A stretch of DNA of 64,000 nt from Octopus vulgaris (lineage: Eukaryota): NCBI GenBank assembly GCA_951406725.2, contig OX597831.1, forward strand, positions 31,744,001-31,808,000. Reading direction: 5' to 3'. Shown here piece by piece: positions 1-64,000 of the stretch. The position numbers and the translations under genes are program-made. The notes under the pieces are model-generated. The model was given only the letters and a program-made list of their open reading frames with translations, was not told where the DNA came from and made no database searches. Numbering within the stretch: the stretch's first letter is position 1; every line of letters begins with the position of its first letter.

Positions 1-1
1 G

Positions 2-290
2 ATAAAACAATGGGTAGAAAAATACAGGGAACTCATAGATAAACGATTCAAAACAGACTTTATCACCAAAGCCACCTAATTAATACTTGAAGAAAACACA
101 TTCTTATTTAACAACAAGACATACCGACGAATAAAGGGCACGGCTATGGGTACGAAATTTGCACCTTCATATGCCAACCTGGTGATGTACCTTGAGAACA
201 AACTATACGATGAAATAGGGAAAGTCTTCGAACACGACTTCAGAGAAGACATCAAGAAAAAGTGGAAACGCTACCTCAATGACGATGATA
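2..290 (+). pseudogene. Penelope-like element (PLE) reverse transcriptase fragment, decayed
   Basis: Frame 2 reads [64 protein letters not shown]...WKRYLNDD. GTAMGxxxAPxYANL and WxRY(L/I)DD are typical PLE RT motifs. There is an in-frame stop and the YxDD motif is altered. Not in the ORF track. Confidence 0.85.
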
Positions 291-600
291 AATCCAGACA
301 ATTTTTTGAAAAATAACTTAGAGTAGCCACCTGGCTTTGCCATTTTTAAAGGCCAAGAATCAACTCATCACTTTCTATTGAAAGAATTGACCAGCTGTAA
401 AGATGCAAGCACATTTTTTCTTCTTTCTCTCTTCCTTCTCTTTTCCATTGACAATCCTTTCAGATATACAGGCGCGCGCGCACACACACACACTCTCTCT
501 CACTTTCTCCCCATTCCTCATCCTATTTTACTATCCTATATCTCTCTCCACCCTTACACACTCAATACTATAAAAAGAGACGACTCCCCACAAAAAATTC

Positions 601-641
601 AAATCTGAAGAATCTACTAGAGTAGATGCAAGCGCTAATAT
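601..641 (+). ncRNA. Hammerhead-ribozyme-like motif (degenerate) downstream of the PLE RT
   Basis: CTGAAGA (605-611), perfect stem ATCTAC-taga-GTAGAT, then GCAA (in place of GAAA) and palindromic GCGC. This is the layout of minimal type I hammerheads in PLE pseudo-LTRs. Confidence 0.55.
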
Positions 642-718
642 ATGATTTATAAAAACAGGCTACATATTAATAAAAATCTGTAAATGTTCAACCATCCAGA
701 TTGCTGAGTACCGTATTT

Positions 719-790
<72 letters not shown>

Positions 791-929
791 GTGATGGTGA
801 GCCTGCTGAAGAAGAAAGGGATATTCAATGTGTGCAACAAATGTAAAGACTTACTTCGCTGGAGTACAGATCACCGAACAATCACGGCTGAGCAGTGGAG
901 AGAAGGAGCGTTCCACCACGGCACACACA

Positions 930-1098
930 CACACACACACGACAGTCTTCTTTCGGTTTCTGCTACCAAATCCATTCATAGGGCTCTGATCGGCCCTAAG
1001 CTATAGTGGAAGACGCTTGCTGAAGGTGTCACGCAGTGGAACTGAACGCGGAACCATGTGGTTGGGAAGCAAACTTCTTACCACACAGCCACTTCTGT
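930..1098 (-). mobile_element. SINE family B (tRNA head), 5' portion
   Basis: Reverse complement matches the first half of the fuller copy at 51629-52018 (gtggctgtgtggtaag...gttcagttccactgcgtg...gatttggtag). Confidence 0.8.
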
Positions 1099-1471
1099 AG
1101 ACCTACATACATCACATGGTAAGTAAAAGGGGGTTGTATGTATATAAAGAGAGACGGAATTATAGCAGAATTCCTCAACACAATGTCGTACTATTGAAAG
1201 CCGAATCAGAAACAATTTCCCAAGATATTTCGTCACGTTGCTTTCAGATTCCGTATATACTTACATTATTTGTGTCCCACCCAAACTCAGCTGCAAAATA
1301 GACCAGACTTAAGTAGTTCACTTGCTTAACACTTTACGTGAAACGCACACACAGACACGCACACACACATACAGTTACATATGTATGTATTTATTATATT
1401 ATAAATACGGATGTATGTATCATTGGGTGGTGGCGGCGACGGTGGTTTGTTGATATATCTTTGTATATATT

Positions 1472-2040
1472 CCTGTTTCTTTATTGCCTACAAGGGGCTA
1501 AACATAGAGGAGACAAACAAGGACAGACAAACGGATTAAGTCGATTACATCGACCCCAGTCTGTAATTTATCGACCCCGAAATTATGAAAGGCAATTTGA
1601 ACTCAGAACGTAATGGCAGACGAAATACCTATTTCTTTACTACCCACAAGGGGCTAAACACAGAGTGGACAAACAAACGGATTAAGTCGATTATATCGAC
1701 CCCGGTGCGTAACTGGTACTTATTTAATCGACTCCCAAAGGATGAAAGGCAAAGTTGACCGCGGCGGAATTTGAACTCAGAACGTAGCGGCAGACGAAAT
1801 ACCTAATTCTTTACTACACACAAGGGACTAAACACAGAGAGGACAAACAAGGACAGACAAACGGATTAAGTCGATTATATCGACCCCAGTGCGTAACTGG
1901 TACTTAATTTATCGACCCCGAAAGGATGAAAGGCAAAGTCGACCTCAGCGGAATTTGAACTCAGAACGTAACGGCAGACGAAATACGGCTACGCATTTCG
2001 CCCGGCGTGCTAACGTTTCTGCCAGCTCCCCACGCCTTGC
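1472..2040 (-). mobile_element. SINE family A, trimeric (one head plus repeated bodies)
   Basis: Three consecutive copies of the body (caaggggctaaaca...cggattaagtcga...tttgaactcagaacgta), head at ~2037. Candidate TSD atctttgtatatatt (1457-1471) / atcttcgcatatatt (2041-2055). Confidence 0.85.
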
Positions 2041-2701
2041 ATCTTCGCATATATTACAAAACAAAGAAGAAAAGAACAAGCTGACATGTCACGTGACCAG
2101 CTACTCTGGCTATGATGGATCCATCACGTTCAAACAATACTGTATTATCCGGCTGTTGAATTTTCTCATGTACAGTGTCGGAAAGAATACATCCACCGGG
2201 AACTCAGAGACGGCGATACAGGGATCAACTAAACCGAACACCCCTCCGAGAAGCGAGCGATCAGTTACATCGGCTGACGCATTTGAGCGCTTGCTCGGTA
2301 GGAGAAAATGCCACGTTGGGTGTGATTTCTTTCAAAGTAACCTGAAAGAGGAGGAGGGCTGACAGAAGTTGATATCGACGGTGAGAAGCAAGACCCTCAA
2401 AGGGAACTCTTGGACCCTGCTGGGAATCAATTCTTATGCTCTCGTTGTCAAGGTTCTTTTGGATCAAAGACACACTTATACAGCCATCTTAGAACACAGA
2501 TCAATTCAATGGAAACACATCTTTAATACTAAGAGACGCCACTGTTGTTAATGATGATGATGAATTATAAAAGTGAAAACAAAAAGAGGGGGATTTGTGA
2601 AGAATATCAGTAAAGGATTTTTATAAATATCGCTTGTATATTAACGGATACTTTATGGGGAAATTGGCAAAAAGCATTTATTTTATTAAATTCCAGAGAT
2701 G

Positions 2702-2891
2702 AAATAAATCATTTTTAACGGTGGAACTCGAAGTATTTAGAGCTAGAAATAAAAACAGATAAGATATTCAGTTCAAAAATACTTTGGATGAAAAACAAGT
2801 CGAAGGCTGCCCGTGGGACTCGAACCCAGTATTCAACACATTATTTAAAGCTTTATCTACTTCGAGTCCCACTGTTAAAAACGAGTTATTT
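2702..2891. repeat. Imperfect ~50-bp inverted repeat (foldback/MITE-like)
   Basis: aaataaatcatttttaacggtggaactcgaagtatttagagctagaaataa (2702-2752) pairs with 2841-2891. Confidence 0.65.
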
Positions 2892-3410
2892 TAGTTATAT
2901 TTTATGGTTGGTGGTTCTATAGCGAGACCAATTTCTATTATGGCATATTGAAAAGAATCAGGATTTTATAGGCTCAGCACGTTAATCAGTAATCGGTAAT
3001 AGCCGATTTACCTATCACTTGAGTTTTAAATATTGGCTGAGTCCTGTGTTGTGATTGGTTGAGTATTGGATCGAAGGTCCAATCACGTTGTGCATAATAC
3101 ATTCTCAGACAACTAATCGCCATGTGCTCTGGAGCCTACTTTTTTCCATAAATTGGTGCGACGATTTATTTATGAGCAGAGGGGTGAGAGTTTTTCATCA
3201 AGGTGAGTTATGTTGATTTCCTGCTGGTTTCACCAGGGGAAAGTTAATATAACGAAACCCATGTAACCAAGAACGACCTATCGTAGATGTTCCATACCAT
3301 CGGACTACTTACCTTAATGGTGCGCTCACAATATATTTCTGTTTTATTTTGGATTTTTCTAGTATACAATTTACATATTTTTCCAGTTGACATTGTTTGT
3401 AGGAACATAT

Positions 3411-3688
3411 TGGCACTCCGTCGGTTGCGACGACGAGGGTTCCAGTTGATCCGATCAACGGAAGAGCCTGCTCGTGAGATTAACATGCAGGTGGCTGAGC
3501 ACTCCACAAACGTAGTTCTTGGGTAGATTCAGCGTGACATAGAGTGGGACAAGGTTGGTCCTTTTAAATACAGGTACAACAGAAACAAGAAGAAAGAGTG
3601 AGAGAAAGCAGGGTTCGCCACCACCCCGTGCCGGAGCCTCGTGGAGCTTTAGGTGTTTTCGCTCAATAAACACTCACAACACCCGGTG
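3411..3688 (-). mobile_element. SINE family C variant (shares 3' module with 60193-60473)
   Basis: cagttgatccgatcaacggaa...gtggctgagcactccacaaac...gattcagcgt...gacaaggttgg is shared with 60193-60375. Confidence 0.7.
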
Positions 3689-6593
3689 GACAGCACTCTC
3701 TCCCCACTCCACCCCCTAGAACTTAACCAGTTTCATGTAAATTACCATTTTCAGTTATTGTTGTGTGGTGCAGTGCACTACTACTAATAAGACAAATAAA
3801 GAAGAAGAAGAAGAAGAAGAAGAAGAAGAAGAAGAAGAAGATGATGATGATGATGATGATGATCGTCGTCATGTTGGAGTCGTTGACTCTAGAGTACAAA
3901 GCTTATCTCTCCGGCATTCTCAATGCCCCATGGAAATCTGAAGGTAAAAGAGATACCACCTCACATGCACAGATGGTTTTCTACAAGCGACAGAACAAAC
4001 CCGATGCTTTTATGTTCTCGTATAGCTGATATCTAATACCCCTGATCATTACATCCTTCCCTGTACACCGTCTTAAAAACCCAACAGACAGAACCTTATC
4101 GTTTCCCTTACATTTAACAGTGTAAAAACAAGATCGCTGTAATATATAGCTTTTATTTCTTCTTGCTTTCTTCGGTCTTCAAACATCTTGAATGAATGAA
4201 GGCAGCACCACGCAGTGAGAGGCAAAGTGTCAGTAATGGTTGATAGAAAATTCTGACATCTTACTCCGTTCTTGTCGTGGCCCAGGGTGATGATAAAATG
4301 ATTGATGGGAACACAACATGAACGCTCCTTGTTGCAGCTTTCACCTGACTGATCCAGAAAGAAGGAGGGAAAAAGGAATCCAGCCTATATTTGGCTGATA
4401 TTTATCGACCCCTGAAGGGATAAGAAGTAGGGCTCAGGAGGGTTTGAACTTGGTGTGTAGACAGCCGAGATAAATATCACAGCTACAAAACTATCCTAAT
4501 TAACGTCCTACCGACTGCCAATTCGTTCGTTTTACACCCTGCAAAATACCTAAATACCAGATGTTTGACCCTTTGCATGTCCCGTGTATCATTTGTGATA
4601 CTCAGGACATATTTCCCTGGAGTCCATGCATTATATATGATGAACATTCCCAATTTTTTTCCAACTTCGTGCGTTCCGAGTTATGTTTCCAACCACCAGA
4701 GTAACTTAGGACTTATGAGAGGAAAGTTAATTATTGCTTAATTCAACCTGTTTCAGCCTTTGTTTGGCATTGAAAGATATTGTTTATAATGATGATGGTG
4801 ATGATGATGATGATGATGATGATGAATAGCATTATTATTATTATTATTAGCTTAGTCCCAGTTGTAGCTATTTCCTTTCCATTAGGCCTAACTAAAAGTC
4901 TGAAAACAAGCGTGGACGTTTAGGACAAACTTAAGAAACTGCTTTGGACAAGTAAAAGGTTAATCTGTTGTTGGGGACATAAATTATATTAATTAACATG
5001 AAATTTTGATGGACAACTTTGATTTAGATAACTTCCAGGGGAGCCTGAGGGGGCACGCTCCCCACTCAGGAAAAGTGCACCCTTCTAAATAATATTATTA
5101 CGCCCTTTTCTCCGGAAATTGTATTCCTTTCTGACCTTGTGCCCTTCCTTCGAAAAATTCCTGGTACCGCGCCCGACTTCAACCCTTTTGTTACCATATT
5201 TTTGTTGAAATACACCATCTTTGTTTCATTTAATTTTGTTGTTATCAATCCTTTGCCTGTCCTGTGTGTCGCCTATGATTCACTGGAAATATTTTCCTGG
5301 CGTTCATACAACCACTTGAGTAATACGAGACTTATAAAAGAAAAAGCTTTAAATTACAACTTACGAAACCGGAGCAAACGAAAAGCCTGTAAACAAGCAT
5401 GAATGTTAAGGGATAAATTTGTAAAAATGCTTTGGACAAGGTAAAGAGAAATGTAAGTTGACATGAAAGTTTGAATGGCTGGTCTTAATTTAGATCACTG
5501 TAAAGCGAAAAGTTTGTATCGTAGAACCAAAAGCAGTTTCGTGCCGAAATGTTTAAATCTAATATTTATATTATTATATTTGGCTGGAATCCCTCAGACC
5601 ATACGCCTGTTCAATCAGCGTTGACCCCTGAATAAACAATTTTCACAACAGAAACCACAAATCAATGAGAGTGCATTTTCATATTCGCAAGACTTGCAAG
5701 AGCTAGCAGCCAACTCTCCCTCAAACTACACTTTAGTTTTACAAAAAAGGACACTATTGTAGCCTTAAATACACAACATTAAAAAAAGAAGAAAGACTGG
5801 AAGGTTGTGGTTGTAAACCATTGATCAAAGATCTGTCTGGTAGACAGATGCTGACCTGGCGATAAACAACAACTGAGTCCACCCGCTATGTTAAATGGGG
5901 TAAAAAAAAGTAGTACAAAAGAAGTGAAAAAAAGACAAAAAAACCCCAAATCAGTGAGTGGGGGAGGGGAAGACATATAATGAACAACAGCTTCCCTACA
6001 TAGAAGTTGGTCTCCCGTGATAATAGGTTGTGGCTGTAATCATATTTTATTGTGTGTTTCAGCAATAATCTTAAGAGCAGCAGATTTTCAGGCATCGAGG
6101 AGAAAGAAACCCTCTTCAAAAATATTTCCCACATGTTGTGTAAATTTAATGTGAAACGAAAACGAGGAGAATGAAGCGAAAATAAAATATACAAAATATT
6201 GTCAAGTTCGACATATAAAACCCTTACCTGACACATTAAAACACTTAGTGTCTGTGCAAAAGCGACTGTGACATCTCTATTTACATGTGTTGGCTTTTTA
6301 AATGTCTGTGTTTTCGCAATGCAAACCACATATATGAAAATTATAGCTTACGTATACGTGTATGTAGTTGTGTGTATAAACACATTAACTCTCTCTCTCT
6401 CTCACACATACACACACGAGGGAGAGAGAGAGAGAGAGAGAGAAGGGGAGAGAGGGGGTGGGGAGCGCATTCTGAAAGTTTTACTACATTATAACTTTGT
6501 TTGAAAAGTTAAAACAAAGATAAAAACGACTACGAAATATGTAATAGACAATAAAAACAAGATTTAAAAGTGACACTGATATTTGAACCGCCT

Positions 6594-7210
6594 AAGGCGG
6601 CGAGCTGGCAGAAACGTTAGCACACTGGGCGAAATGCTTAGTGGTCTTTCGTCTGCCGCTACGTTCTGAGTTCAAATTCCGCCGAGGTCGACTTTGCCTT
6701 TCATCCTTTCAGGGTCGATTAAATAAGTACCAGTTACGCACTGGAGTCGATATAATCGACTTAATCCGTTTGTCCTCTTTGTATTTAGTCCCTTGTGGGT
6801 AGTAAAGAAATAGGTATTTCATTTGTCTTTACGTTCTGAATTCAAATTCCGCCGAGGTCGACTTTGCCTTTCATCCTTTCGGGGTCGATAAATTAAATAC
6901 CAGTTACGCACTGGGATCGATGTAATCGACTTAATCCGTTTGTCTGTCCTTGTTTGTCCCCTCTGTTTAGCCCCTTGTGAGCAATAAAGAAATAAGAAAC
7001 GTTAGCACTCCGGACGAAATGTTTAGCAGTATTTCGTCTGTCTTTACGTTCTGAGTTCAAATACGGCCGAGGTCGACTTTGCCTTTCATCCTTTTGGGGT
7101 CGATAAATTAAGTACCAGTTGCGTATTGGAGTCGATTTAATCAACTGCACCCCCACCCACCCCCCACACACACCGAAAACAATTCGGGCCTTGTGCCTAG
7201 AGTAGGAAAG
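6594..7210 (+). mobile_element. SINE family A, trimeric, flanked by a 16-bp TSD
   Basis: Head ggcggcgagctggcagaa (A box), B box gagttcaaattcc, three bodies. TSD gatatttgaaccgcct (6578-6593) / gatatttgagccgcct (7211-7226). Confidence 0.9.
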
Positions 7211-8733
7211 GATATTTGAGCCGCCTCTGTACGCATATGGACACACACAGAGACACGCGCGCGCATTAGATGTGTGTGTGAAAAAGAGTAATTTTAACTA
7301 TTTTAAAACACAAATTGTTATATTCCCTCTTCGTTTATTTATTTTATAGTTTCAAGTTTCGTCTTTTGGCAGTTTGCTCTCTCTTCTTTTCTATTAAAGA
7401 CAATATATTTCATTATCGTTCACACACACACACACAATCTGCTTTGCTTATAATAAGATGCTATGTAGATTAGATTCTTGCAATGCAGATGTATTTAAAC
7501 GTTATGACAAATAAACAAAATAATTGAGAAAAATATTACAATATATCAAACTCCTCTCTCTCTCTCTCTCTCTTACAATATAAGAGTTTTTGTGTGCTCT
7601 TCAATGGGCTCAATATTTCTTTCACGCGTTCGTTTCCAAATCACATGGTTCTGGGTTCAATCCAGTTGACAAATGGTGGTGGGGAACAAACATGTAAATA
7701 CAATCTTACTTCACAGTGTAGAAAAGGCAGGAGTTTCTTGACGGACCGTTTCACAGTCCGCCACTCCCCAGAGAAGACGTATACGGGTTCCTTCCTTACT
7801 TTCACTCATTCAAGGACACAGACGTAGCAGTAAGGTTGACTCATAACAATCAGCACCGCCTCCTAGTTGCCATCGGCTGCCGGAAATTATCTTAAAATTG
7901 TCAGCTTATTTCTTGCACAAAATGTCGATTCAAAGTGGATGTTTATTTTTAATCAAAAAGAAACACAATGCCAACAACTCTTCACCAGAGACTCTGAGAT
8001 GAGTTGGAAGGTGCGAGAGGACTGCTTGCAGCAGGGTAATCTCTGTTAAAGGTATCCAAAGTACCCAGGGACCTATCCAAGGTACCATGAAGTTAAACTG
8101 TGGTGACGGATTAAATCTAATATGGTGGGATTTGAACACAAAACGCTAAGATCCGGAACAAGTACTATAGGGCATCCGGTCCGACGTCCTTACAGTTCTG
8201 CCAATCCGCTGCAATGAACTGGTACAGTGTTTTTCTATTTTATTTTATCAACTCGGAAATGCGAAGTTGACCTTGATAGGAGGTTGGACTTAGAGTATCT
8301 AGTGTAATAACAAACACTATTTGTCATTCTATCCCAAGCACAAACAATTCAGTCTTTACATTTCTGTATTAATAACAGAATTACCAAATAAAGACATCTT
8401 GCCAGAACAACTGAGAAACTATCAAAGTTGCATAATAGTCATGCTTTCGTCGATGACCGGAAAAGAATCACATATCACATAAACAATATGTCATTTGACT
8501 GAAATAGAATAATTATTTGATTTACAGAGAAATTGAGACAAACAGAAAAATAGTTCAGTTCTAGCTTAATTTTGGGATGCTGATTTCAGATACAAAACTA
8601 GTTTTCACTCGTCACCTCTAGTTTTTGAGATGTACATTATTATGATTTTGCGACCATTCACGTAGCCATATATATGATCAGTTTTTATTTTGTTTTCCAG
8701 ATTTTTGTAATACATATGATAAATATCTCTACA

Positions 8734-9965
8734 ATGGCTTCAGGCACGTCAAAACACCGAGGATGCATCAACAAAACAAATTCATTCTGCTACGTGTGTG
8801 GGGATTTCACGACAGTTGCACAGCGCCGAACATTTATTTCTCTCCTGAGAATTGCTTACTTTCATTATTTTGACTATAAAATTGGAGATCAGTAAAAATC
8901 CTGGGCCCCACACATCTGCTGTAAGCCTTGCTACAATGGACTAACTGCATGGTTTAACGGCAAGAAAGCAGCCTTCCACTTTGCTGTCCCGATGGTCTGG
9001 AGAGAGCCACGAAGCCATGCAGATGATTGTTATTTTTGTCTAACAAATATAAAAGGTTTCAATGCTTCTTCTAGAAAAAAATATAAAATATCCCAACCTT
9101 CCCTCAGCTATCCCAACCTGTCCCCCACTCAGATGATCTCCCTGTCCCTTCACTCCCAACAAATAAGGATCTCCTTCTTTCATCAGGTGAAGAAATGCCT
9201 TCAGAGGAATATTCTGCCAAGTCAATCTTTTCTGAAGACAAATGTCTCTATTTATTCAGGAGCAAGTGGCAATGAACCCCACTGAATAACGCAAGAAGAC
9301 TTGAATGACCTAGTCCGTGATTTGCATCTATCTAAGCAGTAGTCAGAGCTCCTGGCATCCCAGCTTAAGCAGTAGAACCTGGTCAAAGCAGACGTGAGGG
9401 TCACCAGTTTCAGGACACAGAACCATGACTTTGCTTCATTCTTTGACATAGAAAACAAGTTGTGCTACTGCACAAATGTCTCTGGCTTGTTTAGCTTTCT
9501 TGGTTTCCCACACAATCCCTCAGACTGGCGTCTTTTCATAGACTCTTCCAAGTGAAGTCTGAAGGCTGTGCTTCTGTACAATGGGAATAAACACCTCAGC
9601 ATTCCCGTTGCCTACTCAGTCCATCTGAAGGAGTCGTATGGCAATATCGAGTTCCTTTAGGAAGTTGTCAGGTACAACCAGTACCAGTGGTGTTTCTGTG
9701 GGGACCTCAAGGTCACTGAGCTTCTTATGGGTATGCAAGCGGGTTTCACAAAATACTGTTGCTTCCTCTCTCTCTCTGGGACAGTCGGGCTGTGTCCAAG
9801 CACTACAAGACAGGGGATCTAGGAACACTTTCGTGCATGGTGAACACAGTGTCCAAGAAAATCCTCTGGTGGACATGAACAAGGTGCTTCTTTCTATTCA
9901 TATCAAGCTTGGTTTAATGAAGAATTTCGTGAAGACCATGAACAAAAAAAGGCGCTGCCTTCCAA
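8734..9965 (+). pseudogene. Chapaev3-like transposase, N-terminal part (Chapa zinc finger plus first two catalytic Asp)
   Basis: CYVCG...GDQ*KSWAPHICCKPC...VPMVWREPRSHADDCYFC; WRLFIDSSK*SLKAVLLYNGN; WCFCGDLKV; GMQAGFTKYCCFL; HIKLGLMKNFVKTM..GAAFQ. Multiple stops and frameshifts. Confidence 0.85.
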
Positions 9966-11043
9966 AAATTTTTGGGTAAAGTTTTCGGTGAAAATTTTCG
10001 AAAACTTTTTGGTTAAAATTTTCGGTGAAAATTTTCGCAAAATTTTTGGGTAAAATTTTCGAAAAGTTTTTGGTGAAATTTTCGGAAAAATTTTGGGTAA
10101 AATTTTCGAAAACTATTTGGGTAAAATTTTCGGTGAACATCGAAAAATTTTTGGAGAAAATTTTCGGTGAAAATTTTCGAAAAATTTTTTGGGTAAAATT
10201 TTCGGTGAAAATATTCGGAAAATTTGTGGGTAAAATTTTCGGTGAAAATTTTCGGAAAATTGTCGGAAAACATTTGCGGTGCCAAAATCACAAAGTATGG
10301 AAGGCCAGCTGTGCCAAAATCACAAAGTATGGAAGGCCAGTGGTGCCCAAATCACAAAGTATGAAAAGCCAGCGGTGCCCAAATCACAAAGTATGGAAAG
10401 CCAGCGGTGCCAATTTTCGAAAAATTTTCGGGTAACATTTTCGGTGAAAATTTTCGAAAAATTTTTGGGTAAAATTTTCGGTGAAAATTCTCGAAAAATT
10501 TTTGGGGAAAATTTTCAGTGAAAATTTTCGAACACTTTAGGTGAAATTTAACCAAAAAATTTTTCCCATAAATTATTCGAAAATTTCACCCAGAAAGTTT
10601 TCGAAAATTTTCCCCAAAAATTTGTCGAAAATTTTTGGGGAAAATTTTCGAAAAATTTTTGAAAACTTCGGTGAAAATTTTTGGGTGAAATTTTCGACAA
10701 ATTTTTGGGGAAAATTTTCTGAAAATTTTCGAAAACTTTTTGGTTAAAATTTTCGGTGAAAATTTTCGCAAAATTTTTGGGTAAAATTTTCGGTGATAAT
10801 ATTCGGAAAATTTTGGAGTAAAATTTTCAGTGAAAATTTTCGAAAAATTTTTGAAAAATTTCGGTAAAAATGTTTGGAAAATTTTGGGATAAAATTTTCG
10901 ACAAATTTTTGGGTAAAATTTTCAAAAAATTTTTAGGTAAATTTTTGGATTTTTGGGTAAAGATTTCGGTGAAAATTTTCGTAAAAATTTTTGGGTAAAA
11001 TTTTGGCTAAAACTTTTTAGGTGAAATTCTTGGCAAATTTTTG
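9966..11043. repeat. Satellite A, left block: irregular 10-13-bp A/T-tract words (aaaattttcggtg, aaaattttcg, aaaatttttgggt)
   Basis: Directly visible; begins immediately after the transposase codons GAAFQ. Confidence 0.95.
10278..10413 (+). repeat. 4 x 32-bp cassette, copy 1 (ggtgccaaaatcacaaagtatggaaggccagc)
   Basis: Units start at 10278, 10310, 10342 and 10374, with a partial fifth at 10406. Confidence 0.95.
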
Positions 11044-14000
11044 GGTACCCTCTTTGATCTCTGTCGGCACCCTCTTTGATCTCTGTCGGCCGCTCTTTGA
11101 TCTCTTTCGGCACCCTCTTTGATCTTTTTCGGTACTCCTCTTTGATCTCTGTCGGTACCCTCTTTGATCTGTGCCGGCCCCTCTTTGATCTCTTTCGACA
11201 ACCTCTTTGATATCTTTCGGTACTCCTTTTTCATCTCTTTCGGCACTCCTATTTGATCTCTTTCGGCACCCTATTTGATCTCTGTCGGCACCCTCTTTGA
11301 TCTCTGTCGGTACCCTCTTTGATCTTTTTCGGTACTCCTCTTTGATCTCTGTCGGCAACCTCTTTGATCTCTTTCGACAACCTCTTTGATCTCGTTCGGT
11401 ACTCCTTTTTCAACTCTTTCAGCACTCCTCTTTGATCTCTTTCGGCACCCTCATAGATCTTTTTCGGTACTCCTCTTTGGTCTCTGTCGGCAACCTCTTT
11501 GATCTCTGTCGGCACCCTCTTTGATCTCTTTCGACAACATCTTTGATCTCTTTCGGTACACCTTTCTCATCTCTTTCGGCACCCCTCTTTGATCTCTGTC
11601 GGCACCCTCTTTGATCTCTGTCAGCACCTTCTTTGATCTTTTTCGGTACTCCTCTTTCATCTCTTTCGGCACCCTCTTTGATCTCTGTCGGAACCCTCTT
11701 TAATCTCTGTCGGAACCCTCTTTGATCTCTGCCGGCACCCTCTTTGATCTTTTTCGGTACTCCTCTTTGGTATATGTCGACAACCTCTTTGATCGCTTTC
11801 GGCACCCTCTTTGATCTTTTTCGGTACTCCTCTTTGATCTCTGTCGGTACCCTCTTTGATCTCTGTCGGCCCCTCTTTGATCTCTTTCGACAACCTCTTT
11901 GATCTCTTTCGGTACTCCTTTTTCATCTCTTTCGGCACACTATTTGATCTCTGTCGGCACCCTCTTTGATCTCTGTCGGCACCCTCTTTGATCTCTGTCG
12001 GTACCCTTTGATCTTTTTCGGTACATCTCTTTGATCTCTGTCGGCACCCTCTTTGATCTCTTTCGACAACCTCTTTGATCTCTTTCGGTACTCCTTTTTC
12101 ATCTTTCGGCACCCATCTTTGATCTCTGTCTGTACCCTCTTTGATCTCTGTCGGTACCCTCTTTGATCTCTTTCGGTACTCCTCTTTGATCTCTGTCGGC
12201 CCTTCTTTGATCTATTTCAGCACCCTCTTTGATCTCTGTCGGCACCCTCTTTGATCTTTTTCGGTACTCCCCTTTGATCTCTGTCGGCCCTCCTTTGATC
12301 TCTTTCGGCATCCTCTTTGATATCTGTCGGCATCTTTGATCTTTTCGGTACTCCTCTTTCATCTCTTTCGGTACTCCTCTTTGGTCTATGTCGGTACCCT
12401 CTTTGATCTCTTTCGGTACTGCTTTTTCATCTCTTTCGGTACTCCTCTTTGATCTCTGTCGGCCCCTCTTTTATCTCTTTCGGTACTCCTTTTTGATCTC
12501 TTTCAGCACTCCTCTTTGATGTCTTTCGGCACCCTATTTGATCTCTGTCGGCACCCTCTTTGATCTCTGTCGGCACCCTCTTTGATCTTTTACGGTACTC
12601 CTCTTTGATCTATGTCGGCACACTCTTTGTTCACATTCGGCACCCTCTTTGATCTCTTTCGGTACTCCTTTTTCATCTCTTTCGGCACTCCTCTTTGATC
12701 TCTGTCTGTACCCTCTTTGATATCTGTCGGTACCCTCTTTGATCTCTTTCGGTACTCCTCGTTTATCTTTTTCGGTACTCCTCTTTGATCTCTGTCGGCA
12801 CCATCTTTGATCTATTTCGGCACCCTCTTTGATCTCTGTCGGCACCATCTTTGATCTTTTTCGGTACTCCTCTTTGGTCTATGTCGGCACCCTCTTTGAT
12901 CTTTTTCGGTACTCCTTTTTGGTCTATGTCGGCAACCTCTTTGATCTCTGTCGGTACCCTCTTTGATCTCTGTCGGCCCTCCTTTGATCTCTTTCGGCAT
13001 CCTCTTTGATATCTGTCGGCATCTTCTTTGATCTTTTCGGTACACCTCTTTCATCTCTTTCGGTACTCCTCTTTCGTCTATGTCGGTACCCTCTTTGATC
13101 TCTTTCGACAACCTCTTTGATCTCTTTCGGTACTGCTTTTTCATCTCTTTCGGTACTCCTCTTTGATCTCTGTCGGCCCCTCTTTTATCTCTTTCGGTAC
13201 TCCTTTTTCATCTCTTTCGGCACTCCTCTTTGATGTCTTTCGGCACCCTATTTGATCTCTGTCGGCACCCTCTTTGATCTTTTACGGTACTCCTCTTTGA
13301 TTTATGTCGGCACCCTCTTTGTTCACATTCGGCACCCTCTTTGATCTTTTTCGGTACTCCTCTTTGATGTCTTTCGGCACCCTATTTGATATTTTCGGTA
13401 CTCCTCTTTGATCTCTGTCGGCACCCTCTTTGATATTTTCGGTACTCCTCTTTGATCTATGCCGGCACACTCTTTGATCACATTCGGCACATTCTTTGAT
13501 CACATTCGGCACCCTCTTTGATCTCTGTCGGCATCCTCTTTGATCTTTTTCGGTACTCCTCTTTGATTTTTTTCGGTACTCCTTTTTGATCTCTGTCGGC
13601 ACCTTTTTTTATCTTTGTCGGTACTCCTCTTTGATCTCTGTCGGCACCCTCTTTGATCTTTTTCGGTACTCTTATTTGGTCTCTGTCGGCACCTTCTTTG
13701 ATCTCTGTCGGCAACCTCTTTGATCTTTTTCGGTACTCCTTTTTGATCTCTTTCGGCACTCCTCTTTGATCTCTTTCGGCACCCTCCTTGATCTCTGTCG
13801 ACACCCTCTTTCATCTTTGTCAGTACCCTCTTTGATCTCTTTCGGTACTTGTCTTTGATCTTTTTCGGTACTCCTCTTTGATCTCTGTCGGCACCCTCTT
13901 TGATCTTTTTCGGTACTCCTCTTTGGTCTATGTCTGCAACCTCTTTGATCTCTATCGGCACCTCTTTGATCTCTGTCGGCACCCTCTTTGGTCTGTCGGC

Positions 14001-17000
14001 ACCCTCTTTGATCTTTTTCGGTACTCCTCTTTGATCTCTTTCGACAACCTCTTTGATCTCTTTCGGTACTCCTCTTTGATCTCTGTCGGCCCCTCTTTTA
14101 TCTCTTTCGGTACTCCATTTTCATCTCTTTCGGCACCCTGTTTGATCTCTGTCGGCACCCTCTTTGATCTTTTACGGTACTCCTCTTTGATCTATGTCGG
14201 CACCCTCTTTGTTCACATTCTGCACCCTCTTTGATCTTTTTCGGTACTCCTCTTTGATGACTTTCGGCACCCTATTTGATATTTTCGGTACTCCTCTTTG
14301 ATCTCTCTCGGCACCCTCTTTGATCTTTTTCGGTACTCCTCTTTGATCTATGCCGGCACACTCTTTGATTTGTCGGTAACCTCTTTGATCTTTTTCGGTA
14401 CTCCTCTTTGATCTCTGTCGGCACCCTCTTTGATCTCTGTCGACACCATCTTTGATCTTTTTCGGTACTCCTCTTTGATCTATGTCGGCAACCTCTTTGA
14501 TCTCTTTCGACACCCTTTTTGATCTTTTCGGTACTGCTTTTTCATCTCTTTCGGCACCCTATTTGATCTCTGTCGGCACCCTCTTTGATCACTGTCGGCA
14601 CCCTCTTTGATCTTTTACGGTACTCCTCTTTGATCTATGTCGGCACCCTCTTTGTTCACATTCGGCACCCTCTTTGATCTCTTTCGGTACTCCGTTTTCA
14701 TCTCTTTCGGCACCCCTCTTTGATCTCTGTCTGTACCCTCTTTGATCTCTGTCGGTACCCTCTTTGATCTCTTTCGGTACTCCTCGTTTATCTTTTTCGG
14801 TACTCCTCTTTGATCTCTGTCGGCCCTTCTTTGATCTATTTCGGCACCCTCTTTGATCTCTGTCGGCTCCATCTTTGATCTTTTTCGGTACTCCTCTTTG
14901 GTCTATGTCGGCACCCTCTTTGATCTTTTTCGGTACTCCTTTTTGGTCTATGTCGGCAACCTCTTTGATCTCTGTCGGTACCCTCTCTGATCTCTTTCGG
15001 TACTCCCCTTTGATCTCTGTCGGCCCTCCTTTGATCTCTTTCGGCATCCTCTTTGATATCTGTCGGTATCTTCTTTGATCTTTTCGGTACTCCTCTTTCA
15101 TCTCTTTCGGTACTCCTCTTTGGTCTATGTCGGTACCCTCTTTGATCTCTTTCGACAACCTCTTTGATCTCTTTCGGTACTCCTGCTTTTTCATCTCTTT
15201 CGGTACTCCTCTTTGATCTCTTTCGGCACTTCTGTCTGTTCTCTTTCGGCACACTATTTGCTCTCTGTCGGCACCCTCTTTGATCTCTGTCGGCACCCTC
15301 TTTGATCTCTGTCGGTACCCTTTGATCTTTTTCGGTACATCTCATTGATCTATGTCGGCACCCTCTTTGTTCACATTCGGCACCCTCTTTGATGTTTTTC
15401 GGTACTCCTCTTTGATGTCTTTCGGCACCATATTTGATATTTTCGGTACTCCTCTTTGATCTCTGTCGGCACCCTCTTTGATCTTTTTCGGTACTCCTCT
15501 TTGATCTATGCCGGCACACTCTTTGATCACATTCGGCACATTCTTTGATCACATTCGGCACCCTCTTTGATCTCTGTCGGCATCCTCTTTGACCTTTTTC
15601 GGTACTCCTCTTTGATCTCTGCCGGCACCTTTTTTTATCTTTGTCGGTACTCCTCTTTGATCTCTGTCGGCACCCTCTTTGATCTTTTTCGGTACTCCTA
15701 TTTGGTCTCTGTCGGCACCTTCTTTGATCTCTGTCGGCAACCTCTTTGATCTCTGTCGGCAACCTCTTTGATCTTTTTCGGTACACCTTTTTGATCTCTT
15801 TCGGCACTCCTCTTTGATCTCTTTCGGCACCCTCTTTGATCTCTGTCGACACCCTCTTTCATCTCTGTCGGTACACTCTTTGATCTCTTTCGGAACTTGT
15901 CTTTGATCTTTTTCGGTACTCCTCTTTGATCTCTGTCGGCGCCCTCTTTGATCTCTGTCGGCACCCTCTTTGATCTTTTTCGGTACTCCTATTTGGTCTC
16001 TGTCGGCACCTTCTTTGATCTCTGTCGGCAACCTCTTTGATCTTTTTCGGTACTCCTTTTTGATCTCTTTCGGCACTCCTCTTTGATCTCTTTCGGCACC
16101 CTCTTTTCATCTCTGTCGGTACACTCTTTGATCTCTTTCGGTACTTCTCTTTGATCTTTTTCGATACTCCTCTTTGATCTCTGTCGGCACCCTCTTTGAT
16201 CTTTTTCGGTACTCCTCTTTGGCCTATGTCTGCAACCTCTTTGATCTCTGTCGGTACCCTCTTTGATCTCTTTCGGTACTCCCCTTTGATCTCTGTCGGC
16301 CCTCCTTTGATCTCTTTCGGCATCCTCTTTGATATCTGTCGGCATCTTCTTTGATCTTTTCGGTACTCCTCTTTCATCTCTTTCGGTACTCCTCTTTGGT
16401 CTATGTCGGTACCCTCTTTGATCTCTTTCGACAACCTCTTTGATCTCTTTCGGTACTCCTGCTTTTTCATCTCTTTCGGTACTCCTCTTTGATCTCTGTC
16501 GGTACCCTTTGATCTTTTTCGGTACATCTCATTGATCTATGTCGGCACCCTCTTTGTTCACATTCGGCACCCTCTTTGATCTTTTTCGGTACTCCTCTTT
16601 GATGTCTTTCGGCACCCTATTTGATATTTTCGGTACTCCTCTTTGATCTCTGTCGGCACCCTCTTTGATCTTTTTCGGTACTCCTCTTTGATCTATGCCG
16701 GCACACTCTTTGATCACATTCGGCACATTCTTTGATCACATTCGGCACCCTCTTTGATCTCTGTCGGCATCCTCTTTGATCTTTTTCGGTACTCCTCTTT
16801 TATTTTTTTCGGTACTCCTCTTTGATCTCTGTCGGCACCTTTTTTTATCTTTGTCGGTACTCCTCTTTGATCTCTGTCGGCACCCTCTTTGATCTTTTTC
16901 GGTACTCCTATTTGGTCTCTGTCGGCACCTTCTTTGATCTCTGTCGGCAACCTCTTTGATCTTTTTCGGTACACCTTTTTGATCTCTTTCGGCACTCCTC

Positions 17001-17916
17001 TTTGATCTCTTTCGGCACCCTCTTTGATCTCTGTCGACACCCTCTTTCATCTCTGTCGGTACACTCTTTGATCTCTTTCGGAACTTGTCTTTGATCTTTT
17101 TCGGTACTCCTCTTTGATCTCTGTCGGCGCCCTCTTTGATCTCTGTCGGCACCCTCTTTGATCTTTTTCGGTACTCCTATTTGGTCTCTGTCGGCACCTT
17201 CTTTGATCTCTGTCGGCAACCTCTTTGATCTTTTTCGGTACTCCTTTTTGATCTCTTTCGGCACTCCTCTTTGATCTCTTTCGGCACCCTCTTTTCATCT
17301 CTGTCGGTACACTCTTTGATCTCTTTCGGTACTTCTCTTTGATCTTTTTCGAAACTCCTCTTTGATCTCTGTCGGCACCCTCTTTGATCTTTTTCGGTAC
17401 TCCTCTTTGGCCTATGTCTGCAACCTCTTTGATCTCTGTCGGCACCTCTTTGATCTCTGTCGGCACCCTCTTTGATCTCTGTCGGCACCCTCTTTGATCT
17501 TTTTCGGTACTCCTCTTTGGCCTATATCGGCAACCTCTTTGATCTCTGTCGGCACCCTCTTTGATCTCTTTCGACACCCTCTTTGATCTGTTTTGGTAGT
17601 CCTCTTTCATCTCTTTCGGCACCCTCTTTCATCTCTGTCGCCACCTTCTTTGATCTTTTTCGGTACTCCTCTTTGATCTCTGTCGGCATCCTCTTTGATT
17701 TGTCGGTAACCTCTTTGATCTTTTTCGGTACTCCTCTTTGATCTCTGTCGGCACCCTCTTTGATCTCTGTCGGCACCATCTTTGATCTTTTTCGGTACTC
17801 CTCTTTGATCTATGTCGGCAACCTCTTTGATCTCTTTCGACACCCTCTTTGATCTCTTTCGGCAACCTCTTTGATCTCTGTCGGTACCCTCTTTGATGTC
17901 TTTTGGCACCCTCTTT
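11044..17916. repeat. Satellite B: ~300 variant units of 21-23 bp (ggcaccctctttgatctctgtc / ggtactcctctttgatctttttc)
   Basis: Pyrimidine-rich on +, near-invariant core tctttgatc. The unit count is estimated as length/22. A higher-order 1188-bp duplication is visible. Confidence 0.95.
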
Positions 17917-18338
17917 TGGAGAAAATTTTCTGTGAAATTTTCGAAAAATTTTTGAAAACTTTTCAGTTGAAATTTTCGGAAAATTTTTGGGTAAAATTTT
18001 CGATGAAAATTTTCAGAAAATATTCGGTGAAAATTTTCGCAAAATTTTTGGGTAAAATTTTCGGTGAAAATTTTCGAAAACTTTAGGTTAAAATTTAGGT
18101 AAATTTTTGGGTAAAGTTTTCGGTGAAAATTTTCGAAAACTTTTTGGTTAAAATTTTCGGTAAATTTTTGGGTAAAGTTTTCGGTGAAAATTTTCGAAAA
18201 CTTTCTGCTGAAAATTCTCGGTAATTTTCGCAATATTTTTGGGTAAAATCTTCGGTGAAAATATTTGGAAAATTTTTGGGTAAAATTTTCGAAAACTTTT
18301 TGGGTAAAATTTTCGGAAAATTGTCGGATAACATTTGC

Positions 18339-18474
18339 AGTGCCAAAATCACAAAGTATGGAAGGCCAGCGGTTCCCAAATCATAAAGTATGGAAGGCCA
18401 GTGGTGCCCAAATCACAAAGCATGAAAAGCCAGCGGTGCCCAAATCACAAAGTATGGAAAGCCAGCGGTGCCAA
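18339..18474 (+). repeat. 4 x 32-bp cassette, copy 2
   Basis: Same unit order as copy 1 (ggaagg, ggaagg, gaaaag, ggaaag variants). Confidence 0.95.
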
Positions 18475-20760
18475 TTTTCCAAAAATTTTCGGTGAAAATT
18501 TTCGCAAAATTTTTTAGGGAAAATTTTCGGTGAAAATTCTCGAAAAATTTTTGAAAAATTTCGGTGAAAATTTTCGAAAACTTTTTGGGTAAAAGTTTCG
18601 GAAAATTGTCGGATAACATTTTCGGTGAAAATTTCCGAAAAATTTTTGAAAAATTTCGGTGAAAATGTTCGGGTGGAATTTTCGACAAATTTTTGGGAAA
18701 AATTTTCTGAAAATTTTTTGGGTAAAATTTTCGAAAACTTGTTAGGTGAAATTTTCGGTAAATTTTTGGGTAAAGTTTTCGGTGAAAATTTTCGAAAACT
18801 TTTTGGTTAAAATTTTCGCAAAATTTTCGGGTAAAATTTTTGGTGAAAATATTCGGAAATTTTTGGGTGAAATTTTCGGAAAAATTTTTGAAAAATTTCG
18901 GTGAAAATTTTCGAAAACTTTTTGGGTAAAAGTTTCGGAAAATTGTCGGATAATATTTTCGGTGAAAATTTCCTAAAAATTTCGGTGAAAATGTTCGGGT
19001 GAAATTTTCGACAAATTTTGTGGAAAAATTTTCTGAAAATTTTTGGGTAAAATTTTCGGTGAAAATTTTCGAAAACTTGTTAGGTGAAATTTTCGGTAAA
19101 TTTTTGGGTAAAGTTTTCGGTGAAAATTTTCGAAAACCATTTGGTTAAAATTTTCGGTGAAAATTTTCGCAAAATTTTCGGGTAAAATTTTTGGTGAAAA
19201 TATTCGGAAATTTTTGGGTGAAATTTTCGGAAAAATTTTTGAAAAATTTCGGTGAAAATTTTCGAAAACTTTTTGGGTAAAAGTTTCGGAAAATTGTCGG
19301 ATAATATTTTCGGTGAAAATTTCCTAAAAATTTCGGTGAAAATGTTCGGGTGAAATTTTCGACAAATTTTGTGGAAAAATTTTCTGAAAATTTTTGGGTA
19401 AAATTTTCGGTGAAAATTTTCGAAAACTTGTTAGGTGAAATTTTCGGTAAATTTTTGGGTAAAGTTTTCGGTGAAAATTTTCGCAAAATTTTCGGGTAAA
19501 ATTTTTGGTGAAAATATTCGGAAATTTTTGGGTGAAATTTTCGGAAAAATTTTTGAAAAATTTCGGTGAAAATTTTCGAAAACTTTTTGGGTAAAAGTTT
19601 CGGAAAATTGTCGGATAATATTTTCGGTGAAAATTTCCTAAAAATTTCGGTGAAAATGTTCGGGTGAAATTTTCGACAAATTTTGGGGAAAATTTTCTGA
19701 AAATTTTTGGGTAAAATTTTCGGTGAAAATTTTCGAAAACTTGTTAGGTGAAATTTTCAGTAAATTTTTGGGTAGTTTTCGGTGAAAATTTTCGAAAACT
19801 TTTTGGTTAAAATTTTCGGTGAAAATTTTCGCAAAATTTTCGGATAAAATTTTTGGTGAAAATATTCGGAAATTTTTGGGTGAAATTTTCGGAAAAATTT
19901 TGGGTAAAATTTTCGAAAACTTTTTGGGTAAAATTTTCGGAAAATTGTCGGATAACATTTTCGGTGAAAATTTCCGAAAAATTTTTGTGTAAAATTTTCG
20001 GTGAACATCTTCAAAAATTTTTGGAAAAATTTTCGGTGAAAATTTTCGCAAAATTTTCGGGTAAAATTTTCGGTGAAAATATTCGGAAATTTTTGGGTGA
20101 AATTTTCGGAAAAATTTTGGGTAAAATTTTCGAAAACTTTTTGGGTAAAAGTTTCGGAAAATTGTCGGATAACATTTTCGGTGAAAATTTCCGAAAATTT
20201 TTGTGTAAAATTTTCGGTGAACATCGAAAAATTTTTGGAGAAAATTTTCGGTGAAAATTTTCAGTGAAAATTTTTGGGAAAATTTTCGAAAACTTTTTGG
20301 GTGAAATTTTCGGTAAATTTTTGGTTAAAGTTTTTGGTGAAAATTTTCGGTAAATTTTTGTGTAAAATTTTCGGTGAAAATTTTCGCAAAATTTTTGGGT
20401 GAAATTATTCGGAAAATTTTTGGGTAAAATTTTCGAAAAATTTTTGAAAAATTTCGGTAAAAATTTTGGGGTAAAATTTTCGGTGAACATCTTCGAAAAA
20501 TTTTTGGAGAAAATTTTCGTTGAAAATTTTCGAAAAGTTTTTGGAGTAAATTTTCGAAAACTTTTTGGGTGAAATTTTCGGTAAATTTTTGGGTAAAGTT
20601 TTTGATGAAAATTTTCGAAAAACTTTCTGGTTAAAATTTTCGCAAAATTTTTGGGTAAAATTTTCGGTAATTTTCGCAAAATTTTCGGGTAAAATTTTCG
20701 GTGAAAATATTCGGAAAATTTTTGGGTAAAATTTTCGGAAAATTGTCGGATAACATTTGC

Positions 20761-20896
20761 GGTGCCAAAATCACAAAGTATGGAAGGCCAGCGGTGCCAA
20801 AATCACAAAGTATGGAAGGCCAGTGGTGCCCAAATCACAAAGTATGAAAAGCCAGCAGTGCCCAAATCACAAAGTATGGAAAGCCAGCGGTGCCAA
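20761..20896 (+). repeat. 4 x 32-bp cassette, copy 3
   Basis: Units start at 20761 with a partial fifth at 20889; same variant order. Confidence 0.95.
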
Positions 20897-20962
20897 TTTT
20901 CGAAAAATTTTCGGGTAATATTTTCGGTGAAAATTTTCGAAAAATTTTTTGGGAAAATTTTC

Positions 20963-21335
20963 TACAGTCTTATGAGGATATGGAATACTGAATATCACTC
21001 AAAATTCACTTTCTCCACTCCTATCTCAACTTCTTGGTAACACACGGGTACTAGATTACCAAGAGTGTACCGAGAAGCTGTTACAGTCTTATGAGGATAT
21101 GGGATGCTGAATATCACTAAAATTCACTTTCTCCACTCACACCTCAACTTCTCTTCGAAGCTCGGAGCAGTGAGTGATGAGCATGGAGAAAGGCTCCACC
21201 AAGATATTACTAAGATGGAGAGAAACTACGAAGGCAAGTAGAACCTCCAATATGAAGGAGGACTTTTGCTGGATGCTCTTGCGTATCATCCCGGAGGCAA
21301 AGTACACAAGATCGTCGAAAAAAACTCATTTATGA
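20963..21335 (+). pseudogene. Chapaev3-like transposase, C-terminal part (catalytic Glu region)
   Basis: QSYEDMEY*ISLKIHFLHSYLNF / FLGNTRVLDYQECTEKLLQSYEDMGC*ISL..HFLHSHLNF / LGAVSDEHGERLHQDITKMERNYEGK* / DFCWMLL. Confidence 0.85.
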
Positions 21336-21581
21336 CTGTCTGCTGTATTATGATATGTGTGTATTGTATTATCCAAGTAATTTAGTTCCGTGAATGTTCT
21401 GTATCTATGCTGCTTTCTGTGGTTTCTTTTTCTTTTCTGTAATATGCATTTGTAACAGATGAAATAAACACATTATATTTTGAATTGATATGCAGTATAA
21501 ATGGGAGATGCGAGCTAAAAAAAATTTTGTAAACAAGTGTAATAGATGGAAACTGAAAGAAGACTGTTTTTTCCTCTCCCT

Positions 21582-21620
<39 letters not shown>

Positions 21621-21982
21621 CATGCGTGTATATATATATATATATATCTGTGTGAGTTAGAGGTTGAGAAACCAACTAAGGGATAGTACCTATCCAAAAT
21701 AGTGCTGGTAGTGTACCCAATTATTCACAGTCAAGTGCATGGCAATCTCGCAATTGAGTGTTATATCTGGGCGGGGGGAAAAGAGTGATTTACTCTTGAT
21801 TTATACGGCAAATGAGAAAACAGAGAGGATATACAATCGACAGACATCAGCCAGTAAACATTCAAGTGTGTCTATTTATTCATTCAATTGTATTAGATGA
21901 AAACACACACACATGTATGAGTTACACAGATTAGCGAGTAGAAAAAGTTGGTAACTGCATAGACAAGGTTGTGAATACATAT

Positions 21983-22320
21983 TGTGTGATTGTTTGTGAC
22001 CCCCTTCGGTCAGACACTGACCATGGGCTTGCACCTAGAGAATTACCCTCTGAGGCACAAGTCTGGGCAAGGTGGTTTATGGAAGACCAGTAGTCGCCCA
22101 TGCATACCGGCCTCCTCTCTCCAGTCACCAGTGTTATCCAAGGGAAAGGCAAAGGCCGATACAGCTTGGCACCTGTGACATCGCAACTCATTTCTACAGC
22201 TGAGTTAACTGGAGCAACGTGAAATAAAGCGTCTTGCTCAAGAACACAACACGCAGCCCGGTCCGGGATTCGAGCTCACAACCTCACGATCGCTCTAACC
22301 ACTGAGCCACGCGCCTTCAC
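21983..22320 (-). mobile_element. SINE family C (tRNA head, RTE-like 3' tail) with 11-bp TSD
   Basis: Head gtgaaggcgcgtggctcagtggttagagc...ctcgaatcccgg. TSD tgaatacatat at 21972-21982 and 22321-22331. Confidence 0.85.
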
Positions 22321-22644
22321 TGAATACATATAAGTATATAGAAACAAATGAGCAACTCAGTAAATGAGCAAAAATATAAATGTAAATGTATTCAAACCCT
22401 TGTCTGTGCAGTTACCAGCTTTTTCCCACTCGCTAATCTGTATAACATGTGTGTGTATTCATCCTTTATAATTGAATAAATAGACATACTTGAATGTTTA
22501 CTGGCCGATGTCTGTCGATTTTATATCCTCTTTTCTTATTTGCCGTATGTATGTGTGTGTGTGTGTGTGCGAGAGAGAGAGTATGTATGTAATAATAATT
22601 CTAGGATGGAATTTATAAATATCTAATACATCGCTACGCACTTC

Positions 22645-22822
22645 TATATTTCAGAGATGAGGAATTATGTACATTATTTACATTTGATGGATATTTGTCC
22701 TCATCTTGTTTGTTCTTAACACAATGTTTCGGCTGATATACCCTCCAGCCTTCATCAGCTGTCTTGGAGGAAATTTCGAACCTGGGTTCTCATTCTTAAA
22801 GTATTTTTCTATGTTGTTATTA

Positions 22823-22884
<62 letters not shown>

Positions 22885-22956
22885 ATCACTGCCTGGAATC
22901 GAACTCGGAATCTTGGGGTTAGTTAGTAGCCCGCGCTCTTAACCACTACGCCATAT
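22645..22956 (-). mobile_element. tRNA-headed SINE-like element with (TAA)n linker and hammerhead-like 3' module
   Basis: Minus strand: tggcgtagtggttaag (A box)...gagttcgattcc (B box), (taa)n, then CTGATGA-aGGCTG-loop-CAGCC-GAAAC. It interrupts a MITE copy, with gctacgc duplicated at 22633 and 22957. Confidence 0.75.
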
Positions 22957-23194
22957 GCTACGCGCGTTTCCACAATTCGCATGATTTTAACATCAGAGTC
23001 GGTATCCTTGGAATTAATACAGTATAATCCGTATTATCCATGAGCATCCTCATTGGTCATCATCATTGAGTCATTTCATCAGGCGATACTGCATTATTGG
23101 ATGAATCACAGAAGGACTTTTATCCAGTCTTGCCAGTATGAAGGCCAATCTAGCTACGCTTGTCAAGTGGTGGTGGAGGACAAACACAGATACA

Positions 23195-23254
23195 AAGACA
23201 CACACACACAGACACATACATACATAATGCATGCATACATACATACATACATAA

Positions 23255-23285
<31 letters not shown>

Positions 23286-23440
23286 CATACATACATACAT
23301 ACATGCATGCATGCATGCATGCATGCATACATACATACATACATACATACATACATACATACATACATACATAAATACGTACATACATACATACATAAAT
23401 AAATACATACATACATAAATGCATACATACATACATACAC
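23195..23440. repeat. (TACA)n/(TGCA)n compound microsatellite
   Basis: Directly visible; one representative of dozens of (TA)n, (CA)n, (GA)n, (TACA)n, (TAG)n, (GAA)n and (TTA)n tracts across the window. Confidence 0.95.
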
Positions 23441-23999
23441 GCCTGAAAAAAAAAACTACTTTGTTGATGTTCAAATTCGAATGAAGGGTCCATCCATCCA
23501 TCCAGATGGATGTTCATGTTGTTCTATGGGCCAGTATGATCGATGGAGCATCACTGAAGTCTGTCTGTGTTGATGTAGCATGTCTAACGGTGGAAGGTCA
23601 GCAGAAAAGCAGAAGTTGATCTAGCTTCAGATAGTAAGTTAATAGAATGGGACAGCTTGGCTTGTTACTATAGAAATAGGCATATACATGTCTGTGGCTT
23701 TCGATTGGCTAAAATTACCCAAAACTTGCAAACTTTAAAAGCAATTGACTCTTTACTTATTGATTTATGGCGAAAATGAATTTCACGTCAATGATTACTT
23801 TAAAAACTACACCAATACGCCAAATATGAAATCAACTGGAAGAAAAATTGAAGAAATTGGAAAGTGACAGCCAAACACAAAAGATCCATAGAATGAAGCG
23901 GAATAGCTGTGGATTGAAACCAGGCCGCAGACACAATACAGCAGCAAAAAGGAACGAAGTTTAACCGACACTCACAGACCACTGTACGCGCGCACACAC

Positions 24000-24039
<40 letters not shown>

Positions 24040-24783
24040 ACACTAAAAACATCCGCAGAGACACAAACGCTTAAAAGCCACAAACATACTAAGAGAAACG
24101 AATGAAGACGAAATAGCCAAAAAAAAATGGAAGATGAAAGATAAAGAGAAACAGAGAGGGAGAGAGACAGGGAGAGGGAAGATGGAGAGAAGGGGAGGGA
24201 GACGGAGATGGGGAGAGACAGAGAGAGGAGGGGCAAAGAGGGAAGGAGAAGAGAAGTGGGGTGGATGGATAAATCGAAGGTGTATGAAGTGGAGAAGGCA
24301 CGAGTGCCATATTGCTTTACCATTGATCATCTCTGCACATCATACACGCTGTCGCCGCCCAGTCAGTCCTATTTATACACACTTTCGGAGTGTTTATATT
24401 CAGCTTAAAAACCTTCCAAGATGTTGTCAAAACATTCATTATCGACAAGACTCAGAATTAAAGCAATACAACTGGATTGCTTTACCTACAGAGTTACACA
24501 CCCTACCCCCACACATGCACACGCACCACACACGTGCACACGCGCGCGCGCACACACACATACACACGCGCGCGCGCACACACCACACGCATACACACCA
24601 CACATACCACACACAGATACACACACAGACACACACACAGACACATGCGCACGCGCCCCATATTAGGGGGTTTAATGTCTGTATTTGTGTGTATGTGTTT
24701 TTACATGCATGTGTGTCTATGTATATGCATGTATGTGCGTATAAGCATGTATATGCATGTATGTGCGTATAAGCATATACATG

Positions 24784-25007
24784 CGGCGAGCTGGCAGAAA
24801 CGTTAGCAGGCCGGGCGAAATGCTTTGCGGTATTTCGTCTGCCGCTACGCTCTGGGTTCAAATTCCGCCGAGGTCCACTTTGCCTTTCATTCTTTCGGGG
24901 TCGATTAAATAAGTACCAGTTACCCACTGGGGTCGATGTAATCGACTTACTCCGTTTGTCTGTCCTTGCTTGTCCCTTCTGTGTGTAGCCCCTTGTGGGT
25001 AGTAAAG

Positions 25008-25010
<3 letters not shown>
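24784..25010 (+). mobile_element. SINE family A monomer
   Basis: gcggcgagctggcagaaacgttagc...gttcaaattccgccgagg...ccccttgtgggtagtaaagaaa, running into (TA)n. Confidence 0.9.
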
Positions 25011-25060
<50 letters not shown>

Positions 25061-25113
25061 GTATATTTATATAAATATATATATAAATGTGTGTGTGCGT
25101 GTGTGTATGTATA

Positions 25114-25157
<44 letters not shown>

Positions 25158-25238
25158 ACATACACACACGCACACACACATTTAAAGCTCTTAGATCCCC
25201 TGAGATAGTGAATGTCTGTGTATGTGTGTGTATGTATG

Positions 25239-25305
<67 letters not shown>

Positions 25306-25627
25306 CTGAACACCCACAAGCAAGTTTATGTACGCCATCATTATATATACATATATGCATACATACAAGAGTATATATATATATATATATATATGCGCGG
25401 CGCGTGTGTATTAACAGTTTGACTGCCCTGCCTATCCATACCTTCCACTCCTTACAAATGTATATTCCACTATATAAACACGAGGGAACCCAACTCAAAA
25501 CAAAGATTTTTTTTAAAAAATACATCCAGGGAAAAGGAAAAACTTCATCACGTCGTCACTCTGAGTATCATGACGAGCACGTTCCTCAGGCGCCGAGATT
25601 TCTCTCCCCTTCCCCTCCCTCTCTTTC

Positions 25628-25670
<43 letters not shown>

Positions 25671-25957
25671 AGGGGGAAGGAGCTGCGACAGCCACCTTGT
25701 TAGTTTAAGAATAAAAACCCACGACGTATACCATAGAAGAATTTGGCGTTGTGACAAGAATGAGTTGGAATTGGCGGAGGTGAGTGATGGCAAGGTCGGG
25801 GACGGGGGGCGGGGGAGAGGTGCGACTTCTCCATTGCTAAATGTTAAATAAAGAGAGATATATATTGACAGCTTGGTATGGACACCTTAGCTGGGAGGTG
25901 TGAAAATAACCACTATAACATGGCCGACATGCTACTGATATTATACACACACTCACG

Positions 25958-26014
<57 letters not shown>

Positions 26015-26059
26015 TTATGTATGCATGTATGTATGTACGTATGTGTGTATGTATATACT

Positions 26060-26803
26060 CTTACTCTTTTACTCTTTTACTTGTTTCAGTCATTTGACTG
26101 CGGCCATGCTGGAGCACCACCTTTTAGTACTTATTCTAGCGGTCTTTTTGCCGAACCGCTAAGTGACGGGGACCTAAACACACCAGCATCGGTTGTCAAG
26201 CAATGCTAGGGGGACAAACACAGACACACAAACACACGCATACATATATATATACATATATACGACAGGCTTCTTTCAGTTTCTCTACCAAATCCACTCA
26301 CAAGGCATTGGTCGGCCCGGGGCTATAGCAGAAGACACTTGCCCAAGATGCCACGCAGTGGGACTGAACCCGGAACCGTGTGGTTGGTTAGCAAGCTACT
26401 TACCACACAGCCACATAGACATTTGTGTGTGCGTTTGTGTCTGTTTGTCCCCCAACATCGCTTGACAACTGATGTTCGTGTGCTTACGTCCCCGTAGCTT
26501 AGTGGTGCGGCAAAAGACACCGATAGAATAAGTACTAGATTTACAAAGAATAAGTCCTAGGGTCGATTTGTTTGACTAAAGGCGGTGCTCCAGCATGGCC
26601 GCAGTCAAATAACTGAAAAAATAAAAGAATAAAGAATATATATACGATGGGCTTCTTTCAGTTTCTGTCTACAAAATCAACTCACATGGCTTTAGTCAGC
26701 CCAAGTCTATAGTAGAAGACACTTGCCCAAGGTGCCACGCAGTGGGACTGAACCCGGAACCATGTAGTTAGGAATCAAGTTTCTTACCACACAGCCACGC
26801 CTG
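26060..26803. mobile_element. Cluster of SINE family B pieces in alternating orientation (- / + / -)
   Basis: 26060-26413 minus copy, 26420-26635 plus 3' half, 26640-26803 minus 5' half; all match 51629-52018. Confidence 0.8.
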
Positions 26804-26825
26804 AAAAGCACAACTACTTATATAT

Positions 26826-26903
<78 letters not shown>

Positions 26904-27214
26904 TGGCTGTGTGATAAGAAATATGTGACACATAACATTACGTAACCCGGCCCAACTCTCTTTAATACCATACCAAAATACGTCAAAACGGAAACGGATC
27001 CCATAAAATTCAAACGTTCATTGGTCAAATTACTTTAAAAAGTCCTGGACCAACCTTCACACCCGGATATATCTGCAACAATAATAACCCTTAGCTAAAG
27101 TGGGCCACGGTGCCCCATACATGACTAAAAGACTTCACCAGGCGGTGCTATTAAGTTAGACATGGTCTGGGCCTATACTGACTGAAACCTATCAAAGGTT
27201 CATATGCATATAGT

Positions 27215-27415
27215 CAATTCAAACATGAACAAACAAGAAAAAACAACAACAACGCGAGGACGTGGAATAAGTACAGTGTCATTGGAGGCTCAGTAAAGGA
27301 AAGAAAAGAATGAGGATTTCACTTTTCGAGCGGAGCTCTTCATCAGAAATATAGAAAAAGCCCAAAGAAGGGAAGATGGAGAAAGAAAATCGCCAACGAT
27401 ACACACGCGGTCACA
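27215..27415 (-). mobile_element. PLE pseudo-LTR-like short repeat with hammerhead-like motif
   Basis: Minus strand atttCTGATGAaGAGC-tcc-GCTC-GAAAagtgaaat at 27323-27346; related to 51405-51590 and 56310-56495. Confidence 0.6.
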
Positions 27416-27426
27416 TATATACATGC

Positions 27427-27497
<71 letters not shown>

Positions 27498-27535
27498 ATA
27501 TATATATATATATATATTGTGTGTGTGTGTGTGTG

Positions 27536-27618
<83 letters not shown>

Positions 27619-29386
27619 ATAAATTGGACATGGGCGAGCGTTGCATTCGTTCTTGTCTTGAGGTTCACAGCGAAACGGTGGGTGCATTCGCGTGAAAATG
27701 GCACACATGTGGAGACGGGTGGATAGATTGGAATGCGCTTTGTATTTTTTTCCTAGCCCCCTATAATTATCGAGAAAATCGATAAAAACTTTTTCTAATG
27801 CATTTCCCATCTTTGTTCTTCCATTTAAAACAACCAGTTGCTCACACAGCCGGTATCTACCATTTCGCTAGCAACAAGGGGACTACAGGATGACAGTCAG
27901 CCAAAACTTTCGCTATGCTGTCTCTCTTCTTTCACCTCTTTGTGGGGTTAATTATCTTCATCTTTAGTTACATTTTCTCATTCAAACTACAAAATACGCA
28001 GAATTGTCGGATTAATACAGTAGGGTATTTGGAGGGAGATTTGGCTGCTATTTCTACTAGGTCTACGTACCATGTAGAGGTCTGAACTTAATTTTCATTC
28101 ACATATTTGCATTTCAAAAATTTAACATAATCTTTTCCATAAATCAGCTATCGTAAAAATTTTCTACCATGACCTCACATTTTCTATGTATGTGTGTGTA
28201 CCTTAAAAGATATGATTAGACAGAGGTCCAATAGAATAATTCTCAGAAACAGACTACGTAAAAATTCTTTCTTCACGACTCCTGAAGCTGAGTTCTAACA
28301 AGGGGGATGGGGGCGGTCAGGAATTTTTCATACAGCTGGAAGCTCCAATCTTTTCTTAAATTGGATACGTTTGCTATTAAGTTGCAGGACTTTGGCAGTA
28401 CAGTTAAAAATCATTTATGCTGTACTTCTTACATACAATTTTCCCATAAATTCTTACTGCTTCATTTTTTTGCTGATGATTGAAATGTCAAACACTTTCT
28501 AACTGTTAAAGCAATTCTTTACGTCAACATTTTAATGCCCCTTCTATTAAAATCATCACACCTTATGCCTAACTGAAAACCATAGACGATCTCTTATCAT
28601 TTAGCTTCATGCTTATTCACTATTGTCACTTCTAGTAAATTTACCGATATTGTCCTTCAAAGCTGCATGCTGTTTTTGAAACATTTCATTTTTCTTCTTA
28701 TTATTTATCGTTAAACATTTCCACCTATAATAACAGATAAAGATTAATACTTCGTTCAAAAACCTTGAACCCGTTCAGACACGGGTTCAAGTTGCAAAAA
28801 ACTATACTTTCGTTAAACTTAGTATTTGCTTCTTTAAAAAATCTCATGACGTTTGGATCGGTAAAAAACCATCTTTGCAGATAATGCCTAACCGAAAACG
28901 ATTAATGCTCTGTTCCAAAAGGAATGCCCTCCTAAAACAGCGAAAAAAGGGACGTTTTTCAACATACATATTTCGATTTTGCTTCCACACATTCTCGTGT
29001 ATCCCATTTCATTACTGCACGTTCATATGTCCTCTACTATTCCTTTCAGGAAACACCAGAAGCAAGAGAGGCCCGCCTTGCTGCCCAGCGTAGTCGTGAT
29101 CAACGCTCACTACTTGATGAGCCGGTTGAAGCGTACAAATTCTGTCTTCACAACTCCTGAAACCGTTTTCTGACGGTGGGGCGGGGTGATTTTCATACAG
29201 ATGGAGGCTCCAATCGAAACAGGGAACCCGAAATGAAAAGGTTGAGAAACGCTGTTATAGATTATGCCTAACCGAAAACGATCACAGCCACATCATCCAA
29301 ACAGACCGGATGAAACCGGGCTTAGCTGCTAGTATATATATGTGTGTGTGTGTGTGTGTATGTGTGTATGTGTGTATGTATGTATG

Positions 29387-29456
<70 letters not shown>

Positions 29457-29605
29457 ATCTTTTCATTTATATATATGTATTTATTAATCAATATATGTAG
29501 CAAAAAATTCAAGAAAAATTCAAGAAAAATTTTATGCAACCAGCGGTCAAATGAGAAAATAGAAATAGTCACAGACTATATAATATATTCAACAATAGTA
29601 TTAAG

Positions 29606-29797
29606 AATGACTGACAGGTCGTTCAACTCACTTGAAAGGAGCAGCTAAACTCAAACCGCAAAAATAGTAGTAATTCTGAAACTAAGGGGATAAATGTTTT
29701 TATTTCTCCTTTAGTTTCAGAATTACTACTATTTTTGCTTGGTTGTATTTTAGCTGCCTTCGTCTTTTGTTTATTTTGTAAACCTGTCAGGTCATTC
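29606..29797. repeat. Extended imperfect foldback with a perfect 28-bp inner stem
   Basis: gcaaaaatagtagtaattctgaaactaa (29658-29685) / ttagtttcagaattactactatttttgc (29711-29738); outer arms gaatgactgacaggt / acctgtcaggtcattc. Confidence 0.8.
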
Positions 29798-29819
29798 GTC
29801 TTTTGCCTATTTTGTGTGT

Positions 29820-29910
<91 letters not shown>

Positions 29911-29913
<3 letters not shown>

Positions 29914-30328
29914 TGCAGGCGTGGCTGTGTGGTAAGAAGCCTGCTTCTCAACCACATAGACCCGGGTTCAAGTCCCACTGCATATCATCATAGGCAAGTG
30001 TCCTCTACTATAGCCTCGGGTCGACCAAAGCCTTGTGAGTGGATTTGGTAGACGGAAACTGAAAGAAGCCCGTCGTATATATACATACATGTGTGTGTGT
30101 GTATGTACATTTATGTGTGTGCGTCTTTCTGTCTGTGTTTGTCCCCGGTGGTGTCTTTATGTACTCAGTAACTTAGCAGTTTGGCCAAAAAGAAAAGAGG
30201 CCGATAGAATAAGTACTAGACATCCAAAGAATAAGTTCTGGGGCTGATTTCTTCAACTAAAATCCTTTAAGGCGGTGCTCCAGCATGGCCGCAGTCAAAT
30301 AACTGAAACGTGTATAAGAACAAAGGAA
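29911..30328 (+). mobile_element. SINE family B, diverged full-length copy
   Basis: Head gcaggcgtggctgtgtggtaag, internal microsatellite, tail ggcggtgctccagcatggccgcagtcaaa. Confidence 0.85.
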
Positions 30329-30699
30329 TATATTACATTATATTATATATATATTATACATACACACACACACATACATATACACACACATTATATATAT
30401 ATATATATATATACACAAAAATATATACGCGTGTATGTTCTATCATCTAATCTTATTACATCACCACTGCTATAACGGCCACTTATATTATATCCATAAA
30501 CGCACACATACACGTACCGATGCGCACGCTTAAACACATATTTATACACGCCACATACATATATACACACACGTACGCCAGACACACACACGCGCGCGCG
30601 CGCTCGTCACATTCATATACGCACAAATACATACTTATTCAATCACATGTAGACACATTTAGAAATATACTTTTAAAAAAATACACCCTCCCCCGTGCA

Positions 30700-30730
<31 letters not shown>

Positions 30731-32818
30731 AAGTCCTGTTGAGAGAAATGTTCCGTTATTTTTTTGCTTTTTTCTTGAAGAAAGATTAAAGTTGTTGCAG
30801 TTAGTGTTTCTGTCATCAATTTGGTGTAAAATCTCCAAGGAGGTCCTGTTATACAATTTGCCATAGGTACACTTCATGTATATTCACACATGTGTGAATG
30901 GATTGTCGAGAGAAGGGGGGAGGGAGAGAGAGAGAGGGAGATGGGAGGAGGAGGAGGAGGAGTGTATGGAAGATGATAGTGCGCGTGTCACCCGCGTTGC
31001 GAAAGATTTGCGTTCCCCGAAATCTTATCGTGATGTGGAATGCCGTAATGGGAAATGTATTTTTTCTTGTTCGCTTCCATATTTCTTGAAAACTAATGGA
31101 AATATGTTTCACGTTACAGAAGTCAGTGTTACAACAATACTTTTTTAAGAATGCAAGGCTTCCATAACGCATACGAAACCTGTTTGTCTCCTCTATGTTT
31201 AGCCCCTTGTGGGTAATAAAAAAATATATATAACAAAAATATAGCCAAACGACAGGTATTTTAAGAGAAAAGCTGGCTCGGATTACCAGCTGAATGATCG
31301 GAAACGTGTAACCCGGAGGACGAGAAATGAAGAACCTTTCATTTATGATGTAGTAAAGACTACCCTGCTCTTACGTACTGAGCTCTGTAATTTATCGCTG
31401 ATGGTGAACGAACAGGTTATGTTTTTATTTATTACTTAAACTCACCTCTTCTACGTCATAACCATTACTCAACTTGTACCGAAAATGATTCGTCAACAAA
31501 TTTGTCTTATAAACTAAGTGTATTATTCTCCAATGGAAAACTCGTTAAGCTGCCGTGGACACTATAGAATCTAACGTTTCGGGTTTTGCTGTTCGTCTGG
31601 GAGTCAATAGAAGAGGGCAAAAGTGACGTTGTCGTTTAAGCCAATAAGACAAATTGTCCAGAATATTCGCGTCGTAAATGACGAAGAAGAAGCAGAGATG
31701 AATAAGAAATATATTTTATTCTGAAGGCGATCTAAACGGAATGTCGGATGTGCAGCAGATATAAAACGTATCTGCCGGCGTATAAGACGCACCCCCGATT
31801 TACTAATGTACAAGGATACTTTACAGGAAAAAAAGGGAACTGTTTTATTAATGAAAATATATTAAACGTTTGATGAAATATTCTAAAATTGTTTTGTGTG
31901 CGTATGTGTAGCCTTTGCTTGTTTTTGTCATTGAACTGCGGCCATGCTGGGGCATCGCACTGAAAGGTTTTAGTCAAACAAATCGACCCCAGCATTTAGG
32001 GTTTTTACTAAGTCTGATACTTAGTTACACTGACGGGAACGTAAACAAACCAACACCAGTTGTTCGGCAGACACACACACACACACGACAAGTTTCCACA
32101 CACTTTCCGTCCATCAAATTCACTCATAAAGTATTGGTCGAACCGGGGCTACAATATAAGGCACTTAACCAGGGTGCCACGTGGTGAGACTGAACCTGAA
32201 ACCAAGAGGTTGCAAAGTGGCCCGTCTTCTGCGGTGCACGTGTTTATACATCGGCTAACATCCTAATTTTCTGTGTTAATGTTTTATGGCCTTGACCTGG
32301 GACCCTCGTAAATAAACAGTGAGTCTGGAATGACTTCAGAATACCACCTGACATGATATTTCAAAGAATTTCTAGAAATACTTGGGAACTTCTAATCTCG
32401 TAATTAGAGGGAATATACAGTTTGATTAGCCTATCTAATTCTGTAATCGGGTGGTATGTTAGGTGCTCATAGGGAGCGATAATAGGTCCCAAGTGACATT
32501 TTCGTTTTCTGTGTTAATGCTGGCAGGAAACAGAAATTGAAACTTTCTGAAAGCTGCTGGAGAATTTTCGTCTGATTATGTCTTATTGCCTTGTCTAAAT
32601 ACACAAAACTGGAATTCCCCAGGGATTCGCCAATAAGCGCGCATGCATACATATACATGCATAAAACCAAAAATAAAACTTCCAATTAAATGCAACCACA
32701 AAGTAGAGAGATAATTATTTATGTTACACAAACAGTAAAACCGAGGACTTTATAATGAATGCTGCATAACGCCTTCATTAACTGCCAATGCTTGTCGGTT
32801 CTTTGAGTGTTAATAATG

Positions 32819-33036
32819 TAGGGGGTTCTGAAAAGTTCCTGGCTTTGGGTAAAAGAAAAAAAACAGGAGGATCAGTTAATTATAATTTTATTTAACGTAT
32901 TCCCCTTTCAGATTCACACTTATTGCCGCGGTCCTTTAGTTTTTCTAGGCCCTGTAAAAGAACTTAGAAAGTTGGGCCTCCAACCGAGCCTTTCGTGACA
33001 CCCTTAAAGCCAAGAATTTTTTAGCAACTCCTAGTA
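32819..33036 (-). mobile_element. Mariner-derived MITE
   Basis: TIR ggggg(t/g)(t/g)ctgaaaagttcctggcttt; reverse-orientation relative of 36167-36388. Confidence 0.75.
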
Positions 33037-33097
33037 GAAGCTTCACCATCTTAACATCATCCAAGTTGTCAATTCCTGAACTGCTGTTACATAAATC

Positions 33098-33691
33098 TAG
33101 CGGTTCTCAATCTGGGTCCACATGACCCCAGGGGTGGGGTCAATATAACATTTGGGAGAGGGGGTCTACGCAAGCAAAATAAATTGGGAATCCACTGTAA
33201 TATTTTAAGTGTCCATGAAAAACATCATGGTTTTGGTATATTTATTGTAAGTGCTAGATTTGTTTCTCTAACGCAGCGGCTCCCAACGTTTTTGCACTCG
33301 CGACCCCTTACCCAAAAGCATGAAACCCACGTGACCCCCTACCATCGGCAGAGCATAAAAAAATGTAATTGATGGGTTGAAATGAATAGTATCCCAAGCC
33401 ACTTCTAGCAAAGCTACGCAACCCCCATGCTAAGGCTTCGCGACTCCCCAGAGGGTCGGGAACCACCGGTTAGGAACCCCTGCTCTAATGCTTTACAGAA
33501 TTCAGCATGTTTTCGTTCCCTGAAGCATGTTCTGTCGGTGAATGCAATTTCAAAACGACACAAGTGACAAGCAAAATGGGAAAGAAGTGTCTATAAAACT
33601 AGCTTTTAAGCATCGTGAGGTTATAGGATCCACCAGAGTGAAAGAGTAATCAAAGGCGTCGATAATTTTAAAAAATGGTTGAGAACCCTTG
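33098..33691. mobile_element. hAT-type MITE with 8-bp TSD, containing a nested hAT MITE
   Basis: Ends tagcggttctcaa / ttgagaacccttg; TSD cataaatc / cattaatc. Confidence 0.75.
33274..33482. mobile_element. Nested hAT-type MITE with 8-bp TSD
   Basis: Ends cagcggctcccaac / gttaggaacccctg; TSD ctctaacg (33266-33273) / ctctaatg (33483-33490). Confidence 0.75.
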
Positions 33692-34411
33692 CATTAATCG
33701 AACAAAAGTAATCCTCCCAAAATATCTATATACACACGAGAGAGGGAGCCACTGGTTCATATTTTAGTACTTTTTTTTAAAGGATTGGTCAAAGGAAAAA
33801 GACCAGCATCCGTGGCTCTTTTCAGGGTCTCCTGCGACGACTTAGCATCCCGTTCAGAGGGAATGTTGAGATCTCGGTCAATTGTAAGCCTTGGAGATAT
33901 CAAAGAGTGTTGTTGTTGTTGTTGTTGCTGCTGTTGTTGTTGATGATGATGACGGCGACAACGACGACGACAATGACATAAGTGAGAGGGAGAGGGAAAT
34001 TATTTTCCTCGCTTGAATGGCTTCGAGTCTCCTAATATATTTGTACCCTATTAGGACACACGCTTTCAGTTTTCAAAAATACCCATTAAAAATGTTTATT
34101 TTAACATGGCGTCATTTATTTTCATTAATAAAGAGCATGGAGAGAAAGAGAGACGAAAGAAACAAATCATTAGAAAGGCGGAGTACATCCTCTTCAGTAA
34201 TAAGAGAGAGGAGGGAAACCGTGTAACTTATCACTCTCGTTCCAACAGTCTGTGTCGCGGACGTTGCTGCCCCGCCCCACCCCCAATTCATCATCATCAT
34301 CATCATCATCATCTTCATTATCGCTAGCAACGCCAGAAGAGTTGAAGAAGTATGGCGAAAGTAACTCGGTGGGAAAAATGGAGGTAGAATCCCAACGTCT
34401 TCGGCAGACGA

Positions 34412-34470
<59 letters not shown>

Positions 34471-36166
34471 GCAAGAGGCTCAAAGGTAGAAATGTTGAGA
34501 CGCTAACTCTTGAAGGGTTTCCTGCCGTGTGGCATGGGAGAACAATGTGCGTCTCCTATCACACAAAAAATAGCAATAGAAACAACTGCAATAATAGGGG
34601 CTGCATCACCCCAACCAGCTTCAGCGGCAACGGCCAAACTACAGCAGGAACATTGTGAGGGAACAGGTGCGGCAGTTACTCTCCATCACCGACTGAACTG
34701 ATATCGGACGAGCGCCCTCTCTCACAAAATAATAATAAAAAAATAAGTAACACAAAAAAAAAAGATGCAAACAATACAGACACATATGTATAGATATGTC
34801 GCTTCTCTTTTCGATCTCCGACTTCTCTATCAGGAATCTTCGTCAAACGATGTGGAAGATGGCGAAAAGCTATAGGTGAGGCGAAGAAGAAGAGGGAGAA
34901 AACTAGCGATAATCGGACAACACTGAAGACAGGAAGGTTTAACAAAACATCGAAGAAACAACTAAATGGCCACCCACCACCATAAAATCAATAATAACAA
35001 CAATAGCTAAACCTGTCACCACAAAAACAAGCCATCAACAGGAAAAACCCACAAATATAGTTGTTACTATACAGAGCCACAGCGAAGGCAAGTAAAACAA
35101 CAACCCCAACGTAAACAGTTAAACCCGCAACTACACCAACAGCGAAAGGAAAGAACAGCAAAACACAATAACGAAACCAAAAGCAATTAAATAAAAGAAC
35201 GCAAATGTCTAACTTGTCCTCTTGAATTTCATTGCTTGTACGGAAGATAAAAAATTAGCAGTTAGATGATGGAGTACATAACATAACCTGACAAAACATA
35301 TGAAGGGAGGGCTTCGAGGAGTACAATCTAAAACACTAGTAAACAGGGTCTGGTAGAAAGATTACCAGAAGTCTTCAAAGCACAAAGAAAAATTCTCACA
35401 TGGCGTGGGAATTTACCGAAAAACGGTAACAACTATTGGAGACACTAATCAAAGATGTTCCCCGATTGCCATGAAGTGCATGACCTGTTCTTCGAGGCCA
35501 AGGTAAGTGACTTTGTACACTTTTCTCCGCCCAACATGGCCGTGCTAAGAGTTGGTTCTATAAATTCATGTGGCTTGAATTTGATTAGCGACCGCGTATC
35601 ATTCAATCTGAATGTATTGATCATCAGCAAAGCCATCATTTCCCCGAACTCTCACATTCGTGCTCCTTTCTGGCGTTAGGGTTAGGATTATAAGGTGTAC
35701 ATACCTATCAGTTGTTCTAGATCAAACGGAGTAACAGAGTTATTTCGAAAGGTTATAAATGGTAAATCTGTGGTTCTGGAGGTGAACAGTTGTGAAAGTG
35801 GTGCCTTCAGGACAATGGTTATTTACGCCTCAACTTGAACAAGAAAATCGGATTTCTCCAGGTTAGTAGGAGACTGAAATGATATCATAGACGCACGCTG
35901 GGGTTGTGTGTATCTCAGATGAGGCCGACGTGCAAAAACTTCAAACTTGATCAGACACCTGCAAATGTCTGACAGATACCGACAAGATTTTCTGATATAC
36001 AAACGTGGACTTGGATAAACCTCACTGGATTGTCCATTCCGAATATAGATAGAAAGATTCTTAAGCTAGCAGATTGGGATAGTGAAAGGTGTTTACAGTT
36101 TCAGTTGGTCAGCTACACAGACCACAAGTTAGTGATTTACCAGCGTCGACCTAGATAGAACGCATA

Positions 36167-36388
36167 TACAAGGGGGTGCTGAAAAGTTCCTGGCTTTAAG
36201 GGGGTCACGAAAGGTCTGATTGGGAGCTCAATCATTCGAGTTCTTTTACAGGGCTTAGAAAAACTGAAGGATCGCTGCAATAAGTGTGTGTATCTGAGAG
36301 GGGAATATGTTGGATAAAATCATAATTAACCGATCCTCCTGTATTTTCTTTTACCAAAAACCAGGGACTTTTCATTACCCCCCTCGAA
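36167..36388 (+). mobile_element. Mariner-derived MITE retaining the transposase C-terminus
   Basis: TIRs as at 32819. The interior encodes FFLQGLEKLKDRCNKCVYLRGEYVG*, matching the mariner C-terminal pattern FFxxGIxKLxxRWxKCVxxxGDYVE. Confidence 0.8.
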
Positions 36389-36816
36389 TAGAGAGGCCCA
36401 GTAACTCTAGCTTTCAAAGAAATTATATAACCAAAATCTCAGGACTCAAATATATCATCGACTTACAGAAAACAGAGCAACGAGGGTACAGGATAAAGAT
36501 TACATAAAGTACAATGGAAATCACCAAAATTAAACACTATATATACCGAAGGCCCAAAGAGCCGCATGCAGCTGTGCTGCAAAATGGACGGCTGTGTATT
36601 TAATTTACGCTTGCAGTTTCTGGCTAATAGTCATAGATATATTTTGTTGTACATTGCAAGTAATTTGTTAATTGAACTAGCTGTCAAGAATCAAGAATGC
36701 ATTATTTATGCAAATCCGGTTATATGATTTAATGAAGCTATGAATAATACTGTGTGTTTGTATGTATGTATGTGTATCTATCTATCTCTCTCTATATATA
36801 TACATGGTAATAATTG

Positions 36817-37099
36817 CAATAATCTTTGGATGGAATTTATAAATATTTTAATACATTGCTACGCGCGTTTCCACAAATCACATGTCTCTTAAGATCATAG
36901 TCCGTATTCCTGGGATGATTACAGTGTAGTCCGTGGTATCCGTAGGCATTAATGCTACGTCGCCTAAAGAAATGAATACATGAAGAGGATCTACCCGATG
37001 CCCGCGGAATACGGACTGTGACCTTAAGAGACATGTGACTAATGGAAACGCGTGTAGCGATGCATGAAAATATTTATAAATTTCATCCAATAGTTATTG
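36817..37099. mobile_element. MITE with ~90-bp terminal inverted repeats
   Basis: ttggatggaatttataaatatttt...tagtccgtattcc pairs with ggaatacggactg...aaaatatttataaatttcatccaa. A related interrupted copy starts at 22604. Confidence 0.8.
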
Positions 37100-37719
37100 T
37101 TATTATTATTATCATTATATCTATCCTACATTATATCGGTACAGCTCGGTGCAACCCACCAAAACTGGTTCAACAGTCAACACCATTAGATTGTGGCCGG
37201 CATAATGAAATAGGAGCGTTATTTGCAGATTCAAAACGTTTCCGTAAATGAATTTAAAAGACACACACACACACACATCCTATATTGCATCCATTAACAA
37301 CACTCTGGCGTGCTGCTTCCTCTTTCTATCTTTTGGACTGTAATAATAATGGCCCCTGATCCTCAGAACAAACTGGTCTTGCACCTCTTCCACCCAAACA
37401 CTCCCGACCCATTCGCATTTCTCCCTTTTCTAATTCTTGTGTATTCAAATGTCTTCTACACATTTTCTGTCAACCAAATTAACTCACACAACATTGGTTG
37501 ACCCAGGGCTAGAGTAGAAGACAGTTGTTCAAAGTGCTGCGCAGTGGGACTGCATTTGAAACCATGTGATTACAAAGCGAACTTCTTGAACACACAGCCA
37601 TGCTTGTGCCTATAATTTAGGTTATAGCCTGTAGAATGGATCAAGCAGCTATTTAACCACAACAGCTACGGGGAGCGAGCGCACACACAGCATACACACT
37701 GATTAGCTATAATGTAAAC

Positions 37720-38086
37720 CAGTGATCTGAATCGGAGTCCATATGGCCCTTAAAGGTCCATATACTGTTTTGGGTGTCTATGCAACAGAATAGTAAATTG
37801 CGGATCCGCTATAGTATTTTAAGTGCCCCCTGAAAAAATTTTACTTTTGATGTATGTATTGGCATGTATTGCAAGAAACAGCTAGGATTCCTTCTCTAAC
37901 ATTTTACACAGTTCAACCTATACAAGTTGATGTGTGAAAAATGAAACAGGAATTTTGATAGAAATTTAAATAAAACTAGTTTTTGAATATCGAATGGCTA
38001 CGGGGGTCTACCAGAATAAAAACAGCAATGAAAAGGGTTCATACACAAAGGGGTTCATAGATTTAAAAAATGGTTGAGAACTCCTG
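37720..38086. mobile_element. hAT-type MITE (related to 33098-33691) with 8-bp TSD
   Basis: Right end aaaatggttgagaactcctg; TSD atgtaaac / atgcaaac. Confidence 0.75.
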
Positions 38087-38203
38087 ATGCAAACTCAAGA
38101 TTTTGAGTTGTACGTGTATGTGTGCTTGTATATATATATGTCTATATACAATATGTGCATACATAACTCATACACATCACTCTTACTCAAACACAAACAC
38201 ACA

Positions 38204-38298
<95 letters not shown>

Positions 38299-39096
38299 AC
38301 CCGTTGGGGCACGCGACTTTTTCTCCAATCAGTTATTTTAAGGAACAAACGAATCAGAAAACATAGATTCACATTATCGCTAAGAAAGTCTGCCAGTTGA
38401 CCTGTCTCAGACCAGCGCGACCCGACTGCTGTTCCACTTGAAGAATCATCAATGTATTTATTCTTTTATTATTTATTTTGTCTTCATTCGTTCATTTGTC
38501 TAGAATTTCAAACTAACCAGTTTGCTGTGAACAGTATTTAAAAAAAAAAAAAAAAAGCTAACCGACTAAATTTATATATATATATATATATATAATGTAC
38601 GTACGTTGAGTGTTGCTGTCGTCAAGATGATGGTATGGGAGTCAAAATGTAAAGCCAGGTTCTTCGAGATAAGAGCTGGGATTCCTTGTTAGTAGGTGTC
38701 ATTTTCCATCTGGTAAATAGTTGTCAAAACTTAACGACATTCAGATGAGTGAATGAAGAGAAAGTGAATGTGAGAGAAAGAGGGGGGGGGGGAGGGGGGC
38801 AGAGCAGAAACAGTTATGAGAGACGGAAAGATACTTGATAAGAGAACGGGGGAATAATGCGAATGGGTGATCTGAGTGAGAAGAGAAAAAGAGAAAAAGT
38901 GGGAGAGTGAGTGAGTGAGTGAGTGAGTGAGAGAGGGGGGGGAGAGAAATTGGAAAAATACTAAACAAACAGAGAGATTAGTGGGAGGGAGGGAGGGGGG
39001 AATAGTGAAGAAGTGTGAGAGACATAGACAGATAGGAGACAGAGAAAAGACGGAGAAAGGATCAATGAGATTTTTGGGGATCCCCATTTGTGTGTG

Positions 39097-39158
<62 letters not shown>

Positions 39159-40015
39159 CTTTTATATACCTAATTTATTTTGTTCTTTGCAATTATGCAT
39201 CTTACATAAAAAGTGTTTGAAACTCTCCATGAACATACATCACACTTGGGTTGTTATAAATACTTTGTTATAAATATATTTTTTATTGCTTACAAGAGTC
39301 CCCTTCGTTTTTTATTGGCTACGCCGGGCCAAGAATGTGTTTATTTTAATGAATTGGGTTGTTTGTTTACCTGACGCCTCATCGTCAAACCCGGCGACTC
39401 GAACTCGATGCAATGGCATTAATATAATCACGAATAGTTGTCAGTGCTAACTCTTCTCTGTAGAGTTAACTGGGAGAGAGAGAGAGTGGGGGGGGAGAGG
39501 TGAGAGGGATGTAGACAGGGCTAGGAAATGGACCCAGCATCACAACGCAAGCAATAACCTGTCAATCACAATGTTTCTACCGTCTTAGAGCCAGGTACAT
39601 TGAGATGCTGGGAAATGTCTTGACTATGGACTCAAAACATACATTGGCGACAGTACTGGATTAACCATTAAGCACAATAAGCACGTGCTTAGGGCATCAA
39701 AGGAATGGTGGAGGGCGCGAACAACAGAAATGGTAAATAGTTTACGGCACGAAAAAAAAAATCGCTTTAAACTTGTTAAAATAATATTCAGTATGTTTCA
39801 TCTCTACTAAGTAGAGAAGCAGGTGTGTCATGTAAGGTTAATTATGGAGATTTGATCAAAAACTTTGCAATTAAGAAAAAGTAGGGGCTAAGTTTTCAAA
39901 TATAAAGTAAAAATGAACATTACTTTCCATCTTTCTGTTAGTGTCTTATAATATGACCAAAGCATTGTGAGTGGATTTGGTAGACGGAAACTGAAAGAAG
40001 CCCGTCGTGTATATA

Positions 40016-40405
40016 TTCTTTTATTTTTTCAGTCATTTGACTGCGGCCATGCTGGAGCATCGCCTTTAGCCGAGCAAATCGACCCTAAGACTTATTCTTT
40101 GTAAGCCTAGTACTTATTCTATCGGTTTCTTTAGCCGAACCGCTAAGTTACGGAGACGTAAACACACCAGCATCGGTTGTCAAGCAATGGTAGGGGAACA
40201 CAGACACACAAACATATACTCACACACACACACACATATATACGATGGGCTTCTTTCAGTTTCCATCTACCAAATCCACTCACGAGGCTTTGGTTAGCCC
40301 AAGGCTATAGTAGAAGACACTTGCCCAAGGTGTCACGCAGTGGGACTGAACCCGGAACCATATGGTTCGGAAGCAAGCTACTTACCACACAGCCACTCCT
40401 GCGCC
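40016..40405 (-). mobile_element. SINE family B, full length
   Basis: Reverse complement of the family B sequence from ggcgcaggagtggctgtgtgg to ggccgcagtcaaatgactgaaa. Confidence 0.9.
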
Positions 40406-40526
40406 GTTTTGTTTCATTTTGAAAAATAAAAATCTATTTTATGATTTATTATTGTTTATATTTCGAATTCATCCCCGACCAAAAACTTGAGAGTGGATTT
40501 GCTAAACAGAATCTAAGACAAGCGTG

Positions 40527-40590
<64 letters not shown>

Positions 40591-40681
40591 TCAATATAGG
40601 GTGGCAAAAAATTTTGTAGAATTTTTTTGCCACCAGCGGCCTAGTGGGAAAAAATTAAATAGTCATAGACCATTTATAAGT

Positions 40682-41203
40682 TCAACATCACAATCAAGGA
40701 ACGGCCATAATAGGCCATTCACCCACTAGAAATAACAGCCAAAGCTTCAACCGCAAAATAACATTAATTCCGCAAACCAGGAGAAAATTAAAAAAACATT
40801 TACCCTGTAATTTCTTATACGATGCACCGTTTCATCTATTGTTTAATGGTAAACCAACCTGATTAAATTAAATCAAGCCAATCTTCCATAGGCCGATAGA
40901 TTCGTCAGTAAGAAAACAGCCAGATCGGAACAGAAGTGCCTCGTGAAAATATCTGTTCCGATCTGGCTGTTTTCTTACTGACGAATCTATCGGCCTATGG
41001 AAGATTGGCTTGATTTAATTTAATCAGGTTGGTTTACCATTAAACAATAGATGAAACGGTGCATCGTATAAGAAATTACAGGGTAAATGTTTTTTTAATT
41101 TTCTCCTGGTTTGCGGAATTAATGTTATTTTGCGGTTGAAGCTTTGGCTGTTATTTCTAGTGGGTGAATGGCCTATTATGGCCGTTCCTTTATTGTGATG
41201 TTG

Positions 41204-41204
<1 letters not shown>
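40682..41204. repeat. 253-bp near-perfect inverted repeat with 17-bp spacer
   Basis: Arms 40682-40934 and 40952-41204 (one mismatch noticed by eye), spacer agtgcctcgtgaaaata; the element lies between (TA)n tracts. Confidence 0.95.
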
Positions 41205-41260
<56 letters not shown>

Positions 41261-42545
41261 TGTGTGTGTATGTTTCATATCTATGTGTGCATCTTTGTGC
41301 TTGTCTCCTTTCACCACTTGACAAAATCTTTTAAATGCTTAGTGTCTGGACCTCTATGGTTCTTAATCCGGCTCTGGCTACAGATTATGAATCATCGACA
41401 ATTCAGTTGGTTATCCGGGATCCTATTAGCTATGCCACATTCATTCTCTATAATGTATCAAATACAGAAATACCTCGCAGTACGAGTTTCATTCGTTCCA
41501 TAACCGAGCTCGTTTTACGATTTACTCGTTTTACAAACATCACCACCTAGCACCTTGGGTGCCTTTGGTAGGGTTCACTGTGATGCAAGCAATTGGGACA
41601 GGTCCCTGGTTTGAGGATTTCTCCCTCCTTTCCACCGTTTGTTAATCGATAAGACAGATTGACAGACAGATGGACGGGTGGATAGATGGACAGGCGGACA
41701 GATGGACAGGCGGATAGATGGATACGCATGATAGGCTTCCACTCCGTCTCTGGCGAGCAAATTCGCTCACAAGGCATTGGTCAGCCCAGAGATGTCCAAG
41801 GTGCTGCGCAGTGGGGCTGAACTCAAAACGACGTGGTTGCAAAGTGAATTTCTAAACTATCGATAGTTCATGGCCAGCAGAGGCTGTCACGAGCGACCGA
41901 CAGGTGCACGTGTCTGCTTCTACAAAGCAGAATTCACACCATTAATTTTTACGATAGTCAACGATATTGCGTGCATCACCTGGAACTGGGTATATAAACA
42001 GAACTGTTTCAACACACAAGGCAGCGACTCAAGTGTTTAGCTTGTTTGAATTGCAGATCTTGAGATATACAGATAAACCAATGTCTGGGAATGAGAAATT
42101 AAATGCTTTCTCTATATATTCTCATATTCCATCACACACACACACACGTATTAATCCAAACCCTCCTACACACCAACTCACACCCACTCCGCCACACAGA
42201 AACATTGCCTGAAAAGCTATTTATTCTCAAAAATAATAATGAGCGCCAATAGATGGAACTCTGCTGTAAAGCTGGTAAGAACATTAAGCAGAAGATTTGG
42301 GCGTTGAAGTAGAATGAATGGGGAATGAAAACGGCGGGAAACTGTGCCAGAAAAACATAGGAATGTATATTGGAGGTCTTTGCATTTCAAGGCAATTGAT
42401 TTCAAACATTCAAAGTAAACACACACACCTTTACACACACACATCTTTATATACATATAAGTGTAGCTATGTATGGATATATAATATATGTATATTATCT
42501 ATGCACGTATACACACACATATCTATTTGATTACATATATTTACA

Positions 42546-42918
42546 GGCGCAGGCTTGGCTGTGTGGTAAGAAGCTTGCTTTCCAACCACATGGTTCCAGG
42601 TTCAGTCTCACTTGGGGCAAGTGTCTTCTACTATAGCCTCGTGCCGACCGAAGACTTGTGATTAGATATGGTAGACGGAAACTGAACGAAGCCCGTCGTG
42701 TATACATGTGTGTGTATGTGTTTGTCCCCCCACTTTCCATCGCTTGACAACCGATGTTGGTATGTCTACGACACCGTAACTTAACGGTTCGGCAAAAGAG
42801 ACCGACCAAATAAGGACTAGGTTTACAAAGAATAAGTCGTGGGGTCGATTTGTTCGATTAAGGGCGGTACTCCAGCACGGCCGCAGTCAAATGACTGAAA
42901 CAAGTAAAAATTAAAAGA
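42546..42918 (+). mobile_element. SINE family B, full length
   Basis: Matches 51629-52018. Confidence 0.88.
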
Positions 42919-43029
42919 ATATATACAATTTGGATATATACACATACATATATTAATGTATGTGTGCATGTATGTGTGTGTATTTATTCATACACACACA
43001 CGCACACATACATATACAATTACAATTGA

Positions 43030-43071
<42 letters not shown>

Positions 43072-43089
43072 GCCCATTTGAATAAATAT

Positions 43090-43243
43090 CTATAATTGTA
43101 TTGTAAGCATCCGTCGGTCTCAAGTGACCATGGATTTGCGCCCGGAGAAATTGTATCAGTTGCGGATGGTGGTGCAGCGTCTGGTGAGGCCCACCCGGGA
43201 GTGGCAGTCACGCATACAGCGACTGCATGTGAAGGACACTGGC
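43090..43243 (-). mobile_element. RTE-clade LINE extreme 3' end
   Basis: Minus strand encodes FTCSRCMRDCHSRVGLTRRCTT, resembling the RTE-BovB-type C-terminal CxxC/SRxGL motif, followed by gcaaatccatggtcacttgagaccgacggatg and a short tacaa tail. Confidence 0.7.
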
Positions 43244-44194
43244 ATATATACACACATATATACATACATTTTATATAAATAATTATTATGAATATATTTG
43301 ACTTCCAAGGCAGTCAAATATTTATAATAACAATTGTGTGCGAATATTCCAGTGTCCGTCTGTATGTTTATGTTGGTAAAAAAAGAAAGAAAACGCTGCT
43401 GTTTATATTGTGTCTCTTTACACTCCGCAACTTAGCTATTCGACAAATAAAGAACAATAATATAAGTCGCAGACTGAATCCTGAAAGAACTGACCTCAAC
43501 ATATTTGCATTCATAGGACTGATTCATATACACGCGTGCACGCACACACCCATCACTAGCCCCAAGTATATTCATATACCCCCCAGACACACACATATGG
43601 AGTGTGAATTAGCAGAGTCGTTAAAGCGGTGGACAGGGTGCCTTACGGTATTTATTCCAGGACCTTGCATCAAATGATGCAGACTTTAACTATTATACAT
43701 ATAATAAATACCGCACTGACTACTCGTAAGAGATCGAATCCTATTCACGTCAAATTTGACTTTCATCCTTTCGAGGTTCGATAAATATGGTAATAATCCA
43801 GGGCAGTGGATTGCTGGGATTCTTAGAGTCAGATGTGATGCTTTACAGGGACTGTTCCGGCTCTTTGCGTTCTCAGTTCGAACTTCCCACGACTCTATAA
43901 TCCTAACAAATGCGTTATTTGTGTTAACATATTTGTTCCATGTATTTTAAAACACAGCGGCCTATGTCTTCCAAATGCGTTAACATTAAGCCCTGTGTCA
44001 AACAAGAGAAACTACACACACCGAAATTAATGTGGTGTCAAAAAATATAAAACATAAAAGAGTGGTAGCTTTGATAAGCATACACCAATGGTAGTAATAT
44101 TAATAGAAATACAGTTAATGTTTAAAAAATATACATAAAATTTAATAACAGATAATTATATGTTGGGGAAAAGACAACAGGTCAATAATCGAAT

Positions 44195-45078
44195 CAGTAA
44201 TCCATCGACTATCGCGGGTGTTATGTTCCAAAACCCTCCGCAATAGGTGATAATCCGTTAAGTAGAAACAACACTGTATATTTTTTAAAATTATTTTTAT
44301 AATTTGTATATAGTTATCTCTCTCTATATAAACGGCAGTTTGTCTGTGCGTGTTTCTGTGTGTCTGTTTGCTTGTACCCTCACCCTGACCACGGCTTTCA
44401 ACCGATTCTGATGAAACTTGACACACACATAGCCCAATGTCATAATTCAAAACTAACGCAGCGAAAATTTTGAAAAGTTCCCCCAGTTCTGAAAAAAATC
44501 GATAAATTCGACATGGGGTCGAGAATCAGAAACACAAACCGCAAACTATCTAGGGGACGCAACTCCACCTTTTTTAACTAAAAAAAAAATTTACCATAAT
44601 TTTTTCCCATTTTTTTGCTATTTTTTGGCTATAACTCTCTAAAAATGCTTTATAGTTATTTCCCTTACAAACCTGAGCAACGCCGGGCGATACTGCTAGT
44701 TTTATTATAAATGCAAAACAACACCACACACTCGCCTCCCGAGTTTCGTTTTCCATACAGTATGTGCAATTCTTTGTGTACTCATCTATGGAACTCTACA
44801 TATTTTCTTTTAATATATTTTAATTAATATATTTTAATTAATGTGTTATACAGCACAGTGCTGTACTCTATTTTTATTAATTTTTTAACTTTTAGGTGTG
44901 AAAATGCTTATTTTACCACATAAATAATTAAAATCTAAAAAAATATAAATAACTATCGGCCGCAGAAACCCGCGGTGGACTGAGGAGTCCGCGATATAAA
45001 TTTACATATATTAGCCAGAAAATTCCGCAATGTACTGAGGCCGCGATAGGTGAATCACGATATGGTTAGGGATTACTG
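44195..45078. mobile_element. Tigger/pogo-type MITE interrupted by a Helitron
   Basis: Ends cagtaatcc... / ...ggattactg-ta, with internal cgcgataggtgaa motifs. Confidence 0.65.
44317..44699 (+). mobile_element. Non-autonomous Helitron
   Basis: 5' TC, 3' hairpin-like cctgagcaacgccggg followed by CTAG, inserted between host A and T, no TSD; near-identical copy at 61371-61745. Confidence 0.85.
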
Positions 45079-46571
45079 TATTCCTTGAATAGTTGACAAA
45101 GGACAGGAGAAAGCACTACAAGTTTGGGTCTTATTAGACCCCTACAGTAAAGCATAGAGTTCGCCGTACTTGCAAAAGTAATGTCAATCGAATCACTAGG
45201 GAATTGTATAATGTTGTGCGCTTGAGCATTTTTGTGTCTGTTTACAAGTAGATTTTTATTTTACGTTCACCTAAAATATCGATTTTGAAGAATGACATTT
45301 TTAAATGTTATTCCACCTAAAAAATAAACTATGAGAAAACATTTTTGGAACTCGTACATCACATATGAGAAACATCAGATCATATCCAGAGCCGTTTTAT
45401 TCAGAGCCAGCATACATTTGCTTTGCTCATGCGCTCACAATAACTGCAGTTATTTCATCGTCACGAAACCCATTCTTAAATATTTATACCGGCGAATCAG
45501 AACAGTGTCGCTTGTGGGATGTGAACACTGGATGCCTCCGTTGTTAAACCGTCAATCAGTCAGCTTTACCGGTTACATACGACATTAGAGAAGTTATGGG
45601 CCAAGTTTTATAGGCTGGTTCCATGTAGCTTCATTATTATCCAACTTATTATAATTAGCGTTACCAATAAATGAAACCACAAAAGGTGGACACTGCGAAC
45701 TCATACACACACACGCACATGCACACACACACACACGCAGACACACCTGTTTTACTATGGACTATGGTCATGTTGGGGCATAGCCTTGAAGGATTAAGTT
45801 TGGTACTTGTTTTATAGGTCGCTTTTGCTGAACAACTAAGTTATAGGGACGTAAACAAACCAACACCGGTTGTAAAGTGGTGGATACACACGCACACACA
45901 TATGACGAAGTTCAACACAGTCTTTCCGTTTACCAAATCACTCAGAAAGCTTTAGTCGGTCCAGCTGTAGAATAGAAGACAATTTGTCCAAGGTGTCGCG
46001 AAACCCTGTCGTTGCAAGTCTTCCTCCACACACACACAGAGGCATATGTCTTATAGACAACTTGAACTGTTGGACATTCCCTTTATCGGCTGTTGGCTGC
46101 ATATTTTGGCATCTTGAAAGTCCACGTACGATACTGAATACTGACCAACGTAAAGAGATATCGTAGCAACAACGCTTCTTTCTTTTACCGGTAACATCAT
46201 TATACCATCATCTTCAATTTGGATTAACAACTTCCCTGTCACAACTCTGGCACTGATTTCATCCAATCACTGATGCTTATTGTACCACATGACTCAGTAA
46301 CAATCATTTTCCTATATGAATTCATTTATCTTATGACTCTCGGATGTTATGTACAATGTGCAGTCTTTTCGAATTTCTTGTTTGGATTCGTTGTGGTCAA
46401 CATAATCTGCATAACGTAATTTAAAGACTCGATAAATAGATTAGTTGTATTCTTTATCTCTCTCATATCTCGAGAACTTTCACCTCCGTTTATTCGTTTA
46501 CGTCGAAAATTCAAACACGAAGAAGACAAAACTAGTCTTAAAAGAGTCGTTATTTTAATAACTAAATAGGT

Positions 46572-47199
46572 TTGTTAGTTAGTTAGTTAATTTTTTGGCT
46601 CAAAAAGCAAAAAAGCAAGGCCATGTAGGGGGACATGGAGTTATGTACAGGGTGGTGTTCATGTAAAGAATTCAGGTCACTTGTGGTCAAGGGAGACTTT
46701 GAACCGAGCGGTCGTCGGCATCTTCACCATCTCGTCCGGCAGCTTATTCCACGGACCCGCAACCCGGACGGAGAAAGCCCCTCTCCTTCGATTGAGATGA
46801 AATCGTCGCAGATAGAGCTTTTCGGAATGACCCCGCAGCCGACGCTCTGGAGCAGGAGTGAAGAACAGCTCCTTCGAGAGGTTACACTTTCCGCTTATGA
46901 TGTTGTGAGCAAGAATGAGATCACCACGGCGTCGTCGTTTTTCTAGAGAATAAAGGTCGAGCGTCTTCAGCCTTTCTTCATAAGACAAATTCTTGAAACC
47001 AAGAACCATGCGGATAGCCAGCTTCTGAACTCTTTCGAGATGCTGTATGTCTTTGAGGAGATAAGGAGAAGAGGCTTGAATCCCGTACTCCAATATGGGT
47101 CTCACCAGTGTGACATAGAGCGGTAGGAATATGGCTGCTGTGAGCATTCCGAATGACCGTCGAATCAAGAACAGAACTCCGCGTGCTTTGTTGGCAGCA
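46572..47199 (-). mobile_element. CR1-type LINE, 5'-truncated, ORF2 C-terminus plus 3' UTR and (TAAC)n tail
   Basis: ORF 46677-47168: LYVTLVRPILEY...LERVQKLA.RM...LSYEERLK.LDLYSLEKRR.RGDLI...LRGH..KL...FSVRV...WNKLP; tail at 46572-46589. Confidence 0.9.
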
Positions 47200-47765
47200 T
47201 GAGTGTGTTTTAATACTAATCAGAGACGCCCCCACAAAATCCTGGATTGACCCGGCTCCCAAATTATGCCCACATGCCCTATTAACTCAGGTCATGTTCA
47301 CCAATCTCACCCACCTTTCAATAAATTTACTAGATGGTATCTTCAAATGGTATTTGTAAAAGTTAGCGAGGACATGACGTACAGCCGCTGCTGAGTGCAT
47401 CCAAACTTATCTAATACTTTACCGCTTACACAATGACCACCAAACAAAGAAATTGCTTGTCCTCTTTGCCAAAAGGAAGTCGGAAATGTTATGTTCTCAA
47501 TTGACTCATCTGACAACCAGATCCATTCTGCTCACACACAAACAACAATTGCTCAACATAACTCCACTAGTTCCTAATCGTTAAACATTGAATGAAGGCA
47601 TGGAGGATGGTTTTCTCGTACTTCACACTTTCGACAGATCCAACTCTTGGAATTACTGTGCATGTAGAACTTGTTCCGAACTAGCAAAACCTCCGCTAAA
47701 AATGTTAGACCAAATTTCTTTGAAAGTTGTTCAAAGCTTCAGAGTTGAAAAATCTCTGAAAGATA

Positions 47766-48000
47766 CCCATTTCTTTACTACCCACAAGGGGCTAAACACA
47801 GAGGGGACAAATAAGGACAGACAAACGGATTAAGTCGATTACATCGATCCCAGTGCGTAACTGGTACTTATTTAATCGACCCCGAAAGGATGAAAGGCAA
47901 AGTCGACCTCGGCGGAATTTGAACTCAGTACGTAACGGCAGACGAAATACGGCTACGCATTTCGCTCGGCGTGCTAACGACTCTGCCAGCTCGCCGCCTT
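47766..48000 (-). mobile_element. SINE family A monomer with perfect 16-bp TSD
   Basis: aaatctctgaaagata at 47750-47765 and 48001-48016. Confidence 0.95.
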
Positions 48001-50329
48001 AAATCTCTGAAAGATACTGCTCGGTTGGTCACCATCGATCCTTAAATTATCGCCATCCGTGTCAGTCATTAGTCTTCTACATAATGCAAGGATTGATATT
48101 TCAATAATCAAAATGCCTGGTTAGTAGAGGACGATAAATACTGACAAGATTCCATGTGCCAGAGAGTCAACCAGAGAGCCAACCAGAGAGCCAAGCTTGG
48201 TCGACGTTTGACACAAACCTGCGACTCTGTCAAAGAGACGGCAGCGAAAGATGTGCCGCACATAAAAAGTGTTTACACCTATCACTAACTTGGAAACATC
48301 CTCCATCCCATGCATGTACATCATTTAGCCATGACATCCCTAACTCTTGAAACAGAATGTCAGCAGCAAATGGAACTTCTGATCGGTGAAACCTGTCTCT
48401 TTCGCAAGATGGTCAGATTTGATATGAAGCAAGGCACAACAGCCATACAGTAATATACTACGGAGGTAATGTAGGCAACCTACATCAACATTTGACCTTT
48501 CAGAAATAGCTTCCTCTCAGGTAATTTCTGGTTGAAATTATCTTCCCACTTCATTGAGAGTCGCCAAAAAAATTTCCGCTAGGTTTTGTTTTTCCTTTCT
48601 CCGCTTAAAAGGGGACTATTAAACGAAAGACCTTTGCTGACGTTAAAATACACTTCGTCACTCCCTAACTTATTTGTATTAAATCATGGCAACTAAGGCT
48701 TCTGATTGGCTAAAATTACACAATTTTAAATGCTAGTAACTTTTTTTCAATATTACTTTCAAGAAACAAAAAAAGAAAACAAAACAAAATGAAAAGGATT
48801 TCATTATCAACACCTATAATTACAGCAGGGTAGAAACTGTAATAAAAAGATGGCGAATATTTTGAAATACTTCAAATACTTAACAATCTTACTCCCAGAG
48901 CTTGGTTTAAATTAATTAAACTATCACGTTATCTACAATTAACAATGTCTATCCTCTTGAAAACCCTCCCCCTTCTCAACCACTTACTACAAGCATTTCT
49001 ATTATTGCTGGGAAAAAACCGTCAGGTGGCATTGATTGCGGACTCTTTAATAATACAAATGATCCCGGAGTAATTTGGGTGAGAACGGGAAATTCAGATA
49101 CTTTTGTTCAAGTTATTTGGTTGTTTTCAAGTAGTAGTGGTGGTAGTGGTGGTAGCGGTGATAGTAGCATAAGTACTAGCAACAGCAGTAGTAGTGGTGG
49201 TAGTGGTGATAGTAGTAGTAATAGTGGTTGTGGTGGTGGTAGTAGTAGTAGTAATAGCGTAGCAGCAACAGCAGTGGTAGTGGTGTAGTGGTGGTGGTGG
49301 TTTGGTGGTGGTGGTGTAGTGCTGTTGGTGGAAGTAGCAGGGGTATGATGAAGGACGTCCCACCCCTGGAGGTGCCTATCTATTACTTAGCCATAATGTA
49401 CATGAGACTATATATTAGCCATCGTTTGCCAATCAACCTTCTCTTTAAGATGGTCAAATATGATTTTAATGAGATTTGACACTTTCTTTCTAGCAAGTCG
49501 AGCGACTACAACAGTGTTCATTCATTCGTTGTTGTTCATGACAATTTAACATATTAATTAATTCGAAATTCAACAAATAGGATGGTTGCCTTTAAGACCC
49601 AGATTTCAGGTCACTTATTTGTTGGAGTTGGGGAACAGTCTATGTTCGATTTTTATCAAAATCGGTACTTGATTACATCTACCAAGAATGACTCCCTTCC
49701 CGAGGTTTCTAGACAATCCTCTTCTGCCAAATTTCACTCACAAAACCATGGTCCACTCGAAGTTATAGTAAAAGATGTTGGCTCAAGGTGTCTGAAGCCA
49801 GAAATCTGTAAAGCGAATTTCTTAGCGACACACATAAGCCCACGCCTATAGATCTAGAATAGAGAAACCTTCTCTGTATGATATCACTACACCGACCATC
49901 CCTGCATGCAACAATTTCTAATTTTATATACACCAGGGTAACTGTTGGGTCAAGAATAACCATTCTCTGTACATGTTTGCGCAGGTATGGGTTGGGGTGG
50001 GGAAGACTGACACTTGCCCACATGCAAGTCTCCCTTCTCCATGTCACTGGTGTTTATCCAAGATAAAAGACACTGATTTTGGAATGGTACAGCTTGGCAC
50101 CAGTGTTGTCGCAGACATTGCAATCAGAATGCAACGAGCTAGATCAGATACTCGGAACTAATATATTTCTATCGATCCCCAAAGGTAGGTTTATTACTGC
50201 TTCCACTACTATTTGGAAACAACCAATAGCTAGAACAAGAAGATATGAATTGCTGTCACCTGAGAAGCCCATTTGAACCAAGAATACAAAGTAACTCCGA
50301 AATTGTTGTAGTATTAAGAGATTCCATAC

Positions 50330-50530
50330 GGCGGTGAGCTGGCAGAATCGTTACCGAACAAAATGCTTAGCGGCATTTCTTTCGGCTTTTAACGTTCGGA
50401 GTTCAAATTCCGCCGAGGTCAACTTTGTCTTTCGTCCTTTCGGGGTCAGTAAAATAAGTACCAGTTGAGCAATCGACTTAATCCCTTCCCTAAAATTGCT
50501 AGCCTTGTGCCAAAATTTGAAGCCAGTATT
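50330..50530 (+). mobile_element. SINE family A variant (alternative 3' tail)
   Basis: ggcggtgagctggcagaatcgtta...gagttcaaattccgccgagg...gccttgtgccaaaatttgaa. Confidence 0.75.
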
Positions 50531-50579
50531 AAAAGAGTTCACAATTGATTCCACCTGATTGTATCAGAGCAGCAGTAGC

Positions 50580-50653
<74 letters not shown>

Positions 50654-51368
50654 TAGTAGATAACAAATCCAGAACAAATGCAGCAAGATAATTTTGTCTG
50701 GTGCTCTACTAAAGAACATTCCTTCACTACCCAGTCACAACTGTTTGGGGTGTATTTACAGCTCCACAGACTGAGCCAAGAGCTGGGTGAGTGTCAATGG
50801 TTGGCGACATAGCATAGCGCTACATCCGGATATATAGCATAACGCTAGCGAAAAGACAAAATGACGAACCTATGAAAGCAAGAACCAACATCCCAACGTA
50901 CAAACCGATTGTGACAATCACTGAGATTAAACAGAGACACACATACATAAGCACTTATAAACGAAGACAGGCTAAGACACAAACAAAAACGCATTCTCAT
51001 ACATACAATCACACATAAAGTGACTGTCCTACATGTCACTGACAGCGACGGCCTATCTACAAATGTGGCGCCATCTTTCATACAAAATCAGATTAAACCG
51101 GAAGCTGGTATCTTTCTTAAACAAAGGCTTGGGTGAGATCCAATGTATTTGAAAAGTAGATTTTTATGCGACAAAGTTAAATGGATAAACAGATAAAAGG
51201 ATTAACTTATTCCAGCGGAAAAATATACTCGAGATGAAGATGTCTGCTAATGCTTACAAACAAACAAACAAACAAACAAACACAGAGACACACACACACA
51301 CACAAACACACTCACACACACACACACACACACACAACGTTATGCACATATGTATGTATGTATGTATG

Positions 51369-51404
<36 letters not shown>

Positions 51405-51407
<3 letters not shown>

Positions 51408-51590
51408 GGAGAATTTACAACAAAACAAACAAACAAAAGACGAAGACGTGGTGTAGACAACAAACAGATGTATTAGTATAACGCTCGGGAAGTGAAGAAG
51501 CCTTTAACGTTTCGAGCCTACGCTCTTCCACAGAAAGGAACACAGAAAGAAACAAGGAGAGAAAATAAGAATATGTAGTGGCTATACACG
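51405..51590 (-). mobile_element. PLE pseudo-LTR-like short repeat with hammerhead-like motif
   Basis: Reverse copy of 56310-56495; CTGTGGAaGAGC-gtag-GCTC-GAAACGTT at 51506-51533; flanked by microsatellites. Confidence 0.65.
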
Positions 51591-51628
51591 CACGCACGCA
51601 CACACACACACACACACACACATATATA

Positions 51629-52018
51629 GGCGCAGGAGTGGCTGTGTGGTAAGTAGCTTGCTTACCAACCACATTGTTCCGGGTTCAGTCCCACTGCGTG
51701 GCACCTTGGGCAAGTGTCTTCTACTATAGCCTCGGGCCGACCAAAGCCTTGTGAGTGGATTTGGTAGACGGAAACCGAAAGAAGCCCGTCATATATATGT
51801 ATATATCTATATATGTGTGTTTGCGTGTATGTTTGTGTGTCTGTGTTTGTCCCCCTAGCATTGCTTGACAACCGATGCTGGTGTGTTTATGTCCTCGTCA
51901 CTTAGCGGTTCGGCAAATGAGACCGATAGAATAAGTACTGGGCTTACAAAGAATAAGTCCCGGGGTCGAGTTGCTCGATTAAAGGCGGTGCTCCAGTAAA
52001 AGAGAAAAGAGTAAAGAG
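51629..52018 (+). mobile_element. SINE family B, near full length (tRNA head, CORE-like gcaccttgggcaagt, internal microsatellite)
   Basis: A box tggctgtgtgg, B box gggttcagtccc; more than 10 related copies in the window. Confidence 0.9.
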
Positions 52019-52037
52019 TATATATATATATATATAT

Positions 52038-52068
<31 letters not shown>

Positions 52069-52098
52069 CATACATACATACATACATACATACATACA

Positions 52099-52134
<36 letters not shown>

Positions 52135-52467
52135 TTTTTTTCTTTTAGAGCATTATCATTTTATAAGATTTTGCTGGCAAATTCTTAAATTAACAAAAAC
52201 ATTTAATTACACGAAAGAAAATTAATGGAGAATTTTCTTCTAATTCTTCCAAAGCTTTCTGTTAAAACTGTTTTGAAACCATTTGTGGGGATTTTTTTTT
52301 ATTACAGGAACTGGTCGCATACTACAAGGATTAATAGAACCTAGTGAAGCAAGCCACCATGCTCACAGCATTACCACGAGCGATGGCGAGGTTAAGCCAA
52401 GCACCCTCACGTGCATCGCCTGACACTTCTGTGAGACGAACTGCCAACGTTGACAAGGATATGTATA

Positions 52468-52770
52468 TAAGGTTGATGTGAAAATAATTGCAGTTTTCCG
52501 CTATCAACATTAAAACAGTATGACTAAAGTTAAGTATTAGTAATCGAAATAGTAACCATTAGAATGTACACATTTTTGCCAAAGATATAAACAAGTCTGT
52601 TTATTCTGGTAGATAAGACTTCTGGAAACTTGGAACCAACAAATTCTTCGAAAGCGTTTTGAACGGCTACTTGATCGTCAAAATGCATTTGCAGGAAGTT
52701 ATCGACGAAAATGTTGTAATCAGTTGGAATGATGATGTCTTGGGAGAAAGTTGAGCGAGATCGAGTTCCG
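52468..52770 (-). pseudogene. Mariner (Hsmar1/cecropia-like) transposase C-terminus plus TIR
   Basis: FSQDIIIPTDYNIFVDNFLQ..FDDQVAVQNAFEEFVGS resembles YSPDLSPTDYHFFKHLDNFLQGK.F.NQQDAENAFQEFVES; TIR-like taaggttgatgtgaaaataattgcagtttt at 52468. Confidence 0.8.
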
Positions 52771-53586
52771 ATAAACTGACGGAATTCACGCACGAAATCC
52801 TCACTTGTCTTCGTGTCAGAACTCGCTGCTTCTCCATACATGATGACACTATGAACACCAGGCCTCTTCTTGAAATGACCAAACCAGCCGCGAATGGCCT
52901 TAAATGCGTCTGCTGATGTCTCCTCTAACGATGCTCCAGGGTTCTGCTTCAGGAGATCCCAATACAGCGCTCGTGCTTTCTAACAGATGATGGTCTCCAT
53001 AATCGTATCCCCTGCGAGTTGCTTCTCGTTGATCCACAGAAGCAGTTTTTCCATCTCTTCGTGGACAGATGGGCGTTGCTTGAAGAGCCTGGAGACACCT
53101 CTTGTTGCTGTAACGGCCTTGATCTCGTCCCTTTTTCTTCAAGATGGTGCAGATCGTCGACGTGCTTCGGTCGTATTGACGTGCTATGTACACAACACGT
53201 ACTCATCTCTCATGTTTCCTTTTTCAATTCTATCGTAATCAGCTTATTCTTCTCAGCACTGTCCTTTACACTAACCTTCTTAGGACCCATTGCTATCACA
53301 ACTAATTATTATAAAGCAATAGCAAAAAATGCACAAAACTAAACAAAAACACTGGGGAAAATGCAACAGGGATGCTGCCACAACGAGATAAACCTGTGAC
53401 TGAGCGAACGGAAGATGCGCTTGTTTGGAGGGTGAATGCGAACTCAGTGCCGAGTAGCGGTCGCTTGTATGAAACTCGCTCCTGCAGCATATTTCCACTC
53501 GTACTACAAGACAAAATTCGCATGAGCCTCGGCTCGTACAGCAAATTATTCGTACAATGGTGCACTCGTACTACGAGGTTCTACTG
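52771..53586 (-). pseudogene. Tigger/pogo transposon 5' half (TIR plus CENP-B-type HTH domains), frameshifted
   Basis: TIR cagtagaacctcgtagtacg after TA at 53587. ATG at 53290: MGPKKVSVKDSAEK...IARQYDRSTSTICTILKKK...INEKQLAGDTI...AFKAIRGWF...GEAASSD. Confidence 0.85.
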
Positions 53587-53836
53587 TACTTTAAAAAAAT
53601 ATTTTTGTGCATTTCTTGCCGCGCGTATTTGTCGACCTTGACTTCCCAACGTAACACAAATGACAAACAACTGTAGATTGGTCTACGTTGGATTCTCTAA
53701 GTTTTTTTCTGTGGGTCGGCGGGTATCACCTGAGATCTGTAGAGGCGTTAATCATATGGTGGGCAGGGAAGGAAACGTTTTCTGACTCTGAATAGAAGGG
53801 CAAGTCTTTGAGATGTGGTCCTAGATTCTTAAGGGA

Positions 53837-53884
<48 letters not shown>

Positions 53885-53947
53885 CGTGTGTGTGTGTGTG
53901 TGTGTGTATGCGTGTGTGTGTGTGGGGGGGTGTATGCGTGTGTGTGT

Positions 53948-53985
<38 letters not shown>

Positions 53986-56257
53986 ACCGATCACTGAGAA
54001 ATAGAGATGGATAAAGTATTAGACTGGAATCAATAATACTCTTGATTAAAACCGTTCGAAGTGCTACTCCAGCATGGCCGCAGCCCTATGACTGAAACCA
54101 ATAAATCTGAATGAAGGGATATGGAAGCCATTATTACAAACTAGCATACTACAATTAGCCGTCAATAATGACGGCTAATTGTAGCATTTTATATATAAAT
54201 AAAGTACAAAATAACCATACATACAAACATTCACATACTTCCCTTGTACACACACACATATACACACACATATACTCACACAGGGTTGAAACGCTGATTT
54301 TTTTTTCACCCCTTCCGTTCTCTCATTGCAATTACTTTCTCTCACTCCCTCTCAGTCAGGGCTATTACTCTCACTACTTCTCCTTCACTGAATTACTATT
54401 TTCTCTCCTCCTCCGCGTCCGAAGTGATTCTGGACAAATATATATATATATATATAAACACTAGGCTCATTATTATATTAGGAGATTTAACACAAAGACA
54501 CGTAGATGTGTGTGTGCGTGTGTATGTAGAAAACGTATATATGTGAGAGTGTGTATATAAAACGTGTGTGTGTGTGTAAAACATTTCACATTACCGTCCC
54601 GTTCCCAGCTTCTCGCCGACAACCCCTTCTCCTGTACCCCATCTTTAGATATCAGTGAAGTGTTTACAATGTCGAAGGCTTGTAAATCTGTGTTTAACCA
54701 CTCCACTTTCTCTTTCTCACACTCACTCACAAACACACACACACACACACACACACACATTCACAGTCTTTACACATAAATGCTCACACTCCCTCTTACA
54801 TTAACTCTCTCTCTTTTCTCTCACATAAATGTTCACTCATTTACTCTCATATATAAACATGTACACACACACACACACACACACAGAATCCCCACCCCAA
54901 CCCCTTAATGCTTTCTCATCTAAAACACTCGGTCTCCCCTACCTCAGCCTTTATTTCTCATTAACGATCGCCCCTCCCCTCCTCGCTCTTTGTCTTTTTC
55001 CCCACTTTTTCATCTACCTCATACTTACCCTCTCTCTTCGAGTCTTTCTCCCACTCCACACCGTCGCCTCTTTCCAGCATTACAAAGACGGGAGAGTAGG
55101 GGGTGAGGGCTGGAATGCCTTTGATTATAAAATCTGTTCAATCAAGGCTGCTCTGGGGCTAAACAACAACATAAAAAAAACAAAAAAAAACAGGGAAGGC
55201 CTCGACATTATCGCTCAGTGTGCTGAAAATAGCAGCTAAATTTTTCTCAAAAAAGCATCCTACAAAAGGAAACGGTGGAATAATGTGGTCCAAGACAAAC
55301 TGACATCACCCACCCCGCCGCAAACTCTGACGGGATGGTTACGACTGGAATGTTTTGATCTTAGATTTGTATGATCAGAAATAAACAACAGGAACGCCAC
55401 CACCATTCCACACGCACACACATACATGCGCGCGCGCACGCACACATTCACGCACACACACACACACACAGAGACTAAGTAGAATTTAACAGATTCGTTG
55501 TTCTAAAAACATGCAGGAAGGCGATAGTGTCCTCTTCATCCTGTTTCACCCTCACTTGACATCTATAATCACCACGACACACCAACACAAACCCCTCACA
55601 CACACGCGCACAACACAAACCTTCAACATACATTCACACACAAACACACACACACACACAAACGCACACACACAAACACATACACACACACGTATGCAGA
55701 CATACAAATATGCATAAACATTTTCAAATACTATAGATTTAAAATTGTAGTGTTTTGTAAATGTGTTTTGCAGACAGCTCTAAGGTCAGGAATATCAGAA
55801 GAGGCCAGGAAATGATTTAGTAGAAAAAGAGAGAGAGAGAGAGAGGGGGGGAGAGGGTTGCACTCCCAGCCTTTGCAAGCCCCCTCTCTTCTGGAGAGGA
55901 AAGACGCGGGGCAGTGCTTAGTAAGGGTCTGGGGATATGGACAACGTGGATGAAGAGAGGAAGAGAAGAAACAAATGAACTGAATGGGTCAGACAGGAGT
56001 TTATATGAGAGCAAACACATCCGAGGAACAGATGCTGTTGTAGAAGCGGTAGAAGCAACCGAGTTAAGGAACCACTGTCTGTCAGCCAAAGATTTCGGAT
56101 ATTGGGGCGACAGAATTAATGCCAATCGGTCGGGTCATGTGTCTTGTTTGTCTATACAGTGATAGCCAGGTTTGTCTATACTGTGATAGCCAGGTTGCGC
56201 ATGCGCTGGATGAAAAGAATTCACTGGGGAGAGACTTTTTGAACACCCTTTGTGTGT

Positions 56258-56307
<50 letters not shown>

Positions 56308-56309
56308 TG

Positions 56310-56492
56310 TGCGTGTATAGCCACTACACATTCTTATTTTCTCTCCTTGTTTCTTTCTGCGTTCCTTTCTGTGGAAGAGCGTAGGCTCGAAACGTTAAAG
56401 ACTTTTTCACTTCCCGAGCGTTATACTAATACATCTGTGTGTTGTCTACACCACGTCTTCGTCTTTTTTTTTTTTTTTTTTGTAAAGTCTCC

Positions 56493-56495
<3 letters not shown>
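56310..56495 (+). mobile_element. PLE pseudo-LTR-like short repeat with hammerhead-like motif
   Basis: cttt-CTGTGGA-aGAGC-gtag-GCTC-GAAAC-GTT-aaag at 56365-56400 (stem I cttt/aaag); between (TG)n and (TA)n. Confidence 0.65.
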
Positions 56496-56553
<58 letters not shown>

Positions 56554-57139
56554 CATACATACATACATACATACATACATACATACATACATACATACAT
56601 ACATACATACAATGTACGCTACGATGTGGTTTGTATGTGGGAACAATTGTCTATTGTGGGCCTCAATAGAGTTTTGTACGGGGTTGGTAACTGCTGTAGG
56701 AAAGCCAAGCATTTTCGGTTTCTGAAGAGGATGGTCAGTGCTTGGTATGTTGGGAATGTGAAATCGCCAGGAGTAATGTTGAAGCTTTAACATTTGTAGC
56801 AACATTGCGAGTTTTGGTTTTGTGTGAATTCATGCTTATTGCAAAATGGAAATCTACAAATTGTTTTCTAGGCATGTATAGTGATTGTGTCTTTGTACTA
56901 TTGAAGGAGACCGGACTGATACAGTTCTACTGAATATCTGTGTTCATGGAGGTGGATGGAGGTGGTGCAAGCTTGATGGTTATAGGAAAATTCACCATAA
57001 GAAATTTCGTTTTAAATAACCTCATCACGTTTTTTTTTTCATGTTTGACGTTGAATAAAGAGTTGCATTTTTAATACTTTAATAAAACCTTTTAGCATTT
57101 TAAAAACTTTATTTTTAAAAATGCTGATGTAATCAGCAG

Positions 57140-57262
57140 TCACATGGTTCCGGGTTCAGTCCCACTGCGTGGCATCTTGGGCAAGTGTCTTCTGCTATAG
57201 CCCCGGGCCGACCAATGCCTTGTGAGTGGATTTGGTAGACGGAAACTGAAAGAAGCCTGTCG

Positions 57263-57295
<33 letters not shown>

Positions 57296-57510
57296 GTGTC
57301 TGTGTTTGTTCCCCTAGCATTGCTTGACAACCGATGCTGGTGTGTTTACGTCCCCGTCACTTAGCGGTTCGGCAAAAAGAGACCGATAGAATAAGTACTG
57401 GGCTTACAAAGAATAAGTCCCGGGGTCGATTTGCTCGACTAAAGGTAGTGCTCCAGCATGGCCGCAGTCAAATGACTGAAACAAGTAAAAGAGTTAAAAA
57501 GAGAGTTAAA
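57140..57510 (+). mobile_element. SINE family B, slightly 5'-truncated
   Basis: Matches 51629-52018 from cacatggttccggg to gactgaaacaagtaaaagag. Confidence 0.9.
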
Positions 57511-57984
57511 AATACGCTTTGTCATTGTCTTACATCGATTTTTCCGGACACAAGGTTTGATGTCTACTATAGCCCGGCATCATATTATAGGCTACGAATA
57601 AACTATAGGCTTACAATACACCAGAGCTATAGTTGAGAAATTTACTATAATACATCACTATATTGATGGCCTATAATTAGGATTTACTATACGCCAGCAA
57701 TATATTATGGCTATAGGTTAAGTATTTACTATAGACAAACAATATACTGTGATCTACTGGAGATTTGGTCGCTATTTCTAGAAGGTTGACAATCACTTAG
57801 AAGTCCCACTCGTCTATTTGAGAAATAAGGTTAACCTTGGTTATCTTTCAGTGCTGTGGTGTCTCTCCCCAGACGAAGTTTTCTAAACAGCAAAGGAGGA
57901 AATATTAGTTACATACGTATTTGGAATTGAGACACCCGCTAGATGTCCTGAAGGTTAAATAACAATTCAAATAATGACCGTTCG

Positions 57985-58845
57985 CGCCGGCGAAATTTTA
58001 TTCTCACGTGAGTTCCGGACCCCAGATATGAACTCATTTGCATACAGCCAACTATCAAACTAATTTTTGAGCGCATAAGTGATGGGCGATAAGATAAGGT
58101 CACTTGGGTAAGGAATGACAATGCTTCTTTTCTCTTTTAACAATTCTTGTAGTTCTTGTTCGTGTTTCAACCATGACTGCCAGTAAAATAGTAAGGAGAG
58201 AGGGTTGCTAGCACATCACCCTCTACCCACACTTTTCCCATCCATATCTTTACCATATGGGACCCTAACAAAATCCGATAATAGGTATAGATGCAAATCT
58301 ATCTAATTACTTGTCTGCTTCTAAAATCAGGCATAACTTGGCGATCGGTCGACTTACAACACCGATCTTCGTCTTGACTTTACTTGCTAGAGTGTGTTTT
58401 ACCAAGAGATTGGTTGTTTTTAACACATTTACGAATGTTATGTTGGGCTTTGCGCCTAAGCATAATCTGAGAGCTGAACGGCACCTTTCCTTTCACACTT
58501 TTCAAACAATCCTTCAACGATCTGCCAGCATCAATGCAGTTTCTGCCACCACCAACCATCTTTCTCCTGGATACTGCTGTTGGTTGCACACCAATTGTCT
58601 TCATACGGACTAGAGATTTTCGGTAATTCAAACTTACAGCTAACCAGCGTATGTGTTCAGTATCGATAATATTGGCATCTGAATGAGAGCACAAAACAAG
58701 ATTCGCATGGCAATCGGAGGTCGCCATTTTGAATGCCAACCTTTGTTAACTTGACACGGTCAAGGTGAGCTCAGATTGACTTTATGCGAATGAGTTCATT
58801 ACTGGAGTCCGGAACTCTCGTGGGAAAAAAATTTTCGCTTCCCGC
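57985..58845. mobile_element. Possible old TIR element (~55-bp inverted repeats around ~740 bp)
   Basis: Reverse complement of 57985-58042 (atgcaaatgagttcatatctgggtccggaactcacgtg...) matches 58784-58840 (atgcgaatgagttcattactggagtccggaactctcgtg...). Confidence 0.5.
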
Positions 58846-60192
58846 CGATTTCAGATCATGAAACAATTGTAGCAGTAACTGGAATGCTTTACATGCGGCG
58901 AACGTGCAGGGATGTTACACAAGGCCTGAAATTTTGGTCAGTCGATTACATCGACGCCAGGACTTGACTGCTACTTTGTTTTATCAACACCGAAAGTTGA
59001 GTTCAACGATTTTTAAAGATCAGAACGTGAAAAGCCGGTAGAAATGTCGCTAAGTATTTTGTCCGGCGTGCTAACGATTTTGCCAGCTTGCCACTTTAGG
59101 TTAGATAAAATAACTGCCACCGAAAGATGAATAACGGTATGGTTTTGGAGCTATTGGTAGATATATAACACCCCAACCAGGAGAGACGGACCATTGAAGG
59201 AGCATTTAGACGATCACTAGAAATAACAGACAAACCTTCCTCAAGTAAGGTTTAGAAGGAGAAAGGACACATTGGATAACGTAGTCATAGACAAGCTGAC
59301 CGGATAAAAGATGAAATAGGTGTAACTAGAACATGTTTGATCATAGATCTGCTCAATAAAGTCTGAACTGAAAGAGAGAGAAGTGTTCAGATACAGATAA
59401 TAAACGAAAGGTGGAAGGGAAACCGCGTCACCCCGCCACCATCTTAAAACATAAACCATTGTATGAAATATTCTGTTCATTAACGGCTGGAAAAACTAAG
59501 ATGTTATTCTACTTCTTGTGTTTCCTCCTTCTACAAACTAATAAATTGTTGGAGAAACAATATAAGAAGGATTGTCCAGGCGGAAAGAAATACCAAAAGT
59601 GTTATAGATGTGGAATGTATCCACACCTTATGGACTAGAAAAATAAATCATTATTATTTTTGTTATTATTCATTATCATTAGTGCGACATTCCAGGAGAA
59701 TTATTGACCCAAGCACAACATCTCCGATATTGTTATCCGGAACAAAGAAACATAGATCGTATATTGTTACAAGAGAAGTCAAAGACTCGGTAAATCTATG
59801 AATGCCATTTCTTAAAGTTTTGGACAAGGAGGACAACAGAAAACTGATACAGAACCCAGAGTTGTGGCTCCTCATAACCAGAGCCTACAAAGGTGGGGAA
59901 TAGGGGAAGGGGTTCGGCTGATTCCTCGGTCTGGAAGAACCCCTGAACAGCCAAAGAGGAGGAGGAGCCTGTGGCTTTCTGTTGGGACCTTCGCCTTTTT
60001 GAATTTTGAAAGAAGTCCCACCTGCCCCACACCATCTGGAGTCCCCAAAGCAATTTTGTTCCACATTGTCATTTTTTTTCTCAAAAGTGCTTCTCATAAT
60101 ACATTCTCGTTCAGCCCGAATCATTAACCAAACTATATAAACAGTGGAAGTTTATCACCCAATATGGAGGATAAAAAAAAGAAAATAAAAAC

Positions 60193-60473
60193 TGGCCCTC
60201 CGTCGGTTACTACGATGAGTGTTTCAGTTGATCCGATCAACGGAACAGCCTACTTGTGAAATTAATATGCAAATGGCTGAGCACTCCACAAACACGCGTA
60301 CTCTTTACATAGTTCTCAGGGAGATTCAGCGTCACACAGAATGTGACAAGGTTGGCCTTTTGAATTACAGGTACTAGCTGAGTGGATTGGAGCAACTTGA
60401 AATAAAGTATCTTGCTCAAAGACACAACAATTGTGAACAGAATACCTAAACCACTGAGCCACGCGCCTTCACC
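60193..60473 (-). mobile_element. SINE family C (head as 21983-22320, tail as 3411-3570)
   Basis: Head ggtgaaggcgcgtggctcagtgg; tail ...gtaaccgacggagggcca; candidate TSD agaaaataaa. Confidence 0.8.
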
Positions 60474-61201
60474 AGGTAGAAAATAAATTTGTGGAGAATT
60501 TCATTTTCCCGCCAAGTAAAGAAGACAACTCTTGGCATGTTTCCATCTTATAAGACCTCCTCCACGAAACGGTGATTTTCCGAAGTTAGCGAACTAGTGG
60601 TGAAATAATCACTAAATAAATATACGACACTGTACACTGGTAAGAATCGTTATTTTAAAGAAATTATTTCTTGTAAATTCTTTAAATCTCACTGCCATCC
60701 AGCTTTTCAGGAATGTCAAACGTCGGACTGGATGCCTTGCGTCGATTTGTTCCGGCACATTGCGTTCTGAGTTGAATCCCATCGTGGCCTACATGGATGA
60801 CAGACTTAATACAACATCCACTTTAACAGCACAAACTGGCCCGAATGCCGGATCACTGGGACCAGGCGAAGGGACTGGCGAGTGGATACCCATTTCTTTC
60901 CTTCCCACCAGTTTTAAGAGCCTTCTAAAGGGTTATGAGTACTGCTTTTCTTCCTGACTAAAAGCACTTTTCTTAAGATTAGCAATAACTTAACTGTTAC
61001 GTTTTTATGCAGATGGTGTCTCTATATCATTCGCTAAAAGAACGTTCGCCATTTCTAGTCTGATGTGAACAGAATCCACTTGCCCAAGTTGCCATGCTGT
61101 GAGACTGAACCCGGAACCATGTGGTTAAGATGCAAACTTCTTACCACACTGCCACGTCACACACACACACACACACACACACAACACACACACACAGACA
61201 C

Positions 61202-61246
<45 letters not shown>

Positions 61247-61370
61247 ACACACACAAAACACACACACAATTACCATCGTGATCGTCAAAATAATTAACAA
61301 TTCCATCACGAAACCGTTATCATTTTCCTTTGTTGCTATAGAATTGAATGAACATCTATTTATTCATTTA

Positions 61371-61745
61371 CTAGCAGTATCGCCCGGCGTTGCTCAGGTT
61401 TGTAAGGGAAATAACTATAAAGCATTTTTAGAGAGTTATAGCCAAAAAATAGCAAAAAATGGAAAAAAATGATGGTAATTTTTTTTTTTAGTTAAAAAAG
61501 GTGGAGTGGCGTCCCCTAGACAGTTTGTGTTTCTGATTCTGGACCCCATGTCGAATTTATCGATTTTTTTCAGAACTGGGGGAACTTTTCAAAATTTTCG
61601 CTGCGTTAGTTTTGAATTATGACATTGGGCTATGTGTGTGTCAAGTTTCATCAGAATCGGTTGAAAGCCGTGGTCAGGGTGAAGGTACAAGCAAACAGAC
61701 ACACAGAAACACGCACAGACAAACTGCCGTTTATATATAGAGAGA
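61371..61745 (-). mobile_element. Non-autonomous Helitron (second copy)
   Basis: Reverse complement of 44317-44699 with few differences; A/T insertion site. Confidence 0.85.
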
Positions 61746-62984
61746 TTTATTAACATCCTGTCAACCAATTAATTCGCTTTTATCCTTGCAGATTAATTAG
61801 AGATACTTATATTAATGCCCAACTGACCGCCCGCCGCCAACGACCAAGTTTTCTAACGGCGAAGACTTAACTCGATCCGCGACAGTAAATGATCAAATGA
61901 AAACCAAACTCTTATCCTCCACTGCTGCACCCCGCTCCTGGTATTTAAACATTTAAACCAGATAATCCCTTTCTATCTCTCATTAAAAGAGGTATATTTA
62001 TTTTAGGGCTCAGATCAATATTATCTACTGCTGGTAAACAGCTCAACTTAAATATCTTGTGGGTATAAAATATATACACATAGATATGTGTATGTATGTA
62101 TGTATGTATGTATGAATCTATGAGTGTTTGTAAGGTTGTGTTTGAATGCATGACACACACGTGTGTATGTGTGTGATATTTTCCCAATGTGCCCTATTCC
62201 ATTTCTTAGAATATATACATATCATTTCTTAGATATATACATATCAAGAGTTATATTTAGAAAGATGCACATGAAACTTCTTCAGTTACCCTTTGTTCTT
62301 CGAAATAGGATGTCGTGAGGAGAGTCTATGTCCGAAACGTCAAAGCAATTACCTCTTTCCATTTCTCTGAACGGTAAACTAATATTTTGATTGTGAACTT
62401 ATCCGTATCTTCTTTTTTTCTTTTTGTATTTTCTTTTAGTTTACACCGCACGCGCGAATGTGTTGGACCCAATCCGTAATCCGGTTTAAATCCTCACCTC
62501 CACCCACCATTGTGGTCCTTAGGAGCCTTTCGCGAAGCGTCCATTTTGTTGCAAGCTCTCGGGTCACGTTTATGGACTTGTCTGAGAATGACATCTTGCA
62601 GCAGTCTCGAAAACCTGAGAGAGTCTTCAGTTCTGCCCTTCGTTCTCTTAATGAAAACAGAAGAAAACCATTATTCTGAGTAATATTCGTTTCAAATACA
62701 AGGAGAAGACCAGGAATTTTAAAGGCGGCATTAGTTGATTAAATCAACCCCAGTATTTAACTGGTACTTTATTTTATCAACCCCAGAGGGATGACCTCCG
62801 CAACAATCGAATTCAGGGCGTAAAGAGATGGAAGAAATGCGATTCTGCTAACGCACCGCACCCTGTTCTCATTGACAATGGTTTTTGATTTAGACACAAG
62901 ACCAGCAGATTTTTGAGATGGTTAGCCAATACCATCGACCCTAGTACTTAGACTAGGGATTTATGTTACCTCTGTTCCCAGTAA

Positions 62985-63160
62985 TAATCCTTTCTACTAA
63001 AGGCACAGGGCCTGAAATTTTGGGGGAGGGGAATAGTCGATTACATCGACCCCAGTGATTCACTGGTATTTGATTTATCGACCTTGAAAGGATCAAATGA
63101 AAAGTTGACCTCGGCGAAATTTGATCTCAAAACGTAGCGGCAGGTGAAATACCACTAAGC
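62985..63160 (-). mobile_element. SINE family A variant, 5'-truncated
   Basis: gtcgattacatcgaccccagtg...aaagttgacctcggcgaaatttga. Confidence 0.7.
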
Positions 63161-63269
63161 TAAGTGAAGGCAGCATGTTCTGTGTCTATCTCGTTAACTT
63201 CTTGGAGATTTTAGGTAAAATTATACTAATGTGTCCATCTATTTTAATTTAATTAAATTCTATGTCTTT

Positions 63270-63357
63270 ATGCAGCTGAAGATTGCTCTGCATTTAAATT
63301 GATGTAATGATTGCATTGCTCAATTAAATGGAGTTGCTTGCAACGATCGTGCTGCAT
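63270..63357 (+). ncRNA. Type I hammerhead-like fold with long stem II (degenerate)
   Basis: Stem I atgcag/ctgcat, core CTGAAGA, long stem II (catttaaattga..aatg-attg-catt..tcaattaaatg), GCAA in place of GAAA, palindromic stem III ac-gatc-gt. Confidence 0.55.
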
Positions 63358-63477
63358 TACCTCTGGATATCCTTGTTGCTTATTTTGATTTTAATCACCT
63401 TATTTTGAAATTGTATGGATAATACCGTACTAAATTCTGGTGCCTCAACTTAAGTACCATATTCATCTGAATCTAAA

Positions 63478-63543
<66 letters not shown>

Positions 63544-63637
63544 CATACATACATACATATGTTTGCACATATATATGTACATATATATATATATACATAT
63601 ATATGTATATAATATATACATATACATCTATATGTAC

Positions 63638-63684
<47 letters not shown>

Positions 63685-63691
<7 letters not shown>

Positions 63692-64000
63692 ATTCTACGA
63701 AATTTTTTGCCACCCTATATTGATTAATTATGAATTTTCTGGTTAATTCCGTAATGGAATCGGCGGCTTATATTTGCTGCCGATAAATTTGGCGCGAGTG
63801 TGATGATTTGAAAATTTTAGGTCAGATATTGCCGAGACAGAGATAGAAGTGCCTCGTGCAAATATCTGCTCCGATCTGGCTGTTCTTACTGACGAATCTA
63901 TCGGTCTATGGAAGACTAGCTTGATTTAATTTAATCAGGTTAGTTTACCATTAAACAATAGATGAAACGGTGCATCGTATAAGGAACTACAGGGTAAATG
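63685..64000. mobile_element. Un-inverted relative of the 40583-41204 element, abutting (TA)n; runs off the window end
   Basis: 63846-64000 aligns with the spacer and right arm of the palindrome; 63685-63730 is the reverse complement of 40583-40628. Confidence 0.85.

What the first reader, a model, noticed from the sequence alone, without database searches (positions are those of the whole stretch)
9966..20962. 11-kb three-component modular satellite replacing the middle of a Chapaev3 transposase
Seen: the order is A - 32mer cassette - A - B(6.9 kb) - A - cassette - A - cassette - A. It sits exactly between the transposase codons GAAFQ (9965) and QSYEDM (20963), with no TSD. The internal junctions overlap by 2-4 bp of shared sequence (A-to-B tttggGGTAccc; B-to-A ctcTTTtggagaaaa; cassette-to-A ggtgccAAttttcg). 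From my knowledge of the family, roughly 50 codons of transposase are missing at the site. Nothing else in the window resembles it. Inference: this is either an unrecognised all-repeat mobile or captured unit with direct-repeat-like A+cassette ends around a B core, or the product of iterative template-switching repair at a break in the transposon.
Basis: partly seen in the sequence, partly recalled or inferred. Interest (0 to 1): 0.8.

Follow-up and report, generated by a model that had tools for sequence, protein, structure and literature searches.

The report
Octopus mixed-satellite chunk inside dead transposon
An 11-kb block of three tandem repeats sits inside a dead DNA transposon of what is likely an octopus genome; all three repeat types also occur outside this locus, so the block is likely a piece of pre-existing mixed satellite DNA pasted in by break repair, not a new mobile element.

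Summary
The block is as described: A-C-A-B-A-C-A-C-A at 9966-20962, no TSD, inside a decayed Chapaev3-like transposase. Corrections: 55 codons are lost, the QSYEDM at 20963 is a 72-bp duplicate of sequence 119 bp downstream, and A2 holds an inversion with a perfect 26-bp hairpin. The parts are not private to this site. In contigs of four runs (three organism labels), A and the 32-mer are hundreds to thousands of times deeper than single-copy flank and are joined at many different phases. A different B subfamily underlies an Octopus vulgaris gene model. The three cassettes are in-register copies of one older A-C-A junction (2-6 differences in 138 bp). The ends are not LTR-like. Best reading (0.62): a chunk of a pre-existing mixed satellite domain was copied into a break, with deletion, short microhomologies and a local templated snippet, like Drosophila 1.688/Rsp-like mixed clusters. 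The outer junctions rest on the assembly alone. I found no description of these satellites in print, but an unseen O. vulgaris library lists 80 satellite families. Known kind, new member; modest interest.

The parts
8734..9965 (+). 5' part of a decayed Chapaev3-like transposase, with stops and frameshifts, ending at GAAFQ
   Evidence: tblastn of P0019 residues 1-312 onto 8734-9946
9966..10275 (+). A1: array of 10-15-bp AnTn words (satellite A)
10276..10413 (+). C1: 4.3 copies of the 32-mer (satellite C)
10414..11047 (+). A2: satellite A
10549..10654 (.). Inverted stretch inside A2 with a perfect 26-bp hairpin (10598-10623/10629-10654, 5-nt loop)
   Evidence: -59.6 kcal/mol against mean -35.4, best -39.9, for 62 other 191-nt A windows
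11048..17915 (+). B: about 308 monomers of mostly 21-24 bp (satellite B), 141 distinct, with recent internal duplications (422 bp exact at a shift of 1188)
17916..18336 (+). A3: satellite A
18337..18474 (+). C2: 32-mer cassette, 6 of 138 bases different from C1 and from C3
18475..20758 (+). A4: satellite A with 314-351-bp internal duplications (324 bp exact)
20759..20896 (+). C3: 32-mer cassette, 2 of 138 bases different from C1
20897..20962 (+). A5: 66 bp of satellite A, 95.5% identical to the 66 bp after C1
20963..21034 (+). 72-bp duplicate of transposase sequence 21082-21152 (5 substitutions, 1 indel), likely a templated insertion
21035..21542 (+). 3' part of the transposon, ending in GTG (21537-21539), then TAA, then T
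   Evidence: hallmarks from PMC4079192

Best explanation
The block is likely an 11-kb piece of a pre-existing mixed satellite domain, made of three repeat families that also occur outside this locus, and was likely copied into a break in a dead transposon by microhomology-mediated, error-prone repair. Inferred order of events: (1) a 32-mer array joined an A array once; (2) that junction was duplicated with its A flanks, and a B array came to lie between two copies; (3) a break in the transposon lost 165 bp and was filled with the satellite piece plus 72 bp copied from just downstream. The source could be an interlocus template switch or a reinserted circle; the data cannot tell which. Shown: the anatomy, the deletion, the duplicate, the common origin of the cassettes, the presence of A and C with varied joints in other runs, and a B relative at another locus. 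Inferred: the single transfer, the donor locus and the repair pathway. It likely has no function of its own.
For: (20730-21560 laid on 4 of the 24 listed runs; three organism labels, four studies, three if X1 is left out as a possible source): summed depth on the cassette is 5.6e4-3.6e5 (X1), 0.9e4-8.9e4 (X2), 2.3e4-1.8e5 (X4), 1.9e3-1.7e4 (X7). Zero-difference flank contigs at 21164-21382 have depth 64 and 41 (X1), 28 and 11 (X2). My ratios are 216-5180 for the cassette and 4570-6624 for A5, or 7-167 and 147-214 after dividing by 31 for word overlap (not copy numbers; the X4 and X7 baselines are my rough picks). Distinct A/C joints are present at depth 10-250: 20945>20784, 20948>20775, 20949>20767, 20961>20775, 20961>20871, 20812>20920 (X1 and X2), and an inverted 20772/20895 (X4 and X7). 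X1 record 3 bridges cassette into A5 with 9 differences in 99 bp, so this junction type exists at another, diverged locus. Most genomic 32-mers differ from the window at 20863 (93% of depth in X1). B: the one strong hit among 1.84 billion representatives (E 4.9e-30) is an O. vulgaris hypothetical protein, CAI9722894.1. All 51 of its tblastn hits fall on B; 91 of its 246 5-mers are B words, 1 A and 0 C; its RSKTV variant occurs 0 times in the window's B. The cassettes are in-register copies. The outer junctions show a 55-codon loss, a 72-bp duplicate and no TSD.
Against: The outer junctions rest on the assembly alone; only the right one was examined. B was never laid, and no record shows B joined to A at another locus. 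No donor locus was found, because no genome is held. The 72-bp copy differs from its template by 5 substitutions, which would be improbable for a very young neutral event (p about 0.0009 at 1% divergence); this needs error-prone synthesis, greater age or consensus error, and is unexplained. Each microhomology alone is weak (p 0.03-0.17). The recent internal duplications in B and A4 could have arisen in place.
Confidence: 0.62

Rival explanations
1. Assembly artefact: satellite sequence was joined into the transposon by a misjoin, a chimeric read or gap filling.
For: No reads of the source individual were available. The 72-bp copy beside the junction has an odd cluster of 5 substitutions, 4 of them transitions.
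Against: Both flanks are colinear parts of one element 55 codons apart, which is unlikely for a random misjoin. The block is internally accurate: exact 422-bp and 324-bp duplicates, and C1/C3 differ at 2 of 138. A deletion plus a local duplicate is the expected repair scar (recalled knowledge).
Confidence: 0.13
2. Old seed grown in place: a short A-C-A piece entered the transposon long ago, and B and the extra cassettes arrived later by gene conversion and unequal exchange at this site.
For: The 8% divergence of the 72-bp duplicate fits an old event (a 5:1 split between copies is not significant, p=0.22). There are nested recent duplications in B and A4.
Against: The flank is identical over 219 bp to contigs of two other samples, which shows little local divergence, though it does not date the block. 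The cassette-to-A junction type also exists at another, 9%-diverged locus (X1 record 3).
Confidence: 0.1
3. An unrecognised all-repeat mobile unit with A+cassette direct-repeat ends around a B core.
For: C1 and C3 lie near the two ends, 10,483 bp apart, with 2 differences, and the 66 bp after them are 95.5% identical.
Against: The would-be terminal repeats are no more alike than arbitrary A windows (83% against median 79%, best 86%). There is no TSD and no specific terminus; both ends fall inside A words. A third cassette lies inside. A/C joints elsewhere are many and varied. Target sequence was deleted.
Confidence: 0.07
4. The whole block was built at this break by serial template switching among separate A, B and C donors.
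For: 2-4-bp overlaps at internal junctions, a fold-back in A2 and a templated local copy at the right end.
Against: Three cassettes with the same junctions and the same in-register variants but 1.4-4.3% divergence are not independent captures. B holds 141 distinct monomers with nested duplications.
Confidence: 0.05
5. A displaced piece of the spacer of a tandem gene cluster such as the rDNA intergenic spacer.
For: Layout only: short conserved cassettes between sub-repeat arrays and a polypyrimidine array resemble spacers (recalled).
Against: No Rfam match in the window. The varied A/C joints and the roughly 10% divergence among 32-mer arrays do not fit a homogenised spacer.
Confidence: 0.03

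Closest known systems
Drosophila simulans-clade 1.688/Rsp-like mixed euchromatic satellite clusters (PMC7403614; abstract and 12 passages seen)
   Same: One satellite is inserted into arrays of another with 4-7 bp microhomology, one junction is reused in many clusters, small deletions and duplications mark the junctions, and mixed clusters are proposed to move as higher-order units by interlocus conversion or circle reinsertion.
   Different: Here there are three families with much shorter units (10-15, 22-23, 32 bp), the landing site is a dead transposon with no prior satellite, the piece is 11 kb, and neither circles nor a donor were shown.
Tribolium castaneum Cast1-Cast9 euchromatic satellites, including mixed Cast2', Cast5 and Cast7 arrays (10.1101/2023.04.24.538079; 12 passages seen)
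   Same: Kilobase-scale and mixed satellite arrays dispersed outside heterochromatin; insertion with microhomology at A/T tracts; circles proposed as the vehicle.
   Different: Cast2' is a regular unit of about 1270 bp made of much longer monomers; this block is irregular, and its spread as a unit is not shown.
Chapaev3 DNA transposons (PMC4079192; 6 passages seen), as the host only
   Same: GTG 3' end followed by TAA and T; C(2)C, LH and H(4)H motifs in the homologues.
   Different: This copy is dead and its 5' CAC end was not found. Nothing suggests that the transposase moved the block.
O. vulgaris 'Satellite' class in a curated repeat annotation (PMC13282606; part 1 of 3, 8 passages and supplement rows seen)
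   Same: 87.5 Mb (3.12%) in 80 families; A, B and C could be among them.
   Different: No sequences or organisation were visible to me, so identity is untested.

Membership tests
Mixed (compound) satellite DNA island | Head-to-tail arrays of short non-coding units | tested here: met
   monomer lengths of 21-24 bp break any frame; minus-strand ORFs reach at most 340 aa
Mixed (compound) satellite DNA island | A and C are abundant elsewhere in the genome and interspersed with each other | tested here: met
   depth far above single-copy flank and many distinct A/C joints, in 4 of 4 runs laid
Mixed (compound) satellite DNA island | B occurs elsewhere | tested here: met
   one O. vulgaris gene model made of a different B variant; abundance not measured
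Mixed (compound) satellite DNA island | B is joined to A at other loci; a donor array exists | not testable with these tools
   no genome held; the single read-laying run was used on the right junction
Mixed (compound) satellite DNA island | Large heterochromatic or centromeric arrays | not testable with these tools
   needs the assembly, FISH or CENP-A mapping
LTR-type or other direct-repeat-bounded mobile element | Near-identical terminal direct repeats | tested here: not met
   83% against 79% median for arbitrary A windows
LTR-type or other direct-repeat-bounded mobile element | Target site duplication | tested here: not met
   165 bp deleted, no TSD
Foldback or MITE/Helitron with internal tandem repeats | Non-repetitive defined termini or terminal inverted repeats | tested here: not met
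   both ends fall inside A words in the same orientation
Chapaev3 (host element) | GTG-3' end, TWA duplication, flanking T | tested here: met
   21537-21543 reads GTG, TAA, T (rule from PMC4079192)
Chapaev3 (host element) | 5'-CAC end with matching TWA | tested here: inconclusive
   no convincing left end in 7500-8760
Chapaev3 (host element) | C(2)C, LH and H(4)H transposase motifs | tested here: met
   present in homologue P0019 and readable in the window's frames
Chapaev3 (host element) | Placement among named Chapaev3 transposases | not tested
   all 120 listed homologues are unnamed; no Pfam family above cut-off for 4 fragments
rDNA intergenic spacer or other tandem-gene spacer | Linkage to rRNA or other RNA genes; homogenised junctions | tested here: inconclusive
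   no Rfam match in the window; varied joints; the species' rDNA unit was not available

The most novel reading that the evidence does not exclude
A, C and B are the undescribed (peri)centromeric satellites of Octopus, shared by several species, and 10-kb mixed blocks of them jump into euchromatic breaks as polymorphic islands. This locus would then be a ready-made assembled probe for octopus centromeres and a natural test of whether such an island seeds centromeric or silent chromatin.
Probability: 0.15. Interest if true: 0.65.

Novelty: new member of a known kind. Interest (0 to 1): 0.36.

Why it matters
It replaces the 'new all-repeat transposon' idea with a known process, satellite spread by break repair, seen here in a likely cephalopod genome. 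The usable result is three satellite families: A and C are abundant in runs of three organism labels, and B has a relative in O. vulgaris. My searches found no description of them, and they are candidate markers for octopus heterochromatin or centromeres. It also suggests that O. vulgaris gene model CAI9722894.1 is translated satellite rather than a protein.

Tried and rejected
No whole genome is held. Right junction in other runs: no listed contig bridges 20962/20963. At 20987 all depth in X1 (288.3 of 288.3) and X7 (12.8 of 12.8) shows G where the window has A. In X2 the 14.5 left over at 20994 equals the depth of a contig that differs at 20985. X4 leaves 21.2 and 49.2 unaccounted for. This hints that X1 and X2 carry an empty site, but contigs show presence, not absence; X1 was 80% read; and 9412 pieces, 75 joints and 47 letter rows were not shown. 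I do not count it as evidence. The low depth at the window-type A-to-cassette junction (bin 20730-20757: 1.7, 180, 7.7, 38) is at the edge of the laid stretch and is not counted either; no RNA holder listed; 10 of 15 holders had shares under 0.2, and of these only X7 was laid; B is 41% of the query's 31-mers, so the best share of 0.36 cannot show B. Collection scans: 32-mer motif, 0 in metagenomes, 0 in viral, 1 bacterial single match taken as chance (18, L001, not examined); B motif, 0 in metagenomes and viral; A motif, 0 in viral. Rfam 0. Translated cassette and translated A/B junction: no homologues. Second hit P0123 (E 6.5e-4, unnamed) looks unrelated by eye. Atlas: best score 0.88, low recognition, uninformative. 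Common origin or shared motif of A, B and C: unit alignments p=0.15-0.44, and the longest shared word of 4 bp is the shuffle mode; rejected. A recalled CENP-B-box core has 0 matches. A rolling-circle 1.05-turn concatemer is rejected. A megablast self-comparison returned no rows. None of 125 other fetched proteins carries 3 or more A/B/C words. Earlier findings: four look-ups, nothing. Not-in-print claim: searches octopus+satellite DNA (14), octopus+centromer+tandem repeat+genome assembly, cephalopod+satellite+repeat+heterochromatin, O. vulgaris+repeat+satellite, octopus+satellitome and a mollusc query, judged from listings. PMC10700109 has 0 occurrences of satellite, centromer or tandem. PMC9476566 only says satellites are relatively methylated (3 passages, 38). 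The SPLASH preprint passages are irrelevant. One search was seen as a listing only. Repbase, Dfam, subscription papers and the 80-family library were not visible and may hold these repeats.

Full report
Observation. No 16-mer of the block recurs in the rest of the window. The organism is likely an octopus: the flanking SINEs look octopus-like (recalled), and the only strong hit to translated B is an Octopus vulgaris gene model.

Host element. A 60-residue piece of the left flank finds 226 proteins; the best are 92-95% identical and all 120 listed are unnamed. The six that I aligned cover 8729-9970 and 20953-21434 in broken frames. The right end reads GTG, TAA, T at 21537-21543, the Chapaev3 pattern given in PMC4079192 (passages). 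I found no left end. So it is a dead Chapaev3-like copy; the name rests on hallmarks, not on a named hit.

Outer junctions. Three homologues have 55 codons from GAAFQ to LGN and 72 to xSYEDM. The window has GAAFQ, the block, a 72-bp piece starting at QSYEDM, then LGN onward with a second QSYEDM. Thus 165 bp are lost, and 20963-21034 duplicates 21082-21152 with 5 substitutions and one indel. A loose end in run X1 before 21033 reads as the normal upstream transposase stretch (compared by eye with P0019). Overlaps with A words are 2 bp at the left (6 bp with a variant that occurs once in the block) and 1 bp at the right. There is no TSD. Deletion, short overlaps and a locally copied snippet are the usual marks of microhomology-mediated repair (recalled knowledge).

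Interior history. C1 and C3 differ at 2 of 138 bases and C2 at 6; all three share unit-specific variants in register and the same junctions with A. They are therefore aged copies of one earlier A-C-A junction. B and A4 hold nested recent duplications: 422 bp exact at a shift of 1188, and 324 bp at 351. A2 has an inverted stretch with perfect 26-bp arms; it folds at -59.6 kcal/mol against -35.4 on average and -39.9 at best for 62 other A windows. The ends are not terminal repeats: A1 is 83% identical to the 310 bp before C3, against a median of 79% and a best of 86% for 32 arbitrary A4 windows. The internal overlaps of 4, 3 and 2 bp have chance probabilities of 0.031, 0.078 and 0.169.

The parts exist elsewhere. 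Of 24 listed runs, 15 hold words of 16000-20962, five at a share of 0.20 or more and none at half. I laid 20730-21560 on four of them. Summed depth on the cassette and on A5 is 216 to 6624 times that of single-copy flank contigs, or 7 to 214 times after dividing by 31 for word overlap; these are not copy numbers, and two baselines are rough. The contigs show many different A/C joints at depth 10-250, one shared by X1 and X2 and an inverted one shared by X4 and X7. One X1 contig carries the cassette-to-A junction with 9 differences in 99 bp. Most 32-mers differ from the window's variant at 20863. X1 and X2 hold the flank 21164-21382 with no differences. For B, the hit CAI9722894.1 maps only to B in all 51 tblastn pieces, has 91 of 246 5-mers from B, 1 from A and none from C, and uses a variant absent from the window; it is another B array at another place.

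Mechanism. The most likely reading (0.62) is one transfer of a chunk of an older mixed satellite domain into a break in the transposon, by interlocus template switching or reinsertion of a circle. This matches what PMC7403614 proposes for 1.688/Rsp-like clusters (passages) and what the Tribolium preprint proposes for Cast arrays (passages). The rivals are artefact (0.13), growth in place from an old seed (0.10), a fixed mobile unit (0.07), serial switching at this break (0.05) and a gene-cluster spacer (0.03). Whether the site is polymorphic is open; the hint is given under Tried and rejected and is not counted.

Novelty. Mixed satellite islands are a known kind. I found no description of these three families in six literature searches (listings only), but a curated O. 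vulgaris annotation lists 80 satellite families covering 3.12% of the genome (supplement row), and I could not see their sequences. The bioRxiv supplements were closed and may hold related detail. Verdict: the feature is as described in the assembly, a new member of a known kind, interest 0.36. The boldest reading left open is that these are octopus (peri)centromeric satellites moving as 10-kb islands (0.15; interest 0.65).

Noticed in passing
window 10549-10654: Inverted stretch inside A2 with a perfect 26-bp hairpin, the only perfect inverted repeat of 14 bp or more with a loop under 12 nt in the block; likely a fold-back template switch in the near-palindromic A words.
   Followed up: partly
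window 20963-21034: The 72-bp duplicate carries 5 substitutions (4 transitions) against its template, while the nearby flank matches other samples exactly; unexplained.
   Followed up: partly
P0122 (CAI9722894.1): An O. vulgaris 'hypothetical protein' that is largely translated B satellite; likely a spurious gene model.
   Followed up: partly
window 46677-47219, minus strand: 180-aa stop-free frame that looks like the C-terminal end of a LINE reverse transcriptase ORF (recalled).
   Followed up: no
window 52530-52979, minus strand: 149-aa stop-free frame that looks like a pogo/Tigger-type transposase fragment (recalled).
   Followed up: no
window 6590-7120 and 21985-22320: SINE-like repeats; the first has three tandem partial copies. 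The octopus assignment is recalled, not tested.
   Followed up: no
window 18473-20758: Satellite A is CpG-rich (observed/expected 3.35 against about 0.8 in the flanks), relevant because octopus satellites are reported as relatively methylated (PMC9476566, passages).
   Followed up: no
L001:3001-3022: Single exact match of the 32-mer motif in a bacterial MAG contig; taken as chance and not examined.
   Followed up: no
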